NCBI GenBank assembly: GCA_041662725.1
Contig: JBAZRX010000001.1
Location: forward strand, 85-64,084
Length of the DNA stretch: 64,000 bases
Source of the DNA: Minisyncoccota bacterium
GTDB taxonomy: Bacteria; Patescibacteriota; Minisyncoccia; Phycocordibacterales; PALSA-1337
Reading direction: 5' to 3'
Of this stretch, positions 1 to 64,000 are shown piece after piece. The translations under genes and the position numbers were made by a program. The notes under the pieces were generated by a model. That model had not been told where the DNA came from. It saw only the letters and a list, made by a program, of their open reading frames with translations, and did no database searches. Positions within the stretch are counted from its first letter, which is position 1. Every line of letters starts with the position of its first letter.

Positions 1-144
1 AAAACCGTTATCCACAGTTACTGCTTGCAGGTTTTTATCGGTAACATAGATATGGCTACAGAGGATAATCGTCGTAAAGATGCTTATTTGTTAACCAAAG
101 GCTACCGATAATGGTGGCTTTTTTTATACTTAAACAAGGATTAA

Positions 145-1059
145 TCAAAACGCAAAAGAAAAATAGCTCGTAACCTCATAGAATTGACTATGCAAAATCT
201 CGCCAGCATTGGTGTGATAGATCAAATCAAAATCGTCTATACCTTTTTTCTCCATAACCATAAGCAGTGCAATGATCGATGGTGGCGAATCTACATATGC
301 ACTATTTAAATTAATTATTTTTTCATAATCCTTAGCTCTCATAAGTTTCAGTGTGATCTCATCATTTATTTCAGCCTGACTTTTATCTTGATAATGAGAA
401 AAATCCATTGAAGCCAATATCACCGTCTTTTTATTTATTCTTGGAACAAGAGTTTCGACCATATTTTTTATTTGTTCCATTTCAAGATTTCCTGAAAGAA
501 TTATTGGAACAACTTTAGCATCAGGAATATAATATTTTATGAATGGCACAATACTTCCAATGGAATGCTCCTTATCAAGTACTTCTTCGTCAAGATAAAG
601 TATTTTCTTATCATTTAATTCTCTAACAAACTCAATATCCGGCTCAACAATCCCAAAAGGAGTTTCCCAGCCAGAAGTACTAGATAAAATCGGTTCTTCA
701 CCAAGTTCATAATGGTTAGGACCAATAAGAATTATTGTCTCTGGTTTTTGTTTCGCCAAATTTTTGAAAAAATCAGCAATAATGAAACTCGGCAACAAAT
801 GATGAGGAACTACCCCACCGATAATCGGCTTGGGGTAGTTTTTATCACTATATTTAACTTTCTCAATCGCATCTGTAAAAGTTGAAGAATCGAAGAAATA
901 AGCTTGATGGGTAGATGAGGCAATAGATTTATTAAGATTTTCTTCCTTAAACTTAACCTCTGTTGTTGGATAGACTACAAATATAAAAATAATGCAGATC
1001 AAAATACTAAATAGTATTTTATACGCGAGATGATATTTTTTTATATTTATCATATCCAT
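145..1059 (-). CDS. MEMO1-family protein (AmmeMemoRadiSam system protein B-like) with N-terminal signal/TM segment
   Basis: 304 aa. Motifs 'IIGGVVPHHLL', 'ILIGPNHYELGEEPILS', 'WETPFGIV' and 'MDFSHY' align with conserved MEMO1/UPF0103 blocks (APHAGY..., LGPSHH..., DxSH). Hydrophobic N-terminus 'ILFSILICIIFIFVV'. 3' end overlaps the start of the A2M gene by 41 nt. Confidence 0.8.
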   Translation of the reverse strand: MDMINIKKYHLAYKILFSILICIIFIFVVYPTTEVKFKEENLNKSIASSTHQAYFFDSSTFTDAIEKVKYSDKNYPKPIIGGVVPHHLLPSFIIADFFKNLAKQKPETIILIGPNHYELGEEPILSSTSGWETPFGIVEPDIEFVRELNDKKILYLDEEVLDKEHSIGSIVPFIKYYIPDAKVVPIILSGNLEMEQIKNMVETLVPRINKKTVILASMDFSHYQDKSQAEINDEITLKLMRAKDYEKIINLNSAYVDSPPSIIALLMVMEKKGIDDFDLIYHTNAGEILHSQFYEVTSYFSFAF

Positions 1060-4000
1060 GTGTTATACCAGCAATAATCAACATTAACAGAATAATATAT
1101 CCCATAACTCTATATTTTGTCTGCATATCACTTACACCTGTTTGATCTCCCTGATTAAATACCGACTTTGATTTCTGTCCCGTAATAGTAACAACATCTG
1201 TTCCTGTACGACCGTTGATCTCTGGTTCGTACATGAGACTAGCACGTGCTGGTGGAACATTGAATGTCCCCCTAGACACAACTCTCGCCTGATAAGTTAA
1301 ATCCATAGTACTATTGTGGACATAAGAGAACGATGCAATAATTCCATTTTTTGTATATTCTCTATCACCTCCCCAGTAATAATACGAGGAAGGATTGTAA
1401 GCAGAAGATGATCTTTCGTTCTCAAAACTCTTATTTATCGGGACAAGTCCTGCTGGTAGTTCATCTTCAATCACAAGATATCGACTTTCAGGAGGAATAT
1501 TCAAAACCCGAATATTAATATCAACAACATCCCCTATCCCAAAACTACTACTATAAGTTCTCGTAATATCCAGACCGTTATTTTTAGAAGCCGAATCTTT
1601 ACCAGTTCTAAATTGATCAAATACAAATGTTGAATAGATTTGATTATCATTCAATGGTTCAATACGAAGTCTTGCACCATGTGTAAGAAGGTTTGGATCA
1701 ATAGAAATTGTTTTAGTATCAAATACTCCCTGAAGTGTTCCGCTGTCTATCATTTTTTCGCCAATCAAAACTTTGTAAGATGTACTACTTCCTTTACTAT
1801 ACTTTTTAGTAAATTCAAGAAGAGCGTCTATAGTTTGTGACGTAGCAAAAGTATTATGCCAATAATCAGATTTCCTTTCAGAAACAAGATATCTAGCGGC
1901 CCCAATCGTCATTTCTTCCGATGCACCAGCCTCAAGCAAAGCTCTCAGAGCCAAAGCTGTGGAAGCTTCACGAGACCCAAAGAATTTCCAAGTTCCAGCA
2001 TTCCAATACTTCTTACCATTTTCTTCATATGCAGTTTCCTGTAGAAGATCATAGCCATTGGTACTTCGATCTGTAAAACCGTTTCGAATATTAGACAATA
2101 ACCCTAAAGCTATTATATCTGGTGTTGAAGTACCAAAGTTTTTTATTTCTTCCTTTCCAAGTGGAGAATCGAGAAGTGACAAGGTATAAATGTAGCCAAT
2201 ACGTGTTATAGGATCACTAATCTTCGGTAACTCATTTTCAAATCGTGTTTTTGTTGATTCATACAAATCTCTTGGAACAACTGCACCTATTTTCTCAGCT
2301 CTCTTCAGATATTCGATAACATAACCAGTGATAAATGGGTTAACTTCTCCATACCACCATCCCCAACCACCTCGGCCATCTTTCAGAATGGATAACCTAT
2401 CTATTCCAGTTTTCATAAAACCCTGCAAATCCTTATCGCCAATTATTTTTCTGAAGATAGATTCATTTTCTTTGATAATCACCGCCGGCACAAAACGACT
2501 CGTGGTTTGTTCCACACATCCATATGGATATTGCAACAAATAATCAATAGCTGGAGGTAAAGTACCAAACAATGAGGCTGACAGATATAGATTGGCTTTT
2601 GATGATGAAGCATTCGTATCTGGGAATCGAATCGTATCGTAAATCACATTACCCTCTCCAACAAACGAAGTCCTCTCATTAAAACCAAATTCTTGTACAG
2701 GAATCTTTACACTCACAATATCTTTTTCTTCAGGATTATTATTGGACTGTAAACTTGTTTTAACTTCAGCAATTCCAGGTTTAAGAACATTCAATTTCCA
2801 TAAAGTTTCAACGAAACTATTATTATCAATAATAAGAGATACTGTTTTATTACCAATCACACTGCCTCCCATGAAAGACAGAGCATTTTCGAATTGTTTA
2901 CTTGATCCAGTAAAGTTATGAGAGAGAGTGGATATAGTCACATCATCTCCAATTCTCAGAATATTAGGAAGGATCGGACGAACTATTACGGATTTTGTTA
3001 CAAGCAAATCAGTAGCATTTTCACCGACTTTAGTATCGTAAGTCACGGCCAAACCTTGGACTAACCAAGTAGTCAAATTGTCTGGTAATACAAATCTTAC
3101 AACGGCATTACCATTTGCATCTGTTTGTATTTGAGGATTCCAATATGCTACATCAGCGAAACTATCCCTTACACTTCCCCCATCACCTTTTTGGTTGTGA
3201 ACATATATGTTACCAGCAAAATATGTTGCCTTGTTTTCTACTGTGAGATTATAAACCGCTGTTTTACCAGCTTGCCACTCGATTGAATTTACTTTTACTT
3301 CTTTGTTATTTTTATCAATCAATAAATCACCAATCTGGATATTCCCCACATCTTTCCAGCTATTATTAACCCACACACGATGCTCTGGAGTAACTTTTAT
3401 ATTGCCATTCAATATCAAATAACCATCCGTAATTATTGAATGAACTTTTTTTACAGTAGCTTTTACTAATGTTGGATCAATTTCACTCCTTCTGGTCAAA
3501 ACCTGATCGCCAACTTTAATATCTTTTATCTGTTTTAGACCATTTGGTGTAAGTATCAAAGTTTCTCCAACAAAACATCCTTTTTCAGCTCCGCCACTTG
3601 ATGTAATCCCTTCAAATGAATTTTTATAGCTTGTAGAATTATATCTCTTACCCCAAAACACATCTATAATTTTGGCCCTCTGTTCGCTTATAAGCTCATA
3701 GAGTGATTTATCAACAGCCCATACAGCAACTTCAGAAGAGATTGGCAAACCGGAAGAATCAGTAGTTTTTATCCGAAGCTCCACAGTTTCTCCTGGAGCA
3801 TACTTTTTAGCACCTGGAATAATAGATACATTTATTTCTTTACTACTCTTACTGAGAGTTACTGCTTTTGATGAGGAATTGAATAAATGATTTCCTTTAG
3901 TTGTAAAAGTAGAGGCAGATACAAAAACATTTGGCAGATCAGTATTGAATGTAGGGACATAGATTGTACTTGTATATCCAGGAACTGATGTTACAAAATA

Positions 4001-6004
4001 TCTTCTGACCCTATCACGTTCAATAGTTATTAAGACATCCTTATTAGGATCTCCTAGAGAGATGTTTACAGGAACATTCTCGCCAGGAGAAAATTCTCTA
4101 TCCTGTGCTTTCAACGTAACAACTCCAGAACTGTTCTCGGTGTAATAAGGCACATTCTCTTTTGTAATCCATAAAGATAATTTCTTTTCATAAATATTAC
4201 CTTGTCGATCAGAAACTTTAAGATACAAACTATGACTACCTGTTTTCTGAGGAACGTACACTACTACCGCTTCACCTTTGTCATTTGTAGTAACAGAAAA
4301 GTTTGGTAGGTTTTCCTCAACAAAATGATAATTATAATAACCTTGTGAATTTAAAAGATTTTTATCATCTCTTAACCACTCTCCACGAATTGGAAACACA
4401 GAAATATTTACATTAGAAACTGGAGCATCAGAGTGAGATAGAAGCGTTAGTGGTATTGATATTGATTGCTCAGCTTTTGCATAATATTCGTAGTTACCAG
4501 CACGGATACTATATTCATTTCCTCGTAGCAAAATATTTTTACTAGCTCTAACAGGATTACCACTCTGATCTTGATAACTCGCTTCCACAGAAATAATAGA
4601 AAAGGCATCTCTAGGAAGCATATACGTACCAAAAACAATTTCAGCTTCACCTTTATCATTCAATTCAATCTCTTCATTTTTGATTTCATTTTTTCCGTAA
4701 TAATACCCGCTATAACCATATTTTTTGTAATATTCTAAATTCTCCTCTGTGTAATATTGATTCGCAGAATATTTGACTGAATATTTAACTTTTCCACCAG
4801 AGATTGCTTGACCAGAAAAATACTTACCAGAAAAATGAAGTGAGACGTTTTCTCCTTGTAAAAATTCATCTTTTTCTACATTAATGTCTAAATTATATTC
4901 AGGTTTTCGATAATATTCGACATTAAAATCTGTAACTGTACGTAAATACCATTCCCTATCAGATGTTTCGCCTATATTTACTGATATTTGGTAGGTTCCA
5001 GGACGTGCAGTATTTTCAAGACTGTATTCACCAGATATTGTCCCATTAGCAGAAATTGGATATTTCTTCTCAAATAACAGATTCGTCGAATTGTAATCCT
5101 TATACACCTTTACTGTAACCAATCCAGTAGGAATACTATACTCCGCATTGTCATCATTTCGAATAATTGCTTTAAAATAAACTTTATCACCGGGAGTATA
5201 GAGAGGTCGATCTGTAAAAAGTAAGTACTTTGTATTTACCTTGGAAGTACTGAAGTTTTGGTAATTATAATAATCACTCGGTAGATTCAATATTATCAAC
5301 GTCTGACCTTCTGATGAATTTACAAACCCAACATCGGCATTTACTGATTGTAATGTTTTTGCAATCCCGTCTGAATCTATTGGCGAACTAGAAAGATAAG
5401 TAGGTTTATCTTTGAGACTAAATATTTCAATGCTTCCAGAATTAACTTTTTTCCCTGTAACTATGTTTTGAGTCCATAAAATAATTTCCTTATTACCTTC
5501 TCTGGCCATAGTACCGATCGATGTACGTACCACAGCTGAAAATGTTTGTTCACCATCTGAACTGTATGCCCGCAAAAGCCAAAAACCAACTCCTTCTATC
5601 GGTAACAATGTTTTTTCTCCTATCCCCTTAGTATCAATTGTCACAATTTTTTTCAACTTAGAAACATCCGGAACATTCGCTATGTACTTTTCACTATTAT
5701 CAACCTTATATGTCAAAAAATTCAAAAATTCATCTTTTGAAAAATTATAAACATCTATTTTTACATCTCGTTTAACATCATCATAAGCAGAAATCTTTAT
5801 TGATGGCTCTTGATGTGTCCCCCATACAATCAATCTGCGACTTGAATATTGACCTTCAACAGCATCAACAATACCAATTTTTCTATAAGTATTATCTGCT
5901 GAAACATAATGACTAGAATTTAACAACACCACTATTGCAGTTGTAATCAATAAAACCACCGCAATAACTTTTGAAAGTCTATTCAAATTCACATTTTTGG
6001 GCAT
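1019..6004 (-). CDS. alpha-2-macroglobulin family protein (thioester-containing), membrane-anchored, with internal Hint/BIL domain
   Basis: 1661 aa. N-terminal hydrophobic anchor. 'YPYGCVEQTT' thioester CxEQ motif. 'VLPDNLTTW' A2M-domain motif. Size matches bacterial A2M (ECAM/YfhM, ~1650 aa). Repeated Ig-like beta-rich segments. Confidence 0.85.
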   Translation of the reverse strand: MPKNVNLNRLSKVIAVVLLITTAIVVLLNSSHYVSADNTYRKIGIVDAVEGQYSSRRLIVWGTHQEPSIKISAYDDVKRDVKIDVYNFSKDEFLNFLTYKVDNSEKYIANVPDVSKLKKIVTIDTKGIGEKTLLPIEGVGFWLLRAYSSDGEQTFSAVVRTSIGTMAREGNKEIILWTQNIVTGKKVNSGSIEIFSLKDKPTYLSSSPIDSDGIAKTLQSVNADVGFVNSSEGQTLIILNLPSDYYNYQNFSTSKVNTKYLLFTDRPLYTPGDKVYFKAIIRNDDNAEYSIPTGLVTVKVYKDYNSTNLLFEKKYPISANGTISGEYSLENTARPGTYQISVNIGETSDREWYLRTVTDFNVEYYRKPEYNLDINVEKDEFLQGENVSLHFSGKYFSGQAISGGKVKYSVKYSANQYYTEENLEYYKKYGYSGYYYGKNEIKNEEIELNDKGEAEIVFGTYMLPRDAFSIISVEASYQDQSGNPVRASKNILLRGNEYSIRAGNYEYYAKAEQSISIPLTLLSHSDAPVSNVNISVFPIRGEWLRDDKNLLNSQGYYNYHFVEENLPNFSVTTNDKGEAVVVYVPQKTGSHSLYLKVSDRQGNIYEKKLSLWITKENVPYYTENSSGVVTLKAQDREFSPGENVPVNISLGDPNKDVLITIERDRVRRYFVTSVPGYTSTIYVPTFNTDLPNVFVSASTFTTKGNHLFNSSSKAVTLSKSSKEINVSIIPGAKKYAPGETVELRIKTTDSSGLPISSEVAVWAVDKSLYELISEQRAKIIDVFWGKRYNSTSYKNSFEGITSSGGAEKGCFVGETLILTPNGLKQIKDIKVGDQVLTRRSEIDPTLVKATVKKVHSIITDGYLILNGNIKVTPEHRVWVNNSWKDVGNIQIGDLLIDKNNKEVKVNSIEWQAGKTAVYNLTVENKATYFAGNIYVHNQKGDGGSVRDSFADVAYWNPQIQTDANGNAVVRFVLPDNLTTWLVQGLAVTYDTKVGENATDLLVTKSVIVRPILPNILRIGDDVTISTLSHNFTGSSKQFENALSFMGGSVIGNKTVSLIIDNNSFVETLWKLNVLKPGIAEVKTSLQSNNNPEEKDIVSVKIPVQEFGFNERTSFVGEGNVIYDTIRFPDTNASSSKANLYLSASLFGTLPPAIDYLLQYPYGCVEQTTSRFVPAVIIKENESIFRKIIGDKDLQGFMKTGIDRLSILKDGRGGWGWWYGEVNPFITGYVIEYLKRAEKIGAVVPRDLYESTKTRFENELPKISDPITRIGYIYTLSLLDSPLGKEEIKNFGTSTPDIIALGLLSNIRNGFTDRSTNGYDLLQETAYEENGKKYWNAGTWKFFGSREASTALALRALLEAGASEEMTIGAARYLVSERKSDYWHNTFATSQTIDALLEFTKKYSKGSSTSYKVLIGEKMIDSGTLQGVFDTKTISIDPNLLTHGARLRIEPLNDNQIYSTFVFDQFRTGKDSASKNNGLDITRTYSSSFGIGDVVDINIRVLNIPPESRYLVIEDELPAGLVPINKSFENERSSSAYNPSSYYYWGGDREYTKNGIIASFSYVHNSTMDLTYQARVVSRGTFNVPPARASLMYEPEINGRTGTDVVTITGQKSKSVFNQGDQTGVSDMQTKYRVMGYIILLMLIIAGITHGYDKYKKISSRV
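2507..2518 (-). other. thioester motif CVEQ of A2M
   Basis: Codons for C-V-E-Q; Cys at 2516..2518 on the minus strand. Confidence 0.8.
3194..3577 (-). other. Hint (intein-like / bacterial intein-like) domain embedded in the A2M ORF (residues 810-937)
   Basis: Begins 'CFVGETLILTPNGLK' (Hint block A with Cys1) and ends 'NIYVHN' (block G, terminal Asn). 128 aa with no endonuclease domain. +1 residue is Gln. Confidence 0.65.
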
Positions 6005-6094
6005 AAAAATAATTTATCGTCTAGTAATATAGGCATTATACAACAAAGAAACAAGAAGAGTTTTGCGAATCAGAGATAAATTCCCTGTGGTAAC

Positions 6095-6598
6095 TTACCT
6101 CACCAACGATAAATCACCGTTAACAATTACAGGTTTCATTCCTATAATTTCTTGTTTATAAGTAAGTTCTGATGATATTGAATTTAATATGTATATTTTC
6201 TTCCTGAGATAAAAAGCAACACCAATCTCAATCAAAGTGTTACCACCAACATATCCGCTAATACCTCTTTTATCGGGATTGATAACCAAGATCCCATCAC
6301 ACCAATCAATCTTCTCGTAATGATCTCTGATAGCCCCTTCTTTGAGATCCCAGATCTTGTGTCCTATCGGAAATCCGTCAATACCGCCATTCTGTTCGAT
6401 ATATTGACCAAAATAGACTTTTTTACCACCACCAAATTCTGGCGGAACTTCTAAAGCAAGTTCAGGTATTTTCACTTCAAAACCACGTTTGACTAACTCA
6501 TCCCTAGCTTGTTCCATTTCTTTATAAAAACCAATACTGCCACAAATTGTTATTTTCATAATTTTATTTATTAGATTATCTTTAATTCTTTTAACCAA
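6095..6598 (-). CDS. nucleoside 2-deoxyribosyltransferase-like / DNPH1(Rcl)-like protein
   Basis: 167 aa. 'MKITICGS...' start like NDT-family proteins. 'YVGGNTLIEIGVAFYLRKKIYIL' matches the catalytic-Glu block (GTxxExGxAxxxGKP). True start may be the internal Met (~6559). Overlaps the NUDIX gene by 28 nt. Confidence 0.5.
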   Translation of the reverse strand: MVKRIKDNLINKIMKITICGSIGFYKEMEQARDELVKRGFEVKIPELALEVPPEFGGGKKVYFGQYIEQNGGIDGFPIGHKIWDLKEGAIRDHYEKIDWCDGILVINPDKRGISGYVGGNTLIEIGVAFYLRKKIYILNSISSELTYKQEIIGMKPVIVNGDLSLVR

Positions 6599-7038
6599 TC
6601 ATACCAGACCGGCTCCAAACCTGGCGACTCTTCCCACTCATTTTGCTTGATATCTCCACTAAGATATCTTTCGGTTTTATCTGCAAGTAATTTCAAATCA
6701 TCAGATGAATAAAATCCCGCTTGCTTCGTTTCATCTTCGCTCCTTTTTACCTCTCCGCTAGTTTCAACTTTATATATTTTCCAATAATGCCAACTACCAC
6801 CTTCCCGACGACACGGATTTTCTTTTCGACCTTCAATCAATAATTCAATATTTTTTGAATCTAATCCAACTTCTTCTTTGAGCTCACGTTCTGCGGAATG
6901 TTCAAAGGAACTATCTAGATCGAGATGACCAGCTGGAGGTGCAAAACCAAATGGCGGTCTTTTTCTTTCGATCAGCAGTAACTTCCCATCTTTCCAGACC
7001 AACATCCCGACGCTCTTGTTGTCACATTTATTTGTCAT
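6571..7038 (-). CDS. NUDIX hydrolase
   Basis: 155 aa. Nudix box 'GHLDLDSSFEHSAERELKEEVGL' (GX5EX7REUXEEXGU). Confidence 0.8.
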   Translation of the reverse strand: MTNKCDNKSVGMLVWKDGKLLLIERKRPPFGFAPPAGHLDLDSSFEHSAERELKEEVGLDSKNIELLIEGRKENPCRREGGSWHYWKIYKVETSGEVKRSEDETKQAGFYSSDDLKLLADKTERYLSGDIKQNEWEESPGLEPVWYDWLKELKII

Positions 7039-7178
7039 GTTATTTTAATTTCTTTACAAATTCTACTGGTGAAGAAATAATTTCCCTGAAAAGAATGTAA
7101 CTGCACAATAGCTGTTTTCATGATTGATAATTATACTACATCGATATAATAAATAACCCTAGACTTATGGCCTTTTTA

Positions 7179-8219
7179 TTACACAACTTTTCTTATTTTT
7201 TTTGAAGATGATTTTCTAACCTTTACACTTTCGATTGCTTTCAATGCAACTTCATCAAAATCGACATCTTGTTTGGCTTCTATCTGTTTATATTCATCAA
7301 ACTTTTTCTCTGCAATTTCCTTCATTAATTCATGAGAAATTCTACCAGCTGACTGCAAAATATCTCTCCCATTCAACTTCAAGAAACCATCCAGCTTTTC
7401 TATCCAATTTTTCATAGTCATAGGTATTCTACGACGAGCTTGTTCGGTAGCGAAAATCAGATACTGTTCAACAAGAGCGTTGAGTTGTGTTAATTCCTCA
7501 ATATTATAATAATTTTTAGCAATTATAACTTCTTCTTTTGTCGGTTTGGCTCCCCTCCAATTAGTAAGTCCTAAATTATTTTTACCACTATCAATCCTAC
7601 CAACAACAATTTCCGCCGCAGTGTTCCCTGTAACCGCATAATGTACTTTATTTTGTACTGTTTTAAAAAATAAAAGACTTTGATCATCTGTTGGATCATA
7701 ATCAACACTGGTTGCGTATATATCAGTAATCTTCCTGTAAAATCGCTTCTCAGAAGAGCGGATATCAGCAATCCTCTGTGTTAATTCTTCAAAATAATCA
7801 AATGGCAAGTCGGGATTTTTCAGGCGCTCATCATCCAGAACAAAGCCTTTGACTACATACTCACTAAGCCTAGCTGTTGCCCATTGGCGAAAAGCAGTAG
7901 CGACAGAACTTTTGACACGATAGCCTACAGAAATAATCATATCTAAATTATAGTACTCAACATCCCTAGAAACCGCTCTACTACCTTCTTTTTGAACTGT
8001 AAAGAATTTCTTTACAGTTGAATCTTCTGATAATTCTTTCTCCTCAATTACATTTTTTATATGCTGACCAATGTTTTGCTTCGTTGTTTGGAATAAGTCA
8101 GCTAAAGCATTTTGTGTCAACCACACCGTATCACCATCAAAACGAACATCGATTTTGACGTTTCCTTTTTGATCTTTATATATAACGATTTGTGAGTTGG
8201 AAGCTTTCATCCCTATCAT
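7179..8219 (-). CDS. RhuM-family (virulence-protein RhuM-like) protein
   Basis: 346 aa. 'YYNLDMIISVGYRVKS' and overall length/composition typical of Virulence_RhuM family proteins. Confidence 0.65.
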   Translation of the reverse strand: MIGMKASNSQIVIYKDQKGNVKIDVRFDGDTVWLTQNALADLFQTTKQNIGQHIKNVIEEKELSEDSTVKKFFTVQKEGSRAVSRDVEYYNLDMIISVGYRVKSSVATAFRQWATARLSEYVVKGFVLDDERLKNPDLPFDYFEELTQRIADIRSSEKRFYRKITDIYATSVDYDPTDDQSLLFFKTVQNKVHYAVTGNTAAEIVVGRIDSGKNNLGLTNWRGAKPTKEEVIIAKNYYNIEELTQLNALVEQYLIFATEQARRRIPMTMKNWIEKLDGFLKLNGRDILQSAGRISHELMKEIAEKKFDEYKQIEAKQDVDFDEVALKAIESVKVRKSSSKKIRKVV

Positions 8220-8345
8220 ATTACTCTGATTTATTTATTTTTCATCTTTACAATCTTGTCTAATCCAACTCAAATACAAAACCATTCCTACTCCAAAACC
8301 AAAGTGGTGGATGCATGTCGATAGATTGTTATCAATCCTCATATT

Positions 8346-8600
8346 TTACGACAAGTGTTTTGAAACCAACTTTGTCATTTCAAACATATTGACTACATCC
8401 TTACCTCCGAACACCTTCTTCAATGCTTCATCAGCATTAATATTGCGCTTATTCTTTGGATCCTGAAGATTCTTACCTTTAATGTATACCCAGATTTTCT
8501 TAACAACTTCCGATCTTGGCATAGGTCCAGGACCAATTACAACAGCCAAATCGGCGCTGATATTTAATGGCTTCATAAACGCAGAATTCTCTTTTGTCAT
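8346..8600 (-). CDS. SWIB/MDM2 domain protein
   Basis: 84 aa. 'PRSEVVKKIWVYIKGKNLQDPKNKR...ADEALKKVFG...MFEMTKLVSKHL' matches the SWIB fold consensus. Confidence 0.7.
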   Translation of the reverse strand: MTKENSAFMKPLNISADLAVVIGPGPMPRSEVVKKIWVYIKGKNLQDPKNKRNINADEALKKVFGGKDVVNMFEMTKLVSKHLS

Positions 8601-8721
8601 ATTATTTAAAAAATTATTATTAAACTTTACCTAATAAACTATATCCTAACTAATACTAAACTCCTAATAGGCTTATTTCGTTATTTTGAAGAAATAAATT
8701 TTCTATTAAGGTACGGATCAT

Positions 8722-8814
8722 TGGCGGAGAGGGCGGGATTCGAACCCGCGAAGCCGTTTAACGGGCTTACCTCGTTAGCAGTGAGGCGCTTTCGACCAGC
8801 TCAGCCACCTCTCC
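8722..8814 (-). tRNA. tRNA-Ser (anticodon GCU), class II with long variable arm, CCA encoded
   Basis: rc reads GGAGAGG-TG-GCT...; anticodon loop CUGCUAA (identical to E. coli tRNA-Ser GCU); T-arm GCGGG-TTCGAAT-CCCGC; acceptor CCTCTCC-G-CCA. Confidence 0.85.
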
Positions 8815-8867
8815 CCGATAGATTCATTCTTGCATAAAAACATTTATATTTCTAGTATAATAAACTT

Positions 8868-11051
8868 ATGACCATTTCTATTACCTCCCCGATCAGCGAA
8901 CGTTTCCGTATTACACCAATACAAAAAATTGCTTTGAAGCGTTTAGGGATAGAAACTATTGAAGATCTTCTCTACCACTTCCCTGTACGTTATGGCGATA
9001 CTGCTGAAGCTAAAAATATTGATTCTCTGCAAGCTGGAGATACTGCTGTAATCTTCGGTAAAATTACAGGTCTTAAAACTAGCAAGGGTTGGAAATCAAA
9101 AGTTCCTATGGCCGATGGTTATGTTGAAGATGAGACTGGTCGTATTCATTGTGTTTGGTTCAATCAACCTTATGTTGCGAAAATGTTTACAGATAACATG
9201 TTAGTAAGAATTGAAGGAAAAATTTCACAAAAAAGAATTTCTAAAGATCTGACTTCCACACCACAAACAGAGATCAAAAGAGAAATTCTATATTTCTCTA
9301 ATCCCAAGATAGAAGTAGTCAATTCACTACCTACAGGAGTTGGCGATTCCCTTTTCGGTAACGGTAATGAAGCTCATACTTTATACCCAATCTACCCAGA
9401 ATCACGCGGTATTTCTTCTACTTGGATATATCATGCTCTGCAAAAAATATTTAGAAGCGGAGTATTGGAAACATTAGAAGATCCTATCCCTGAAGATATT
9501 CTAGAAAAATACCATTTACCAGGAATAAAAACTGCTTTTATTTGGATTCACGCACCAATAAATCGTGATCATGCTCTTTCGGCACGTAAGAGATTTTCAT
9601 TTGAAGAAGTATTCGTTATTCAACTTGGTAAAAAAAGAGCTAGAAAAGAATATGAGACTTATCCTTCATTTCTCGTAGAAACAAGCAAGAAAAATGTTCA
9701 GGAATTCGTTAAACGCTTTCCATTTCAAGCTACTAACGCACAAAACCGTGCTATTGAGAATATTATTTCTGATATGAAGCGTGAATACGCCATGTCACGA
9801 TTACTTGAAGGAGATGTTGGCTCCGGTAAAACCGCCGTAGCCGCCGCTAGTGCATATGCAGTAATAGTCTCTAAATTACAAACTGCTTATATGTGCCCTA
9901 CGGAAATATTAGCTACTCAACACTTTGAATCTTTCATTAAATACTTTTCTTTTATGCCAATACAAATCGGTCTTATCACCGGTTCTGGTTGTCGTAAGTT
10001 TCCTTCTAAAGTAAATCCAAAAGGCTGGACAGATATTTCACGTGCACAATTATTGAAATGGGTCGCTAATGGAGAAATTGCTGTTCTCATCGGTACCCAC
10101 GCACTAATTCAAAAGTCTGTTGAATTCAAAAACCTTGCTTATGTAATTATTGATGAACAACATCGATTCGGCACAGCCCAAAGAGCAAAACTGGTAAAAA
10201 AGAATAATATCGCTCCTCACTTACTTTCCATGACAGCCACACCAATCCCTCGAACACTAGCTCTCACTATGTATGGAGACCTTGATCTTACTTTACTTGA
10301 TGAATCCCCGGCTGGAAGAAAACCTATTATCACAGAATTAGTTTTACCAGGTAAACGTGAAGAAGTGTACGAAAAAATTCGTAAAGAATTACAAACTGGT
10401 CGACAAATGTATGTAATCTGCCCACGCATTAATGAACCTGATCCGGAAAAAGAAGCCGCCATTATTGCCAAATCAGTCAAAGAAGAAGCTAAACGTCTGA
10501 AAAAAGAAATTTTTCCTGAATACGAAATCGGTATTCTCCACGGCAAAATGAGACCGAGTGAGAAAAATTCTGTAATGCGACAATTTAACAATGGAACAAT
10601 CAAAATACTATGCGCGACTTCAGTGGTAGAAGTAGGTGTAAATGTACCAAATGCTACTGTAATAATTATTGAGGGTGCAGAGAGATTCGGTTTAGCACAA
10701 CTTCATCAACTTCGTGGTCGTGTCATGAGAAGTACTGATCAAGCGTATTGCTATGCTTTTACAGAAACTAATTCTGCAAAATCTATAGATCGTCTTAAAG
10801 CTTTGCAGACAGCCAAGAACGGATTTGAATTAGCGGAACTTGATCTTGCTCAGCGTGGAGCAGGTCAACTGTCTGGAAATCAACAATGGGGTGTTTCTGA
10901 TATTGCTATGGAAGCCTTACAAAATTTGAAAATGGTAGAAGCGGCAAGAACAGAGGCAGTGAGACTTATCAATGAGGATCCTGCTCTTACAAAATATCCT
11001 ATATTGAATAAAAAAATTACTCTACATTCGAAAGATGCTCACTTTGAATAA
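8868..11051 (+). CDS. recG: ATP-dependent DNA helicase RecG
   Basis: 727 aa. Walker A 'GDVGSGKT', 'IIDEQHRFG' (DExH), 'QLRGRV' helicase C motif, N-terminal wedge region. Confidence 0.9.
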   Translation: MTISITSPISERFRITPIQKIALKRLGIETIEDLLYHFPVRYGDTAEAKNIDSLQAGDTAVIFGKITGLKTSKGWKSKVPMADGYVEDETGRIHCVWFNQPYVAKMFTDNMLVRIEGKISQKRISKDLTSTPQTEIKREILYFSNPKIEVVNSLPTGVGDSLFGNGNEAHTLYPIYPESRGISSTWIYHALQKIFRSGVLETLEDPIPEDILEKYHLPGIKTAFIWIHAPINRDHALSARKRFSFEEVFVIQLGKKRARKEYETYPSFLVETSKKNVQEFVKRFPFQATNAQNRAIENIISDMKREYAMSRLLEGDVGSGKTAVAAASAYAVIVSKLQTAYMCPTEILATQHFESFIKYFSFMPIQIGLITGSGCRKFPSKVNPKGWTDISRAQLLKWVANGEIAVLIGTHALIQKSVEFKNLAYVIIDEQHRFGTAQRAKLVKKNNIAPHLLSMTATPIPRTLALTMYGDLDLTLLDESPAGRKPIITELVLPGKREEVYEKIRKELQTGRQMYVICPRINEPDPEKEAAIIAKSVKEEAKRLKKEIFPEYEIGILHGKMRPSEKNSVMRQFNNGTIKILCATSVVEVGVNVPNATVIIIEGAERFGLAQLHQLRGRVMRSTDQAYCYAFTETNSAKSIDRLKALQTAKNGFELAELDLAQRGAGQLSGNQQWGVSDIAMEALQNLKMVEAARTEAVRLINEDPALTKYPILNKKITLHSKDAHFE

Positions 11052-11120
11052 TGCAAATAAAGAGATCTGGTTATATAATTAAAACAGCAGTTCTATAGCT
11101 TATAAACTAAATTAAAAGCT

Positions 11121-11198
11121 ATGACTATACTATTAGTCGTAATTATTTTTGTAGTAGGTTACGTAGCCGGTTTCGTTAGCGCTATAAGATTATTCTAA
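11121..11198 (+). CDS. tiny hydrophobic peptide (25 aa, MTILLVVIIFVVGYVAGFVSAIRLF), speculative
   Basis: Read directly from sequence between recG and the tRNA. Single predicted TM span; no clear SD. Confidence 0.15.
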   Translation: MTILLVVIIFVVGYVAGFVSAIRLF

Positions 11199-11221
11199 TG
11201 CTAAGTCTCTGCAAATGTATG

Positions 11222-11295
11222 TCCGCCCCCTAGGATTCGAACCTAGGACCCTCGAGGTATAAGCTCGATGCTCTAACCAACTGAGCTAGGGGCGG
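11222..11295 (-). tRNA. tRNA with anticodon UAU (predicted tRNA-Ile reading AUA)
   Basis: rc folds as CCGCCCC-TA-GCTC-AGTTGGTTA-GAGC-A-TCGAG-CTTATAC-CTCGA-GGGTC-CTAGG-TTCGAAT-CCTAG-GGGGCGG-A. Anticodon positions 34-36 = TAT. CCA not encoded. Confidence 0.75.
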
Positions 11296-11307
11296 ATAAA
11301 CCCTATA

Positions 11308-13245
11308 TTAGAGCATAACTCCCTTTTGATCAATTAGATCATCTTTCTTTTTCATTACAATCCCCTGCGCAATTAATATTGCTTCATATTCTTCACGTTC
11401 TATAGTTTCCTTTTCAATAAGACGATGAGCAATAGCATCAAAAGCTTTTTTATTAGCTGAGATAGTTTTCTTAGCAAGTTCACGACCATCAGTCATAATA
11501 CGAGAAACTTCAGAATCAACTTCTGCGGCAACTTTCTCAGAATATTCACGGTCTGATACACCCATACCAAACAGAACCTTTCCTTGTGGACTCTCTAATG
11601 CGATAGGACCAATTTTATCTGACATCCCATAGAGCGTAACCATATCTCTAGCCAAAGCTGTAGCTACTTGAAGATCATTAGAAGCACCAGTTGTAAGATC
11701 TCCAAAGACCATCATTTCAGCAACATAACCTCCTAATGAAACTGCAATATCATCAAGAAACTCTTTTCGAGATTGAAGTCTGCGTTCTTCGAAAGGTAAT
11801 TTCAAAGTGTAACCAGCGGCACGACCGCGAGAAATAATAGAAATTTTATGAACAGGGTCAGCATGAGGTAAGATTGAAGAAATTAAAGCATGGCCAGATT
11901 CATGATATGCCGTAATTTCTTTTTCTTTAATTGAAAGAATATGACTCCTACGCTCTGGACCAAGCATAACTTTTTCTATAGAACGAATAAGATCAAACTG
12001 CCCTATCTTGGTACGGTCTTCGCGAGCCGCAAGAATAGCCGCTTCATTCATCAGCGATGCTAGATCTGCTCCAGAAAAACCAGGCGTACGCTCAGCAACA
12101 ACTTGCATGTTTACATCTTCAGCTAACTGCTTCTTTGCAGAATGTATAGCAAGAATAGCCTCACGATCACTACGATCTGGAACATCAATAACCACACGAC
12201 GATCAAATCTTCCTGGTCGCAAAAGTGCTGGATCTAGAACATCAGGACGATTCGTTGCCGCCATGACAATAACTTTTTCATTAGGCTCAAATCCGTCCAT
12301 CTCTACAAGAATCTGATTCAAAGTTTGCTCACGTTCATCGTTACCACCACCCATACCAGAACCACGAGCACGTCCAACAGCATCTATCTCATCAACGAAA
12401 ACAATAGCTGGAGCTACATCCTTAGCCATCTTGAAAAGATCACGAACACGTGACGCTCCTACTCCGACGAACATTTCTACGAATTCGGAACCAGAAATAG
12501 AAAAGAAAGCTACTCCAGCCTCACCAGCAACAGCACGGGCAAGCAAAGTTTTACCTGTTCCAGGAGCACCCATGAGAATAACTCCCTTAGGAATTTCTGC
12601 ACCAATTTCAATAAATTTCTTAGGATTTTTTAGAAAATCAACAATCTCCATTAATTCCTGTTTAGCTTCTTTAGCCCCCGCAACATCTTTGAAAGTGACC
12701 TTCTGTTTTATATCTGAAGGTAATGTTATACGAGCTTTTGATTGACCGAAAGCCATAGCCTGCATTCCTGCCCCGCGCATTTGTCTTGAAATAAGCCAAA
12801 CAAAAAATATCAAGAATATAATCGGAGCTAAAAATGGTGCAAGTTCACCAACCCAATACCAAAAACCACTTGGCTGTCCAACTGTGATAGTGGTGGAAGC
12901 TAATTTTGATGACATTACCCCCAGACGAGTTAGCGATTCTGTTAAAGAAGAATCGTATTCTTTTTGTGCTATTTTTTTAGTTTTATCGGCATAAGTAGCT
13001 ACAACATTATTTCCAGAAAGATTCAACGACATGATTCCGCCATTTTGAATATCAAAAGCAATTTTTGAAAGAGGTACTGGAGTAGCTAAATCAGTTTTTA
13101 TGGAATATTGAGAGTAAATAGCAGAGATAATCAAGAACACCAAGATAATCGTGGATATTATGTTCAAAAAGCTCATGCGTGGTTGGAACATACCTTTAGG
13201 AGCTTTATTGCCGTTATTCTGGTTATTTATACCGCTATTTGCCAT
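11308..13245 (-). CDS. ftsH: ATP-dependent zinc metalloprotease FtsH
   Basis: 645 aa. N-terminal TM, AAA module '[18 protein letters not shown]', second-region homology, 'HESGHAL' zinc site. Confidence 0.95.
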
Positions 13246-13280
13246 ATTTAGTTGATTATACAGAAAAACGCTGTAAATGA

Positions 13281-13303
13281 AAGAAAAAAGACGCCGAAGC
13301 GTC
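13281..13303 (-). terminator. rho-independent terminator after ORF 13332..13745
   Basis: Minus-strand stem GACGC-TTCG-GCGTC followed by TTTTTT. Confidence 0.6.
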
Positions 13304-13331
13304 TGTGTCCTAATCTGAAAAAATTATCTCC

Positions 13332-13745
13332 TTAATGGAGAACAATATTTTTATGTTTAGTAAAATTTGTAATAGGATGACTGTAACCCGTGAGACCAGC
13401 TTCTCTGGACAAGTCATCCTTGCGTTCAAAATCACCCTTTCGAAACGTACGTTTCATCCAAAGAGCCGCTCTCGATATAAAACGTGTAGTACCCCTAAAA
13501 CCAAGTGATCCACAATTTTTACAACGAGAATATTTGTAAGTATCATAGAACATACCAGTTCTTGATACATGAGAAACATTCGGACTCGGATTCATGTAGA
13601 AGTAATGTTTCATGAACACGCAACCGCATATCTTGCACCTTTCTTGAATCATTCTCTTCACACGATGTGCTACAAACCAAAAAATGGTAACGACAATCGC
13701 AGTGATAACGATAATCGATACGATCGATGTTGTCGTCAATGTCAT
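13332..13745 (-). CDS. hypothetical membrane-anchored zinc-ribbon protein
   Basis: 137 aa. N-terminal TM 'IVSIIVITAIVVTIFWFV', then CKICGC...CKNCGS cysteine pairs. Confidence 0.4.
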   Translation of the reverse strand: MTLTTTSIVSIIVITAIVVTIFWFVAHRVKRMIQERCKICGCVFMKHYFYMNPSPNVSHVSRTGMFYDTYKYSRCKNCGSLGFRGTTRFISRAALWMKRTFRKGDFERKDDLSREAGLTGYSHPITNFTKHKNIVLH

Positions 13746-13823
13746 AAAACCTCCATTAATCTAATTATTTATTTCTTATCAATTCCTTATACAAATTACC
13801 ACGTATTGATGTCTTTGACAAAT

Positions 13824-14420
13824 TTATGGAATTGGTTGTCCTTCTGATTGCCAAACCTTAACTGACTCTATTGGATGAAATAACATTATTACATTTAAAG
13901 TTAAATTATCTCTAACCCAAAAGAGACAACCGAGTTCAAGAATAATTATCAATAATATTGCAAACCATATTTTTGATATCTTGGCGATAAGAAAACCTAA
14001 CGACATCATAAGAATATCAGAAAGTGAATTTAAGACACTATCACCAAAATACCCTAGTGCAATAGTTGCTTCTCTATAACGATTAATAATAAAGGAAGAA
14101 TTTTCAAAAAGTTCCCATGCGCCTTCTAAAATAAGTGCGATTAAAAAACGATATTTTATTGGCAATCTCTTAGCTACAAGTGACAAAAATGCAAAAAATA
14201 AAATCCCATGAATAATATGAGAGAAAGAATAAATATCTGCAACACGTTGAGAAGTCTCATTACCCCAAATATTATTATCCCAAAATGCAAACTTCCCATC
14301 AGGGCCTAATACGGAACGACCAAAATATAATTCAATAACCGCAACTGCGCTAAGTACAATAATTGTACTAAGTATAATAAAACGGTGCTCCTTTAAAAAA
14401 GAAATTATTTTTTGAAACAT
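13824..14420 (-). CDS. hypothetical integral membrane protein
   Basis: 198 aa with ~5 hydrophobic segments; no recognisable catalytic motif. Confidence 0.45.
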   Translation of the reverse strand: MFQKIISFLKEHRFIILSTIIVLSAVAVIELYFGRSVLGPDGKFAFWDNNIWGNETSQRVADIYSFSHIIHGILFFAFLSLVAKRLPIKYRFLIALILEGAWELFENSSFIINRYREATIALGYFGDSVLNSLSDILMMSLGFLIAKISKIWFAILLIIILELGCLFWVRDNLTLNVIMLFHPIESVKVWQSEGQPIP

Positions 14421-14524
14421 TTTAGAAGTTTATATGTGATCCTGTATAGTTTACTATAAACAAAACTTATCTGCATATTAATCAACTTTTTTAGACAGAA
14501 ACACCTTAAGATATTTCTACCATC

Positions 14525-15292
14525 TCACATTATTTCTAAAAAAAGCGGTAAATGATCGGAGACTTCGTGATTTAATACTTTAAAATCAACTTCTTTTAAA
14601 TTCTTTGATAAAAATATGTAATCAGCAAACTTATCTTTTTTATTATAAAACGAGCTTCTAGTAGATTGAATATCATATTTTTTAACCAAATTTAACATTC
14701 CAGTTGATTCCAAGATTTTTACACTTTCAGTATCTGGCAGAAGATTAAAATCCCCACAGAGAACGTACTCCCCTTTAAGAGAATTCGTAAACTTAACAAT
14801 ATTCTTTGATTGATTTATTCTGTCATCACAATCAGTCTTCCCTTTTCCATTCCATAATCCATGAAAATTTATAATAGTTAGTGGTTCTTGATCTATCATA
14901 ACCGTAACATACTGAATATTTCTAGCGTGATTCCCAATATCTCCATTTGGAATATGTCCTTTCTCTAGATAAACAAATAATTCTCCCTCAGCTATTACAT
15001 TTAATTTCTTACTTACCATCATTAATAATCCATAATTGTTCAAAAAATGAGGACGAAAATATGCTGTATGTTCAGAGAGCGTATTTGATATATCCTGCAT
15101 ACCACTAGTCATGATCCTACTTTGATCAATTGCTAAGCCACCTGCACTATGACCATTATAATCGTCATATGGCGCTGACCATATTTCCTGAAGACAAAAT
15201 ATATCTACACTATCTTTGTGCTCATTAAAAAAATTAATTAGGCTATCTTTTCCAGCCCTACCACCCCATGTGTTTAGAGTAATTATTTTCAT
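14525..15292 (-). CDS. endonuclease/exonuclease/phosphatase (EEP) family protein
   Basis: 255 aa. 'IITLNTWGG', 'FCLQEIW', 'GDFNLLPDT', 'SDHLPLFLEI' EEP catalytic blocks. Confidence 0.75.
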   Translation of the reverse strand: MKIITLNTWGGRAGKDSLINFFNEHKDSVDIFCLQEIWSAPYDDYNGHSAGGLAIDQSRIMTSGMQDISNTLSEHTAYFRPHFLNNYGLLMMVSKKLNVIAEGELFVYLEKGHIPNGDIGNHARNIQYVTVMIDQEPLTIINFHGLWNGKGKTDCDDRINQSKNIVKFTNSLKGEYVLCGDFNLLPDTESVKILESTGMLNLVKKYDIQSTRSSFYNKKDKFADYIFLSKNLKEVDFKVLNHEVSDHLPLFLEIM

Positions 15293-15463
15293 GTCAAAAT
15301 CATAACTCTAAATTCACAAATCGACTAGACCGATCTGGGAATATTAATAATAATTTCTTTTGGCTTTATAACAGTGCAATTATATGTGCTTGCACTGCGC
15401 AGCTCCGATAGAAGCGAATGCGTGTGCTTGCACTGCGTAGCTCGCGATTAGCGAGCGAAGCAG

Positions 15464-15826
15464 TGGAGATGGGCGGAATCGAACCGCCGTGCAACTGATA
15501 TGATTCGAACGATTCTACGGTGGTAGAAAACTTTATATTTAATGCTCTTACTGAAAAGGTTTTCAAAACATAAGAGCACGATCTCTAGATTTCGGTAAAT
15601 AAGGTGAGAAGTCCTATTTACCTACATTCAAGTTATAACACTCGGTCCTCGAGTTAGAATCCCCCGAGGCGAGCGCGCCCTTTAAACAAAGGCGAATGCA
15701 AAGTCCTTTTGTCCGAAATACGGAGAAACGGTTGTTTTAGCATTTAGAATTTCCATCAGATTTACGAGTTAATGGTGCTCGCACCGCACGAACGAACATG
15801 ATCGATTGTCTATGCCGATCATCCCC
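15464..15826 (-). ncRNA. ssrA: tmRNA (ssrA)
   Basis: rc starts GGGGATG... and ends ...GGCGGTTCGATTCCGCCCATCTCCA (tRNA-like T-arm plus acceptor pairing with the 5' GGGGATG). ~363 nt. Lies immediately downstream of smpB on the same strand. Candidate tag ORF GCT AAA ACA ACC GTT TCT CCG TAT TTC GGA CAA AAG GAC TTT GCA TTC GCC TTT GTT TAA (AKTTVSPYFGQKDFAFAFV*). Confidence 0.75.
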
Positions 15827-15949
15827 TCATTTTTGGTATTGCAAAAATGAGATCGGAAGATTTTTCATGGCGAAGCCGTGAAAAATTTCCGATCAAACTT
15901 CGATTTTAATACATCAAAATCGAAGTCAAATCTTTACAATTACACTTTT

Positions 15950-16402
15950 TCAACGATCTCTAAACTCCCTTCTTATCACCCTATCTGTCTCGCGTTTTTT
16001 CGTAGTTTCGCGTTTGTCGTATTTTTTCTTTCCTCTCACAACCGCTACAGATACTTTGATAAGCTTGGTCTTATTATATATTGAAATAGGCACGATTGTC
16101 AATCCTTTACCCTTACCAGCCTCAATATCTGCTAACTTTGCAATTTCTTTTTTATTTAAAAGAAGTCGACGGTTCCTACGTGGTTCATAACCAGAGGGTG
16201 TATTATTTTCTTGATACGGCGGTATAAATACATTCATGGCATAAGCTTCCCCGCCACGAATTATCACATATGAGCCATCCAATGAACCCTGCCCTTTCTT
16301 TAATGATTTAACTTCAAAACCGAGCAATTCAATACCTGCCTCAAATTTCTCTAATATTTCATAATCAAAATGGGCTTTTTTATAATCTACCAATGTAGTC
16401 AT
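15950..16402 (-). CDS. smpB: SsrA-binding protein SmpB
   Basis: Listed ORF runs to 16480; conserved core begins at the internal 'MTTLVDYKKAHFDYEILEKFEAGIELLGFEVKSL'. C-terminal 'RGKKKYDKRE' tail typical of SmpB. Confidence 0.85.
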   Translation of the reverse strand: MTTLVDYKKAHFDYEILEKFEAGIELLGFEVKSLKKGQGSLDGSYVIIRGGEAYAMNVFIPPYQENNTPSGYEPRRNRRLLLNKKEIAKLADIEAGKGKGLTIVPISIYNKTKLIKVSVAVVRGKKKYDKRETTKKRETDRVIRREFRDR

Positions 16403-16466
16403 AGTGATAATATCGTAACATAAAAAAAGGCCAAGCACTGCACTTAGCCGTTTTACGTGATTCATT

Positions 16467-16943
16467 TTATCTAATAACACAGTGATAACACTGTGAACAT
16501 CTATATATTGAGAATGGATCCTCCAAATGTGAAAAATTCATTTTGCTCCAACATTTTGAACATATCTGCCAATACTCGCCATCTGGTCGCCGCTCGATAT
16601 ATCTGCATTTCCAGCATATCTTGGCAACCAGAGTTTCGACAGTGTGTTCACCAGGACCTAATTCATTATCTTGGCCCCAAACTTCTTCCAAAGAATGCTG
16701 GCAATTTCTTTGAATTTGTTCCAACTCCTCATTGAGTTTGTTGAATAAACCAATAGCCTCTCGGATCTTAATCACTATCGTCTCAACTTTCCATTTAACC
16801 TCATCAGGAAGTATTCTAGCATTCGCTAGGCTTAATGCTTTTTGCAAGCATCCCAAATATTCCCGCGGTCGATCCAATTCACAGACTTGAATCGGGTCTT
16901 TATTAATATCTGTACTAATATTTCTAGTGCTTTCTTCTTTCAT
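16467..16943 (-). CDS. hypothetical cysteine-rich protein
   Basis: 158 aa; C-terminal 'CWKCRY...CSKCW...CSQCYHC' metal-binding-like clusters. Confidence 0.4.
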   Translation of the reverse strand: MKEESTRNISTDINKDPIQVCELDRPREYLGCLQKALSLANARILPDEVKWKVETIVIKIREAIGLFNKLNEELEQIQRNCQHSLEEVWGQDNELGPGEHTVETLVAKICWKCRYIERRPDGEYWQICSKCWSKMNFSHLEDPFSIYRCSQCYHCVIR

Positions 16944-17071
16944 TTTTCACCTCTCTAATAGGCATATTACTCACAATTACAATCTCGTCAAACGCTATCT
17001 ATCAAGCTCTCTATCAGCATCTTCACAACCTCAACATTAAGTAGTAATCTTATTCGAGAAAGTGAGGTTCC

Positions 17072-17278
17072 ATGAAAACAAAAACCGAAAGAAACAGATG
17101 TGTTCTGTCTTTTGTTATTGGTCTAGCATTTGCCGCAGTTGGCATATATAGCATCATTACCGACGTGAACAATATTAAGGCCATAAATCACGAGCTCCTA
17201 CATTCAATAGAATTTTTTACTGTTATCGGTCTAGCATTAACAGTTACGTCTCTAGTTGCATATTACGCACCAGATTAA
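17072..17278 (+). CDS. hypothetical small two-TM membrane protein
   Basis: 68 aa with two hydrophobic helices. Confidence 0.3.
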   Translation: MKTKTERNRCVLSFVIGLAFAAVGIYSIITDVNNIKAINHELLHSIEFFTVIGLALTVTSLVAYYAPD

Positions 17279-17320
17279 ACCAACTTTTATGGAATTATTC
17301 CAAACGCACCAAAGCCTCTG

Positions 17321-18436
17321 GTGCGTTTTTACTTCTATTGTCGTATAATCACCCTTATCATGCCTTCCCCTACTTCTTGGAAACTCTACAATCAAAATGA
17401 AGAGGCTTGGAATTCAATGCTCAATGATTGTGCTAACGCTAAAGAAAGTATTGTCTTGGAACAATTCATCTTCTTTAATGATGAATTCGGTCAGAAATTG
17501 ATAGATGTATGTGTAGAAAGAGCCGCCGCCGGTGTCAAAGTAAGATTCCTATGGGATGCCGCTGGTAGTTTTACTTTTTGGGGATCAAATGTTGCTAAAG
17601 ATTTGCAGACAAAAGGGATTGAACTTCTTTTTTGGAAAACACTTATCCCTGGTTACTTTAAGATACCGAACATGCGTTCATGGTATCTACGCAATCATAG
17701 ACGTACATTAGTTATAGATGAAAAAATCGGTTACACAGGCAGTATCTGTGTATATGATAGTTTCAAAAATTGGCGTGACACCAATGTACGACTTGAAGGT
17801 CCTGTTGTATCAGAAATGTCTAATGCTTTTGAACGTATGTGGGCTCGTGCTAATTCAATCAAATTACCTAAGAAAAAATCATCTAGTGATAGAGAATTTA
17901 GATACATTACAAACTATCCTGCCCCTGGCCGAAGACATATATATGCGACCATAATAAAAGCTATACGTGGAGCTCGCAAAAATGTCTACATTACTACACC
18001 GTATTTTGTTCCAACACATCGTCTAATCAAGGCTATCAAATCAACCACCAAAAAGGGTGTTGATGTTCGCCTTATTATCCCAGAAAAATCAGACTATTAC
18101 GCTGTTGATCTAGGAGCACGAGCTTTTTTCAAAACACTTTTACAATCAGGTGTACGGATCTTTCTTTATTCTGAAAATATGATACACAGCAAATCTATAG
18201 TAGTTGACGGCACGTGGGCTACGGTTGGTTCTATGAATATGGACAGTGCCAGTATGCTTTATAATTTTGAAGCTAATATAGTAACTACTAATAATGCTTT
18301 TACACAGGAATTAACTAATCATTTTATAAATGATCTTAAAGAAACCAAAGAAGTATCTCTAACTGAATGGCAAAATAGGTTTTTCCTAGAAAAAATACCA
18401 GAAATATTGATAAGATTGGTAAAGAAATTTTTATAA
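17321..18436 (+). CDS. cls: cardiolipin synthase / phospholipase D family protein
   Basis: Two HKD motifs: 'NHRRTLVIDEKIGYTGSICV' and 'HSKSIVVDGTWATVGSMNMD'. True start may be the internal 'MPSPTSW' (~17360). Confidence 0.8.
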   Translation: MRFYFYCRIITLIMPSPTSWKLYNQNEEAWNSMLNDCANAKESIVLEQFIFFNDEFGQKLIDVCVERAAAGVKVRFLWDAAGSFTFWGSNVAKDLQTKGIELLFWKTLIPGYFKIPNMRSWYLRNHRRTLVIDEKIGYTGSICVYDSFKNWRDTNVRLEGPVVSEMSNAFERMWARANSIKLPKKKSSSDREFRYITNYPAPGRRHIYATIIKAIRGARKNVYITTPYFVPTHRLIKAIKSTTKKGVDVRLIIPEKSDYYAVDLGARAFFKTLLQSGVRIFLYSENMIHSKSIVVDGTWATVGSMNMDSASMLYNFEANIVTTNNAFTQELTNHFINDLKETKEVSLTEWQNRFFLEKIPEILIRLVKKFL

Positions 18437-18484
18437 TTAGTTTTAAGAAAAAAATTATTCATTAAGCTAGAAAAAGAACGTACA

Positions 18485-18509
18485 CCCCAGCTAAAGCTGG
18501 GGGTTTTCT
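18485..18509 (+). terminator. rho-independent terminator after cls
   Basis: CCCCAGC-TAAA-GCTGGGG then TTTTCT. Confidence 0.65.
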
Positions 18510-18511
18510 GG

Positions 18512-18550
18512 TTAAAAGAAAGAGCCTCCGCAAAAAAATTACGGAGGCTC
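18512..18550 (-). terminator. rho-independent terminator after ORF 18557..19267
   Basis: GAGCCTCCG-loop-CGGAGGCTC followed on the minus strand by a U-tract. Confidence 0.6.
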
Positions 18551-18556
18551 AAGTAA

Positions 18557-19267
18557 TCACTGCTTCCAGGCAGCCGACAAGCCGAGGCTGTTATCGTGGC
18601 TGTCATCCCAATAGCTGTCGACGTGTAGGCCCTCATCGAAGCGACCGACGCAGACGTAGCGACCGTCCGAGTCGCAACTGGACGTCCGAACATAAACACC
18701 CTCGAAGAGTCGGACCCCACGAACCTCGAAATAGGTCGTGATGAACCAGCTCATCTCAGCGACGTTCGGCACCTTCTCGAGCGCAGACAGAAGCTTGTTC
18801 TGCTCGCCCCAGGTTTTACTGGTTGAGTTCGAAACAGGCGTCTTCTTGATCAGGAGCCAGCCGAAGGACGTTTTGTCTTCGCGAGCGAACTTCTGGTCGG
18901 AATACCAACCACCCGTCTCCGAGTAGAAGTGGGCGGACTGGATCTCCCGAACATCGAGCGTGGACATCGCCGTGGGTGGCGCAGGCATGACGGCGTAACC
19001 GTTGTCCTTGCACCACTTGAGCACGTCTTCTGACGGCAGACTTTCGGCAAGCGCCATGATCTGTTCGACTGTGTAAACAATGCTCGGGCGAACTTTCGTG
19101 ATTTCCTCGGGTGTAATGAAATCCGCACCGAGGATTGACTGGGCCAGACTGTAATCGGGCGCTTTGGTTGAGAAGCGACGGAACGTTTCGGTAGCTCTCT
19201 GTCCTTTCGGACTGTCTGCGGTTACCAGTGCAGACGTGTTCAATGTTTTCATCGACATCATCTCCAT
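18557..19267 (-). CDS. hypothetical protein in a compositionally foreign (high-GC) gene
   Basis: 236 aa ORF with GC-rich codons (gcg/cgc/gac abundant), unlike the AT-rich flanks. No recognisable motif. Confidence 0.5.
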   Translation of the reverse strand: MEMMSMKTLNTSALVTADSPKGQRATETFRRFSTKAPDYSLAQSILGADFITPEEITKVRPSIVYTVEQIMALAESLPSEDVLKWCKDNGYAVMPAPPTAMSTLDVREIQSAHFYSETGGWYSDQKFAREDKTSFGWLLIKKTPVSNSTSKTWGEQNKLLSALEKVPNVAEMSWFITTYFEVRGVRLFEGVYVRTSSCDSDGRYVCVGRFDEGLHVDSYWDDSHDNSLGLSAAWKQ

Positions 19268-19320
19268 TTGCTGATTTACCGAGAACGCTCGGAACGTCTT
19301 ATCTCATTTAGTAAAATGAC

Positions 19321-19423
19321 CTACTGGGTCAGTTTGAGACGAGCCCTTTATTGCCAAAATTAGGCTCAAAAAGTTTACCCGTCCATAGCTTTATAGCAAA
19401 GAAGGGCTCGTCTCAATCAGTAG
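19321..19423. repeat. imperfect inverted repeat (~26-bp arms, 53-nt spacer) in the divergent region between the high-GC ORF and infC
   Basis: 'ctactgggtcagtttgagacgagccctt' versus 'aagggctcgtctcaatcagtag'. Confidence 0.6.
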
Positions 19424-19566
19424 ATTAACTTGCTAAATCAACAATGATTTTCTATCAAAGAACTACCATAATAGTATACACCTATTATCAGTATCTGTCA
19501 ATACCATTATTTCATTGTCAATTAACTATGAATATGCTATAAATAACCCTTGTAACATATAAGCCA

Positions 19567-20076
19567 TTGGCAATACGAGTCAAAATAAATCATCAAATTA
19601 AGGCGCCGGAATTGCGCGTCGTTACAGCCGAAGGAGAGAATCTCGGTGTAATAAGTCTTTCTGTGGCTCTAGCAGAGGCACAAAAGCGGGGGCTTGATCT
19701 TATTGAGATCTCCCCTACAGCAATACCACCAGTAGCCAAGATAATGGATTTTGGCAAATATCAGTACGATGAAAAGAAAAAGAATAAGATTGCTAAGAGT
19801 AAAACTCAGATGAGTGAGCTCAAGGTAGTCCAGATCAAGATAGGCACAGGAGACCATGATTTAGAACTAAAAGCTAAAAATATCTCCAAATGGCTTACTG
19901 AGGGTAATCGTGTAAAAGTAGATTTATTTCTTATCGGACGTGCTAAGTACATGGAAATGAAATTCTTGAAAGAACGTATGGACCGCGTCCTAAAACTTAT
20001 TACTATTGAATACAAGATTAGCCAAGAAGTAGTAAAAGGTCCAAAAGGTTTGAGTATGGTTATTGAAAAAAAGTAA
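19567..20076 (+). CDS. infC: translation initiation factor IF-3
   Basis: 169 aa. 'INHQIKAPELRVVTAEGENLGV...' matches the IF3 N- and C-domains. Reading frame starts on TTG (non-AUG start typical of infC autoregulation). Confidence 0.9.
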   Translation: MAIRVKINHQIKAPELRVVTAEGENLGVISLSVALAEAQKRGLDLIEISPTAIPPVAKIMDFGKYQYDEKKKNKIAKSKTQMSELKVVQIKIGTGDHDLELKAKNISKWLTEGNRVKVDLFLIGRAKYMEMKFLKERMDRVLKLITIEYKISQEVVKGPKGLSMVIEKK

Positions 20077-20079
20077 AAA

Positions 20080-20230
20080 CTCATAACTCAAAATGCAAAA
20101 CTTAAACACAATAATAGTGCAAAATTCAAAACTCAAAATGCAAAACTTAAACACAGAATTTAATATTAAAAGATCAAGCATTTCAAAAGATGCGATTAAA
20201 CTTTGCACTTTGAGTTTTGCATTTTAAATT
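20080..20230. repeat. UGCAAA-family hairpin repeat, copy C1 (internally duplicated)
   Basis: 'ctcaaaatgcaaaacttaaacaca' occurs twice, followed by inverted 'ctttgcactttgagttttgcatttt'. ~95% identical to the rc of 32519..32625. Confidence 0.8.
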
Positions 20231-20237
20231 AACCACC

Positions 20238-20432
20238 ATGTCAATAAAAACAAATAAATCATTCTCAAAACGTTTCAAAGTTACCAGAAATGGCAAGATA
20301 ACTTCACGTAGACCTGGACAGAACCATTTCAACGCCAAAGAGCGTACAGGAACAAGTATGAGTAAGCGTCGAACTGTTAACGTGTTTATGGACAATAAAG
20401 CCAAAAGCAGATTTTTAGCAACTTCTAACTAA
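20238..20432 (+). CDS. rpmI: 50S ribosomal protein L35
   Basis: 'MSIKTNKSFSKRFKVTRNGKITSRRPGQNHFNAK' L35 consensus; listed ORF begins 21 nt upstream. Confidence 0.85.
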   Translation: MSIKTNKSFSKRFKVTRNGKITSRRPGQNHFNAKERTGTSMSKRRTVNVFMDNKAKSRFLATSN

Positions 20433-20449
20433 CTTTTAATACTAATAAC

Positions 20450-20794
20450 ATGACCAGAGTCAAAAAAGCCGTAAATGCCCTAAAAAATCGTCGTTCAGTT
20501 CTCAAAGCCGCCAAAGGTTTTCGCTTCCGCCGTTCTACCAACGAGGCCGCCGCTAATGATGCTCTTGCACATGCTGGTGCCTATTCATTTGCACATCGTC
20601 GCGACAAAAAGGGCGATTTTCGCCGTCTTTGGAATGTAAAGATTAATGCCGCTCTTCGTCCTCTTGGTTTTTCTTACTCAAAGTTTATTGGGGCCGCAAA
20701 AAAGAAAGGAATCGCCCTAGACCGCAAAACTCTAGCAAATCTAGCAGAATTCCAGCCAGATACTTTCAAGAAAGTCGTTGAATCTGTAAAGTAG
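20450..20794 (+). CDS. rplT: 50S ribosomal protein L20
   Basis: 'MTRVKKAVNALKNRRSVLKAAKGFRFRR...' L20. Confidence 0.9.
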   Translation: MTRVKKAVNALKNRRSVLKAAKGFRFRRSTNEAAANDALAHAGAYSFAHRRDKKGDFRRLWNVKINAALRPLGFSYSKFIGAAKKKGIALDRKTLANLAEFQPDTFKKVVESVK

Positions 20795-20795
20795 T

Positions 20796-22178
20796 TTAAA
20801 TTTTATAAGTTACACCTCTTTCTGGCACTATAGCCTTTACTCCTAGTTCATCGTTAATTCTCTGTGCTAAATGCATAGAAACTCCTGGTTCCCCCATTAC
20901 AACAAACACTTGTTTCAATTTTTCTGTACCTGTAGAAACAAATTCTACTAAATGATCACTATCTTTGTGCGCAGAGTAACCATAAAGAGTTTCTATACAT
21001 GCTTTTACTTTTACAACCTCCTTATTAATATGTACTTTCTTGGCTCCATCAGCTAATTGGCGACCTAAGGAACCAACAGTTTGATAACCAACTAACAAAA
21101 TAGTGTTTTTTGGATCAGGTAAATAATGCTTCTCATGACTGATCACCCGACCACCAACCGACATCCCTGAGCCAGCTAAAATAATTTTAGCGCCTTTCAA
21201 ATGATCTATAACCCGCGATTCATCTTGGGACATAGTATATTCAAGTTGTGGAAATGCAAAGATATCGTCACCATGCCTTATTTGTTCCTTAACATAATCA
21301 TTGAATAAATCATTACCCTCTTTATAAATCTGTGTAGCTTTGATCGCCAAAGGAGAATCAACAAATACTGGGACTTTTGGAATTATTTTACGTTCAACCA
21401 TATTATTTAATTCATAAAGCAGAACTTGTGTACGGTCCATTGAGAATGCAGGAATAACGAGTGTACCACCACGAGCAATAGTATCCTTTATAACTTTTTC
21501 AAATTTATTTGTGCGTTCTTCTATATTTTCATGATTACGATCACCGTAAACACTTTCCATGATCAAATAATCTATATCCCCAACATCTTCAGTGTTTCTT
21601 AGTAAAGGTGCTGGTGAATTACCAAGATCGCCAGTGAATAGGACTTTTAGAGGCACAGCCTCTGTTTGACCTCTTGAAACAACCTCAACCATTGCTGAAC
21701 CTAATATATGTCCAGCATCTTTGAAAGTAATTGAGAGATCTTCAGATACTTTGAAAAGTTCGTGATATTTTATCGTCTTCCACAAAGGAAAAATTGCTTG
21801 AACATCTTCAATGTTATACAAAGGTTCTAACCCTTCTTGTACCGCCTCCATTTCTAAAATACGAACAGCGTCATCTAAAATAATTTCCGCCAAAGCTTTT
21901 GTTTCGGGTGTTGAATAAATAGGTCCTTTATAACCTTCTTTCACTAATTTTGGAATACGACCAATATGATCCAAATGAGCATGAGTAATGAAAAGTGCAT
22001 CAATAGAAGAAAGATCATAAGAAAATGCTACACGATTTTCCTCCATAACTACCCTATCGCCCTGCACAAGCCCACAATCAACAAGAACTTTCGTACCTGT
22101 TGGTGATTCAAAAAGAAAATTAGCACCTGTAACAGTACCGACCCCAGAATAAAATGTTACTTTAGAATTATTTTCCAT
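20796..22178 (-). CDS. MBL-fold beta-CASP ribonuclease (RNase J / CPSF-like)
   Basis: 460 aa. 'HAHLDHIG' HxHxDH motif, beta-CASP region, C-terminal RNA-metabolising domain. Confidence 0.7.
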   Translation of the reverse strand: MENNSKVTFYSGVGTVTGANFLFESPTGTKVLVDCGLVQGDRVVMEENRVAFSYDLSSIDALFITHAHLDHIGRIPKLVKEGYKGPIYSTPETKALAEIILDDAVRILEMEAVQEGLEPLYNIEDVQAIFPLWKTIKYHELFKVSEDLSITFKDAGHILGSAMVEVVSRGQTEAVPLKVLFTGDLGNSPAPLLRNTEDVGDIDYLIMESVYGDRNHENIEERTNKFEKVIKDTIARGGTLVIPAFSMDRTQVLLYELNNMVERKIIPKVPVFVDSPLAIKATQIYKEGNDLFNDYVKEQIRHGDDIFAFPQLEYTMSQDESRVIDHLKGAKIILAGSGMSVGGRVISHEKHYLPDPKNTILLVGYQTVGSLGRQLADGAKKVHINKEVVKVKACIETLYGYSAHKDSDHLVEFVSTGTEKLKQVFVVMGEPGVSMHLAQRINDELGVKAIVPERGVTYKI

Positions 22179-22180
22179 AA

Positions 22181-22552
22181 TTAATTTTTATTTCTAACAA
22201 ACCAAATAGCTATTCCGCCACCAATAATATCATTTAAAAAGTCTTTGGCTGAATTGAAATAATATAATCTCGTCCCTGGTATATATCCGGAAATATTATA
22301 ATAAGCCTCAATAGTTTCCCAAATTATACCTATTACAAGCACTCCGATCATGATACTCAAGCTCTTAAATCTCAACCTCAACCCACTAGAATTAATCAAA
22401 GCGGATATAAATAGCCCTATACCAATACCTCCTAATACATGTAGTGGTATATCAATGAGGGGTATTGAAATGTACAAGCCATCTATAGCGAAAATCTGCC
22501 CTATTAGAACAATGCAGAGAATTATAAGCGACCAGATGTATGTTACCACCAA
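22181..22552 (-). CDS. hypothetical small membrane protein
   Basis: 123 aa, four hydrophobic segments. Confidence 0.4.
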   Translation of the reverse strand: MVVTYIWSLIILCIVLIGQIFAIDGLYISIPLIDIPLHVLGGIGIGLFISALINSSGLRLRFKSLSIMIGVLVIGIIWETIEAYYNISGYIPGTRLYYFNSAKDFLNDIIGGGIAIWFVRNKN

Positions 22553-22871
22553 GCAATTATACGTGAGAAACCAGGAAAAAGAAAAAGCCTGCTTATAAAA
22601 AGTAGACTTTTTCTAATAGATCGCAAGAGTAGAATACCTGTTAGACAGATTGGCACCTAGCACCAAACGCCACAAAGGGTCGCAGATGAAATTGAACAGC
22701 TCTACCTGTTCGTCAGTTTCCAGCAAAAATTAATTTTGTAGGATTTTACTCTTGCAACCTGATTATATTTTATTCTTCCTACCAATAAGTACAAGTGTAT
22801 AAATAGTTCGAACACATTCTTTGACAAAGAATCAAGAACAGATTATTGAACAAATATTTTTATAATTCAAA

Positions 22872-23480
22872 CTATTCCAAGATCCCATCTAAATCGACGT
22901 CATATAACATCGCCTCAGCAATATGTCTGTAATCAAAGAGTTCTTCTTTTTTAAACCAATGTGCAATCTCATCAAGAGCTTCTTTAGGTGAACCTGAAGC
23001 GTGAACTAGATTACGTACGGCACGTCCATCAACATCACTCATACGATACGAATCAAGAACAAAATCACCACGAATGGTACCCATATCAGAAGTAAGAGGT
23101 TCAGTACCTCCTGTAATTTTGCGAACAATTTCAACAGCATGTGCTCCCTGCCATACCATAGCTATAACTGGCCCCTTGGTCATATAATTTACTAAATTCT
23201 TTAGAATAATAGCGGTAATCTTTAGCGGATCTGTAGAAGGTGGAGTTAAACCTTTATCTGTATAACCTTTAATAGTTTTCAAACCTGTTTTAATACGCCA
23301 TTCTGGATCTAAAGTATAGTGTTTTTCAATAAGTTCAGGAGTTGGTATTGTCATTTTAATTCCAACTAATTTAAGTCCTATCTTTTCGTATCTCTTGATT
23401 ATCTCTCCAATAAGAGACCTCTGAATACCATCTGGCTTAATAACAACTAGCGTACGCTCATATTTTGGGTGTTTTTTCAT
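22872..23480 (-). CDS. ndk: nucleoside diphosphate kinase (with internal insertion)
   Basis: 'ERTLVVIKPDGIQR...GEII.R.E..GLK' N-terminal NDK block and 'NLVHASGSPKEALDEIAHWF' active-site His block. Listed ORF starts 39 nt further upstream. Confidence 0.8.
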   Translation of the reverse strand: MKKHPKYERTLVVIKPDGIQRSLIGEIIKRYEKIGLKLVGIKMTIPTPELIEKHYTLDPEWRIKTGLKTIKGYTDKGLTPPSTDPLKITAIILKNLVNYMTKGPVIAMVWQGAHAVEIVRKITGGTEPLTSDMGTIRGDFVLDSYRMSDVDGRAVRNLVHASGSPKEALDEIAHWFKKEELFDYRHIAEAMLYDVDLDGILE

Positions 23481-23545
23481 AATTCGTTTATTATATGGGA
23501 AAAGTAAGGAATGAAGCAAGAGGAGAGTAGCCCTTAAGGGCTACT

Positions 23546-24334
23546 CTACATTGTCAAAACTTCTGCCCCACTCTTCGTAATCACAATGGTATGTTCAAAA
23601 TGTGCGCTTGGACTGCCATCTGCTGTTCTATACGTCCAACCATCTTTATCAAGTTTAATATTCTTTGTACCAATGTTAAACATCGGTTCAATAGCAATAA
23701 CCATTCCAGGTTTCAAAACTTCTCCTTTACCAGATTCACCGAAATTAGGAACATAGGGATCTTCGTGAACACTGTAACCAACACCATGACCAGCAAGTTC
23801 TTCAACTACTCCATATTTGAAAGGTAAAGCTGTTCTAGAAATAGCATTACCAATATCACCAATCCTCTTCCCTCCTTTAGCGGCTTTTATCCCGGCAAAA
23901 AGTGCCTTCTTTGTAACTTCTATTAATTGTTCTAACTCTAGAGAAATCTTACCAACTGGAACAGTTACTGCGGCGTCAGTAATAAGCCCTTTGTGTGTAA
24001 GACCAAGATCAAGAGAAACGATGTCACCTTCTTTAAGAATCTTATCGGTTTCATTAGGAATACCATGAACAATTTCATCATTTACGGAAACACACAAAGC
24101 CGCTGGGTAAGAACTCTTTGAACCAGCAGGTTTGTAATTAAGAAAAGCTCCTTTATCACCACCTTCAGCAATAAGTTCTAATGCGCGTTTTTCTAATTCA
24201 TAAGAATGAACACCTGGACGGATCATTGAAGATAATTCATTCAAAATAAAAGCGTGTCGTTTACCACCTTCACGGAGAATTTGTATATCTTCTTTTGTTT
24301 TTGTTGTGATCATGTGAGAATTAAACAATTGCAC
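23546..24334 (-). CDS. map: type I methionine aminopeptidase
   Basis: 262 aa; conserved MetAP metal-ligand blocks (D..D..H..E..E). Confidence 0.9.
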   Translation of the reverse strand: MQLFNSHMITTKTKEDIQILREGGKRHAFILNELSSMIRPGVHSYELEKRALELIAEGGDKGAFLNYKPAGSKSSYPAALCVSVNDEIVHGIPNETDKILKEGDIVSLDLGLTHKGLITDAAVTVPVGKISLELEQLIEVTKKALFAGIKAAKGGKRIGDIGNAISRTALPFKYGVVEELAGHGVGYSVHEDPYVPNFGESGKGEVLKPGMVIAIEPMFNIGTKNIKLDKDGWTYRTADGSPSAHFEHTIVITKSGAEVLTM

Positions 24335-24425
24335 AATTTAATAATTAAACAATTGCACAATTTAACAATCCCACAATTGAATAGATACAAGTTGTTTTAA
24401 TTGTCATATTGTAGAATTGTTTAAT
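24319..24425. repeat. ACAATT-family hairpin repeat A1 (arms of tandem 8-bp nnACAATT units; contains a 24-bp internal direct duplication)
   Basis: 'ttaaacaattgcacaattta' x2 ... loop ... 'ttaattgtcatattgtagaattgtttaat'. The right arm encodes the last 7 codons of adk (LNNSTI*). Confidence 0.8.
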
Positions 24426-25024
24426 CTTTCCATAATATCCTTATGAATCTCTTCTACCGACCTTTCTCCAAATATCTTCAAAAAATTATATTTTGGATTA
24501 CCATCATAATAAGAGAGAGTTGGTACAACTTCAGTTTCATACCAAGATAAACGCTCTTTTATATCTTCTTCATTATCATCTATACGCTTTCTAGCTAATA
24601 AACGTTTCAATGCCTCTTCAGAACTAATTTCGATATTCACTAACCATGGTTTTGAAAGATTATAAAAATCAAAAATAGAATTTAGTACACCAGCCTCATG
24701 AAATCTTCTAGGAGTACCATCAAAAATAAGATGTTCATTACCTGTATATTTCTCTGAAAGAACCTTTATCCATAAATATACGGGTAGAAATTCAGGCTGA
24801 AGACCACCTTTATCGTATATCTCTTTTGACTTAATCTGTGTAAAAGTTGGACCATTAATAAATTCTCTTAATTCTTTACCTGTCTCTATATGCAAAATAT
24901 CTCTTGCTGGATCCTTTTCTTTTAAAGCTTTTATTAAAAGCTCCACCTGTGTACCTTTACCACAGCCAGAGCGACCTATAAATATAAATGATTGAGGAAT
25001 CATAAGCTTAAGTTTACAGTGCAA
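24404..25024 (-). CDS. adk: adenylate kinase
   Basis: P-loop 'GRSGCGKGTQ', LID and NMP-binding regions. Confidence 0.9.
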   Translation of the reverse strand: MHCKLKLMIPQSFIFIGRSGCGKGTQVELLIKALKEKDPARDILHIETGKELREFINGPTFTQIKSKEIYDKGGLQPEFLPVYLWIKVLSEKYTGNEHLIFDGTPRRFHEAGVLNSIFDFYNLSKPWLVNIEISSEEALKRLLARKRIDDNEEDIKERLSWYETEVVPTLSYYDGNPKYNFLKIFGERSVEEIHKDIMERLNNSTI

Positions 25025-25082
25025 AAGATAAAATGCAAAGTTCTTTGAATTGAACTCTGCATTTCGCCTTTTGCACTATTTT
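25005..25082. repeat. UGCAAA-family hairpin, copy C3, in the secY–adk spacer
   Basis: 'agtgcaaaagataaaatgcaaagttc ... gaactctgcatttcgccttttgcact' inverted repeat. Confidence 0.6.
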
Positions 25083-26370
25083 AATACTCTCTCATTGCTA
25101 CCTGAGCATCTACTTTCTTTAACAAATCAAGAACTACAGAAACAACGATTAGAAGGGCTGTTCCACCAACAGCAACAGAACGATCATTGCCTGGAGAAAA
25201 AGCTTGGATAATAAGTGGAAGAATAGCGACAGCACCAAGGAAAAGCGCACCAACAAGCGTAATGCGAGTCACAATATTACCTATATGTTCCTGTGTATCC
25301 TCACCTGGTCGTACGCCCGGAATAAATGCTCCTGAACGTTGAAGATTTTCTGAGATCATCTTTGGATCAAAAGTTACAGCTGTATAGAAATATGTGAAAA
25401 GTACAACTAAAACAAAGTAGACGGCGCCATAGAACCATTGATTATTGAAGAGTGTCACTACATAAGAAGCCAAACTTGCGATAGTTGGGTAAGCGGCCCA
25501 CTTAGCTAAAGCTGATGCAATAATCTGAGGAAACATCAATATGGAAAGAGCGAAGATTATTGGAATAACGCCAGATTGATTAAGACGTAATGGTAAATAA
25601 GTTGATGAGCCACCGTATACTTTATTACCACGCACTTGTTTAGCATAAGTTACAGGCACAGAGCGTTCAGCTTCCGTAACATAGACTACACCAGCAACAG
25701 AAGCAATAGCGATGACTAACACTGCAAGGTAGAAAGGAAGATCTGATGCTCCAGCTGTAATAATTTTCTGATAATTTTGTACAATTGCCGTAGGTAAACT
25801 GGAAACGATACCAGCAAATATAATAAGTGAAACACCGTTGCCTATACCAAATTCTGATATAAGTTCACCGATCCACATAAGTAACATTGAACCAGCAGAT
25901 ACAACAATAACGTTAACAATGAAAGAGAATATATCCATTTGCGGTAATACATTCTGTGATTGCAAAAGAATAATGAAACCAATACCTTGAACAACAGCCA
26001 AAGGCGCACCGATAAGGCGAGAATACTGTGAAAGTTTCATGCGTCCAGCATCACCTTCTTCATGCATAAGAGCTTTCCATGAAGGAAACATCATGGTCAA
26101 TAACTGGATAATGATAGAAGCTGTGATAAAAGGACCAACACCAAGCATAACTATGGAAAGGTTTGAAAGACCTCCTCCAGAAAATATATTCAAAAACCCA
26201 AGAAGTTGACTAGAGGAGAGTAATTTTGCTAACGCTACAGGGTCAATTCCTGGAATAGGAATAGATGCTAATGCGCGAAATATTACAAGAGCAATAACAG
26301 CAAAACCAATCCTCTTTCTTAAGATTGGATCTCTGAAAGCTATCGTTACTTTTTCTATAAAATTTTGCAT
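25081..26370 (-). CDS. secY: preprotein translocase subunit SecY
   Basis: 429 aa, 10 TM; conserved SecY plug/TM2-TM7 blocks. Confidence 0.95.
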   Translation of the reverse strand: MQNFIEKVTIAFRDPILRKRIGFAVIALVIFRALASIPIPGIDPVALAKLLSSSQLLGFLNIFSGGGLSNLSIVMLGVGPFITASIIIQLLTMMFPSWKALMHEEGDAGRMKLSQYSRLIGAPLAVVQGIGFIILLQSQNVLPQMDIFSFIVNVIVVSAGSMLLMWIGELISEFGIGNGVSLIIFAGIVSSLPTAIVQNYQKIITAGASDLPFYLAVLVIAIASVAGVVYVTEAERSVPVTYAKQVRGNKVYGGSSTYLPLRLNQSGVIPIIFALSILMFPQIIASALAKWAAYPTIASLASYVVTLFNNQWFYGAVYFVLVVLFTYFYTAVTFDPKMISENLQRSGAFIPGVRPGEDTQEHIGNIVTRITLVGALFLGAVAILPLIIQAFSPGNDRSVAVGGTALLIVVSVVLDLLKKVDAQVAMREY

Positions 26371-26396
26371 GAGAATTATTTAATTTACTTCTTCTC

Positions 26397-26570
26397 TTAC
26401 TTCACAACCTTGTCAGATTTCGCAACTTTCTTAGGTTTTTCAGTCTTTACTGCAGAAACTTCTTTCTTTTCGGGCTTAGCAACTTTTTCCTTCTTTGGTG
26501 CCGCCTTCTTTTTAGCTGATTTAACAATCTGTACTTCAGTTTTTACTTTTACAATAACCCTAGAAGCCAA
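26397..26570 (-). CDS. possible lysine-rich small protein (or frameshifted K-rich tail of L15) in the rplO–secY spacer
   Basis: Open frame 'ASRVIVKVKTEVQIVKSAKKKAAPKKEKVAKPEKKEVSAVKTEKPKKVAKSDKVVK' with coding-like AAG/AAA/GCN/CCN codon pattern. Candidate TTG start at 26568..26570. Overlaps the rplO 3' end in another frame. Confidence 0.3.
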   Translation of the reverse strand: MASRVIVKVKTEVQIVKSAKKKAAPKKEKVAKPEKKEVSAVKTEKPKKVAKSDKVVK

Positions 26571-27010
26571 TCCGTAATAGAACCACCAGCTTTTACAATC
26601 TTCTCGCGAGCAGAACCAGAAACAGCACAACCAGAGATCTTAAAAGCCTTCGTAACTTCACCGTCGCCCAAAATTTTAATATAAGGAATATGGCCTGATC
26701 CTGTAGAAACAACACCTTTTTCTATAAGAGTCGTAGGGGTTATCTCTGCATTAACAGAAAAAACTGTTTCAATATCTGAAAGATTAACTACTGTTGCTCT
26801 TTCCTGAAAAGATTTATTAGAATTTTTACCACGACCACGTAACTTTGGAACACGCTTGATAATATCGCGCCACTCTGGACGACGTTTATTACCAGAACGA
26901 GCAGATTGACCTTTACCTCCACGACCTGATGTTTTGCCACGCTTACCTCCACGAGCAACAATCATGCGCTTTGTGTTTGGATATTTTCTTTGTAGTTGAT
27001 TTGATTGCAT
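26549..27010 (-). CDS. rplO: 50S ribosomal protein L15
   Basis: Gly/Arg-rich N-terminus 'GGKRGKTSGRGGKGQ...' and C-terminal 'AREKIVKAGGS'. Confidence 0.9.
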   Translation of the reverse strand: MQSNQLQRKYPNTKRMIVARGGKRGKTSGRGGKGQSARSGNKRRPEWRDIIKRVPKLRGRGKNSNKSFQERATVVNLSDIETVFSVNAEITPTTLIEKGVVSTGSGHIPYIKILGDGEVTKAFKISGCAVSGSAREKIVKAGGSITDWLLGLL

Positions 27011-27030
27011 GGTATTTATTTATTCCACAA

Positions 27031-27810
27031 TTATTTTCTCTCAACTGGCTTCCTCCCACGTAAAGTAGCTCTTGTTTCCTTACTAAGATTCTTCAAAGCT
27101 TCAATAGCGGCCTTTGCATTATTCAAACGATTTTTACTACCTGACATGAATTTAGCACAGACATCTTTGATACCAGCCAATTCAATAACAGCACGAGCTG
27201 AGCTTCCAGCAACCACTCCACTTCCACGAGCTGGGAAAATCTTTATGACCGAACTACCGTACTTACCTTCAACAGCATGAGGAATGATCATTTGAGGAGA
27301 CATAACAACTTTAATAAGATTCTTTTTAGCTTCACGAGTCGCCTTCTCTACTGATAAAGCAGTATCTCCACCTTTACCTAAACCAACACCTACGCGTCCT
27401 TTATGATCTCCTGCAACAACAGCAACACTGAAAGTATATCTACGTCCTCCTGCCGCCACACGAGTCACACGACGAATATCAATAATCTTGGAATCAAACT
27501 CTGGCTTTACCCTCTCGCGTGGTTCACCACGACCACCTCTAGGACCACCACGGCTTTGACCTTGCCCCGCTCCACCATGTCCACCTCGTCTAGCTGGATC
27601 ACCTCTCATTTTGCGTCCAGGTGTAAACTTATTAGGAGTTGGAGTATTTGTTGCTACAGACGGAACAGTATCTATAACATCTATAGCAGAAGCTACTTCA
27701 GGAACCAATGCATTTGCATCAACACCAGAAGCAGGAATTTTCACATCTAAATCTACTGTTTCGTTAACAGCTTGTACTTCTTTATTTATTTTAATATCTT
27801 TGTCTTTCAT
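27031..27810 (-). CDS. rpsE: 30S ribosomal protein S5 with ~95-aa N-terminal extension (RGG-rich)
   Basis: Core 'KIIDIRRVTRVAAGGRRYTFSVAVVAGDHKGRVGVGLGKG...' preceded by 'RRGGHGGAGQGQSRGGPRGGRGEPRER'. Confidence 0.9.
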   Translation of the reverse strand: MKDKDIKINKEVQAVNETVDLDVKIPASGVDANALVPEVASAIDVIDTVPSVATNTPTPNKFTPGRKMRGDPARRGGHGGAGQGQSRGGPRGGRGEPRERVKPEFDSKIIDIRRVTRVAAGGRRYTFSVAVVAGDHKGRVGVGLGKGGDTALSVEKATREAKKNLIKVVMSPQMIIPHAVEGKYGSSVIKIFPARGSGVVAGSSARAVIELAGIKDVCAKFMSGSKNRLNNAKAAIEALKNLSKETRATLRGRKPVERK

Positions 27811-27818
27811 AATATTTA

Positions 27819-28169
27819 TTAGAACTCTAATCCTCCTTCTCTTGCAGAAAGAGCAACCATCTTAATCTTACCTGTATAAAGATACCCTGCACGATCAAAA
27901 ACTACTTTGGTTATTTTAGCGGCCTTGGCTTTCTTGGCAATTTCAAGACCTACCTCTTTAGCACATTCTACGGGTTTTAAACCTTTCATCTTACGAGTAT
28001 CAACAGCAACCAAAGTATGACCCTTATCGTCATTTATAATTTGGGCATAAATATATTTATGAGATTTGAAAACTGCCAAACGAGGTCGTTCTGCTGTACC
28101 ATGAATCTTGGCACGAACACGAGCCTTTCTTCTAGCAAATATTAAATCTTGTTTTTGTAATGTATTCAT
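27819..28169 (-). CDS. rplR: 50S ribosomal protein L18
   Basis: 'ARRKARVRAKIHGTAERPRLAVFKSHKYIYAQ...' Listed ORF extends to 28244 and overlaps rplF; internal Met at ~28169 is the likely start. Confidence 0.85.
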   Translation of the reverse strand: MNTLQKQDLIFARRKARVRAKIHGTAERPRLAVFKSHKYIYAQIINDDKGHTLVAVDTRKMKGLKPVECAKEVGLEIAKKAKAAKITKVVFDRAGYLYTGKIKMVALSAREGGLEF

Positions 28170-28179
28170 ATGCTTAATT

Positions 28180-28713
28180 TTATGCAGCCTTTTTACCTTG
28201 CTTTCTGCGAACAACTTCATCTGAATAATGAACTCCCTTTCCAAGATAAGGTTCTGGTTTCTTCAAAGCTCTAATCTGAGCGGCGAATTGTCCAACTTTT
28301 TCACAATCAATACCTGAAATTGTAACTGTATTTTTCTCAGATGTAATCTTGAGATCTTCTGGGATAGGTACAACAATCTGATGTGAGAAACCGAGTGCTA
28401 AAACCAAATCTTTCCCTTTTATATCAGCCTTATAACCAATACCTTCAATAACAAGTTTCTTTTCATAAGCCTTATTAACACCAGCAATCATATTTTTTAT
28501 ATGAGAAGCATATGTACCCCAAAGAGCTTTTGCTTGAATACTTTCATTTTGTAAGGTAAGCGTAATACCATTTGCATCAATAACAATATTTATGTGTGAC
28601 TTTATAACTTTAGATAAAGTACCGAGAGGACCTTTGATCGTCATAACGCCACCAGAAAAAGACGCTTCTGTTTTAGCTGGCAATACAATAGGTTTTTTTG
28701 CGATGCGTGACAT
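28180..28713 (-). CDS. rplF: 50S ribosomal protein L6
   Basis: Two-domain L6 'MSRIAKKPIVLPAKTEASFSGGVMTIKGPLGTL...'. Confidence 0.9.
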   Translation of the reverse strand: MSRIAKKPIVLPAKTEASFSGGVMTIKGPLGTLSKVIKSHINIVIDANGITLTLQNESIQAKALWGTYASHIKNMIAGVNKAYEKKLVIEGIGYKADIKGKDLVLALGFSHQIVVPIPEDLKITSEKNTVTISGIDCEKVGQFAAQIRALKKPEPYLGKGVHYSDEVVRRKQGKKAA

Positions 28714-28722
28714 ATATTTTTA

Positions 28723-29115
28723 TTACCAAATTCTAAACAAGACTTCTCCACCGACATTATTCTTCTTAGCTTCAACATCGGTCATAATACCTTTTGGAGT
28801 AGAGAGGAAGGTGTTACCAAAGCCACTTCTGTATGAACGAATATCACCAGATCTAACATAAATACGTCTTGATGACTTAGAAATACGTTCTACTCCATGA
28901 ATACGGGCTCCTGTAGCAAAATAAACAAGTCCAATTTCTAATTCCCTTGTAAAAGGCTTACCCTTCTTTTCAATGGTAGAAACGTATCCAGCCTTCTTTA
29001 AAGCATGTGCGACATTTTCAACAAATTTTGATTGGGAAACAATAACAAAAGGCTTTTTAGCATTACTGCTGTTCTTGAGACGAATTATAAAATCTGAAAT
29101 AGGGTCGGTTACCAT
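28723..29115 (-). CDS. rpsH: 30S ribosomal protein S8
   Basis: '[21 protein letters not shown]...' S8. Confidence 0.9.
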
Positions 29116-29294
29116 GATGATTTTTTTATACCTGGAATATTTCCATTGTTAGCAAATTCACGGAAGCAAATACGACAAAGATCAAAATCTCTCATGTAGC
29201 CATGCTTTCGTCCACATCGGAAACATCGACGAACTACGCGCGACTTAAATTTCGGCTTCTTCTTTGATCTTGCTATAACTGATGTTTTTGCCAT
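29109..29294 (-). CDS. rpsN: 30S ribosomal protein S14, type Z (zinc-binding)
   Basis: 61 aa. '[23 protein letters not shown]' four-Cys motif. Confidence 0.9.
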
Positions 29295-29505
29295 TTATTT
29301 TTATTCCTTCGTAGCTCTGCGAAGCGGAGCGTAGTAGGAGATATTTTTGAACAAAACGAGGATTGGTTAGCTATTTACCTTGAGCGAGGGCTACCCTCTA
29401 TCCAAGCTAATCTGCTTCCAATCACTGTATTTCGTACAAATTCCTTAAAAACTAAGGTATTTAAGATACTAGCAGATGAGAGAAAAATGTGCAAATTTTC
29501 TAAAC

Positions 29506-30060
29506 CTATTTCTTCACTTCCTCCCTCTTCAACGGTAATCCTAAATGTTCCAAGAAAGCCAATGTGGTCTTCTTATCTTTTGAAGTAGTAACTATGGTAA
29601 TTGCAAATCCAAAAACGTTTTTCAAATCTTCATCAGATGTTTCTGGAAAAATAGTATGCTCTTTGATACCAAGAGTATAATTACCCATAGCATCAACTGA
29701 ACCACGTGATAATCCACGGAAGTCCTTCGTACGAGGTAAGGCTACATGAACAAGACGATCTAAAAACTCATTCATTCGGCGACCACGAATAGTAATGATA
29801 TAACCAATAGGGTCACCTGTACGTGTCTTGAATGACGCAATAGCTTTCTTTGTAGCACGTACAGCTGGCTTTTGACCTGTAATCTTGGCCAATCTGTCAG
29901 CAATAAGTTCTATTTTGTTCTTATCTTTAACTGATCCAAATCCATTAGAAATAACCACTTTAACTAAACGTGGTGCTTGCATTGGATTCTTAAGATTAAG
30001 TGGGCCTTTTAGAGCCTCAAATGCATTTTTACTTAATTCATTTACAGTTGTGTATGACAT
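29506..30060 (-). CDS. rplE: 50S ribosomal protein L5
   Basis: 184 aa L5 consensus. A 211-nt spacer separates it from rpsN. Confidence 0.9.
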   Translation of the reverse strand: MSYTTVNELSKNAFEALKGPLNLKNPMQAPRLVKVVISNGFGSVKDKNKIELIADRLAKITGQKPAVRATKKAIASFKTRTGDPIGYIITIRGRRMNEFLDRLVHVALPRTKDFRGLSRGSVDAMGNYTLGIKEHTIFPETSDEDLKNVFGFAITIVTTSKDKKTTLAFLEHLGLPLKREEVKK

Positions 30061-30065
30061 GGTGG

Positions 30066-30206
30066 TTAATTAAACAATTCTACGATATAACAATTAGATA
30101 ATTACACAATTCTACAATATGACAATCAAATAGCTATAAATTGTGTTAATTGTTTAATTGTCATATTGTAGAATTGTCATATTGTTTAATTGTTTAATTT
30201 TTTAAT
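30066..30206. repeat. ACAATT-family hairpin repeat A2 (largest; ~60-bp arms of 8-bp units nnAATTGT)
   Basis: Left 'ttaattaaacaattctacgatataacaattagataattacacaattctacaatatgacaat', loop 'caaatagctata', right 'aaattgtgttaattgtttaattgtcatattgtagaattgtcatattgtttaattgtttaatt'. Confidence 0.85.
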
Positions 30207-30426
30207 TTTTTTCTGCTAATTTAACTTTTGAAGCACTAAACGGCATTTCTCTAACAACTGTCTGACCTTTTTGTCCTTGCTTCCTAGCACGTTCATGCTT
30301 TTTCACTGTATTCATGCCCTCAATAACAATCTTATTACTACGTGGAAAAGCCCTAACAACCTTGCCGGTTTTACCCTTATCGTCTCCAGATAATATTATG
30401 ACTGTATCTCCTTTTTTGATATGCAT
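30202..30426 (-). CDS. rplX: 50S ribosomal protein L24
   Basis: 'MHIKKGDTVIILSGDDKGKTGKVVRAF...' KOW motif. Confidence 0.85.
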   Translation of the reverse strand: MHIKKGDTVIILSGDDKGKTGKVVRAFPRSNKIVIEGMNTVKKHERARKQGQKGQTVVREMPFSASKVKLAEKN

Positions 30427-30435
30427 GATGGTTTA

Positions 30436-30478
30436 TTTAACAATTCTACAATATAACAATTAAACAATTACAATTAAA
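30436..30478. repeat. ACAATT-family single-arm tandem array A3
   Basis: 'aacaattctacaatataacaattaaacaattacaatt'. Confidence 0.7.
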
Positions 30479-30845
30479 CGATTTCGGCGGCCTTAGAAGC
30501 AATAGTTTTGAAGCCTGCTTCACCGATCTCTCTTGGAATTGGACCGAAGATACGCCCAGCGATTGGCTCTTTCTTCTCCTTTTCAATAATCACAACAGCG
30601 TTTTCATCAAAACGAATATATGAACCATCTTTACGACGTAATGGCTTGGTCTGTCTAACAACAACAGCACGAAGAACATCTTTCTTTTTGATAGCCTTAC
30701 GAGGTTCTGCTTTTTGAACAGAGAGAATAACCATCTCACCAATTTCAGCATATCTCTTGCGACTTGCCCCGAGCACTTTAAAAATACGGCCTATTTTGGC
30801 TCCGGAATTATCAGCAATATTTACTATCGAACGTGGTTGTATCAT
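30474..30845 (-). CDS. rplN: 50S ribosomal protein L14
   Basis: 'MIQPRSIVNIADNSGAKIGRIFKVLG...' L14. Confidence 0.9.
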   Translation of the reverse strand: MIQPRSIVNIADNSGAKIGRIFKVLGASRKRYAEIGEMVILSVQKAEPRKAIKKKDVLRAVVVRQTKPLRRKDGSYIRFDENAVVIIEKEKKEPIAGRIFGPIPREIGEAGFKTIASKAAEIV

Positions 30846-30847
30846 GG

Positions 30848-31105
30848 TTATGAAATAACTTTAAATGCTTTATTCTTAGAAATCGGCCTGCAAGATTCTA
30901 TTGTAGCTTTATCCCCTATTTTCTTTGTATTACCAACATCGTGTGCCATTAACTTCGTATGTTTGGTTTGAAACTTATGATATTTCTCATGTTTAATAAA
31001 ACGCTCAATTTTGACAATAACTGTATCTTTCATCTTGTCAGAAACAACCACGCCTGAATATGTCTGGCGTCTTGGCTTATTTTCGGTTGTTTGTACTGTT
31101 GTCAT
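30848..31105 (-). CDS. rpsQ: 30S ribosomal protein S17
   Basis: 85 aa S17 OB-fold consensus. Confidence 0.9.
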   Translation of the reverse strand: MTTVQTTENKPRRQTYSGVVVSDKMKDTVIVKIERFIKHEKYHKFQTKHTKLMAHDVGNTKKIGDKATIESCRPISKNKAFKVIS

Positions 31106-31133
31106 GTGATTTGTGATATTACTTTAAATTTAC

Positions 31134-31334
31134 CTAATTGTCTATATTCTTTGACCTTAATGTTAAAGATGTCATTATTCTCGCAATATCTTTCTTTATA
31201 TTTCTACCCTGTTTCACATTCTTAGCTTTTGCTCCTGCAGCACCAAAACGGAACACTCTCAAAGATTCACGCTTTTCTGAGAGCATCTTTGTAAGATCTG
31301 GTACTGTTTTAATTGTAATATCTTTCATTTTCAT
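31134..31334 (-). CDS. rpmC: 50S ribosomal protein L29
   Basis: 66 aa 'LTKMLSEKRESLRVFRF...' L29. Confidence 0.85.
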   Translation of the reverse strand: MKMKDITIKTVPDLTKMLSEKRESLRVFRFGAAGAKAKNVKQGRNIKKDIARIMTSLTLRSKNIDN

Positions 31335-31350
31335 ATAATTCTTATGTGTT

Positions 31351-31404
31351 TATTCGTAGATTTGTATATTTGTAGCTCATTCGCATAATTCGTAAATTCG
31401 TAGT
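31351..31404. promoter_or_regulatory. ACGAAT-family motif B1 upstream of rpmC
   Basis: 'tattcgtagatttgtatatttgtagctcattcgcataattcgtaaattcgtagttt' shares the ~40-nt core with 44700..44746 and 52450..52488. Confidence 0.6.
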
Positions 31405-31830
31405 TTATATTCTAGCAACTATTCTTGATTTAACTGGTAATTTAGTTCCAGCCTTACGAAGTGCTTCACTAGCTATCTCCTGATCAACACCATCAATTTC
31501 AAACATAATACGACCTGGTTTAACTTCAGCGATAAAACCGACTGGATCACCTTTACCTTTACCCATCTTTACTTCAGCTGGCTTCTGAGTATAAGGATGA
31601 TCAGGAAAAATACGAACCCAGACTTTACCAGATTTTGTAGCATAACGTGCCATAACTTTACGTGCAGATTCAATCTGATTAGAAGTAATGCGGGCATAAT
31701 TAACAGCCTTCAATCCATATGAACCAAAAGATACTTTTATACCTCGTGTATCAGCATGAGCAGCCTCCTTGACCGGATGCATACGCATTGTGAACCACTT
31801 TCGATGTTTTACTTTTTTTGGAAATAACAT
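31405..31830 (-). CDS. rplP: 50S ribosomal protein L16
   Basis: 141 aa L16. Confidence 0.9.
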
Positions 31831-31839
31831 GGTAGTTAA

Positions 31840-32535
31840 TTAACTGTTTTTCTGATCCTTCTTAAATATCTCTCCTTTATAAATCCATACCTTAATTCCA
31901 ATATCTCCGTATGTCATATGGGCCTTCTCGCGAGCAAAATCAATGTCAGCACGCAATGTCTGTAAAGGAATACGTCCACGCTTCATATCTTCGCTTCTAG
32001 CGATCTCTGCCCCTCCCAAGCGACCTCCTAGATGGATTCTTATCCCTTGTACCTCTTTGTTGGCCATAATCTTTTCTACAGATTGCTTCATAACACGACG
32101 GAAAGGTAAGCGCTTTTCCAAAGATTCAGCCACCATCATTGCAACTATAGAAGCATTAGATGCTGGACTGCGTATTTCCTCAATATCAATCTTTAGTTCT
32201 TGATTAGCAATTTCTGCTTTATTTTCACGTAACAAACGCAAAAGTTTCTCACGTAATTTAACAACTCCATCTCCAGCCTTACCTATAAGCATACCTGGTC
32301 TTGAAGTCTTAACAATAACACGCAAAACCTTTTGATTACGTTCTATATCAATTCCACCGAGGAAATTAGCCCTTAAATGTTCTACCAGAAACTCACGAAT
32401 GAGTAAATCTGCCTTGAGAGCAGTACGGTATCCTTTATTCACAAGAAACCAACGACTATTCCAATCGCGGATGATTCCTAATCTATGTGAATATGGGTGA
32501 ACGGTGTGTGACATGATAATTAAGTTAAAATGCAA
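31840..32535 (-). CDS. rpsC: 30S ribosomal protein S3
   Basis: KH domain + S3-C; probable start at the internal 'MSHTVHPYSHRLG' (~32514). Confidence 0.9.
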   Translation of the reverse strand: MHFNLIIMSHTVHPYSHRLGIIRDWNSRWFLVNKGYRTALKADLLIREFLVEHLRANFLGGIDIERNQKVLRVIVKTSRPGMLIGKAGDGVVKLREKLLRLLRENKAEIANQELKIDIEEIRSPASNASIVAMMVAESLEKRLPFRRVMKQSVEKIMANKEVQGIRIHLGGRLGGAEIARSEDMKRGRIPLQTLRADIDFAREKAHMTYGDIGIKVWIYKGEIFKKDQKNS

Positions 32536-32625
32536 AAGTCAAAATGCAAAGTTTAATCGCATTATTTGAAATGCTTGATCTTTTAATATTAAATTTTGTG
32601 TTTAAGTTTTGCATTTTGAGTTATG
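32519..32625. repeat. UGCAAA-family hairpin repeat, copy C2 (reverse complement of C1)
   Basis: rc is 'cataactcaaaatgcaaaacttaaacacaaaatttaatattaaaagatcaagcatttcaaataatgcgattaaactttgcattttgacttttgcatttt', ~95% identical to 20128..20228. Confidence 0.85.
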
Positions 32626-32627
32626 AA

Positions 32628-32966
32628 TTATGGGTTTTTCTTTGAGGCTAAGGTAATGCTCACATGACTAGTTCTCTTTTTGATTGGATGTGCTGAACCA
32701 CGAGAAACTGGCATGCTTCTTTTCATAACAAATCCTTGATCAACACGAATTTCCTTTACAAAAAGATCTGTACTGTCAATTTTGAAATTATTTTTAGCAT
32801 TAGCAACAGCTGAGGCTAAAAGATCGTTTAGAGGACCTCCAGCTTTTTTATCAACATGTGTAAGTATATTATTAGCATCAAAAACGCTTTTACCGCGAAC
32901 CATATTTGCAACAACACGGACCTTACGAGGAGAAATACGATAATTTTTAAGTGAAGCGGTAATCAT
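32628..32966 (-). CDS. rplV: 50S ribosomal protein L22
   Basis: 112 aa L22. Confidence 0.9.
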   Translation of the reverse strand: MITASLKNYRISPRKVRVVANMVRGKSVFDANNILTHVDKKAGGPLNDLLASAVANAKNNFKIDSTDLFVKEIRVDQGFVMKRSMPVSRGSAHPIKKRTSHVSITLASKKNP

Positions 32967-32975
32967 GGTAGTGGA

Positions 32976-33326
32976 TTATTTCTTTGGTGCGGCGGCAGTA
33001 GTAGCGGCTTCTTTTGCTGATTTAGCGGCAGTCATCTCAGCTTCCTTGGCCTTCAACTCTATCTCCTTCTGCATCTTACCTCCATGTCTTATAAATTTCT
33101 TTGTAGACGAAAATTCACCGAGGCGGTGTCCAACCATGTCCTCGGTTACCAAAACATCTATATGTATCCTTCCGTTATGTACTCCAAAAGTAAAACCCAC
33201 CATTTCTGGTGAAATTTGTGAGCGACGTGCCCATGTTTTTATAGAAGCTGTTGTAGCAGGCTTTTTGCCAGAAATCTTCTTCAAAAGATTTTCATCAACA
33301 TATGGGCCTTTCTTAAGCGATCTTGA
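32976..33326 (-). CDS. rpsS: 30S ribosomal protein S19 with A/K-rich C-terminal extension
   Basis: Core '[19 protein letters not shown]...[18 protein letters not shown]' plus tail '[25 protein letters not shown]'. Listed ORF starts 72 nt upstream. Confidence 0.9.
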
Positions 33327-33473
33327 CATAAAGTTATAGTATAAAAAATGCTCTAAAGAGCGTTCCTGCATGTTAACAGAGCGGCCTATTGAAGTCAAGA
33401 AACCGTGCAGGACTCTTTGTTGTTTTAGAAATCTTATCTATGTTTACTACAATATAGCTTTTTATTGTTTATA

Positions 33474-34325
33474 CTACACATTAACCTTTTTTTCAGTATT
33501 TACAAACATAGAAATCAGAGAGATAAGGAGGTAGATATACCAAGGAATATTAACACCAAAAATAATACCTAGAACAACGTCAATTATAATCGCTAACGTT
33601 ATAGCATATAAGCCTAATTTGAATGCCTGTCTATAAGTTACATCTATCTTACGTACCTTGTTTATTATCCAAAATATGAATGATCCAATCGTAATTGTTA
33701 ATAAATTCACAATAGTGTAAATAAAGAATAGGCCAGCGAAAAAGCCAACAATAATAAATGGAATCACTAATTTTATATATGGCTGTATCTTTGATATCTC
33801 TTCACCAAACTTAACTTTGTCTAATACCATATTAGGTACTGACTTCAAACTTTGAACAGATAGTTTCCCTTTATTGTTGTCTGGATAGACTAGATAATCT
33901 CTTGTAAGAAACGCAAACGTCTTATTATCATCAAATAATTCAGGTGTTAAAGAAGACTTCGTATCTATAACCAAGATATTTTCTGGAATTATTTCTTCCT
34001 CAGTTTTATTACTGAATTTATTAGACAATACTTCAGGAAGAGGAATATAGTATGGTTCTTGAACATTTGTTGATACCTGACCGTCCTGGAAAGTAATCTT
34101 TAATTCTTGTGGAAATGCATTAGTTAATATATCAAATGTTTCCTGAGAAAACACATTACTAATTATTGGAATAACTTGAAAGCATGCAACAATAGCTGTT
34201 ATTATCGTTACAAGTAGAATAAGTTTAAAAAAGTATTTAAATGCTTTTCCGAGACTAGTACTTTTCTGTTCAACATAGAAAGCTGGATTATAAACACTAT
34301 CTTTAATTGTTTTGAATATTGTCAT
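33474..34325 (-). CDS. hypothetical integral membrane protein (DUF1189-like?)
   Basis: 283 aa, N-terminal and C-terminal TM clusters around a soluble middle. Confidence 0.45.
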   Translation of the reverse strand: MTIFKTIKDSVYNPAFYVEQKSTSLGKAFKYFFKLILLVTIITAIVACFQVIPIISNVFSQETFDILTNAFPQELKITFQDGQVSTNVQEPYYIPLPEVLSNKFSNKTEEEIIPENILVIDTKSSLTPELFDDNKTFAFLTRDYLVYPDNNKGKLSVQSLKSVPNMVLDKVKFGEEISKIQPYIKLVIPFIIVGFFAGLFFIYTIVNLLTITIGSFIFWIINKVRKIDVTYRQAFKLGLYAITLAIIIDVVLGIIFGVNIPWYIYLLISLISMFVNTEKKVNV

Positions 34326-34424
34326 AAAAATGATTTATTTAAATAAAACCGACTGATTCGATTAAGACTAATTGTAAAACAAATTGATAATTTTAGCTAA
34401 TGATTGAATCATTACTTATGCGTT

Positions 34425-34729
34425 TAGAGCTTGGTAAATATGTTCTTTCATAACACTTGGTTGTAATTCAAATAATTGCACAATATGACAATTTAACAAT
34501 TAAGCTTGTTTCTAGCAAAACCCCACCACACTCATGTTCTAGAGCATTTCGCAGGCGTCGGGGAAATGTAATCCGCATACCTACGACACGACGCCGAGAA
34601 TAGACGGCCTTGCGAGTCTTTCGTTATTCGAGCAAGGCCGATCGTGCTCTAGAACATGAGTGTGGTGGGGTTTTGCTTAGAGATGGCGATCTTGCGAGTG
34701 TTATGAAAGAACATATTTACCAAGCTCTA
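34425..34729. repeat. 305-bp nested palindromic element (MITE-like or structured regulatory RNA/DNA)
   Basis: Outer perfect 33-bp IR (34425..34457 vs 34697..34729). Inner perfect 32-bp IR (34515..34546 vs 34645..34676). GC-rich core with further short IRs (ggccttgc/gcaaggcc). Contains an ACAATT-family arm at 34462..34505. Confidence 0.85.
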
Positions 34730-34740
34730 TACACGGTATT

Positions 34741-35577
34741 ATGATATTATTAGTTCATATGTTTTATGAACTATTTATTAATGGGTCACCTATTCTTAAT
34801 GGTAATGTTGTTGTCGTATTTACACTTATTTTCTCATTCTTAGCAATAATCTTAGCTCTTATTACCTATACTATTAGAAAGATAAAAGAAAATGAATCAC
34901 AAAAATATGAATTCATTACTATTATCGCTCACAAATTTCGCACACCGTTAACTTCAATAAAATGGCTTGCTTTGTCATTAATACAAAAAGAAACAGACCC
35001 TTATAAAAAACAAGACTTAGAAGATATCAACAAGTCCAATCAAAAACTCATAGATCTTACTGGAACTTTGATAGAATTGACCGAAAACGCTAATTCAAGC
35101 AAAGCTTCATATGTTTTTGAACGATTATCCTTATGTTCCCTAGTGCGTGATGTCTCCGATACATTTAAAGACTCTTTCCATAAGAAAAATATATTCTTTT
35201 CCGTCAGCTGTTCGGAGGAAATTTTTGTTAAAGCTGATAGACCAAGATTGGAATTTGTAATTCAAACTATTTTAGAAAATGCGCGCAATTATACATCTCC
35301 AGGCAAGAATGTTGATGTTTTTGTGTCTCGCTTACATCGCAGAGCTATTATCACTGTAGTAGATCATGGTATAGGCATAGACCAAAAAGATATTTCAAAG
35401 ATTTTTTCAAAATTCTATAGAACTCAAAATGCAAAATCTTTTGATACCGAAGGATTCGGTGTAGGTTTATACCTGGCAAAATCAATTATAAGACATCACC
35501 GAGGTAAAATAGAGATATTTTCTGAAGGAATAGATAAAGGCTCAACTTTCTCAATTGTCTTACCTAAAGTAAAATAA
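34741..35577 (+). CDS. sensor histidine kinase (orphan; no adjacent response regulator)
   Basis: 278 aa. One N-terminal TM, H-box 'IAHKFRTPLTSIKW', N/G1/G2 boxes 'ILENARNYT', 'DHGIGID', 'GFGVGLYLAKSII'. Confidence 0.8.
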   Translation: MILLVHMFYELFINGSPILNGNVVVVFTLIFSFLAIILALITYTIRKIKENESQKYEFITIIAHKFRTPLTSIKWLALSLIQKETDPYKKQDLEDINKSNQKLIDLTGTLIELTENANSSKASYVFERLSLCSLVRDVSDTFKDSFHKKNIFFSVSCSEEIFVKADRPRLEFVIQTILENARNYTSPGKNVDVFVSRLHRRAIITVVDHGIGIDQKDISKIFSKFYRTQNAKSFDTEGFGVGLYLAKSIIRHHRGKIEIFSEGIDKGSTFSIVLPKVK

Positions 35578-35700
35578 TCGACTACTAAATCGTCGAATAC
35601 CGTAAAAATGACACGTATTTACGAGTCTTTGTTCGCTAGAATAAAGAAAAATAGTTTATCAAAAATCTTTTTAGTTGTATTTACGATAGATCTAAGCATT

Positions 35701-36555
35701 TTATACACTACTTCTCATATTCTTTCCTGGCTGGCGTCTGGAAACAACATAAACATTTGAATATTTCTTTGATCGACGTGTTCTCTGACCCTTTCCTGCC
35801 GGTTTACCCCACATGGTCTTCAAACGACGCAAACCACGACCTTGTCTTTGTTCACCACCACCATATGGGTGATCTACGGGGTTCATGGCTGAACCACGTA
35901 CTGTTGGGCGAATACCCATCCAACGTGAACGACCGGCTTTACCTATGTTCACAAGACGAGACTCTTCGTTAGAAACCGCACCGATAGATGCCCAAGAATC
36001 TTCATGAATCTTTCTAACTTCTGTTGATGGCATCTTAATGTGTGTATATCCAGCATCGTTAGCAACTACTTGAGCAAAAGAACCAGCAGAACGAACTAAC
36101 TTTGCACCACTTTTTGGCTTAACTTCAATATTATAAATAAATGTACCGACTGGAATCTTCTTTAAAGGTAAACGATTACCTATTTCAATAGGGGCATTTT
36201 CCGAAACGATAAATGAATTACCAACTTTCATTGTCTTTGGTAAAAGAACATAACGTTTTGCACCATCTTTATAATTTACAATACCGATATAACCAGTACG
36301 AAAAGGATCATACTCAACAGTTTTAACAGTCGCAATAATATCTTTCTTATCATACATAAAATCAATCTCTCTATAGAGTTTCTTGTGTCCTCCACCATGA
36401 TGGCGAGTAGTAATGCGTCCAGCAGAATTGCGTCCCACATCACGTTTCATTCCATGAGTAAGAGACTTGTTTGGTTCTGACACAGTCAAATATTCTTTGA
36501 ACGGTAAAACCGTCATATGTCTCCTTGATTTACTTGTTGGATTAAATGATTTCAT
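35701..36555 (-). CDS. rplB: 50S ribosomal protein L2
   Basis: 284 aa L2 consensus including 'HHGGGHKKLYR' region and C-terminal 'GGGEQRQGRG'. Confidence 0.95.
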   Translation of the reverse strand: MKSFNPTSKSRRHMTVLPFKEYLTVSEPNKSLTHGMKRDVGRNSAGRITTRHHGGGHKKLYREIDFMYDKKDIIATVKTVEYDPFRTGYIGIVNYKDGAKRYVLLPKTMKVGNSFIVSENAPIEIGNRLPLKKIPVGTFIYNIEVKPKSGAKLVRSAGSFAQVVANDAGYTHIKMPSTEVRKIHEDSWASIGAVSNEESRLVNIGKAGRSRWMGIRPTVRGSAMNPVDHPYGGGEQRQGRGLRRLKTMWGKPAGKGQRTRRSKKYSNVYVVSRRQPGKNMRSSV

Positions 36556-36572
36556 GGTAATTGATTTCTATG

Positions 36573-37034
36573 TTATACAAAGTCAATTTTCTCTCCCTTC
36601 TTTACAGTCACGATAGCCTTACGAATTCCTGATACTGTTCCTTTGCGGCCTTTTACAAAGACCTTTCTTTCTGGTGTATTGATCATAGCAATCTTGACAG
36701 GATTTACCTTGTAAAGAGCGATAATAGCCTTAGAAACCATCATTTTATTAGCATCCTTGGTTACCTTAAATGTATAAACACCACTTTGACTCAAAATACC
36801 AGATTTCTCTGTAATACAAGGACTGATAATAACCGACGCTGTATTTGATGCAGAACCAGAACTGAGTATTGGAGCTGTAATACTTTTTGTTGCAACAGCT
36901 TTTGTTGATTTGGAAGAAACCAATTTTTGAACCTTTTGTTCCTTATATGACCCTTTTTCAGATGCGCTTTTAGTCACCTTGGCTTCTTGCTCAAGCTTCT
37001 CATCTTTTCTTTTTTTAAATCCGAATATTGCCAT
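36573..37034 (-). CDS. rplW: 50S ribosomal protein L23 with ~60-aa K/S-rich N-terminal extension
   Basis: Core 'VIISPCITEKSGILSQSGVYTFKVTKDANKMMVSKAIIALYKV...' preceded by low-complexity 'KRKDEKLEQEAKVTKSASEKGSYKEQKVQKLVSSKSTKAVATKS'. Confidence 0.85.
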   Translation of the reverse strand: MAIFGFKKRKDEKLEQEAKVTKSASEKGSYKEQKVQKLVSSKSTKAVATKSITAPILSSGSASNTASVIISPCITEKSGILSQSGVYTFKVTKDANKMMVSKAIIALYKVNPVKIAMINTPERKVFVKGRKGTVSGIRKAIVTVKKGEKIDFV

Positions 37035-37039
37035 GGTAT

Positions 37040-37702
37040 TTATTTTACTGTCTTAGCGACAAGCATCTTTAAAGAAACTTCTGGGTTAACAATTACTAAA
37101 TAAGTATGATTCAAAATTGATACTGGATTAATATTACGAAATTCTTCTATTGAAATGTTGCCCATATTATTAAAACTCTTTTCAACTGACTCAACCTTCT
37201 TATCCATAGCTATTACTGCAGTATTAATTCTTTTTGTTAAAAGCCTTTCATAACCTTTGATTCCTGCGAGGGCTGAAACAATATTTTTTGCTTCCTTTGT
37301 CTTTGGCTTGGTTATATCTACATTATCAACAAAGATGATTTCCCCTTCTTTAAATTTCTTTGATAAAACAGTAAAAAGAGCCTTAGTTCTGACTTTTTTA
37401 TTGATCTTTCTATCAAAATTCTTATCATTACGAGGACCGTGAGCACCACCACCAACCCATATAGGAGATCTTGATGAGCCATGACGAGCACGTCCAGTAC
37501 CCTTCTGTTTCCAAGGCTTCTTTCCACCTCCACGAACCTCTCCACGAGTCTTTGTATGAGCAATATTGGTACGAGAGTTGGAATTCATAAGACGTACAAC
37601 TTCATGAACTAGATCGGCATTCCAAGGAACACCAAAAATATTCTCTGGTAAAGAAATTTTACCTGTTGATTTACCTATTTGATTGTAGATAGTAGCTTCC
37701 AT
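37040..37702 (-). CDS. rplD: 50S ribosomal protein L4
   Basis: 220 aa; 'RGEVRGGGKKPWKQKGTGRARHGS' L4 loop. Confidence 0.9.
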   Translation of the reverse strand: MEATIYNQIGKSTGKISLPENIFGVPWNADLVHEVVRLMNSNSRTNIAHTKTRGEVRGGGKKPWKQKGTGRARHGSSRSPIWVGGGAHGPRNDKNFDRKINKKVRTKALFTVLSKKFKEGEIIFVDNVDITKPKTKEAKNIVSALAGIKGYERLLTKRINTAVIAMDKKVESVEKSFNNMGNISIEEFRNINPVSILNHTYLVIVNPEVSLKMLVAKTVK

Positions 37703-37769
37703 GAAAGAAAATTGGCTCTAATGAGCGTGCAAAGCATCTTAACAGAGGCGTGAAGTGAAGTCAAATGAC

Positions 37770-38282
37770 TCATTCTGTTGAATATTTCAATGCAAATACG
37801 ATTGCAGTTATCACTACGAATATACCTATACTATAAGTTAAATATGCCAAAGTATTTGTGTATGAAAGTAAATTCAGCTGTGAAAGCAAGTAATTCCAAT
37901 CATGCATTGAAGAATCCCCTCCTAGCAACGGTAATTGCTGAACTATGGCATCACCCATATAAACAGATACGTTTATTATATTGTACCCAACCCACAACAG
38001 GAGTAACGAGGCTGAAAAAAATTCTTTACGAAAAAAGAAGTAGTTTGCAAAAATAAGCGGAACAAATACTTGAAGAATAGACCCGCCAAGCATTTGTATA
38101 AATTCACCAAAAAATATAAAGATTGAATGACCGGCCTCATGAATAATGAGATCTACATTATCAATAAAATGCCAATCATTTAAATTTGAAATACAATTAA
38201 AAAAATATAACCCTAAAATTATCGTCATTATCAAACGGTAATAATTTATTTTCACTGAGTTGATATTTTTGTCATTACTCAT
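37770..38282 (-). CDS. hypothetical membrane protein with HEAGH (HExxH) motif – putative membrane metallopeptidase
   Basis: 170 aa, 4-5 TM; 'LIIHEAGHSIFIFFGE' within a hydrophobic context. Confidence 0.4.
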   Translation of the reverse strand: MSNDKNINSVKINYYRLIMTIILGLYFFNCISNLNDWHFIDNVDLIIHEAGHSIFIFFGEFIQMLGGSILQVFVPLIFANYFFFRKEFFSASLLLLWVGYNIINVSVYMGDAIVQQLPLLGGDSSMHDWNYLLSQLNLLSYTNTLAYLTYSIGIFVVITAIVFALKYSTE

Positions 38283-38309
38283 ATCTATATCTTAAAAACT
38301 ACTAGGTAT

Positions 38310-39551
38310 TTATTCATAACGAAGCGCTTCTATTGGACTTTTCTTTGAAGCTTGTCTAGCAGGATAACCACCAAATATAAGACCTATAAGAGCCGATACA
38401 GAAAGACCTAGAATTGCACCGTCCCAAGGAAAAACAAATGTCCAATTAACACCTAAACCTTTAGACAAAACTATAGCGGCTATAAGAGCTAGAGAAGCTC
38501 CTAAAATAATACCTATAATTCCACCTATAGCTGTAAGCATAACCGCTTCAAGAAGAAATTGGGTTAGAATATCTCTATCAGTAGCACCTAAGGCTTTGCG
38601 TAAACCTATCTCACGTGTACGCTCTGTTACAGCCACAAGCATAATATTCATAATACCTACACCGCCTACAAACAAAGCAATTGAAGCTACGGCCACAAGA
38701 AACCAAGTTAAAGCAGATGTAATAGTTCCAAGTCTATTAGCCAGATCTTCTTGAGTTTGAACATAAAAATCATCTTTAGAAGAATCGGTAATACCATGAG
38801 ATTCCCTAAGAGTCCTACGAACATCTTCAGCTGTAGACTGAACTTGGTTATCAGTTTTCGCCTGGATAATAAAATGATGATAATACTTAATACCAAGCAT
38901 GTAATTATTTGCTGTTGTGTAAGGAACAACCACTGCCTCATCAAAATTAAATAATGAACCACCACCACCCTTCTCTAAGACTCCTACAATTTTAAGATTA
39001 CGATTCTTTAATTTTATCTTCTGTCCTATTGGATTTTCACCATCAATAAATAAATGCTCAACTACTTTTGCACCTATAACTGCCACATCCGCACGAGAAG
39101 AGACGTCATCTAGAGCAAAGAAATCTCCTTCAGCTATTTTCGCATCGAATATATCAGCAAGAAGCTCCGTACCTCCAAAAATAGATACTTGATAAACTTC
39201 AGATTTATATGAGGCTGAATCAGCACCAGCAACAAGAGGCATAAGTACTTTCAGATCTGGAACATTAGTTAATTTCATGAGCTCTCTTATGTCTTTATCT
39301 TTAAGAGAATCACTAAACATCTGAGCAGAATCAGATGGTCCAGTAGGTTCTCTCCCAGGAGTAACTATTATTGTGTTTGTTCCTAATCCCTGTACTTGCC
39401 CAAGGATAAGCTCTTGTGCACCAGCTCCAATTGAAACAACCATCATAATAGCTGTGATACCGATCACAATGCCTAGAATCGTCAAAAATGATCTTGATCT
39501 ATTCGTAGTAAGTCCGGTTAATGCTGTTTTTATTGAGTGTTTCCAAGTCAT
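38310..39551 (-). CDS. ABC transporter permease (MacB/FtsX family)
   Basis: N-terminal TM, large extracytoplasmic domain, C-terminal FtsX 4-TM bundle. Listed ORF extends to 39620 and overlaps the ATPase gene; start placed at the internal 'MTWKHSIKTAL'. Confidence 0.8.
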   Translation of the reverse strand: MTWKHSIKTALTGLTTNRSRSFLTILGIVIGITAIMMVVSIGAGAQELILGQVQGLGTNTIIVTPGREPTGPSDSAQMFSDSLKDKDIRELMKLTNVPDLKVLMPLVAGADSASYKSEVYQVSIFGGTELLADIFDAKIAEGDFFALDDVSSRADVAVIGAKVVEHLFIDGENPIGQKIKLKNRNLKIVGVLEKGGGGSLFNFDEAVVVPYTTANNYMLGIKYYHHFIIQAKTDNQVQSTAEDVRRTLRESHGITDSSKDDFYVQTQEDLANRLGTITSALTWFLVAVASIALFVGGVGIMNIMLVAVTERTREIGLRKALGATDRDILTQFLLEAVMLTAIGGIIGIILGASLALIAAIVLSKGLGVNWTFVFPWDGAILGLSVSALIGLIFGGYPARQASKKSPIEALRYE

Positions 39552-39567
39552 AAAATAACAATTTGCC

Positions 39568-40284
39568 TTATTTAACAAATTCATCACTAGCTGTAAGTCT
39601 TTTTTTAACTTTCGTATCACTTTCTATCTCCCCATCCATGAGTCTAATAATACGCTCCGCATGTTCTGCAGTAGAAGTCTCATGAGTTATAAGGACGATG
39701 GTTTTTCCATGTTCTTCATTCAAATGCTGTATGATAGCCATAACATTTTTCCCTGACTTAGAATCAAGATTACCAGTAGGTTCATCAGCAAAGATTACTT
39801 CAGGGTCAGTAACTAATGCCCTAGCGATAGCTACACGTTGTTTCTCTCCACCAGAAAGTTCTGACGGTTGGTGGTACATCCTATGCTCCAAACCAACAGA
39901 TATAACTGCTTTGCGAGCTCTCTCTTCCCATTCATTTTCAGAAACTTTTGAGTAATACAGCGGTAATTTCACATTTTCAAGTACAGATGTGCGTGGTAAA
40001 AGATTAAACATTTGGAAAACAAAACCAATTTCACGGTTACGTAAATCGGCTAATTCATCACTAGTATATGTTGATACATTTTTTCCATTAAAAGTATAAC
40101 GCCCGCCAGTTGGAGTGTCTAAAAGACCAAGTAAATGCAGTAATGTTGATTTACCACTACCAGAAGGGCCCATAATAGCCAAAAACTCACCTTTACGGAC
40201 GGAAAAAGATACTTTATTTAAAGCAATAGTATCTATACCATCATCGTATGACTTTTTTAGGTTGTTTACATCTATTATGTTCAT
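39568..40284 (-). CDS. ABC transporter ATP-binding protein (MacB/LolD-type)
   Basis: Walker A 'GPSGSGKST', signature 'LSGGEKQRVAIARAL', Walker B 'IFADEPTGNLD'. Confidence 0.9.
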   Translation of the reverse strand: MNIIDVNNLKKSYDDGIDTIALNKVSFSVRKGEFLAIMGPSGSGKSTLLHLLGLLDTPTGGRYTFNGKNVSTYTSDELADLRNREIGFVFQMFNLLPRTSVLENVKLPLYYSKVSENEWEERARKAVISVGLEHRMYHQPSELSGGEKQRVAIARALVTDPEVIFADEPTGNLDSKSGKNVMAIIQHLNEEHGKTIVLITHETSTAEHAERIIRLMDGEIESDTKVKKRLTASDEFVK

Positions 40285-40289
40285 GAAAA

Positions 40290-40378
40290 TTTAACAATTA
40301 CACAATTAGACAATTTAACAATTGAGACGCCGTGCTTTAATTGTTCAATTGTGTAATTGTTAAATTGTAGAATTACTA
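40290..40378. repeat. ACAATT-family hairpin repeat A5
   Basis: 'aacaattacacaattagacaatttaacaattg' – loop 'agacgccgtgcttt' – 'aattgttcaattgtgtaattgttaaattg'. Confidence 0.8.
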
Positions 40379-41902
40379 TTTTACATACGTCACAATCTTA
40401 TCCCCTGCTCTCAATCCTGAAATAATTTCAACCATACCATCTGAACCTTTAAGACCAACTTCTACAGGTATTGATACAAAACTTTTACCATCAGATCCAA
40501 GAAGACGCACATTTTTTGTTCCAGAAACATCAATAATAGTTCTTGTAGGAACAGTAATCACGTTACTGCGTTCACGAGTCAGTATATCTAAGTTAGCGGT
40601 CATGCCAGAACGAATACGCTCATCTTTCTGTAAAAAATGTAAAGTAACTTTATAAGTAGGTACGCCTTCCAATATTGTTTCAGCCGGGTCCATAGTAACT
40701 GCTACTGCCGGAAAATCCACATTCTGACCATAAGCATCCAAAGTAGTAGAAGCATAATTACCAATAACAATCTTAGCAATATCAGCTTCTGGAACATAAG
40801 CTTCTATTTTATATACATCATCACTTTGAACTCCATACACAATCTTACCTGCCTGAACAAATTCACCCACACTAGGATCTGCACGAGTAATAATGCCGCT
40901 AATAGGAGAAACTATTCTATCTTTTTCATATTCTGCTTTATATGCTGCTACCAGAGCGGCTTGTGCCGCAATAGTTTGAGCAGATGACCCCGTCTTTCTT
41001 AAAATAAAATTGCTATCAGCTTGTTCATACGCTGACAAAGCATTTTCCAAACCAGTTTTCGCACTAGTAATTGAAGCTATAGCTTGATTCGTTAATGTAA
41101 GGCCTGAGTTTATTGATGAAACATAAGTATCAATAGTAGCCTGAGTTAAACCAGAATTACCTAGATTTAGATTATTAACAATAGTAGAAAGGCTACTCAT
41201 AAAATCTCTCACCACATTTACATACATATCTGCTTTTGAAATAAGAATATTTATATTATCTGTTGATGTTACAGCATCAATATCTGCTTTCCACTTAACT
41301 AAAGTTTCAGCTACTGAAATACGTGACATGTTAATTGTATTTTTTTCAGTTTGAGACTGAGTACGTACTTTTATTTCAGGGTTAGCACTTTGAGGACTAT
41401 CAAATAATGAATCGGCATAGTTTGTAATAGCACTTTGTGCCTGTACATAAGCCGTTCTAGAAGCATCAAAAGCTTCTTGTTTAGCATTCGCAAGAGAAAC
41501 TTTAGCTGTATTAACCTTTGATTGTTCCACTGCAAGTTCTTGTGAATTCAGATTGCGAGATAAATCATCCAACTTAGCTTGTGCTGAAGCAAGATTAGCA
41601 GCATCACCAGAACTGTTAAGCCCAGCAATCAGCGAACCTTTTTCTATTTTATCCCCAACTTTGACATTAATAGTTTTAATAATTCCACCTTTTTCAAAAG
41701 CCAAATCCGCCTTACCAACTGGAGATATTTTACCAGTAACACTAACTTTTTCTGTAATATTACCAACAGTAGCTACAGCGAATTCTATATTAACAGCAGG
41801 ATTTCTATTATAAAAAATAAATACTAGTACAATCGCAAGTATTACTACAAAAATAAAAACATATTTGTTTTTAATATAATGCTTAAAAAAAGATCTTTTC
41901 AT
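40376..41902 (-). CDS. efflux periplasmic adaptor (HlyD/MacA-like) protein
   Basis: N-terminal TM, long coiled-coil region, beta-barrel/lipoyl-like C-terminus. Listed ORF extends to 41962 across a GC-rich palindrome; start placed at 'MKRSFFKHY'. Confidence 0.65.
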   Translation of the reverse strand: MKRSFFKHYIKNKYVFIFVVILAIVLVFIFYNRNPAVNIEFAVATVGNITEKVSVTGKISPVGKADLAFEKGGIIKTINVKVGDKIEKGSLIAGLNSSGDAANLASAQAKLDDLSRNLNSQELAVEQSKVNTAKVSLANAKQEAFDASRTAYVQAQSAITNYADSLFDSPQSANPEIKVRTQSQTEKNTINMSRISVAETLVKWKADIDAVTSTDNINILISKADMYVNVVRDFMSSLSTIVNNLNLGNSGLTQATIDTYVSSINSGLTLTNQAIASITSAKTGLENALSAYEQADSNFILRKTGSSAQTIAAQAALVAAYKAEYEKDRIVSPISGIITRADPSVGEFVQAGKIVYGVQSDDVYKIEAYVPEADIAKIVIGNYASTTLDAYGQNVDFPAVAVTMDPAETILEGVPTYKVTLHFLQKDERIRSGMTANLDILTRERSNVITVPTRTIIDVSGTKNVRLLGSDGKSFVSIPVEVGLKGSDGMVEIISGLRAGDKIVTYVK

Positions 41903-41918
41903 AAACAAATACATTGTA

Positions 41919-41952
41919 CCACGAGGCCTCGCCTCGAGGCGAGGCCTCGTGG
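41919..41952. promoter_or_regulatory. perfect 34-bp GC-rich palindrome upstream of the efflux operon
   Basis: 'ccacgaggcctcgcctcgaggcgaggcctcgtgg' is its own reverse complement; stark GC contrast with the surroundings. Confidence 0.7.
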
Positions 41953-42035
41953 AAATCGCCATAAAAAGTCTTAAGCAAACAAATATCCGTAGATTTTCTT
42001 AAGTAAAGCAGACAAAAACAAACTAGATATTAAGA

Positions 42036-42066
42036 AGCACGAAAAATCCCCTGCAGGGGATTTTTC
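42036..42066 (-). terminator. rho-independent (bidirectional) terminator after rplC
   Basis: 'aaaaatcccctgcaggggattttt'. Confidence 0.65.
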
Positions 42067-42166
42067 TAGTCCTCAATGATTTTTCTGCTGAAAAATCATT
42101 TGCGGAGCCTCTTCATACCTATTTGTTTTCGTCTGCTACTATTTTATCGCTATGGAACACTAAAAT

Positions 42167-42772
42167 TTAACCCACTATCTCCACAAGCGTTCCCCTTCTT
42201 CCAGGAATAGCTCCTGAAACGTATAAAACACTTTCTTCAGCATCAATGTGAGCAACTTTAAGATTGGTAACGGTAATACGATCACTACCCATACGTCCTG
42301 CCATACGCATACCTACCGGAACATGTGTACGTAAGCCACCACCGATAGAACCTGCTTCACGTTCAGAGTGTTTCTGACCATGAGAACGAGGTCCTCCTCC
42401 GAAACCATGACGTTTTACAACACCCTGAAAACCTTTACCTTTGGAAACTGCTGTAACCATTACAGTATCACCTGGTTTGAACTGTGATATTTCTATCTTA
42501 TCTCCAACTTTAAGCGTAGGACTTTCAACACGAAATTCCTTAACTGAAGCAAATGATCCTAATTCCTTGAAATGACCTTTTTGTGGTTTATTTATACGAT
42601 TTGGATTACGAGAACCCTCGCCTATCTGTACAGCTTCATAACCATCTGTGTCTTTGGTGCGAACTTGTGTAACGACATTTCCACGTATAACTACTGCTGT
42701 AACTGGAATAGCAACACCAGAGGCATCGTATATTTGTGTCATATTCAGTTTTCTTCCTAGAATAAATTTCAT
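42167..42772 (-). CDS. rplC: 50S ribosomal protein L3
   Basis: 201 aa L3 consensus. Confidence 0.9.
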   Translation of the reverse strand: MKFILGRKLNMTQIYDASGVAIPVTAVVIRGNVVTQVRTKDTDGYEAVQIGEGSRNPNRINKPQKGHFKELGSFASVKEFRVESPTLKVGDKIEISQFKPGDTVMVTAVSKGKGFQGVVKRHGFGGGPRSHGQKHSEREAGSIGGGLRTHVPVGMRMAGRMGSDRITVTNLKVAHIDAEESVLYVSGAIPGRRGTLVEIVG

Positions 42773-42785
42773 GTGAATTTCTGTA

Positions 42786-43172
42786 TTACATCATCTTTAC
42801 ATCAATGTTAACTCCTGATGGCAAGCTAAGGTTAGTTAACGCTTCAATAACTTTTGGATTCGGATTAATAATATCAATCAAACGCTTGTGAACTCTCATT
42901 TCAAACTGCTCACGAGAATTCTTATCAATAAAAGACGCGCGATTTACGGTGTATTTCTTGATTTCCGTTGGCAAAGGTACTGGACCATGGATCTCAGCAT
43001 CATAACGAGCCGCTGTATCCATAATCTGTTTCAATGAAGCATCTAAAATCTTATGCTCATAAGCACGTACGCGAATGCGTAGATGTTGAACCTCGCCAGC
43101 AATCTTAGCTTTTTTAATTCTAGGATGTTTGACTGATTTAGACTCTTTTTTAATTGTTTCTTTTGTTGCCAT
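42786..43172 (-). CDS. rpsJ: 30S ribosomal protein S10 (with ~25-aa K-rich N-terminal extension)
   Basis: 'HLRIRVRAYEHKILDAS...' S10 core. Confidence 0.9.
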   Translation of the reverse strand: MATKETIKKESKSVKHPRIKKAKIAGEVQHLRIRVRAYEHKILDASLKQIMDTAARYDAEIHGPVPLPTEIKKYTVNRASFIDKNSREQFEMRVHKRLIDIINPNPKVIEALTNLSLPSGVNIDVKMM

Positions 43173-43182
43173 AATATTTAAT

Positions 43183-43269
43183 ATTCAACAATTTAACAAT
43201 TCCACAATTTAACAATCAAAACACCGTGTTCTAATTGTTAAATTGTCATATTGTTGAATTGTTAAATTA
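43183..43269. repeat. ACAATT-family hairpin repeat A6 (tuf–rpsJ spacer)
   Basis: 'caacaatttaacaattccacaatttaacaat' – loop 'caaaacaccgtgttc' – 'taattgttaaattgtcatattgttgaattgttaaatt'. Confidence 0.8.
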
Positions 43270-44457
43270 CTACGCGATCACTTTTGTTACAACACCAGCA
43301 CCCACAGTCTTTCCTCCTTCACGAACAGCAAATCTCTGTTTATCTTCAAGAGCAACTGGAGCAACGAGCTTTACTTTGAAAGTAATAGTATCTCCTGGCA
43401 TAACCATCTCAACCTTTTCAGGAAGAGTTACTTCACCAGTAACATCAGTAGTACGAATATAAAACTGAGGCTTATAACCTGTAAAGAATGGAGTGTGACG
43501 ACCACCTTCTTCCTTCTTCAAAACGTAAACTTCTGACTCAAATTCTGTATGAGGTTTGACAGACCCTGTCTTGGCAAGAACCTGACCTCTTGAAACATCA
43601 TCTTTAGCTGTACCACGAAGAAGAACTCCGGCGTTATCTCCAGCCATTCCCTCTTTGAGAGATTTATTAAACATTTCAATACCTGTAACAGTAGTCTTGG
43701 TTGTATCCTTGAAACCTACAATTTCAACTTCCTCACCAACCTTGATCATACCGCGTTCAATACGACCAGTAACCACAGTTCCACGACCTTCAATAGAGAA
43801 GATATCCTCAATAGGCATAAGGAAAGGCTTATCAACCTCACGAACTGGAGCTGGAATATAAGTATCAAGTGCGTTCATGAGCTCATCAATCTTTGTTGAC
43901 CATGTAGCATCACCATTCAAAGCATTTGAGGCTGAACCACGAATAATAGGAACATTTTTACCATCAAACTTGTTCTTCGTAAGAAGTTCGCGAACTTCCT
44001 CTTCAACAAGATCAATAAGATCTGTCTCAGGAACGAGATCACACTTGTTCAAGAAGACTACAATCTTTGGAACACCCACTTGGTAAGCCAAAAGAACGTG
44101 CTCACGTGTTTGTGGCATAACACCATCAGTTGCAGAAACGACGAGAATAGCTCCGTCCATTTGAGCGGCACCTGTAATCATGTTCTTAATAAAGTCGGCG
44201 TGTCCTGGACAGTCAATGTGAGCATAGTGACGAGTAGGAGTTTCGTACTCTACGTGAGACAAAGAAATTGTAACTGTCTTTGTAGCATCACGAACAGTAC
44301 CACCCTTTGTGATATCAGCGTATGCTTTAACATTTGCTAAACCTTTCTTGGATTGAACGGCCAAGATAGCTGCTGTCAAAGTAGACTTCCCGTGGTCAAT
44401 GTGACCAATGGTTCCAACGTTGATATGCGGCTTGTTGCGATTAAATTCTGCTGCCAT
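43270..44457 (-). CDS. tuf: elongation factor Tu
   Basis: 395 aa; 'GHIDHGKST', 'DCPGHADF', 'NKCD' GTPase motifs. Confidence 0.95.
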
Positions 44458-44635
44458 GTGATTATTGATTTAGTGCCCTGATTTTTTGGATCTTATCGTT
44501 AACGGTTGTGTGCAAACGCTAGCGATAGAGATCCAAAAAAAAGGGATAAATTATTAATAGTTAATAAATAATAATGAACTAAAGACTAACAAAACGCAGG
44601 GTCTGCGCTTGTATCATAAGATAGCATAACGCAAT

Positions 44636-44746
44636 AAAATTCGCAAATTTTTTTCTACGAATCTACGAATATGCGAATGAAACACAGCATCTGCGATTAT
44701 TCGTAGATTCGTAGCCCATTCGCATAATTCGTAGATTCGTAGTTTA
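44636..44746. promoter_or_regulatory. ACGAAT-family hairpin B2 (upstream of tuf, immediately downstream of the giant gene)
   Basis: Left arm 'ctacgaatctacgaatatgcgaatg', right arm 'cattcgcataattcgtagattcgtag'; 8-bp ctACGAAT units. Confidence 0.75.
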
Positions 44747-47700
44747 CTTAGCAAAATATTCTCCTAAAGAATCCCAAACTGAAGCTCTTCCACTAGTACT
44801 ATTATTTACAGAAGTTGGTGCTGAATTAGGGGTTGGTGTAGGAGTTGGTGTAGGTTTTATTAAATTATAATATTCTGCTGTATTCATCAGAACGCCTTTT
44901 ATATAACTAATATCATAACCAGAATTTACCCAGTAATCTAAACCAGCTTGATCTGGATTACGTTTAAGTAAAGTTACGTACAACTGAGTTATATCATTAA
45001 TTCTTGCTTGTTTTGGAGAAATTGTTGATGTTGGGGTTGGGGTTAAAGTTGGTGTAGGTGTTGGTGAATAATACGGTTTTGTTGTTGGTGAAGGAGAAGG
45101 AGTAATTACTGAAGATTGTGCCTTCACAGTTGTTGTTTGACTTGAAACTATTGATGAAACAGGAATAACCGCAACAGCCTGTGAACCATCGGTGAATTTA
45201 ACTATAAGTTTACCGCCATACCATGTTGTTATTGACTCTTTTTGACCATAGAGCATATAGACTTGAGAACTATATGATGCTTGACCAAGAGGCAAAACGT
45301 CATAATACTTATCATTAAATTGAGTACTTGAGCCCTGTATAACAATAACAAGTGGATATGGCTTTCTACCATAAGAATCAAGTTCGGCACTTGTTGACCA
45401 CGCTTCACCATTATTATCACTCAAAACAGTTATTGATTTTATACTTTTTCCACCAGCACTATTGATTTTCATTTCCATACGCCATCCCCAATCAGATGGA
45501 TCTTTACTTATATACCCACGTCCAGAACTAAATTGATCCCAAGCACCAGCACGATCTTCATTGGCGCTATACACAACAGCTTTAATAGTGCCATCAAATG
45601 TAGGGTAATTCGATGACGGTGTTTGTGTAGGGGTAGGATTTAAAGAAACAGCAGAAGTTTTAATTGTAGACTGTGTTACTTTTGCATATGTTGGTGGAAG
45701 ACTAAGCTTCTCTTCGTCTGATGCTATAACTGTTTTACCATCTTTTACTGAAAGAAGTTCGGCCTTAGCAACAACAGTTTGGACAACACTGGTATTATTT
45801 TTAAATATCACATCAATAAAACCGTCAGGAGCAACTTTATTTTTTACACCACAAGCAAGACCGCCGTTTACATTAGTTGGAGCTGAAGCGACAACACCTG
45901 TAGGACAGACGATTGAAAGAATCCAATCAAACTCATCAACTTGACTGTTTGTAGAATAACGTACACGAATACCTTCATTAGTTCCGATTATTTTTGAAGA
46001 AAGAGTAAAAACAGAAGAAGAAACTGGGGCTGTAATAGAAGATTGTGCCGAATTAGAAACTTTAACTTTTATAGTATTACTTTTTATAGCTTCATTTTTA
46101 GCATTTAAGGACATTAAATATAAATTGTAATCACCATCAACAATAGAAGTAGTTGGCTCATTCCACCAACCATCTGGATGCACGCCACGACCTATTGTGC
46201 TAGGAATTGTAAAACTGAGTTTAGAACCATCGTATAGTGAATATCCTGTTAATGTACGAACATCATGAGAATACCCCACTGACCATGTTTTTGAGCCATC
46301 AACTGTTGTAAGAATAATATTTCCTGTTCTACCAGCACCTGTTGCATAAATTGTTAATAAAGATCCTACTGAAACAGGCTGAGGTGCAACTCGGCTTATT
46401 TCTGGTTGTACTCCACTTACTGGAGGAATAATACTAAAAAAATCATTACTATCATCACAAATATCTGTTCCTGCTTTACATACCCTTGCCTTATATTGAC
46501 CAACAGAAATTTGACTAGGATACGTAGAAAATCCGAGTGACTGTGCATTTTTATTTGATGGTTTTAAATTTAACTGGATAGGACTTGGTATAACTTGACC
46601 AGATGAATTTAGTAACTTTACATCAACTGATTGGGTAGGATCTATGGAATCCCATATAACACTCAATGATTCGCCCTGTGCTATTTTTTCTCCTCCATTA
46701 GGTGAAACAATAACAACACTACCCCTATTAGGAGCTGGAACGTCAACTTTAGCCTTAACCGCTTTTGCATTACATGATGCATTTATTTTTTTTAAAGTAA
46801 AAGGTCCAGCAACGCCAGTTGAAGGAACTCCGATTGATGTTTGAAATGCTTTTACTGCGGCTTTGGTATCAGAACCAAAATATCCCTTCAGAGCATTACC
46901 TAAAGAAATACTCGGAATATCAAAACCGTTATTGATCAACCATGTTTGCAAAGCTACGACTTCTGATCCAGAACTACCTACAGAAAGGCCAGAGTTTTCT
47001 AAAGCAAAGATAGCTGAGAAGTTGTAACACAAACTTATTCCTGAAGAAGCTTTGAATTTAGAGTTAGTTGAATCAACTGAACTATCCGCCACAGTACACA
47101 CATATCCGGTAGGACATCCTTCAGGTTGAACAGCTAGAGGTGTACAAACATAACCTTCAGGACATGAAAAAGGAAGTGTACAAATATATCCAACAGGACA
47201 TAAAACAGAAGATTGCTCTAGTGCATCCCCTACAGCGGCAACAAGTCTTGTATCTCTTGGTACAAGACTAACTGGACTAGAACTCGGCATTGGTGTTGGA
47301 GAAGATGAAGATGTTGGAGAAGTTGAAGGAGTCGGTGTAGGAGATGGAGTTGAAGAAGGTGTAGGAGATGGAGTTGGAGTAATAATCGGTGTTGGGGTAG
47401 GAGTAGAAGCTGGAGATGGCGTTGGTGTTGAAGAAGGAGCTACTGAAGGAGTCGGCGAAGAATAATAACTTGAAGTTGGAGATGGTGAAGGTGTATATGT
47501 TGGTGAGTAAGTAGATGTTGGGGAAGGAGTATATGTTGGGGAATAAGAAGAAGTTGGTATAGGAGTAGAAGTTGGTCTAGGTGTATATGTTGGTGAGTAA
47601 GTAGAAGTCGGAACAGGAGTTGCTGAAGATACTGGTCTAGGAGTAGCTGAGTAAGCAGGAATTGGAGTTGTTGCTGGAACATAAGCAGGACTTGGAGAGA

Positions 47701-49063
47701 TAGAACGCATACACCTATCACCTATCTTAGTGTAACCAGGAGGACAAGATGCTGGTGAAGGTGAAGCTGCTGGTGCTGATGAATACGTAGGAGCAGAAGA
47801 AACCGCTGGAGTAGCTTGTGGTGTACTAACTGGTAACGTTGTTGGTGAAGAGCCTGTAATTAACGAAGTGGCAAATCTTAAAGCGCTTGAGTATGTATTA
47901 CGTATTCTTCCGAAGAAACCAGTTGATGCTGCTGGAGTTGGGGCTGGGGTGGAAACTACTGGACGATTCAATGTAGTAAAAACACCTTCTCTTGTTAACA
48001 CACCAGACCAAGTATAGAAATTATCTAAACCAGTAGTTTGATTAGTAACAGTTTTTCCCCCTACAGTGTAATCAATATCCTTAACTGCCATAAGCAAGTT
48101 AAGGGAAGGATTGTTTGGAGTGAAAGGAAGTGCTTGGTTTGATGATACCTGACCATTCAAAACAACTGTATATGTACCACCATCCCCGATAGTTGCATCA
48201 GACGGAGTCACATATATATTCATAATACTTGCTGTGTATGCATTCTGTTTGTTCCCTGCTGTCGATGTTACATAGGCACCATTTGTCTGTGTTGATGATG
48301 CAAATACAAGAGTGAAGTCTTTAAGGGTAGGTTTAACCATCACTCCTCCAACTGCTTTAGCTTTAAGAGTAATAGTTCCGAATAGAGAGCTTGAGGCTAC
48401 ATCTTTTACACCTGGTGCTGAAAAAATATCAGCACTTACGAATGACCAGTCGACGCGAGGATATGTTGTATTTGACAAAGTACTATTACAAAGACCATTT
48501 CTAGGATAATCAAGACTTAATTCCTTTGTATTTGTCTTAAAATCCATTAAATCTCTAATTTCAACTCTAGCCACCCTTCCACCAACGTTAAAAGTAATAT
48601 CTCTAATTGCCATAAAGAGATTTTGGGCTGAACAAATATCAGGATTATTAGACATAACAGCACCGTAAATTGTTACTGTGTATTCTTCTCCATCATTAAT
48701 CGTAGGTTTATTTGGTGTAACAACAATAGATCTGATGACCCCAGAATAGATAGAATTTGAAGAATCAATACGTTTAAAAGGTTTGTATATTTCCGTACTG
48801 GAAGCAAAAATTAAACTAAAATCGCTAGCCTTTGGCTTAACTATCGTTCCTCCAACCGCTTTAACTTTAAGAGTAATAGTTCCGGTTAGAGAGCTTGAAG
48901 CTACATCTTTTACACCTGGTGTTGAAGCAATATCGGAACTTACGAAGGACCAAGAGGCACGAGGAGAGGTAGCCTGCGCCTCAACTTTCGTTATTTCACC
49001 AGAGAAAACCGCAAACGATAATACTGTTAGCGAAATAAAGAAAGAAAATAATATTTTTTTCAT
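44744..49063 (-). CDS. giant secreted multidomain protein (PT-rich linkers, PG_binding_1-like and DUF4214-like domains)
   Basis: 1439 aa. Signal peptide. Tandem duplicated ~55-aa module ([36 protein letters not shown] / [37 protein letters not shown]). '[12 protein letters not shown]' repeats. Three 'CPxGYxCT' repeats. '[16 protein letters not shown]...[14 protein letters not shown]...GVAGPFT' peptidoglycan-binding-like. C-terminal '[22 protein letters not shown]' DUF4214-like. Confidence 0.8.
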
Positions 49064-49204
49064 AATTTAAAATAGAGACTAATAATAATTGATAATAATT
49101 TTGATATAAAAAAACAAGTTATAGCATCCGAGATATTTCGGATACTTAGCTAACCAACATAATAACACCATATCTTTATAAAGAACATAGGATAATGTTG
49201 TGGG

Positions 49205-49240
49205 TAATACAAAAAGAACCTGTGTAAAACAAGTTCTTTT
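49205..49240 (-). terminator. rho-independent terminator after fusA
   Basis: Minus-strand 'AAGAAC-ttgttttacacag-GTTCTT' followed by a U-run. Confidence 0.55.
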
Positions 49241-49275
49241 TGTATTTATATTTTTACTTACTAAATAAAACTTTA

Positions 49276-51420
49276 TTACTTCCTTTTTTCTATTATCTCT
49301 TGAGCCACATTACTTGGTACAACATCATAATGATCAAATTCCATCATGGCACTTCCTTGACCTGAAGTCATAGAACGAAGTTGGGTTGTATAACCGAACA
49401 TCTCTGACAGTGGAACTTTAGCAATAATAGAAATAACTTGGCCTTTTGGTTGACTACCTTCAATCTGACCACGCTTGGAAGCGATAGAACCATTGATATC
49501 ACCCATATATTTCTCTGGAGCCACAACTTCAAGTTTCATTATAGGTTCCAGAATAACAGGTTTAGCACGCTTAGCGGCATCTTGGAAAGCTTGAGAAGCG
49601 GCAATCTTGTAGGCAATTTCAGAAGAGTCAACATCGTGGTATGAACCGAATGTGAGTTCACAAGAAACATTAACCATCTTATAACCAGCTACAATACCGC
49701 GATCCATGGCTTCATGGACACCCTTTTCAACCGCAGGAATAAATTCATTTGGAATTACACCACCTTTGATTGAGTTTATAAACTCAAAATCATCATAGCG
49801 TTTGACATATTTAGGAATCTTTTCCCCTTCTGGCCATGGTTCCATCGGCTTAAGAGTTAGACGAACGTGACCATATTGACCTTTACCACCAGTCTGCTTG
49901 ATATATTTATGTTCAGCTTCAGCAGTACTCTGAATAGTCTCACGATATGCTACTTGTGGTTCACCAACATTAGCTTCCACGCTAAATTCTCGCTTCATAC
50001 GATCAACCATGATTTCCAAATGAAGTTCGCCCATTCCAGAAATAATAGTTTCTCCAGTTTCTTGATTGGATGAAACTCTAAAGGTTGGATCTTCGTTACC
50101 AAGTTTATGAAGTGCTATACCCATTTTTTCTTGATCAGCTTTAGTCTTTGGTTCAATACGCAAAGAAACGACCGGCTCCATAAATTTGATAGTTTCTAGA
50201 ACGATAGGATTTTTTTCATCACAGAAAGTATTGGAAGTAAGAGCATCTTTCAGACCTACCGCAGCGGCGATTTCTCCGGAAAAGACTTTCTTTACTTCTT
50301 CACGGGCATCAGCTTGCAAACGCACAATACGGCCTAAACGCTCTCTTTTTCCAGTAGATGAATTGTAAATATATGTTCCAGCTTCAATAGTTCCTGAATA
50401 AACTCTAAAGAATGTTAATTGTCCAACGAATGGATCGTTCTGTAACTTGAAAGCAAGGGCACAGAAAGGTTCTTCATCTGAAGGATGGCGAAGAATTTCT
50501 TCTCCTGTATTTGGGTCAATACCTTTGACAGCTTCAATATCTAGAGGAGATGGTAAATAATCAACAACCGCATCAAGAATCAATTGAATTCCAACGTTTT
50601 TCAAAGCTGAACCAGTGAAAACTGGAAATATTTCATTTTTAATAACAGCTACACGAGCAATCTTTTTCAAAACATCAACAGAAATTTCTTTACCTTCTAA
50701 ATATTGTTGCATAGCCGTATCATCATGTTCAACTATCTTTTCTACCAACTCTGCATGATACTTCTTGGCATCTTCCAAAAGTTCAGCTGGAATTTCTTTT
50801 TCAACAATATTAACTCCTTTTTCTCCTTCAAAATAATAAGCTTTCATGCGCATAAGATCTACAACACCTACATGGTCACCCTCTGTTCCTATAGGGATTT
50901 GGAATCTAACTGCGCGCTTATTTAATCTTTCAACAATAGATTTGAATGATTTTTCAAAAGAAGCACCCATACGATCCATTTTGTTGATAAAACAAAGACG
51001 TGGCACTTTACTTTCATCAGCGTAACGCCAATTTGTTTCTGATTGAGGTTCTACGCCAGCCACACCGTCAAATACCACAACGGCACCATCTAGAACACGT
51101 AGAGAACGTTTCACTTCCACTGTAAAATCGATGTGTCCTGGAGTATCTATAACGTTAAAACGAGTCTTTTTGGAAAGATCTGTTTTTGGCATATAAGTTG
51201 GATTCCAGAAACAAGTAATGGCCGCAGCTGTAATAGTAATGCCACGCTCCCTTTCCTGTTCCATCCAGTCTGTAGTGGTCTCACCTTCGTGAACTTCTCC
51301 AATTTTATGGATCATTCCAGTATAAAATAGAATACGTTCTGACGTAGTTGTCTTGCCCGCATCAATGTGAGCAATAACTCCAAAGTTTCTAACTTGTGCT
51401 AATGGATAATCGCGATTCAT
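49276..51420 (-). CDS. fusA: elongation factor G
   Basis: 714 aa; 'AHIDAGKTT', 'DTPGHIDF', domain IV/V consensus. Confidence 0.95.
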   Translation of the reverse strand: MNRDYPLAQVRNFGVIAHIDAGKTTTSERILFYTGMIHKIGEVHEGETTTDWMEQERERGITITAAAITCFWNPTYMPKTDLSKKTRFNVIDTPGHIDFTVEVKRSLRVLDGAVVVFDGVAGVEPQSETNWRYADESKVPRLCFINKMDRMGASFEKSFKSIVERLNKRAVRFQIPIGTEGDHVGVVDLMRMKAYYFEGEKGVNIVEKEIPAELLEDAKKYHAELVEKIVEHDDTAMQQYLEGKEISVDVLKKIARVAVIKNEIFPVFTGSALKNVGIQLILDAVVDYLPSPLDIEAVKGIDPNTGEEILRHPSDEEPFCALAFKLQNDPFVGQLTFFRVYSGTIEAGTYIYNSSTGKRERLGRIVRLQADAREEVKKVFSGEIAAAVGLKDALTSNTFCDEKNPIVLETIKFMEPVVSLRIEPKTKADQEKMGIALHKLGNEDPTFRVSSNQETGETIISGMGELHLEIMVDRMKREFSVEANVGEPQVAYRETIQSTAEAEHKYIKQTGGKGQYGHVRLTLKPMEPWPEGEKIPKYVKRYDDFEFINSIKGGVIPNEFIPAVEKGVHEAMDRGIVAGYKMVNVSCELTFGSYHDVDSSEIAYKIAASQAFQDAAKRAKPVILEPIMKLEVVAPEKYMGDINGSIASKRGQIEGSQPKGQVISIIAKVPLSEMFGYTTQLRSMTSGQGSAMMEFDHYDVVPSNVAQEIIEKRK

Positions 51421-51461
51421 GTTTATATTTGAATTTAAGATTTAATTTTTAAGATTGTATT

Positions 51462-51932
51462 TTACCATGCAAAGTGTGCAAAAGCTTTGTTAGCTTCAGC
51501 CATCTTGTGGACATTCTCGCGTTTCTTAACAGCTTCACCTTCATTTTTGGAAGCAGAAATAATTTCATCGGCTAATTTCATATATATCGGAGCTCCCTTT
51601 TTAGAACGGGCGGCTTCAATAATCCACTTCATAGATAAAGCTTGTTTGCGTTCTGGACGGACTTCACGAGGAACCTGGTAGTTTGCTCCACCCACACGAC
51701 GTGAGCGTACTTCCATAGCAGGAGAGGTATTTTTCAAAGCCGCTTCAAATACTTCTAATGGATTCTCTACTTTGGCCTTTTCTTTAATAGCATTCATACA
51801 ATCTGCAACAATGCCACGTGCGATATTCTTCTTACCAGACTCCATAATGTAATTTGTAAACTTGGATAGCTTCAAAGAACTGTAGGTAATATCTGGCTTT
51901 AAATCTCTTTTTATGTTTAGTTTTCTTCTCAT
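51462..51932 (-). CDS. rpsG: 30S ribosomal protein S7
   Basis: 156 aa S7. Confidence 0.9.
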   Translation of the reverse strand: MRRKLNIKRDLKPDITYSSLKLSKFTNYIMESGKKNIARGIVADCMNAIKEKAKVENPLEVFEAALKNTSPAMEVRSRRVGGANYQVPREVRPERKQALSMKWIIEAARSKKGAPIYMKLADEIISASKNEGEAVKKRENVHKMAEANKAFAHFAW

Positions 51933-51943
51933 GGTATTTTAAA

Positions 51944-52360
51944 TTATTTAGCAGCTTTCGGCCTTTTATTACCATATTGACTACGACCTTTTCTCCTTGC
52001 TTCAACACCTGCACAGTCCAAAACTCCACGAACAATAGAATAACGTAATCCTACATCCTTAACACGACCTCCACGAAGAAGGACTACTGCGTGTTCTTGC
52101 AAGTTATGACCCATTCCTGGAACATAAGCTGTTACTTCCATACCATTAGTAAGTCTTACACGGGCAATCTTACGAATAGCCGAGTTAGGTTTCTTTGGAG
52201 TTTTTGTAGTAACTTTAGTGCAAACTCCGCGTTTAAATGGAGCCGGAAAGAATATTGGACGATTTTTGATCGTATTGAAAGTACGAGTCAAAGCTATAGA
52301 TTTAGATTTTCTCTTAAAAAGTTTTCGATTCTTTTTGGTTAATTGATTGATTGTTGGCAT
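51944..52360 (-). CDS. rpsL: 30S ribosomal protein S12
   Basis: '[19 protein letters not shown]...' S12. Confidence 0.9.
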
Positions 52361-52380
52361 ATTTTAATAATATTTTTTAT

Positions 52381-52488
52381 AACGAATCTACAAATTATGC
52401 GAATGACTACAAATCTACAAATATTTGCAAACATTATGTTTCATTTGCATATTCGTAGCCCATTCGCATAATTCGTTAATTCGTAGTT
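52381..52488. promoter_or_regulatory. ACGAAT-family hairpin B3 upstream of rpsL (likely str-operon promoter region)
   Basis: 'acgaatctacaaattatgcgaatg' ... 'cattcgcataattcgttaattcgtag'. Core 'attcgtagcccattcgcataattcgt' identical to B2. Confidence 0.75.
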
Positions 52489-52814
52489 GGCAATTATGAA
52501 TTCTTCACCGTTTTTGGTTTGAGTATGTCTTTCAACTTAGCCTTGCAATCTAGGCCTTGTTATAGACAAATACCATAACGATTACTCATTTTTGCCTTAA
52601 TAAATGTACAATCTCTAATGAAAGAGACAGTGGGGGTACAGTAACATAAAAGAAATCATGGTGCAATGAATCGCAAGAATCTATTTTATCAAAATGGTAA
52701 AAAAGATTGGTGACGCTTATTTACAAGGTTTTAATTTTGCCATGAATGAATCATAAGCCTATGCTGTTATTAAATTTGATGTAGATTTCCAACACTAACC
52801 AGAACCAATTAACA

Positions 52815-52850
52815 GGTAAAAAGAAAGAGCAAGTTGTTAGCTTGCTCTTT
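52815..52850 (-). terminator. rho-independent terminator after ORF 52870..53580
   Basis: 'aaagagcaag-ttgtta-gcttgctcttt' hairpin with minus-strand U-tract. Confidence 0.6.
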
Positions 52851-52869
52851 ATGAAAATCCGGTCTCGGA

Positions 52870-53580
52870 TTATTTAGGAATAATTCCTGCCGCTTTTTCC
52901 GCCGCGACGATTTGTGCCGGTGTAAATGGAACGTTGGTATAATTCCAAATGATACCAAACTTCTGTTCGATTTCGACTTTGTTTTCGGCGTCGGTTTTCA
53001 CACGTTCATTCTTCGGACGAGGTTTAGTTCGACCACATTTCTTGCAGAACTTACCCATAGCTCCAGTGCCAGCAACTCCACCGTGAATCATTCCTCGCTC
53101 ATACTTATGCCTACATTTTGTGGCACAGGCATTGCAGGTTAACCACTCACATTCTAAACAGCTGATCATTTGAGCTTGGCAGTGCTTACAAAATCCGAGA
53201 GTGATGACAATTGACTTTACACCGTCAACATCGGAGGTATTCAAGAAAATCGGACTGCATCCTCCAAAGTAGCAGGAATCTCGCAAACCGCAAATTACAC
53301 TCTTGTCGCCGTTGGTTGTTCCTTTGAGAGTAAGACGAACACCACCCACCATAACTGTATCCTCAATAGTTACGTTGTTTTTAACTTGTGTTCGTGGTTT
53401 GACCGTCGATCCAAAATACAAGTTAATTTTGCAGTAATTGCCATCATCCTCTCGATTTCCGTAGATGAACTTGTCGCCTTTTTTCAATATTGGGATGAGA
53501 TGAGTAAACAGCTCGTGCTCATCTTTTTCAACGGGTACCAATGTTAACGTGGCTACTTTATCGTTACGAATAACTTTCAT
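52870..53580 (-). CDS. hypothetical Cys-rich (multi zinc-ribbon) protein
   Basis: 236 aa. 'CKHCQAQMISCLECEWLTCNACATKC' and 'CKKCGRTKP' clusters; 3' quarter is noticeably GC-richer. Confidence 0.4.
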   Translation of the reverse strand: MKVIRNDKVATLTLVPVEKDEHELFTHLIPILKKGDKFIYGNREDDGNYCKINLYFGSTVKPRTQVKNNVTIEDTVMVGGVRLTLKGTTNGDKSVICGLRDSCYFGGCSPIFLNTSDVDGVKSIVITLGFCKHCQAQMISCLECEWLTCNACATKCRHKYERGMIHGGVAGTGAMGKFCKKCGRTKPRPKNERVKTDAENKVEIEQKFGIIWNYTNVPFTPAQIVAAEKAAGIIPK

Positions 53581-53776
53581 TATTTATTTTCCTTTCAAGT
53601 TACATAGCGCATATTTTATGCACTATTGGTTTAATCCACCATAACAGTATCTTTTTATAGTATGCAACTTATTGTATTATCTGTCAATTTAATTCCTGCA
53701 CTTATTTAATTGATAAGTGTAATATGTATGCGAACTTAGTTACGAGTAAAAAATATACGATACAGAACGTGAGCAA

Positions 53777-54385
53777 TTAAGCTCCAATTCCTGTAATCAA
53801 TTTAAACACCCATGGAATTATTGGTGAGATAATCTGCCAAAGAAAAACTACTAAAATAACTATAAAAATAGGAGCATACATTTCCATAGTCATACGAATA
53901 CGTCCGTATTGTTGAGGTAACCAAGCAAATAATAATTTTGAACCATCAAGTGGTGGTAAAGGAATAAGATTAAAAATAGCGAGAACGATATTAATGACCA
54001 CAATATACGATGCAATTTCTACAAATGATGTAATAGTTGTAGCACCTGCAATAGAAAAACGAATGATTATCCCGAAGATAATGGCAATTAAAAGATTAGA
54101 AGCTGGACCAGCTAAAGCAATTAAAAATTCTCCCTGGCGCTTATTCTTTAAGTTATACGGATTAAATTCAACAGGTTTAGCCCAGCCAAAGGTGAAACCA
54201 GCTAAAGAAGTTACTAATGGTACTAAAATAGAGCCAACAGGATCAATATGCTTCAAAGGATTCAGGGTTAATCTTCCCTGTAATCGTGCTGTTGGGTCTC
54301 CTAAACGATCAGCCATAAAGCCATGAGAGACTTCGTGAATAATGACTGAGAATATAAGTATTATGATAGAAAATGTTGTTAACAT
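53777..54385 (-). CDS. site-2 protease family (M50) membrane metalloprotease
   Basis: 'IIHEVSHGF' HExxH in TM1 and 'NLIPLPPLDGSKL' LDG motif. Confidence 0.75.
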   Translation of the reverse strand: MLTTFSIIILIFSVIIHEVSHGFMADRLGDPTARLQGRLTLNPLKHIDPVGSILVPLVTSLAGFTFGWAKPVEFNPYNLKNKRQGEFLIALAGPASNLLIAIIFGIIIRFSIAGATTITSFVEIASYIVVINIVLAIFNLIPLPPLDGSKLLFAWLPQQYGRIRMTMEMYAPIFIVILVVFLWQIISPIIPWVFKLITGIGA

Positions 54386-54456
54386 TGGATTAATGGAAAA
54401 GGCATTTTTTGCCTTTTACATTTGTCTATGTTACCATACTTCCCACTAATACTTTT

Positions 54457-54699
54457 ATGTCAAAAATCTGTCAAATAACAAAAAGAGGTTCAATTGTTGG
54501 TGGTCGTTACTCCAACCGTACTCGTGCTACACAATTCAATCCTTGTGGAGCCATTCGCAAATATCCAAATCTTCAAAAGAAGCGAATTTACGTTCCTGAA
54601 TTAAAGAAAACTGTAATTCTAAATATTTCTACTAGAGCACTTCGTACTATTGAGAAAAACGGTGCTTTCAAAACACTAAAGAAAGCGGGGTTAATATAA
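54457..54699 (+). CDS. rpmB: 50S ribosomal protein L28
   Basis: 'MSKICQITKRGSIVGGRYSNRTRATQFNP...' L28 consensus (listed ORF begins 48 nt upstream). Confidence 0.8.
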   Translation: MSKICQITKRGSIVGGRYSNRTRATQFNPCGAIRKYPNLQKKRIYVPELKKTVILNISTRALRTIEKNGAFKTLKKAGLI

Positions 54700-55668
54700 C
54701 ACGTCCGACCTCCCAGAAATATCGGCGACGCTGACTCCAATACCATCTGAAGTTATTTTAATAGCTCCCCTCTCTTTTAAGTTAAACCTATTTTCATCAA
54801 GAACATAACCTAATGGATCTTTAATTTCCTTTTTCTTTAAAGATGCTGTTTTTGAGTCTTTAACCGATTTGGTTGAGGTATTTCTAATCAATTTTGAATA
54901 AATCAAATACTTTGGTCGTAATTTATCCATTAATACTGGAGATATGTTCACCGGTAAAGCACTATGTGAAACGATTAGAATATCCGTAGTAATCTCATTC
55001 GTTTTGGTTGTTTCGTCAATAATCGGCGATGTTGAAGCAATGAATTTCTGCACCTTATTTGAAGCGTTTCCGAGAAATGTTACTGAGGTGGCGCCTAGAG
55101 AAATGCTAAAGAGTATCTCTGGAGCACTAGCTTTGGAATATGCAAACCTATCTTGATGTACAGGAAAAAATACATGTAAATCAGTTTTATTATCTAAATG
55201 AATATTGTCTCCAGCTATTAATTCTTGAGTTTTGATAACTTCACGCTGTAAAGTATCAGTAAATGTGGAAAATATCTGATCTGATGAACTAGCAATTCCG
55301 AGAACTTCTAAATTAATTCCTGAAATATAAGCTTCGCTCACATCGTATCTCTCAATAATATCAATAAGACCAGAAATATTTTTACCTTCAGTATTAGTAG
55401 CGATAATCTTATCAATGCGCCGTGAATAAAAAGGTAGAATATCTGTAAGCTTACGAACAATTTCTGAATTTGATCCACCGTCAATCAAAACCCTTTTATC
55501 TTCTGGGGTACGAATAAACATGGAGCGTCCGCTTGAAAGTACAAAAACATATATTTCTAGAATTGGTGGTCGTGCTTCAATCTTCCAAATATACGCACCA
55601 AGACTACTCGCTACAGCGGTAGTTGCAGCAACAACAAGAAGTGGTTTAGATATACTTTTAATACTCAT
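54691..55668 (-). CDS. ComEC C-terminal-like MBL-fold protein (metal-binding motif degenerate), membrane-anchored
   Basis: 'LEIYVFVLSSGRSMFIRTPEDKRVLIDGG' matches the ComEC lactamase_B block, but the HxHxDH position reads 'ATNTEGKNISG'. N-terminal TM. Confidence 0.5.
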   Translation of the reverse strand: MSIKSISKPLLVVAATTAVASSLGAYIWKIEARPPILEIYVFVLSSGRSMFIRTPEDKRVLIDGGSNSEIVRKLTDILPFYSRRIDKIIATNTEGKNISGLIDIIERYDVSEAYISGINLEVLGIASSSDQIFSTFTDTLQREVIKTQELIAGDNIHLDNKTDLHVFFPVHQDRFAYSKASAPEILFSISLGATSVTFLGNASNKVQKFIASTSPIIDETTKTNEITTDILIVSHSALPVNISPVLMDKLRPKYLIYSKLIRNTSTKSVKDSKTASLKKKEIKDPLGYVLDENRFNLKERGAIKITSDGIGVSVADISGRSDVLY

Positions 55669-55685
55669 ACCGCAAGTATACTCAC

Positions 55686-55738
55686 GCGAGATAAAATCCT
55701 GATAAAGAAACGATAAAGATTTGATAAAGATTTGATAG
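55686..55738. promoter_or_regulatory. ~50-nt repeat (copy 1) in the divergent region between the MBL gene and sod
   Basis: 'gagataaaatcctgataaagaaacgataaagatttgataaagatttgatag', near-identical to 57746..57798. Confidence 0.7.
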
Positions 55739-55823
55739 TCGCTTCGCTCGTCAGAATAAAGATGATTCAGTTTTCTTAAATTAGACGTATAATAAGCAAA
55801 TACTAATAATCAATAAATAAGCC

Positions 55824-56435
55824 ATGAAAACATTTGAGACTAAAACATATAAAATACCAGTTCTAAAAGGCCTTTCACAAAAAAGTATAGACGAACACTT
55901 GAAGCTTTATGCTGGTTATGTGAAAAATTCAAATCTCGTTTTAGAAAAAATAGAAGAATTGAAAAAAGAACCAGAGAAAAATGCATATGCCTTAAGCGAA
56001 ATTAGCCGTAGATTCGGCTTCGAATATAACGGCATGCGTAATCATGAAATTTACTTCGCTTCACTTGAGGGTGGTGCAAATGCAATAAAAGAAAAAAGTC
56101 CTCTCTATCAGGCTATTACTGAAAACTGGGGTTCATTTGAAGCTTGGCTAAGTGAGTTTAAAGCTATTGCCATGACTAGAGGTATTGGCTGGGCAATGCT
56201 TTATTATGATTACAAAAACTCACGACTACTTAATGCGTGGGTTGATGAGCATCATATTGGTCAACTAAATGGCTGTGAACTGATTCTTGGACTAGATATG
56301 TGGGAACATTCCTTTGTCTTAGACTACTTACCTTCAGGAAAGAAAAATTATATTGAAGATTTCTTTGTAAATCTCAATTGGCGCGTAGTAGAAGAGAATT
56401 TTCTGGTAAAAAACAATATCGCAAATAATATATAA
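55824..56435 (+). CDS. Fe/Mn-family superoxide dismutase (divergent)
   Basis: 203 aa. C-terminal 'DMWEHSFVLDY...NLNWRVVEENF' matches the D-x-W-E-H-[STA]-[FY] signature; N-terminal 'LPVLKGL...EH...YV.N.N' helix-hairpin. 3' end overlaps the comEC 3' end by ~88 nt (convergent). Confidence 0.65.
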   Translation: MKTFETKTYKIPVLKGLSQKSIDEHLKLYAGYVKNSNLVLEKIEELKKEPEKNAYALSEISRRFGFEYNGMRNHEIYFASLEGGANAIKEKSPLYQAITENWGSFEAWLSEFKAIAMTRGIGWAMLYYDYKNSRLLNAWVDEHHIGQLNGCELILGLDMWEHSFVLDYLPSGKKNYIEDFFVNLNWRVVEENFLVKNNIANNI

Positions 56436-57742
56436 AAACCAACTACCCACCAACCAGAAAAAACTGGTATATTAACAGCCGCAAAAGGCAATTGCGCAAA
56501 TTTTTGTACCATAAATAACTCATATGAAAGTAAAAAATGTGTAATCCAACCAAAAACTTGAGCAAAAGGTAAATAAACCATACCAATTAATCCTGTAATA
56601 AAAACAAAAAACATCGTAACAGGAATAAAAGGTAAAACTAAAATATTTACAACTACTCCAATAATAGAAAGCTGGCCCATTGTATATAAAATATATGGCG
56701 AAACAAATATTTGTGTAGCAATCGTTGCCGCCACTATGCCACGAATACCAAATTTTTCTGGAATAAATATTAAATATTTTTCTACAGGTGAAGCCAGAAC
56801 AATCAAACCTAAAGTAGCTAAAAACGATAATTGAAATGATGGATCATAAAAAAGAATCATTGGATTTTGAATAAGCATAATGAGGCCAGCAAAAATCAAT
56901 GCACGAGTAACGTTGTAATCCCGACGAATCAAATCTGCCGAAAGAGCCACGCCAGCCATAAAACAAGAACGAATCACTGTGGCTCCACCACCAACCATTA
57001 TTCCAAATGCGGCTATACCTAGGCCTCCTATAGCTATTCCCCAAATACGTGGCAGAAACAATAAAATCCTTCTCATAGCATCACCAACAATAGTGATGTT
57101 ATAACCAGAAAGTACTACAATATGAATTAGTCCTACTGTACGAAAATCATTCAGTAAATCTTTACCTAAAGCAGCTTTCTCTCCCACCACAAGTCCTGAA
57201 GCTAAAGCCGCATGTGGTTCACCTAAAGTTTTTTCTAAACTATTTACAAATTTTCTTTTAAGAAAATACAACCAATAATTAATATTTGATTTCTGTCCAC
57301 CAGCTGATAAATTGGGATCTAAAATTCCAACTGTCGCACTTTTCATTTCAAAATAAATATCATTTTTAGCTAAATACCCTTTATAATTGAAAGATCTACC
57401 ATCACTACTATCAAAATTAATTGGTTGTAATAATTTTCCAGTAAACGAAATGCGATCATTAAAAATAAACTTCGGATAAAGTTTTGTCTTCATACGAATA
57501 AGAAAGTTTGCACCACATGATTTAGAAGTGCTTGCAATACTCAAAGATTCAACCGAAACAACCAGAACCTGTCCTGTTTCTTTGCGTTCTGGTTCAGAAT
57601 TAACAACACCAATACCATTTACAACTTGTTTTACACAAGAATCAACAGATGGTGGCTCTATATCAAAAGATTGCCATACACGAAATACAGCCGCCGCAAT
57701 AAAAATACTCCAAAAGATAAAAATCCCTCGCTTCATGAGCAA
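56348..57742 (-). CDS. ComEC/Rec2 DNA-uptake channel protein (DUF4131 + Competence domain only; MBL domain absent)
   Basis: 464 aa. 'LGEPHAALASGLVVGEKAALGKDLLNDFRTVGLIHIVVLSGYNITIV' Competence-domain consensus; polytopic. Confidence 0.7.
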   Translation of the reverse strand: MLMKRGIFIFWSIFIAAAVFRVWQSFDIEPPSVDSCVKQVVNGIGVVNSEPERKETGQVLVVSVESLSIASTSKSCGANFLIRMKTKLYPKFIFNDRISFTGKLLQPINFDSSDGRSFNYKGYLAKNDIYFEMKSATVGILDPNLSAGGQKSNINYWLYFLKRKFVNSLEKTLGEPHAALASGLVVGEKAALGKDLLNDFRTVGLIHIVVLSGYNITIVGDAMRRILLFLPRIWGIAIGGLGIAAFGIMVGGGATVIRSCFMAGVALSADLIRRDYNVTRALIFAGLIMLIQNPMILFYDPSFQLSFLATLGLIVLASPVEKYLIFIPEKFGIRGIVAATIATQIFVSPYILYTMGQLSIIGVVVNILVLPFIPVTMFFVFITGLIGMVYLPFAQVFGWITHFLLSYELFMVQKFAQLPFAAVNIPVFSGWWVVGFYILFAILFFTRKFSSTTRQLRFTKKSSI

Positions 57743-57745
57743 TCA

Positions 57746-57798
57746 TTTTACTCAGAAGAGATAAATTCCTGATAAAGAAGTAATAAAGATTTGATAAA
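57746..57798. promoter_or_regulatory. ~50-nt repeat (copy 2) immediately upstream of comEC
   Basis: 'gagataaattcctgataaagaagtaataaagatttgataaagattatagag'. Confidence 0.7.
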
Positions 57799-57800
57799 GA

Positions 57801-60797
57801 TTATAGAGTAGGTGTAATTTCAGGAGTAGGTTCTAAAACCGGTTCTGGAGTAGGTGTTAAAAGAGGTGTGAGTTCTGGTGTTGGAGTAAGAGTTACTTCA
57901 GGAGTAATCGTAGGTTCAGTTGGAGTAGCTGTTGGTGTTGGAAAAACTATTGGTTCTGGAGTTACGATAGGTTCTGTAGAAGTAGCGATGAACTCAGTTG
58001 AAGTGGCTACAGAAGGTGTTGAAGTTGAGGTTGGAGTTACTGTTGGAACTGGAGTCGCTTCTGGCGTAGGCGTGGATATTGGTGAAGCAATTGAAGGTGT
58101 AGGAGTTGGAGTTAATGAAGTTAAAGAGATTGTACTACTAGCGTTAATTAATAATGCTTTAATTTGGTCTTCATTAAGACAGGTCTCCCCAACACACAAC
58201 ATATCTGTTTTCACCCTCGTAAACACCCCACTCACCGCGGTAATCGTATTCATCGCAAGGTTCCCTATTGATTTGATAAGATCAAGAACAGCAGTAGCGA
58301 TCTTTTCAATAAATGACTGTGAATTGATGTAATCTGTAGTACTGGCTGTAGTGGTAGAAACAATTAAACTCCAGTTTTCAAGGTTTAAGAGACGACTATT
58401 TAAAGAAAGTGTAGTACTTCCTACATTAGTGATGAAATCATCAATTTTAGTGTTTAAGCCAGAGAATGTCAGAGCTTGTTCTTCAGCTGTAGTACTGGCT
58501 AAAGCATCTAGATTAGCTCTTAGAGTGTTTAATGATCTATTAAAGCAAGTAACACTGTTAGAACAGATGTCTCCTAAGATGTTCAGATTACCTTCTTCAT
58601 CTATGTTGAGTATAGAATCTCCTTTTTGATTCTGTAGAAAGAGAGCTTGTGGTACAGCGTCACTTAATGCTTCAGTGAATCTGAAGTTGTTGGCAAAGAT
58701 TAAGTCACCTGTGTATGTATTATCTGCTCTAAAGCCTCCTATGACTCTTATATTACCTATGATGGTAGAAGTAGCTAATGGAGTGTTTATAGTTAGAGTA
58801 CCATCGGAGTTGATTTGGAAGACGGTGGTGGTGGCAGAAGCTGTGGAGGTTGAAACAGCAAAGATTGGAGTTGTCTGGTTTGACGAACCTGCTACAGAGA
58901 GTTTGGTGTATGGAGAAGTGGTACCGATGCCGACGTTGCCTCTATCAAAAGTAAGAACATCAGGGTATGAAGTACCATTAGTCTGGTCAAATGTCCATCT
59001 AACAACACCTGCTGTAACAGATTGTTTAAGTTTCAAATTGTATGCCATATCTAATGTGTTATATCCCCACATTTGACTTACTATTTGATCACCACCATTT
59101 TTGGTATCAATATGAAGGTATGCTTGTGGTGAAGTTGTTCCAATACCAACTTTACTAGATGTAATTCTCATAACTTCACTATTGTTAGCATAAAAAGTTG
59201 GGAAATATCCTGAATGGAAAGAACCTATTCTTACCTCACCTGTTAAATTATTTCCGGTAATTCCACCAAATACAACACCGCTTGTTCCAGTCATTTTTAA
59301 TCCAATATCATCACTAGAATTTAATGGTTTTAAAGTAATTATAGGTAAGTCATCTGTAGATCCTTGAATAAACAACATGCCACTTTTTGTTCCTGTCCCT
59401 AAAGCAATAGGACCACCAAATGAACTTGTAGTTGTTCCTGCTGTGTAGATGGCGTAATTTTTTGTTGTACCCTTAGATAATTGAGGTATATAAACTCCGT
59501 AGTTATTCACAACAGTTCCACTACCTGTTGGATCAGCAGAGTAGGAACCATACATATTTGTTACTGTTCCATAATTAACCGATGGAACATTCACAAAACC
59601 ATACATTGTATCCATTGTTCCAGACGAACTGTAATTTGCTCCATTTTGAAAAGCAGCATAGTGTCCATAGTCAGCAACACCTCCGACAAATATTCTTCCA
59701 TCAAAAGAGTTATAAGAAATTGTACCGCTTCTGACTACATATGAACTATCAGAAAAAGCATGCCCATTTCCACTAACAGAATCATTAACTGATCTACTGA
59801 TTAGTATTTGTGAATCAACACTGTTATTATTTACTCCACTACCCACATGTAATATCGCTAGCGGATTCACTGTCCCAATCCCGACATTTCCAGCAGAAGT
59901 AATTGCCAAAGCCCTATAACTTGCATTTGTGGCTAAAGCATCAGAAGTAGTACCGATATAAAATTGACCGGAATTAGATTCTATAAACCAATGTTTTTGA
60001 TTAGTTGAAGCATCTGTATCAGAAAGTGTAATCTTTGGCGCTGTAGCTCCGGCAACTTGAAGGAGTGAAGTTGGGCTCGTCGTCCCCACCCCCACATTCC
60101 CTCCTCCTGTCGCTAAATAAGTAGAACCTGTTGTGGTTAGTTGAGTAGTTGAAGCATATCCAAGAGTTGTAAGTCCTGTCACATTCAAAGTAGATGAGAA
60201 AACACCTGTCGTTCCAGAGAATGAAGAGCTAGTGATAGCAGAACCAGAGATGTCACCTCCTGTAATAGATGGGCTAGTTATGGCACCATTGTTTGACACA
60301 GAAGAAACTGAAGCACCTGCGCTTCTAGCACTGCTATCTGCTTGTCTAGAGATACGGTCATATATAGCTTGCAGATCTGAAGAAGAGACATTCGCTGTTA
60401 GATTAGACTTAACAGTGTTTAACTGTGATTGAAGTGCTTGTACTTTAGCTTGAAGGTTAGCTAACAGTTGTTGATTATTTGATGTTGATTGTTGAGCAGG
60501 TGTTGTTTGTTCTACAGATGATGTTGGTGAATCTACATTATTGGTAGGATAATCGTTATCAAGTGTTTTGGTAGTTTGAACAGTATTATCTATATTACTG
60601 TTCTCTAATAACTCTGTTGGTGCTTCTGGTGTTTCTTCTACAGGACAAGTGAATACTAAACACTTAACACTATTCCAGATGCTAGCTAGAAGACTAAGGG
60701 GATTGTAATTAAAGGACGCTTCAGAGAATGAAGGTAGAACAAGAATAGCTACTATAAGTACGATTAAGATTCGCTTGCTGTAGGTGTTTAAATTCAT
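57801..60797 (-). CDS. giant secreted repeat protein with tail-fibre-like NVGIGTTSP repeats and PT-rich C-terminus
   Basis: 998 aa. Signal peptide. S/T/G-rich beta-repeat body with 'GNVGIGTVNPLAILHV', 'SKVGIGTTSPQAYLHI', 'GNVGIGTTSPYTKLSV'. C-terminal 'PTPTPSIASPISTPTPEATPVPTVTPTSTSTP...' tail. Confidence 0.7.
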   Translation of the reverse strand: MNLNTYSKRILIVLIVAILVLPSFSEASFNYNPLSLLASIWNSVKCLVFTCPVEETPEAPTELLENSNIDNTVQTTKTLDNDYPTNNVDSPTSSVEQTTPAQQSTSNNQQLLANLQAKVQALQSQLNTVKSNLTANVSSSDLQAIYDRISRQADSSARSAGASVSSVSNNGAITSPSITGGDISGSAITSSSFSGTTGVFSSTLNVTGLTTLGYASTTQLTTTGSTYLATGGGNVGVGTTSPTSLLQVAGATAPKITLSDTDASTNQKHWFIESNSGQFYIGTTSDALATNASYRALAITSAGNVGIGTVNPLAILHVGSGVNNNSVDSQILISRSVNDSVSGNGHAFSDSSYVVRSGTISYNSFDGRIFVGGVADYGHYAAFQNGANYSSSGTMDTMYGFVNVPSVNYGTVTNMYGSYSADPTGSGTVVNNYGVYIPQLSKGTTKNYAIYTAGTTTSSFGGPIALGTGTKSGMLFIQGSTDDLPIITLKPLNSSDDIGLKMTGTSGVVFGGITGNNLTGEVRIGSFHSGYFPTFYANNSEVMRITSSKVGIGTTSPQAYLHIDTKNGGDQIVSQMWGYNTLDMAYNLKLKQSVTAGVVRWTFDQTNGTSYPDVLTFDRGNVGIGTTSPYTKLSVAGSSNQTTPIFAVSTSTASATTTVFQINSDGTLTINTPLATSTIIGNIRVIGGFRADNTYTGDLIFANNFRFTEALSDAVPQALFLQNQKGDSILNIDEEGNLNILGDICSNSVTCFNRSLNTLRANLDALASTTAEEQALTFSGLNTKIDDFITNVGSTTLSLNSRLLNLENWSLIVSTTTASTTDYINSQSFIEKIATAVLDLIKSIGNLAMNTITAVSGVFTRVKTDMLCVGETCLNEDQIKALLINASSTISLTSLTPTPTPSIASPISTPTPEATPVPTVTPTSTSTPSVATSTEFIATSTEPIVTPEPIVFPTPTATPTEPTITPEVTLTPTPELTPLLTPTPEPVLEPTPEITPTL

Positions 60798-60884
60798 GTG
60801 TAAGATAAGGAATCCAGAGTTAAAAAACGCAGGGATTACTTGGTTGTAATTATATCAGAATTTATGAGGGGGGGGAAAAAATAG

Positions 60885-61000
60885 AGGGTGGGGATAACTA
60901 CTCTGGCTTAGGCTCTTATTGATTATTATTAGATATACCTAATACTACCCAATACTACCCAATTATACAAATGAGTCTTCTTCTACCCATGGGGATAACT
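60885..61000. repeat. direct repeats in the upstream region of the 57801..60797 gene
   Basis: 'ggggataactactc' at 60885..60898 and 60987..61000; tandem 'aatactaccc' x2 at ~60940..60962. Confidence 0.6.
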
Positions 61001-62321
61001 ACTCATTCTTAATATTTATCTCAATCCTAGATACATTTTTCGGTACTTTAGCCCACATAGGCAAAAGTTCTCCGGTAGCGGATTCAATAACAGAACTGTA
61101 GGTTCTAAAGACACTTTCTGTTTCTATTAGTGAAATACCAGCTAATTTACCCTTTATTTCTTCAATTGGTACTATACCAATAAGTTTTACATTACCCTTT
61201 GCATGAATTACTAAAGAAGTTTTTTTATCAGGTGAAAAGTCTTTAATATTATTGATCACCACGTCTAACGATTCCAAACCTGGAGCTGTATAAGAAAATG
61301 GTTCAAACAAAGATGTTGCACTACTACCAGCAAGAGCATCTATAAGAGCTTTCCTTGGAAATAAAATAGCATAGATCGTACCCTGTTCAGATACAGTAGC
61401 AGTCCCTGGTTTACCATCACCTGTCATAGGAACTCCAAATGTCGTTATGTAATTGGAATCATACATAATATATTCTTCTGGAATTTGTGACTTCACTTGC
61501 GACAATAGAGAAGTTGTCAGATTTGTTTTCAAAGCCGCAGTTGTTGAAGCCATAAGAGCTGGATTTATAATTTTCTTTGTACCAGAAAATCCACCTGCAA
61601 TATCTGTTAGGAGACGAGCGTAAACAGAATCGTATTTGACTGAACCTTTGTAAGCAACTATTTTTAAATCTCCAACTATACCCAACTTGGAAATATTATA
61701 ATTCTGTCCAGGTTGATCCGCGATAATACTTACATTAATTTTTCCTGCCACAATAGTACCAGTCGTTGACTTCGTATATCCTGGTACCACTATAGAACTA
61801 GTTAATTTATATAAAAGATTATTATCTCCAGACAAACGTGTACCAGCAATAAGTCGTATAGGTTGTGCACTAAAATTATTATATACAGTTACCTTACCTG
61901 TAGATTTTGTATTGGTTGTCGCACCGTTTGTAGCCGCTACTGTTGTTGATGCTGTGGCACGTATAGTCACAAGCTTATAAGGTATAATGCCATTTTTTGA
62001 TACTTTTTCTGATGAAGCTTCTGCTATATAAGGCTTTGTACCATTTATAACAATAGGTACTACCTTAGGAACTATAGTGAATATAGCTTTAGAATAAAGT
62101 GTTGAAGCGAAATATCCAGCAATTGCAATAATTACAAAAATTCCCAAAGTAACTGCCAACCACTTGAAATGACGACTCTTCTCACGACGTTGTGGTGGCG
62201 GAGGAGGAGTTATAGGCATACGCTTTAAAGGTTCTTTTACACGACGAACATGTATATCACGAGTTACGTCATGTATTTCACGATGATTTGCAGGAACTAT
62301 ATCTTCAACTCTTCTTGGCAT
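60999..62321 (-). CDS. hypothetical bitopic membrane protein (PilN/PilO-like placement downstream of a PilM-like gene)
   Basis: 440 aa. Cytoplasmic 'PPPPPQRREK' N-terminus, single TM 'WLAVTLGIFVIIAIAGYF', large T/S-rich extracytoplasmic domain. Confidence 0.35.
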   Translation of the reverse strand: MPRRVEDIVPANHREIHDVTRDIHVRRVKEPLKRMPITPPPPPQRREKSRHFKWLAVTLGIFVIIAIAGYFASTLYSKAIFTIVPKVVPIVINGTKPYIAEASSEKVSKNGIIPYKLVTIRATASTTVAATNGATTNTKSTGKVTVYNNFSAQPIRLIAGTRLSGDNNLLYKLTSSIVVPGYTKSTTGTIVAGKINVSIIADQPGQNYNISKLGIVGDLKIVAYKGSVKYDSVYARLLTDIAGGFSGTKKIINPALMASTTAALKTNLTTSLLSQVKSQIPEEYIMYDSNYITTFGVPMTGDGKPGTATVSEQGTIYAILFPRKALIDALAGSSATSLFEPFSYTAPGLESLDVVINNIKDFSPDKKTSLVIHAKGNVKLIGIVPIEEIKGKLAGISLIETESVFRTYSSVIESATGELLPMWAKVPKNVSRIEINIKNE

Positions 62322-62349
62322 ATAGCGTAATTATAGCATTAGTGGAATA

Positions 62350-63462
62350 TTATTCCATACTGTGAATAGCAACTGGTAAAAGATTAGATTCAGAGACTAA
62401 AGTAATCTTTATTTTTGGATATGCTTTCTGAAGTATTTCTGCAAAACAATTTTCATGTGCACAAGCTAAAAGAATTATTTTGTTAAAGTTTTGAATTTTC
62501 TGTGTAGAAATTGAAAAAACTTTACTAAGTTCACCCGTCCAACCTCCAGATATATTTTCAATTGAGGAATATACTTTTTTATTTTGTACTGGATCTAGAC
62601 GACGAGCTGTGTAAAGAGTAATCATAGAATCTGTTACATGGTGATTTATTTTCGTAGAGGCAGATATTTTCCTTATGAATGTATGTGTTCCAAACGGATA
62701 TGATCCAAAAAAGACACATGCCCGATCGTTAATAATAGCCACATCAGTTAACTCACCGTGGACATGTATAATAGCGTAATTTTTATCAGTAATTAGAGAT
62801 TTTTCTGCACCAATAAATTGTAATAACAATGATGAATGGAAACGTACTTTATGTGGATTAACAATGTGTTCACAAAGAGACGCAAATCGTTCCATGGTAT
62901 GTGTCCCAACTACAGATACTGTAAATGATACATCCAGTTTACGCGCTTCTTTATTTTGCCAATCACTAATTGAGTAACCATTTAAACGTACATCAAATAT
63001 TTTTTCCTCTACAACACGAATAGGTTCAGATTGTGACGGTATCATCTTCGCTCTTTCTTTTTCAATAAGTTCTGTAATGTATTCATGAGTAATCTTTGTC
63101 TCTTTTTCAAAGGTTGTAGAAATAAGCTTTGCTTGAGAAATCATCCACGGAGAAGAAAGTGAGAAATGCACAGAAGAAATCTTCTTGGGAAGATCATTAT
63201 CTTTACTTGCTGAAGAAAGAATATGCAGATGTCTAAGCGTTGTTTCTACAGCTTCACGAATAGCTTTTTCAGTTGTTTTTATTAGATAACGACTATCGGT
63301 ATGAGGTTTCCATGGTACTGGTATAGCGCACGTAAAAATGACTTTAGGAACATTAGATTCAATCTTATCTTTTTCCATAAGAATCAATGACCCATGAACA
63401 GCGCAACTTTCTACGCCAAGCAATAAAACTAATTTTTCATTATTACCATTAGAAAAGAGCAT
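62350..63462 (-). CDS. PilM-like / actin-fold (ASKHA) protein, putative
   Basis: 370 aa. N-terminal 'LVLLLGVESCAVHGSLILMEK' resembles the first phosphate-binding loop of PilM/FtsA-like proteins. Identification is weak. Confidence 0.3.
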   Translation of the reverse strand: MLFSNGNNEKLVLLLGVESCAVHGSLILMEKDKIESNVPKVIFTCAIPVPWKPHTDSRYLIKTTEKAIREAVETTLRHLHILSSASKDNDLPKKISSVHFSLSSPWMISQAKLISTTFEKETKITHEYITELIEKERAKMIPSQSEPIRVVEEKIFDVRLNGYSISDWQNKEARKLDVSFTVSVVGTHTMERFASLCEHIVNPHKVRFHSSLLLQFIGAEKSLITDKNYAIIHVHGELTDVAIINDRACVFFGSYPFGTHTFIRKISASTKINHHVTDSMITLYTARRLDPVQNKKVYSSIENISGGWTGELSKVFSISTQKIQNFNKIILLACAHENCFAEILQKAYPKIKITLVSESNLLPVAIHSME

Positions 63463-63483
63463 GGGATAATTATAACACTATTT

Positions 63484-64000
63484 TTATTGCAAAACCGCTT
63501 TAATTCTTCTCACTCCTTGCGCGACAGCTTCTTCTTTTTGGATCTTAAAACGCCACTTACCTTCTGGACCAGCTAAATCTTTAGTGTTTGAAACGTGAGG
63601 ACCGCCACAGAATTCTTTGGAATAAGCGGAATCTAGATCATTACCGATAAAATAGATTGAAATCTCATCGCCATACTTATCGCCGAAGAAGTGTCGAGCG
63701 CCAGTTTTTTCTGCCTCATTCAGGGACATTACAACTTTCTGGACTGGTAAGACGGCTTGAATCTTGGAATTTACAATATCTTCAACCTTCTTTTTTTCTT
63801 CATCAGTCATTTTTGTACCGTGAGAGAAGTCGAATCTTAGACGTTCTTCGGTAATATTTGAACCTTTCTGCATGACTTCATCGCCAAATATGTCATGTAG
63901 AGCTTGATGAAGTAAGTGTGTGGCTGTGTGATATCTCACGACCATTTCATTGTCTGTACTCGCCAAACCACCTTTGAATTTTTGTTCGGCTCCAAGTCGA
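63484..64000 (-). CDS. alaS: alanyl-tRNA synthetase, C-terminal portion (editing domain); gene continues beyond the window edge
   Basis: 'RYHTATHLLHQALHDIFGDEV.QKGS' (HxxxH zinc site) and 'EFCGGPHVSNT' (CxxxH) editing-domain motifs. Frame remains open to position 64000. Confidence 0.7.
   Translation of the reverse strand, partial: RLGAEQKFKGGLASTDNEMVVRYHTATHLLHQALHDIFGDEVMQKGSNITEERLRFDFSHGTKMTDEEKKKVEDIVNSKIQAVLPVQKVVMSLNEAEKTGARHFFGDKYGDEISIYFIGNDLDSAYSKEFCGGPHVSNTKDLAGPEGKWRFKIQKEEAVAQGVRRIKAVLQ

What the first reader, a model, noticed from the sequence alone, without database searches (positions are those of the whole stretch)
44744..49063. Giant protein architecture: duplicated N-terminal modules, CTD-like YSPTYTPSP repeats, Cys-repeat knots, peptidoglycan-binding and DUF4214-like domains
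Two consecutive ~190-aa modules share a near-identical ~55-aa core. They are followed by a long P/T/S/Y low-complexity tract with '[12 protein letters not shown]' heptad-like repeats (reminiscent of RNA Pol II CTD and of mucin/O-glycosylation linkers), three 'CPxGYxCT' repeats, a PG_binding_1-like segment, an Ig-like region and a C-terminal DUF4214-like motif. This suggests a cell-wall-anchored adhesin or S-layer-associated protein, possibly mediating host attachment of an episymbiont.
Basis: partly seen in the sequence, partly recalled or inferred. Interest (0 to 1): 0.5.

Follow-up and report, generated by a model that had tools for sequence, protein, structure and literature searches.

The report
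Modular wall-binding surface protein gene
This is a 1,439-residue secreted protein of a Paceibacteria (CPR) bacterium that binds peptidoglycan and has no enzyme domain. It is ordinary in kind, but its family always sits between the translation genes fusA and tuf while swapping domains freely.

Summary
ORF 44744-49063 (minus strand) encodes a 1,439-aa protein. It has a signal peptide, two tandem ~165-aa modules (49% identical, E 9e-43; 54-aa core 76%), a 234-aa P/T/S linker with three YSPTYTPxP repeats, and three CPxGYxC repeats. PG_binding_1 scores 50.8 bits (cut-off 23). A Kre9/KNH-like Ig domain, three unannotated beta-rich regions and a borderline DUF4214-like segment follow. The resemblance to the RNA polymerase II CTD is only compositional.

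NCBI already names it "peptidoglycan-binding protein [Candidatus Paceibacterota]". Secreted PG-binding/Ig-like proteins are already reported as top-expressed in host-attached Paceibacteria (PMC10936435). It is therefore a new member of a known kind.

Three details were not found described in the libraries searched:
- The N-terminal module defines a small unannotated family: 89 cluster representatives among 1.84 billion, usually the C-terminal domain of ~600-aa PG-binding proteins.
- A conserved C-terminal tail (S-[IV]-W-D-A-x-x-x-Y-F) marks the subfamily.
- The gene interrupts rpsL-rpsG-fusA-[gene]-tuf-rpsJ. All 10 family loci with a readable flank lie in that slot.

Best reading: a non-enzymatic surface protein held on the wall, with the N-terminal modules pointing outward. 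Adhesin versus coat is unresolved.

The parts
44744..49063 (-). Whole gene, 1,439 codons plus stop
   Evidence: An identical protein is in NCBI/JGI as 'MAG: peptidoglycan-binding protein [Candidatus Paceibacterota bacterium]' (P0001).
48971..49063 (-). Signal peptide, aa 1-31 (MKK, 17 hydrophobic residues, then VEAQA|T)
   Evidence: Read from the sequence. Relatives have the same [VA]xAQ|T end. No predictor was run, so this is inference.
48464..48967 (-). Module copy 1 (aa 33-200), beta-sandwich
47966..48463 (-). Module copy 2 (aa 201-366)
47264..47965 (-). P/T/S-rich linker (aa 367-600). Includes one degenerate Cys loop (aa 440-451) and the YSPTYTPxP tandem repeats (47483-47620).
47096..47200 (-). 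Three CPxGYxC repeats (aa 622-656)
   Evidence: The same motif is present in P0002, P0004, P0005, P0015, P0029, P0096, P0097 and P0099.
46784..46972 (-). PG_binding_1 domain (aa 698-760), bracketed by Cys679 and Cys764
   Evidence: 50.8 bits against 23. (matches 1LBU at E 4.7e-5 and SleB 6TCI).
46418..46738 (-). D1, Kre9/KNH-like Ig domain (aa 776-882)
   Evidence: With D2, about 69% identical to P0097.
46046..46417 (-). D2, unannotated domain (aa 883-1006), shared with P0097 and P0098
   Evidence: (no Pfam hit)
45659..46045 (-). D3, orphan region (aa 1007-1135) with a Cys1053/Cys1071 pair
   Evidence: no significant relative found
45128..45616 (-). D4, unannotated beta-sandwich (aa 1150-1312), shared with P0005, P0096, P0099 and the L007 protein
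44858..45037 (-). DUF4214-like segment (aa 1343-1402), flanked by short P/T linkers
44747..44791 (-). C-terminal tail (aa 1425-1439, [15 protein letters not shown]), conserved in the subfamily
   Evidence: No NCBIfam model matches it.
44655..44742 (-). Long hairpin starting just after the stop codon. Built from a repeat found three times in the window.
   Evidence: -47.8 kcal/mol, z -8.1; family D8
49206..49246 (-). 18-bp hairpin after the fusA stop, terminator-like, ahead of the 212-nt spacer before the gene
   Evidence: -22 kcal/mol, z -6.0
49276..51420 (-). fusA (EF-G), upstream neighbour
   Evidence: TIGR00484, 1048 bits
43270..44457 (-). tuf (EF-Tu), downstream neighbour, followed by rpsJ and rplC

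Best explanation
The gene encodes a Sec-exported, non-enzymatic, multi-domain protein that stays on the bacterium's own cell surface.

Shown:
- It has a bona fide PG_binding_1 domain in the middle of the chain.
- No catalytic domain was detected anywhere.
- It has sixteen cysteines arranged as eight local pairs.
- It has three P/T/S-rich spacers.
- It has beta-sandwich domains with no specific structural relative.
- It belongs to a family whose members recombine the same cassettes: CPxGYxC repeats, PG_binding_1, the module, Kre9-like Ig, D2, D4, DUF4214-like and the tail.
- In every case that could be read, a family member lies between fusA and tuf.

Inferred:
- PG_binding_1 holds the protein non-covalently on the cell's own murein.
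- The C-terminal half lies nearest the envelope: Ig-like stalk, DUF4214-like segment, then the short amphipathic tail. The tail may rest on the outer leaflet of the membrane or dock to a partner.
- The 234-residue P/T/S linker works as an extended spacer, possibly glycosylated, that projects the two N-terminal modules outward as the exposed, ligand- or host-facing tip.
- Sitting inside the str operon region gives strong, growth-coupled expression. The contrast between conserved flanks and shuffled content suggests rapid diversification of an exposed surface protein.
For: - Domains: PG_binding_1 scores 50.8 bits against 23 and matches the PG-binding domains of 1LBU and SleB. Pfam and NCBIfam, run on the whole protein and on eight segments, show no catalytic family.
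- Export and disulfides: signal peptide read from the sequence. Eight local Cys pairs and no LPXTG. CPR genomes are enriched in MdbA-like oxidoreductase and VKOR, which make extracytoplasmic disulfides (PMC6744442).
- Module family: 89 representatives at E<=1e-3 among 1.84 billion. In 59 collected proteins the module is the last domain. In full-length members of that type, PG_binding_1 is usually near the N-terminus. So the module sits at the end far from the wall anchor, as it does here in mirror image.
- Cassette sharing.
- Tail: the strict motif hits 3 of 1,493 background ORFs, all three being family members. It hits 0 of 59 proteins where the module is terminal and 9 of 37 others.
- Slot: the order rpsL-rpsG-fusA-[gene]-tuf-rpsJ-rplC is confirmed. 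Ten family loci lie in the slot and none with a readable flank lies elsewhere. In a set seeded only on fusA, 6 of 25 close relatives have a PG-binding protein among the first two ORFs after fusA. The rate among other ORFs of the same loci is 5 of 1,229 (odds ratio 21, p 2.8e-6). Pfam confirms five of these loci.
- Literature: signal-peptide proteins with PG-binding, Ig-like and PKD domains are among the five most highly expressed in host-attached Paceibacteria (PMC10936435). DUF4214 is regarded as a likely surface-anchoring domain in segmented filamentous bacteria (PMC12780176). It occurs in a protein that binds O-antigen (bioRxiv 10.64898/2026.09.02.748959).
Against: - There are no expression, localisation or binding data for this protein.
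- The orientation model (C-terminus near the envelope, N-terminus outward) is inference from domain order only.
- The tail's hydrophobic moment (0.53) is only slightly above the background mean of 0.46 +/- 0.14. An amphipathic membrane anchor is therefore weakly supported, and the tail is too short to span a membrane.
- Hairpins after fusA and after the gene, plus 212- and 286-nt spacers, suggest a separate transcription unit. High expression cannot simply be assumed from the operon.
- Both structure models rest on shallow alignments (8 and 4 sequences) and have moderate confidence.
- The enrichment test uses related genomes, so the loci are not independent, and it uses a home-made PG-binding profile.
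- DUF4214 membership is borderline.
Confidence: 0.7

Rival explanations
1. Structural coat or S-layer-like protein. The protein is an abundant component of a proteinaceous surface layer tethered to the wall, and has no specific ligand. The modules would mediate self-association rather than adhesion.
For: - It is encoded in a highly transcribed genomic neighbourhood.
- It has wall-binding plus Ig-like domains.
- Related proteins are among the most highly expressed secreted proteins (PMC10936435).
- S-layer genes are known to evolve by domain swaps (bioRxiv 10.1101/2025.04.02.646754).
Against: - No SLH or other S-layer signature was found.
- Long flexible P/T/S linkers are unusual for lattice-forming proteins.
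- Domain content differs greatly between close relatives, which fits a variable exposed protein better than a lattice under packing constraints.
Confidence: 0.3
2. Reversed polarity. PG_binding_1 grips the wall of a bacterial host. The protein would be fixed to its own cell by the C-terminal tail and the DUF4214-like segment.
For: - PMC10936435 proposes that PG-binding domains take part in host attachment.
- DUF4214 is suggested as a self-surface anchor in other bacteria.
- The tail is conserved.
Against: - The hosts in PMC10936435 are methanogenic archaea. By general knowledge, not tested here, these lack murein, so a murein-binding domain there more plausibly binds the parasite's own wall.
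- In this protein PG_binding_1 is in the middle of the chain, not at a tip.
- In the ~600-aa relatives it lies directly after the signal peptide, while the module is at the free end.
Confidence: 0.15
3. A peptidoglycan hydrolase, as the truncated JGI name 'peptidoglycan hydr...' implies.
For: PG_binding_1 is typically attached to lytic enzymes. There are weak NCBIfam hits to SleB and peptidoglycan hydrolase models.
Against: - All those hits cover only the PG-binding domain (aa 689-772) and score far below their cut-offs (32.6 against 236.5; 19.3 against 500).
- No catalytic family was found in any segment.
- The only PDB matches are to PG-binding domains.
Confidence: 0.03
4. The YSPTYTPSP tract is a functional mimic of the RNA polymerase II C-terminal domain.
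For: Only the shared residues Y, S, P and T.
Against: - The period is 6/12/18 residues, not 7.
- The tract is extracellular, after a signal peptide.
- Similar linkers occur in relatives.
Confidence: 0.01

Closest known systems
Highly expressed secreted PG-binding/Ig-like/PKD proteins of host-attached Paceibacteria (Kuroda et al., mBio 2024, PMC10936435)
   Same: Same bacterial class. They share a signal peptide, a PG-binding domain, Ig-like/PKD-type beta-sandwich domains and a proposed role at the cell surface.
   Different: That paper calls them 'extracellular enzymes', whereas no enzyme domain is present here. It does not describe the fusA-tuf position, the module or the tail.
PG_binding_1 (PF01471) domain proteins such as Streptomyces Zn D-Ala-D-Ala carboxypeptidase (1LBU) and SleB (6TCI)
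   Same: The three-helix PG-binding domain, matched by sequence above Pfam's threshold.
   Different: Those proteins carry a catalytic domain. This one has only binding and beta-sandwich domains plus linkers.
Modular wall-associated adhesins and S-layer proteins of monoderm bacteria
   Same: It appears to work like them: a Sec signal, a non-covalent wall-binding module, Ig-like stalk domains and an exposed distal domain. Their loci also evolve by domain swaps.
   Different: No SLH, CWB2, LysM or LPXTG signal. The wall-binding module is PG_binding_1, and the distal domains belong to unannotated families.
DUF4214 surface proteins (segmented filamentous bacteria; Psh of Pseudomonas putida)
   Same: It shares the core motif LYxxxLxRxPDxxGxxYW, in a secreted surface protein.
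   Different: Only the first third of the domain matches, and the score is at the threshold. Psh is an RTX protein exported by a type I system. This protein is Sec-dependent.
Archaellum stator proteins ArlF/ArlG (FlaF/FlaG)
   Different: 16.3 bits against a cut-off of 110. This is a generic fold resemblance and not membership.

Membership tests
PG_binding_1 (PF01471) | Match to the Pfam model above the gathering score over most of its length | tested here: met
   50.8 bits against 23, model positions 1-57 of 57, aa 698-760. PDB sequence matches are to PG-binding domains only.
PG_binding_1 (PF01471) | Actual binding to peptidoglycan | not testable with these tools
   Needs a sacculus pull-down.
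DUF4214 (PF13946) | Match above the gathering score (23.2 bits) over the 72-position model | tested here: inconclusive
   20.7 bits in the full protein and 24.9 bits in the isolated C-terminus. Only positions 24-46 match. 44% identity over 25 aa to a 63.6-bit DUF4214 in L031.
Kre9_KNH Ig-like (PF10342) | Match above the gathering score (24.6 bits) | tested here: not met
   16.3 bits, E 0.017 for aa 776-882. Homology is supported only transitively, through a profile that also collects above-threshold Kre9_KNH domains in P0029 and L004.
Peptidoglycan hydrolases (SleB, NF052335/6) | Presence of a catalytic domain and a score above the equivalog cut-off | tested here: not met
   32.6 against 236.5 and 19.3 against 500. 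The matches cover only the PG-binding domain.
Sortase-anchored (LPXTG) surface proteins | C-terminal LPXTG motif, then a hydrophobic segment and a basic tail | tested here: not met
   No LPx[TSA]G anywhere. The C-terminus is [15 protein letters not shown], with no hydrophobic segment.
S-layer proteins with SLH or other known anchoring domains | An SLH, CWB2 or other curated S-layer domain | tested here: not met
   None in Pfam or NCBIfam. Lattice formation itself is not testable here.
RNA polymerase II CTD-like heptad repeats | Tandem 7-residue YSPTSPS units in a nuclear or cytoplasmic protein | tested here: not met
   The period is 18/36/54 nt, which is 6/12/18 aa. The protein has a signal peptide.
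Paceibacteria 'fusA-tuf slot' surface proteins (a family defined in this report) | Signal peptide, CPxGYxC repeats and/or PG_binding_1, a C-terminal S-[IV]-W-[DQS]-A tail, and a gene between fusA and tuf | tested here: met
   All four features are present. Nine further loci share them.
Diversity-generating retroelement targets | A near-identical template repeat elsewhere in the locus, plus a reverse transcriptase | tested here: not met
   No second copy of any part of the gene elsewhere in the 64-kb window. The window was not scanned for a reverse transcriptase.

The most novel reading that the evidence does not exclude
In one clade of Paceibacteria (fusA at least ~77% identical), the space between fusA and tuf is a fixed 'expression site' for the cell's main exposed surface protein. 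The gene keeps its address, signal peptide, CPxGYxC/PG-binding anchor and a lineage-specific C-terminal S-I-W-D-A-x-x-x-Y-F tail. That tail would be a new anchoring or sorting signal. The gene exchanges its exposed beta-sandwich cassettes quickly, driven by host or phage pressure. The N-terminal module and D4 would then be new host- or ligand-binding domain families.
Probability: 0.35. Interest if true: 0.6.

Novelty: new member of a known kind. Interest (0 to 1): 0.4.

Why it matters
How CPR/Patescibacteria build their envelope and attach to hosts is largely unknown, and most of their surface proteins have no annotation.

The protein itself adds little, because it is one more PG-binding surface protein that is already named in NCBI. 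The context gives usable handles:
- The fusA-tuf address gives an alignment-free way to find the fast-evolving surface protein in new Paceibacteria genomes.
- A short conserved C-terminal tail can be tested as an anchor or sorting signal.
- There are three recurrent unannotated domains (the module, D2, D4), plus one orphan region (D3) and the CPxGYxC repeat, that could be described as families.

If the slot proteins are the same as the highly expressed proteins reported in host-attached Paceibacteria, they are the first candidates for host-specificity determinants in this class.

Tried and rejected
- The whole-protein homology search returned only 8 hits, because low-complexity words filled the candidate list. 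Segment queries were needed.
- The search for related loci with the module alignment failed because no stretch was conserved enough. fusA was used instead.
- My impression by eye that D3 recurs in P0096, P0008, P0029, P0030 and P0053 was not borne out. The profile search found no second member and pairwise E-values were 0.14-0.29. D3 is reported as an orphan region.
- I thought D2 looked IPT/TIG-like, but Pfam gives no hit. The TIG hit recorded for P0097 could not be placed on D2. That reading is my own and the hit position was not looked up, so no claim is made.
- The tail matched no NCBIfam model. Its amphipathicity is only marginally above background, so the membrane-anchor idea is kept as inference only.
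- The tail-seeded metagenome scan gave 22 pattern hits, of which 17 were chance matches inside unrelated frames.
- A diversity-generating retroelement was considered and not supported.
- The CTD mimic, hydrolase and sortase-substrate readings were rejected (see the membership tests).
- Three literature searches on Patescibacteria/CPR surface proteins turned up no description of the module, the tail or the fusA-tuf placement. No search was made specifically for those features.
Full report
**1. What is there**

The identical protein is already in NCBI and JGI as [quoted passage not shown] on a 75-kb contig. The organism is therefore a member of the CPR/Patescibacteria. The closest fusA genes found belong to Taylorbacteria, Zambryskibacteria, Nomurabacteria and Kaiserbacteria MAGs.

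**2. Anatomy, N- to C-terminus**

- **aa 1-31:** a typical Sec signal peptide (MKK, 17 hydrophobic residues, VEAQA|T). This is read from the sequence and no predictor was run.
- **aa 33-200 and 201-366:** two tandem copies of one module. They are 49% identical over 154 aa, E 9e-43. The core is 41/54 identical. At DNA level there are 170 nt at 78% identity, 504 nt apart.
- **aa 367-600:** a linker of 24% P, 24% S and 19% T. It contains three YSPTYTP[RS]P units whose DNA period is 18/36/54 nt.
- **aa 622-656:** three CPxGYxC units, with a degenerate fourth at aa 440-451.
- **aa 698-760:** PG_binding_1, 50.8 bits against a cut-off of 23, covering the full model. It is the only part of the protein with sequence relatives in the PDB: 1LBU at E 4.7e-5, and SleB.
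- **aa 776-882 (D1):** a Kre9/KNH-like Ig domain. It is sub-threshold here (16.3 bits against 24.6). A profile seeded on it links it to above-threshold Kre9_KNH domains in relatives.
- **aa 883-1006 (D2):** no Pfam hit, but shared with P0097 and P0098.
- **aa 1007-1135 (D3):** no detectable relative.
- **aa 1150-1312 (D4):** shared with P0005, P0096, P0099 and the L007 protein.
- **aa 1343-1402:** a DUF4214-like segment between short P/T linkers. It scores 20.7 bits in the full protein and 24.9 bits in isolation, against a cut-off of 23.2, and matches 23 of 72 model positions. It is 44% identical over 25 aa to a 63.6-bit DUF4214 in L031.
- **aa 1425-1439:** the tail [15 protein letters not shown].

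The sixteen cysteines fall into eight local pairs: 144/192, 440/451, 622/628, 634/640, 650/656, 679/764, 862/869 and 1053/1071. There is no LPXTG motif. No catalytic family appears in Pfam or NCBIfam, either in the whole protein or in eight separate segments.

The reversed GC skew at 44-48 kb coincides with the P/T/S-rich coding region. The abundance of ACN, CCN and TCN codons on the coding strand is my reading of the cause.

**3. The modules**

A profile search of 1.84 billion representatives finds only 89 proteins at E<=1e-3, of which 22 are at E<=1e-30. The family is therefore small, and Pfam does not annotate it.

In 59 of the collected proteins the module is the last domain, ending ...QTWGLDDFKTP... 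In full-length members of this type, PG_binding_1 is usually close to the signal peptide. In a minority, including this protein, P0002, P0013, P0025, P0028, P0029, P0030 and P0051, the module is internal or N-terminal. In both arrangements the module is at the end of the chain far from the wall-binding domain. This is the basis for proposing that it is the exposed tip.

**4. A cassette family with a common tail**

The relatives found with three segment queries and the profile search reuse the same parts in different orders and numbers:

| Protein | Length | Domain order |
|---|---|---|
| P0029 | 1,489 aa | CPxGYxC, PG_binding_1, module, four D1, TIG, PKD, DUF4214-like, tail |
| P0097 | 642 aa | CPxGYxC, PG_binding_1, D1, D1, D2, TIG, tail |
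| P0096 | 632 aa | PG_binding_1, CPxGYxC, D4, tail |
| P0005 | 939 aa | PG_binding_1, CPxGYxC, D4, PKD, tail |

Identity ranges from 69% (D1-D2 with P0097) down to 34-54% (D4).

Nearly all members that do not end in the module end in one short motif. It follows an S/T/N-rich stretch:
- NAAIWDAIREYFKSGGR
- NASIWDAIGEYFKIKRD
- NASIWSAVDDYFKGQR
- TGSIWDAVKNLF
- SASIWQAVSDWYTAH
- [13 protein letters not shown] (this protein)

A strict pattern for this motif hits 3 of 1,493 ORFs in the window and in the loci held at that point. All three are family members. It hits 0 of 59 module-terminal proteins and 9 of 37 others. No NCBIfam model matches it.

The tail is too short to span a membrane. Its helical hydrophobic moment (0.53 here, 0.37-0.89 in relatives) is only modestly above the background of C-termini (0.46 +/- 0.14). 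Its role, whether in-plane membrane anchor, docking peptide or sorting signal, is therefore open.

**5. Genomic address**

NCBIfam equivalogs identify the neighbours as rpsL (51944-52360), rpsG, fusA (49276-51420), then the gene, tuf (43270-44457), rpsJ and rplC, all on the minus strand. The gene therefore interrupts the normally contiguous fusA-tuf pair of the str operon.

Two hairpins flank it:
- An 18-bp hairpin follows fusA (-22 kcal/mol, z -6.0).
- A ~40-bp hairpin starts just after the gene's stop codon (-47.8 kcal/mol, z -8.1).

The spacers are 212 and 286 nt. The gene may therefore be its own transcription unit.

The address is conserved. Loci were found in three independent ways.

(a) Starting from protein relatives:
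- P0002 lies after rpsL-rpsG-fusA (L001).
- P0005 lies after a fusA fragment (L002).
- P0097 lies in fusA-[MNT/HepT pair]-P0097-tuf-rpsJ... (L083/L084).
- P0098 lies in fusA-396 aa-P0098-tuf (L086).
- P0099 lies in fusA-969-aa PG-binding/TIG protein-...-P0099 (L085).
- P0008 lies in fusA-P0008-514-aa PG-binding protein-tuf (L088).
- P0004 lies directly before tuf (L087).

(b) Starting from the tail alone. A back-translated I-W-D-A-[IV]-x-E-Y-F pattern was scanned over metagenome contigs. Five of the 22 matches are true C-terminal tails. The three with a readable flank are L102, L103 (the same contig as L084) and L106, and each lies next to fusA and/or tuf.

(c) Starting from fusA alone, with 80 Patescibacteria loci. 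The fusA-to-tuf distance ranges from 114 bp to more than 6.7 kb.
- Among the 25 loci whose fusA is at least 70% identical and that have at least 1.5 kb downstream, 6 carry a PG-binding protein among the first two ORFs after fusA.
- Among the 43 more distant loci, none does.
- Among all other ORFs of the same loci, 5 of 1,229 do (odds ratio 21, p 2.8e-6).
- Pfam's own model confirms PG_binding_1 in L005, L013, L023, L026 (two proteins) and L031.

Caveats: the genomes are related, so the loci are not independent events. The screen in (c) used a profile I built myself.

In total, ten distinct family loci are in the slot. No family member with a readable flank is elsewhere. Flanking genes are 77-92% identical to those of the window, while the slot proteins align over only 6-38% of the query. 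The picture is one of conserved flanks around fast-changing content.

**6. Mechanism proposed**

Shown: the protein is secreted-type, has a genuine murein-binding domain, has no enzyme domain, has local Cys pairs and has long P/T/S spacers. Its modular beta-sandwich content is shared by cassette exchange, and its address is fixed.

Inferred:
- The protein is retained non-covalently on the cell's own wall through PG_binding_1.
- The Cys pairs form disulfides. CPR genomes are enriched in MdbA-like oxidoreductase and VKOR (PMC6744442).
- The C-terminal DUF4214-like segment and the tail lie closest to the envelope. DUF4214 is thought to be a surface-anchoring domain in segmented filamentous bacteria (PMC12780176). 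It occurs in Psh, a protein that binds O-antigen (bioRxiv 10.64898/2026.09.02.748959).
- The 234-residue linker holds the two modules away from the wall.

Whether the exposed modules bind a host (adhesin) or each other (coat) cannot be decided here. The literature gives the nearest precedent. In Paceibacteria attached to methanogens, signal-peptide proteins with PG-binding, Ig-like and PKD domains are among the five most highly expressed, and were proposed to act in attachment (PMC10936435). Those hosts are archaea, which by general knowledge lack murein. That favours the reading that the PG-binding domain holds on to the bacterium's own wall.

**7. Comparison, novelty and score**

The kind is known: a wall-binding modular surface protein of Paceibacteria. 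The protein already carries a correct, if minimal, public name. The CTD analogy, a hydrolase role, sortase anchoring and a retroelement target were each tested and not met.

The following were not found described in the libraries searched:
- the module family;
- D2 and D4 as recurrent cassettes;
- the CPxGYxC repeat as a family hallmark;
- the C-terminal tail;
- the conserved fusA-tuf address.

Pfam, NCBIfam and the PDB hold nothing for these. The literature searches targeted Patescibacteria surface proteins and DUF4214 in general, not these features specifically.

I rate the finding itself as a new member of a known kind, with interest 0.4. The locus-level hypothesis is that the slot is a fixed expression site for a fast-shuffling major surface protein carrying a new C-terminal signal. 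It is the most novel reading not excluded by the evidence. I give it a probability of about 0.35 and an interest of 0.6 if true.

Noticed in passing
window 44655-44742, 52380-52486, 31352-31407: A repeat of about 48 nt, built from CTACGAAT-type octamers (ACTACGAATyTACGAATTATGCGAATGrGCTACrAAT), occurs at three intergenic sites. Pattern search gives 12 matches against 0.6 expected. At two sites it occurs as an inverted pair that should form a long hairpin. Folding was done only at 44655-44742, just after the surface-protein gene. The pairing at 52380-52486, upstream of rpsL, is read from the sequence. The repeat is absent from all but one of the 82 related loci held at that point. It looks like a genome-specific REP-like element or terminator.
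   Followed up: partly
window 24309-24425, 30058-30198, 30424-30476, 34456-34504, 40286-40386, 43180-43280: A second family of intergenic palindromic repeats is built from ACAATTnn octamers. One copy fills the whole tuf-rpsJ spacer (43173-43269). Many gene junctions in this ribosomal-protein region therefore carry long hairpins with 8-nt periodicity. Further small families lie at 20076-20166/32527-32572 and at 55679-55739/57749-57809.
   Followed up: no
L003-L082 (80 fusA loci of Patescibacteria): The fusA-tuf linkage is often broken. In 45 of 68 loci with enough downstream sequence, tuf is more than 1 kb away or not found in the downstream sequence held (1.5-10 kb). What lies there is very diverse.
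   Followed up: partly
L083 7038-7872, L084 1757-2603: A nucleotidyltransferase/HepT-like toxin-antitoxin pair (PF01909/PF18765 plus PF01934) sits between fusA and the surface-protein gene. The slot accepts mobile cargo as well.
   Followed up: no
L023 3572-5650; L013 12317-20806: Other proteins occupy the post-fusA position. One is a 692-aa protein combining PG_binding_1 with a plastocyanin/azurin-type copper-binding domain, which would be a wall-tethered cupredoxin. Another is a 2,829-aa protein with five fn3 domains, rhamnogalacturonan-lyase-like beta-sheet domains and two PG_binding_1 domains.
   Followed up: no
window 11221-11295: ARAGORN calls a tRNA-Ile with anticodon TAT. By my general knowledge, such a tRNA is uncommon in bacteria, which usually read AUA with a lysidine-modified CAT tRNA. 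Whether tilS is present was not checked.
   Followed up: no
window 15461-15826: A tmRNA with an unusually long tag peptide that does not end in the common ...LAA: AKTTVSPYFGQKDFAFAFV.
   Followed up: no
window 1019-6004 and 57801-60797: Two more large envelope-type proteins. One is 1,661 aa with hydrophobic segments at both ends. The other is 998 aa with a signal-peptide-like N-terminus and a P/T/E-rich C-terminus (...TPTPELTPLLTPTPEPVLEPTPEITPTL). Neither has the CPxGYxC motif or the tail.
   Followed up: no
window 44001-48000: GC skew is positive here (+0.03 to +0.18), while neighbouring genes on the same strand are negative. The interval coincides with the P/T/S-rich coding sequence, which I take to be the cause rather than foreign origin. 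This was not tested further.
   Followed up: partly

Follow-up and report, generated by a model that had tools for sequence, protein, structure and literature searches.

A probable two-subunit ComEC with a predicted pseudo-nuclease partner and a shared four-box promoter in a clade of Patescibacteria

Patescibacteria form a very large, mostly uncultured group of bacteria that cannot make nucleotides and presumably rely on taking up DNA. Saccharibacteria are the only ones in which natural competence has been demonstrated, its wider extent being stated as an open question (PMC10633639), and the ComEC of the CPR has been pictured as lacking a nuclease domain (PMC6744442). The closest described systems are the full-length ComEC proteins of Moorella glycerini, Bacillus subtilis and Legionella pneumophila (PMC12455585; PDB 9ic4, 30bt), which have the same three modules as the locus analysed here, in the same chromosomal order. 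In the window, the whole 64-kb stretch of DNA that we analysed, which comes from an uncultured Paceibacterota bacterium, these modules are instead divided between two genes, each with a promoter of its own, that flank an antisense superoxide dismutase (SOD) gene. The metallo-beta-lactamase (MBL) module is anchored in the membrane separately and is without the metal ligands H598, D602, H603, H667 and D700 of ComEC. In Streptococcus pneumoniae, the MBL domain of ComEC is probably inactive and the nuclease EndA is present (PMC12455585). As in S. pneumoniae, the MBL module of the window has been retained despite the loss of its catalytic metal ligands; the pneumococcal domain, however, is still fused to the channel, whereas that of the window is separate. 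Retention of a dead MBL module implies a non-catalytic role and degradation of the strand by something else; no EndA-type nuclease was identified in the window or in the motif regulon described below. Our main reading, to which we assign a probability of roughly 0.72, is that the locus encodes a two-subunit ComEC in which the MBL subunit has no metal site and both genes share a competence-regulon promoter served by a putative activator.

Both ComEC-related genes lie on the reverse strand, with the SOD gene between them on the opposite strand (Table 1). The larger product matched the Pfam families Competence (PF03772, 8.6e-47, residues 182-445) and DUF4131 (PF13567, 2.5e-10, 40.7 bits against a cut-off of 31.6), and the polypeptide stops directly past the Competence domain, without a C-terminal beta-lactamase-like domain. 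TIGR00361, the equivalog model for full-length three-domain ComEC, scored 74.7 bits, under its cut-off of 190, and all 120 of the 120 closest homologues carry the DUF4131 and Competence domains only. An earlier note on this DNA had placed an ORF with these two domains and no MBL domain at 56348..57742; the Pfam and TIGR00361 results confirm its domain content, while the start probably lies slightly further in. The ATG at 57736 is more likely the start codon than the TTG at 57742, because transcription is predicted from the sequence to start at about 57738.

The SOD and ComEC genes overlap by 88 nt at their 3' ends. SOD holds an unchanged position at the related loci L001-L008, L042 and L065, and the gene order RecJ-RNaseH-ComEC-SOD(antisense)-MBL-L28-M50-S12 is kept in relatives down to 44% identity. 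SOD is a conserved neighbour and probably not a functional part of the ComEC system. Homologues of the 462-aa and 325-aa proteins form about 29 pairs that share a contig. Upstream of ComEC lies a 998-aa ORF whose stop codon (57801-57803) abuts the box array of the ComEC promoter; its product was considered as kin of the beta-helix/LCAT proteins of the regulon and rejected as unrelated. Genes for comEA, dprA, pilins or regulators were not found in the Pfam-annotated parts of the window.

Table 1. Positions of the genes and sequence elements discussed in the text, in window coordinates.
Feature	Coordinates	Strand	Details
Standalone ComEC-type MBL-fold subunit, 325 aa, N-terminal membrane anchor, predicted pseudo-nuclease	54691..55668	-	
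Codons T91-N-T-E-G-K-N97, remnant of the metal-binding motif H-x-[HD]-x-D-H	55378..55398	-	
-10 hexamer TATACT of the MBL-like gene	55675..55680	-	Read from sequence; matches consensus T-A-n-n-n-T
Box array of the MBL-like gene	55690..55739	-	TTTATC at 55690-95, 55701-06, 55712-17, 55723-28
Degenerate box (ACTATC) in the array of the MBL-like gene	55734-39	-	
Fe/Mn superoxide dismutase	55824..56435	+	Pfam: Sod_Fe_C 2.5e-21, Sod_Fe_N 27.1 bits
ComEC channel subunit, 462 aa, DUF4131/OB fold and Competence transmembrane domain	56348..57736	-	Pfam
-10 hexamer TAAAAT of ComEC	57745..57750	-	Read from sequence; consensus register
Box array of ComEC	57760..57798	-	Units at 57760-65, 57771-76, 57782-87 (TTTATT), 57793-98

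The 325-aa ORF has no significant match in Pfam or NCBIfam, and because these collections are silent its homology to ComEC was found through a family profile and structure prediction. [quoted passage not shown] In the AF2 model (pLDDT 86), residues 7-31 form an N-terminal helix, and the top Foldseek match was the ComEC MBL domain 9ic4 (E 7e-19, TM 0.76); the next MBL followed nine orders of magnitude behind, at 8e-10. The profile match, the Foldseek match and the helix together uphold the earlier proposal that this ORF encodes a membrane-anchored protein with a ComEC-type MBL fold. Its family is always standalone, comprising about 149 clusters (50% identity, E<=1e-30) whose members are all <=396 aa.

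Alignment to ComEC also showed that the HxHxDH motif is not intact and that the metal site has been lost, in agreement with the earlier reading of the motif as T-N-T-E-G-K. Residues 91-97 (T-N-T-E-G-K-N) align with T-H598-P-D600-A-D602-H603 of ComEC, and the positions of H598, D602, H603, H667 and D700 are occupied by N92, K96, N97, F168 and N201. The D600 position is E94, and H235, the equivalent of H725, is the only residue kept. We counted the catalytic columns across 120 members of the MBL-like family, mapped through the family-profile alignment. The H598 column holds N in 82 and D in 20 members (102/120), the column of the general base D602 holds K in 105 and R in 6 (111/120), and the H603 column holds N in 93 and D in 21 (114/120), while H667 is replaced by F in 120/120. 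At D700 we found N in 61, D in 31 and S in 18 of the 120; H725 is retained in 89/120, and the D600 position is D or E in 98/120. The catalytic columns are degenerate in 120/120 members and a complete metal site is present in 0/120. On this alignment evidence we predict that the 325-aa protein is a pseudo-nuclease. Since its metal site is lost, the MBL-like subunit would be unable to act as the metallo-nuclease that normally degrades the non-transported strand.

A very improbable alternative is that the subunit is still a nuclease with a rearranged site, built from the acid at the D600 position, H235 and, in some members, the Asp at D700. The frequencies with which these three residues are kept in the family would fit such a site, as would the strong purifying selection acting on the family. 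However, in the M. glycerini ComEC domain the substitutions H598A, D602A, H603A and D700A each virtually abolish nuclease activity (PMC12455585), and the replacements counted above fall on H598, D602 and H603 in most members and on H667 in all of them, and no member keeps a complete metal site.

The split into two genes is itself widespread in Patescibacteria, where over 7000 MBL proteins that stand alone and keep an intact site were found, and standalone members include intact, partly degenerate and fully degenerate sites. The intact proteins keep D...T-H-P-H-x-D-H...D...H and match Pfam Lactamase_B, and NCBI already labels some of them 'ComEC/Rec2 family competence protein'. They share the split, the N-terminal anchor and the length class with the protein of the window, and some lie at the M50-S12-S7 locus; the window family differs in having lost the metal site and in having no Pfam match. 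At locus L093 an intact standalone MBL gene (P0447) directly adjoins ComEC, the stop codon of one gene overlapping the start codon of the other; with the graded loss of the site among standalone members, this can be read as a fission series. At L092 and L094 an intact homologue lies at M50-S12-S7 without ComEC beside it, so adjacency is not universal. No phased TTTATC array was found upstream of the intact standalone MBL genes at L092-L094.

The separation from ComEC at L092 and L094, together with the missing catalytic site, could be taken to mean that the 325-aa protein has been divorced from ComEC, has acquired a new membrane role and lies nearby only through a conserved housekeeping neighbourhood. 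We consider this distinctly unlikely. In several genomes its gene stands behind the promoter that also fronts ComEC and other competence genes, and among solved structures the ComEC nuclease domain comes closest to the protein, by the wide Foldseek margin given above. At L093 the two genes abut, and every examined case of the MBL-less ComEC in this clade has kept the MBL-like gene. A two-subunit ComEC therefore remains our preferred reading. The earlier note had regarded a non-nucleolytic split ComEC as worthy of attention, which does not hold for either property on its own, as the split is widespread with intact partners and S. pneumoniae already offers a case of a dead MBL domain. The notable point at the protein level is that split and dead occur together, family-wide, and at the level of the repeat, that the promoter is regulon-wide.

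The two genes are preceded by near-identical repeats, as had been observed before. The stretches 55679-55739 and 57749-57809 share 84% identity over 61 nt, and on the gene strand the repeat consists of tandem TTTATC units with 11-nt spacing. The pattern TTTATC-N5-TTTATC (<=1 mismatch) has seven matches in the window against 1.5 expected, six of the seven falling at the two repeat sites, and the 18-nt core of the repeat was found nowhere else in the window with up to 3 mismatches. Within the window the element stands at the two ComEC halves only, and the ribosomal, EF-Tu and EF-G operons are without it. A sigma-70-type -35/-10 pair was not detected at either site. The box array of the MBL-like gene and the -10 hexamer of ComEC are in the same register as a consensus of 65 sites. 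The ATG of the MBL-like gene, which coincides with a transcription start predicted at about 55668, lies 20 nt past the TTTATCT that closes the last box and 6 nt past the -10 hexamer, and the placement of both the -10 hexamer and the ATG agrees with the 65-site consensus and the modal start-codon offset; an ATG so near to the -10 hexamer implies a leaderless mRNA. The ATG of ComEC lies 8 nt downstream of its -10 hexamer. Judged by its sequence, the shared upstream region is a promoter element.

Described competence cis-elements include the streptococcal cin-box with ComX, the CRP-S sites of Haemophilus and Vibrio with Sxy/TfoX, and the ComK boxes of B. subtilis. A genome scan for the TTTATC motif returned 81 stretches, of which about 60 belong to Patescibacteria. 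Half of these 60 sites (30/60) front competence-type units, namely the T2SSE operon (7), ComM (5), S6-SSB (rpsF-ssb-rpsR; 5), ComEC (4), the MBL-like gene (4), pilin genes (4) and DprA (1). The binomial P is 2.5e-23 under an assumed 5% of competence-type transcription units, sites in kindred genomes not being independent. Pfam searches of the downstream groups identified T2SSE, ComM-type, S6, pilin, T2SSF, SSB, S18 and DprA proteins, and the operon headed by T2SSE has the composition T2SSE-T2SSF-pseudopilin. The check set in advance, whether the motif also precedes other competence genes, was positive in the relatives, with hits at the T2SSE/T2SSF operon, pilins, ComM, ssb and dprA. The other half of the sites precede genes without an obvious competence role, including those for a secreted LCAT/beta-helix protein (a large secreted esterase), PemK-like and PBECR1 toxin-like proteins, ORF6N, an IS200 transposase and an integrase.

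The matrix built from 65 sites places the boxes at -60, -49, -38 and -27 from the predicted start of transcription, the array spanning about -60 to -22, with a gap of about 9-10 nt between the last box and the -10 hexamer (T-A-n-n-n-T). Conserved features outside the constraints of the search are the fourth box, an extended -10 (T-G-n-T-A-n-n-n-T) and an A at the predicted start. In 20 of 22 ComEC, MBL, T2SSE and ComM genes the start codon lies 17-22 nt past the last box, and paired upstream repeats were present in 4/4 relatives examined. When metagenomes were scanned with the box flavour specific to the window, the sole return was the MBL-gene site of a close relative. Rfam searches of ten motif loci without a clear ORF found no RNA gene at the sites. 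Pattern matches in Smithella and Syntrophaceae fall within a conserved 377-aa ORF and were discarded for that reason; a match in Oscillibacter was rejected as a plain tandem repeat.

Like the cin-box, CRP-S and ComK boxes, the TTTATC element stands before the uptake channel, a pilus/pseudopilus operon, ComM, ssb and dprA. In contrast to those elements, it comprises four direct repeats with an 11-bp period that replace the -35 and are followed by leaderless starts, and its putative regulon takes in the large secreted esterase and toxin-like genes. Promoters of the OmpR-family regulators PhoB and PhoP have tandem direct repeats of 11-bp periodicity about 10 bp upstream of the -10. The likeness is one of architecture alone (four direct repeats, 11-bp spacing, a gap of 9-10 nt to the -10 and no -35), whereas the box sequence differs and the genes are those of competence and not of phosphate starvation.

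The array could also be a generic module for strong or leaderless transcription, or a spreading repeat that carries a promoter, with no competence-specific operator; ComEC and the MBL-like gene would then have no more than a common type of promoter between them. Such a module would account for the toxin-like, ORF6N, IS200 transposase, integrase and secreted esterase genes behind the array, and sites of the same genome are much alike even in their spacers (identity at free positions 0.56 versus 0.41), as expected of a copied module. We nevertheless think it rather unlikely. The genes downstream form recurrent orthologous groups that are the same in genomes with different box flavours, the architecture and position of the promoter at orthologous genes are kept even where the boxes have drifted, and 50% of the sites front just seven competence-type families. 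The window, an unbiased 64 kb, also argues against it, with the array at the ComEC halves and not at the ribosomal-protein, EF-Tu and EF-G operons. The repeat is indeed dispersed, as one objection to the earlier note would have it, but it is tied to competence genes. Given the sites in relatives, the TTTATC promoter is best read as that of a competence regulon.

In the two-subunit ComEC that we favour, the first gene would supply the OB fold and channel part of the DNA-uptake machine, and the second a beta-lactamase-fold part outside the cytoplasm, which would be held at the membrane by an N-terminal helix of its own. Most likely this MBL-like subunit continues to dock on the channel and to act on DNA, by strand separation or guidance with phosphate binding through the conserved Lys. 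The second strand may be disposed of by another nuclease, or by none. The two genes would be transcribed separately from promoters of the same kind, in which four TTTATC boxes phased at 11 bp stand in place of a -35 and are followed by an extended -10; the start codon, lying at the transcription start, would give a leaderless mRNA. The boxes most likely bind a single activator that switches on a competence regulon for DNA uptake and processing, because in related Patescibacteria the same promoter fronts T2SSE-T2SSF-pseudopilin, ComM, pilins, rpsF-ssb-rpsR, DprA and the esterase. By analogy with OmpR/PhoB, this putative activator may bind as tandem head-to-tail protomers.

The four-box competence promoter is the main new result, and a prior description of it was not found; literature searches on a competence regulon in Patescibacteria, on leaderless promoters in the CPR and on the sequences of PhoP boxes returned nothing relevant. 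A broader reading, which we put forward tentatively and at somewhat less than even odds, is that many Patescibacteria share an undescribed regulon, possibly one to 'attack and take up DNA', in which the specificity of the activator co-evolves with its sites and ComEC is a two-subunit system with a non-catalytic DNA-handling module. As the former nuclease subunit would be non-catalytic in this broader reading, the non-transported strand would meet a different fate.

Taken together, these results correct the picture of a nuclease-less CPR ComEC, as the domain is encoded separately and is, in this clade, a conserved predicted pseudo-enzyme, so that one has to ask how the second strand is degraded. 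In addition, the promoter offers a bait for the regulator and a candidate for a native, regulated promoter in genetic tools, and it predicts the competence gene set of these bacteria from sequence, the secreted esterase being one example of a member that lacks annotation.

The channel gene of the window encodes a ComEC that ends immediately past its Competence domain in Pfam, carries only this domain and DUF4131, and scores far under the full-length ComEC equivalog cut-off of NCBIfam. The earlier note's view of it, as one half of a split ComEC lacking the metallo-beta-lactamase (MBL) domain, is supported, and the finding is real. The lactamase domain was absent from all 120 closest homologues of this protein. 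The note had also placed an antisense SOD between the two halves, and it lies there, on the opposite strand to both, an arrangement conserved across the clade (loci L001-L008, L042 and L065 of related genomes). The 3' ends of SOD and ComEC overlap by 88 nt in the window (56348-56435) and by 50 nt in L001, with no overlap in L003 and L005.

Features of the window, with database matches and remarks
Feature	Position	Strand	Remarks
ComEC ORF	56348..57742	-	Pfam Competence 8.6e-47, DUF4131 2.5e-10
MBL-like ORF	54691..55668	-	Homology to ComEC beta-lactamase-like domain
Fe/Mn SOD	55824..56435	+	Between ComEC and MBL-like ORFs
Segment upstream of MBL-like ORF	55679-55739		
Segment upstream of ComEC	57749-57809		
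Ser/Thr/Pro-rich protein	57801-60797	-	998 aa; N-terminal hydrophobic segment; directly upstream of ComEC
Cys-rich ORF	52870-53580	-	236 aa; near ComEC region
Alpha-2-macroglobulin-like protein	1019-6004	-	1661 aa; MG2, A2M_BRD, A2M, TED, bMG10; HINT/PT-HINT intein-like insertion, ~aa 810-937
Exo_endo_phos protein	14525-15292	-	Nuclease-type candidate
PLD-like protein	17321-18436	+	Nuclease-type candidate
Beta-CASP/RNase J-like MBL	20796-22178	-	Nuclease-type candidate

The MBL-like ORF, whose exact protein sequence is recorded from a Candidatus Paceibacterota MAG, had no significant match in Pfam or NCBIfam. A sequence search of solved structures returned ComEC beta-lactamase-like domains as its top matches, and its family profile matched the ComEC MBL domain with E 2.3e-13 (30bt_A residues 531-746) and 3e-12 (9ic4_A). 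A confident AlphaFold2 model (pLDDT 86, pTM 0.84), with an N-terminal helix at residues 7-31, had as its top PDB match in Foldseek the crystal structure of the Moorella glycerini ComEC beta-lactamase-like domain (E 7e-19, TM 0.76), the second-ranked MBL following at 8e-10. The degenerate motif from which the earlier note had suspected a dead enzyme, T-N-T-E-G-K, aligned, with the N that follows it, with T-H-P-D-A-D-H of ComEC. Database homologues are standalone proteins of 285-367 aa, and a 42-member alignment showed the degeneracy to be a family trait (consensus ATNTEGKNVSGL), with many residues elsewhere invariant.

The M. glycerini domain loses virtually all nuclease activity on substitution H598A, D602A, H603A or D700A, and its H725 contacts DNA (PMC12455585). 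We transferred the ComEC residues via the family-profile alignment and tallied them over 120 family members. The column of H598 held N 82, D 20 and H 2, that of the general base D602 K 105 and R 6, that of H603 N 93 and D 21, and that of D700 N 61, D 31 and S 18; H667 was replaced by F in all 120, while H725 was kept in 89. Not one of the 120 members has a complete metal site, which argues that the MBL-like protein is, by its sequence, a conserved pseudo-nuclease of ComEC origin; we infer that it retains DNA binding. The Exo_endo_phos or the PLD-like protein could in principle substitute for the lost ComEC nuclease; none of the three nuclease-type candidates in the window is preceded by the promoter shared by the two ComEC halves.

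The order RecJ - RNase H - ComEC (DUF4131 + Competence) - SOD (antisense) - MBL-like - L28 (antisense) - M50 - S12 - S7 - EF-G recurs in four relatives, to 44% identity. An exhaustive profile search (E<=1e-30) found ~149 clusters of the MBL-like family (50% identity), all <=396 aa and none fused to a channel. In the remotest standalone members the site is intact (D...T-H-P-H-x-D-H...D...H), and in intermediates it is partly kept. Intact standalone MBL proteins, which match Pfam Lactamase_B and in some cases bear the NCBI name ComEC/Rec2 family, number >7000, of Patescibacteria lineage in every case where the source names the organism. At locus L093 (3577-5858), such a gene abuts an MBL-less ComEC, stop and start codons overlapping. 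At L092 and L094 (5001-5891), it occupies the M50-S12-S7 locus, as in the window, with no ComEC adjacent or within 5 kb; an ADK-like gene of ~355 aa follows it. The likely history is that a three-domain ComEC split at the loop before its last helix, that the two genes then moved apart in the window's clade, with SOD between them, and that catalysis was lost last. In S. pneumoniae, the MBL domain of ComEC has been deduced to be inactive and EndA degrades the other strand (PMC12455585), but there the domain is fused to the channel, whereas the MBL-like module of the window is a separate gene. Split ComEC is widespread among Patescibacteria, and there is a precedent for a dead MBL domain in ComEC, so that on the protein side the finding varies a known theme. 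Greater value lies in the promoter.

The upstream segments of the two genes, noted earlier as near-identical repeats, are 84% identical over 61 nt and read, on the gene strand, as TTTATC units at 11-nt spacing. Elsewhere in the 64-kb window there is no copy of the 18-nt core, even at 3 mismatches, and of the 7 matches to the phased TTTATC pattern at <=1 mismatch (1.5 expected), 6 fall at these two sites. In 4/4 relatives, no direct repeat in this region is longer than the pair upstream of ComEC and the MBL-like gene, which is 77-88% identical and in 11-nt phase, with box sequences varying by genome. Scanning species-representative genomes with the core common to the window, L002 and L004 returned 81 stretches, from which we excluded Smithella/Syntrophaceae matches inside a conserved ORF, one tandem repeat and a few singletons in other phyla. 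This left ~60 sites in ~20 Patescibacteria MAGs, <=9 per genome, and the genes behind them form recurrent orthologous groups. Besides ComEC (4 sites) and the MBL-like protein (4), Pfam identified a T2SSE ATPase (7; 2e-110), followed by T2SSF, an LVIVD-repeat protein and a pseudopilin; ribosomal S6 (5), followed by SSB and S18; a ComM/YifB-type protein with ChlI, Mg_chelatase and Mg_chelatase_C (5); type IV pilins (4), followed by an S11 carboxypeptidase; and DprA (1), second gene of its unit. In these related genomes the motif precedes other competence genes, as the earlier note had suggested checking. These seven families account for 30/60 sites (binomial P 2.5e-23, assuming that 5% of transcription units are of these types and with orthologous sites not independent). 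This set corresponds to the core of established competence regulons, and literature searches turned up no earlier account of a regulon or promoter of this kind for Patescibacteria.

Seven further sites from six genomes (L013, L016, L024, L049, L063, L066, L077) precede a secreted protein of ~950 aa, which combines a right-handed beta-helix with a serine esterase domain of LCAT/DUF676 type and may link DNA uptake to lysis or to attack on a host. Others front PemK-like (L017, L044, L067, L070), PBECR1 toxin-like (L055, L073) and ORF6N genes (L028, L079), an IS200 transposase (L050), an integrase (L041) and unknown genes. The L041 site has the standard TTTATC flavour, versus TTGAGC/TTCATC at the ComEC/MBL sites of the same genome (L005). 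The 998-aa protein of the window, whose place is taken by RNase H in relatives, was considered as kin of the esterase and rejected as unrelated by comparison; neither it nor the Cys-rich ORF has a Pfam or NCBIfam match.

Across 65 sites, a fourth box outside the search constraint is conserved (T62 T64 T60 A64 T58 C53), as is an unconstrained extended -10, T-G-n-T58-A59-n-n-n-T59, beginning 9 nt past the last box; A occupies exactly the expected transcription start, also unconstrained, in 34/65. The boxes fall at -60, -49, -38 and -27 relative to the predicted start. There is no -35 hexamer at the sites, and a sigma-70 consensus scan calls neither window site. In 20/22 ComEC, MBL-like, T2SSE and ComM genes the start codon lies 17-22 nt past the last box, so their mRNAs are predicted to be leaderless, unlike those of the pilin, S6 and esterase genes, which have leaders. 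The window sites read TTTATCT-cgcgtgag-TATACT-tgcggt-ATG (MBL-like, offset 20) and TTTATCT-cttctgag-TAAAAT-gattgctc-ATG (ComEC, offset 22), the latter favouring ATG 57736 over TTG 57742. In L002 (6001-7077), the 358-aa database call for the MBL-like protein (P0003) starts ~33 codons too early: the called ORF takes in both the four-box promoter and the -10, and a start at the ATG of offset 20 yields ~325 aa, as in the window. L005 and L007 keep the layout with TTGAGC/TTCATC or TTGAAC/TTTAAC boxes, and site comparison showed box flavour to be genome-specific, identity at unconstrained positions being 0.56 within versus 0.41 between genomes. This pattern fits one putative factor co-evolving with all its sites. 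No array stands upstream of the intact standalone MBL genes of remoter lineages (L092-L094).

In genome CAYQFS01, TTGACA lies ~9 nt upstream of the array at 6/6 sites (L014, L019, L022, L042, L066, L088), and was not seen in other genomes. A palindrome, cATTATTA...TAATAATg, stands right past the predicted transcription start, ~20-50 nt after the last box (L016, L048, L049, L077, L013, L029 and others), in regulon members with a leader (esterase, pilin and small coiled-coil genes); the leaderless ComEC, MBL, ComM and T2SSE sites lack it. It could serve as a second operator or form a stem-loop at the 5' end.

Alongside the homology, fold, ligand loss, synteny, promoter architecture and gene set established by computation, we propose a mechanism. 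By analogy, an activator would bind the four boxes as tandem protomers, the mode of OmpR/PhoB-type regulators, and the regulon would be induced as one unit. ComEC and the MBL-like protein would fit together as the corresponding domains do in full-length ComEC, whose OB fold lies outside the membrane (PMC12455585); the anchor helix would put the MBL fold on the outside, and the dead subunit may guide or bind DNA. Across genomes, the promoter connects the two halves of ComEC with pilus, ComM, SSB and DprA genes, and it offers a sequence signature through which competence in an uncultured radiation can be tested.
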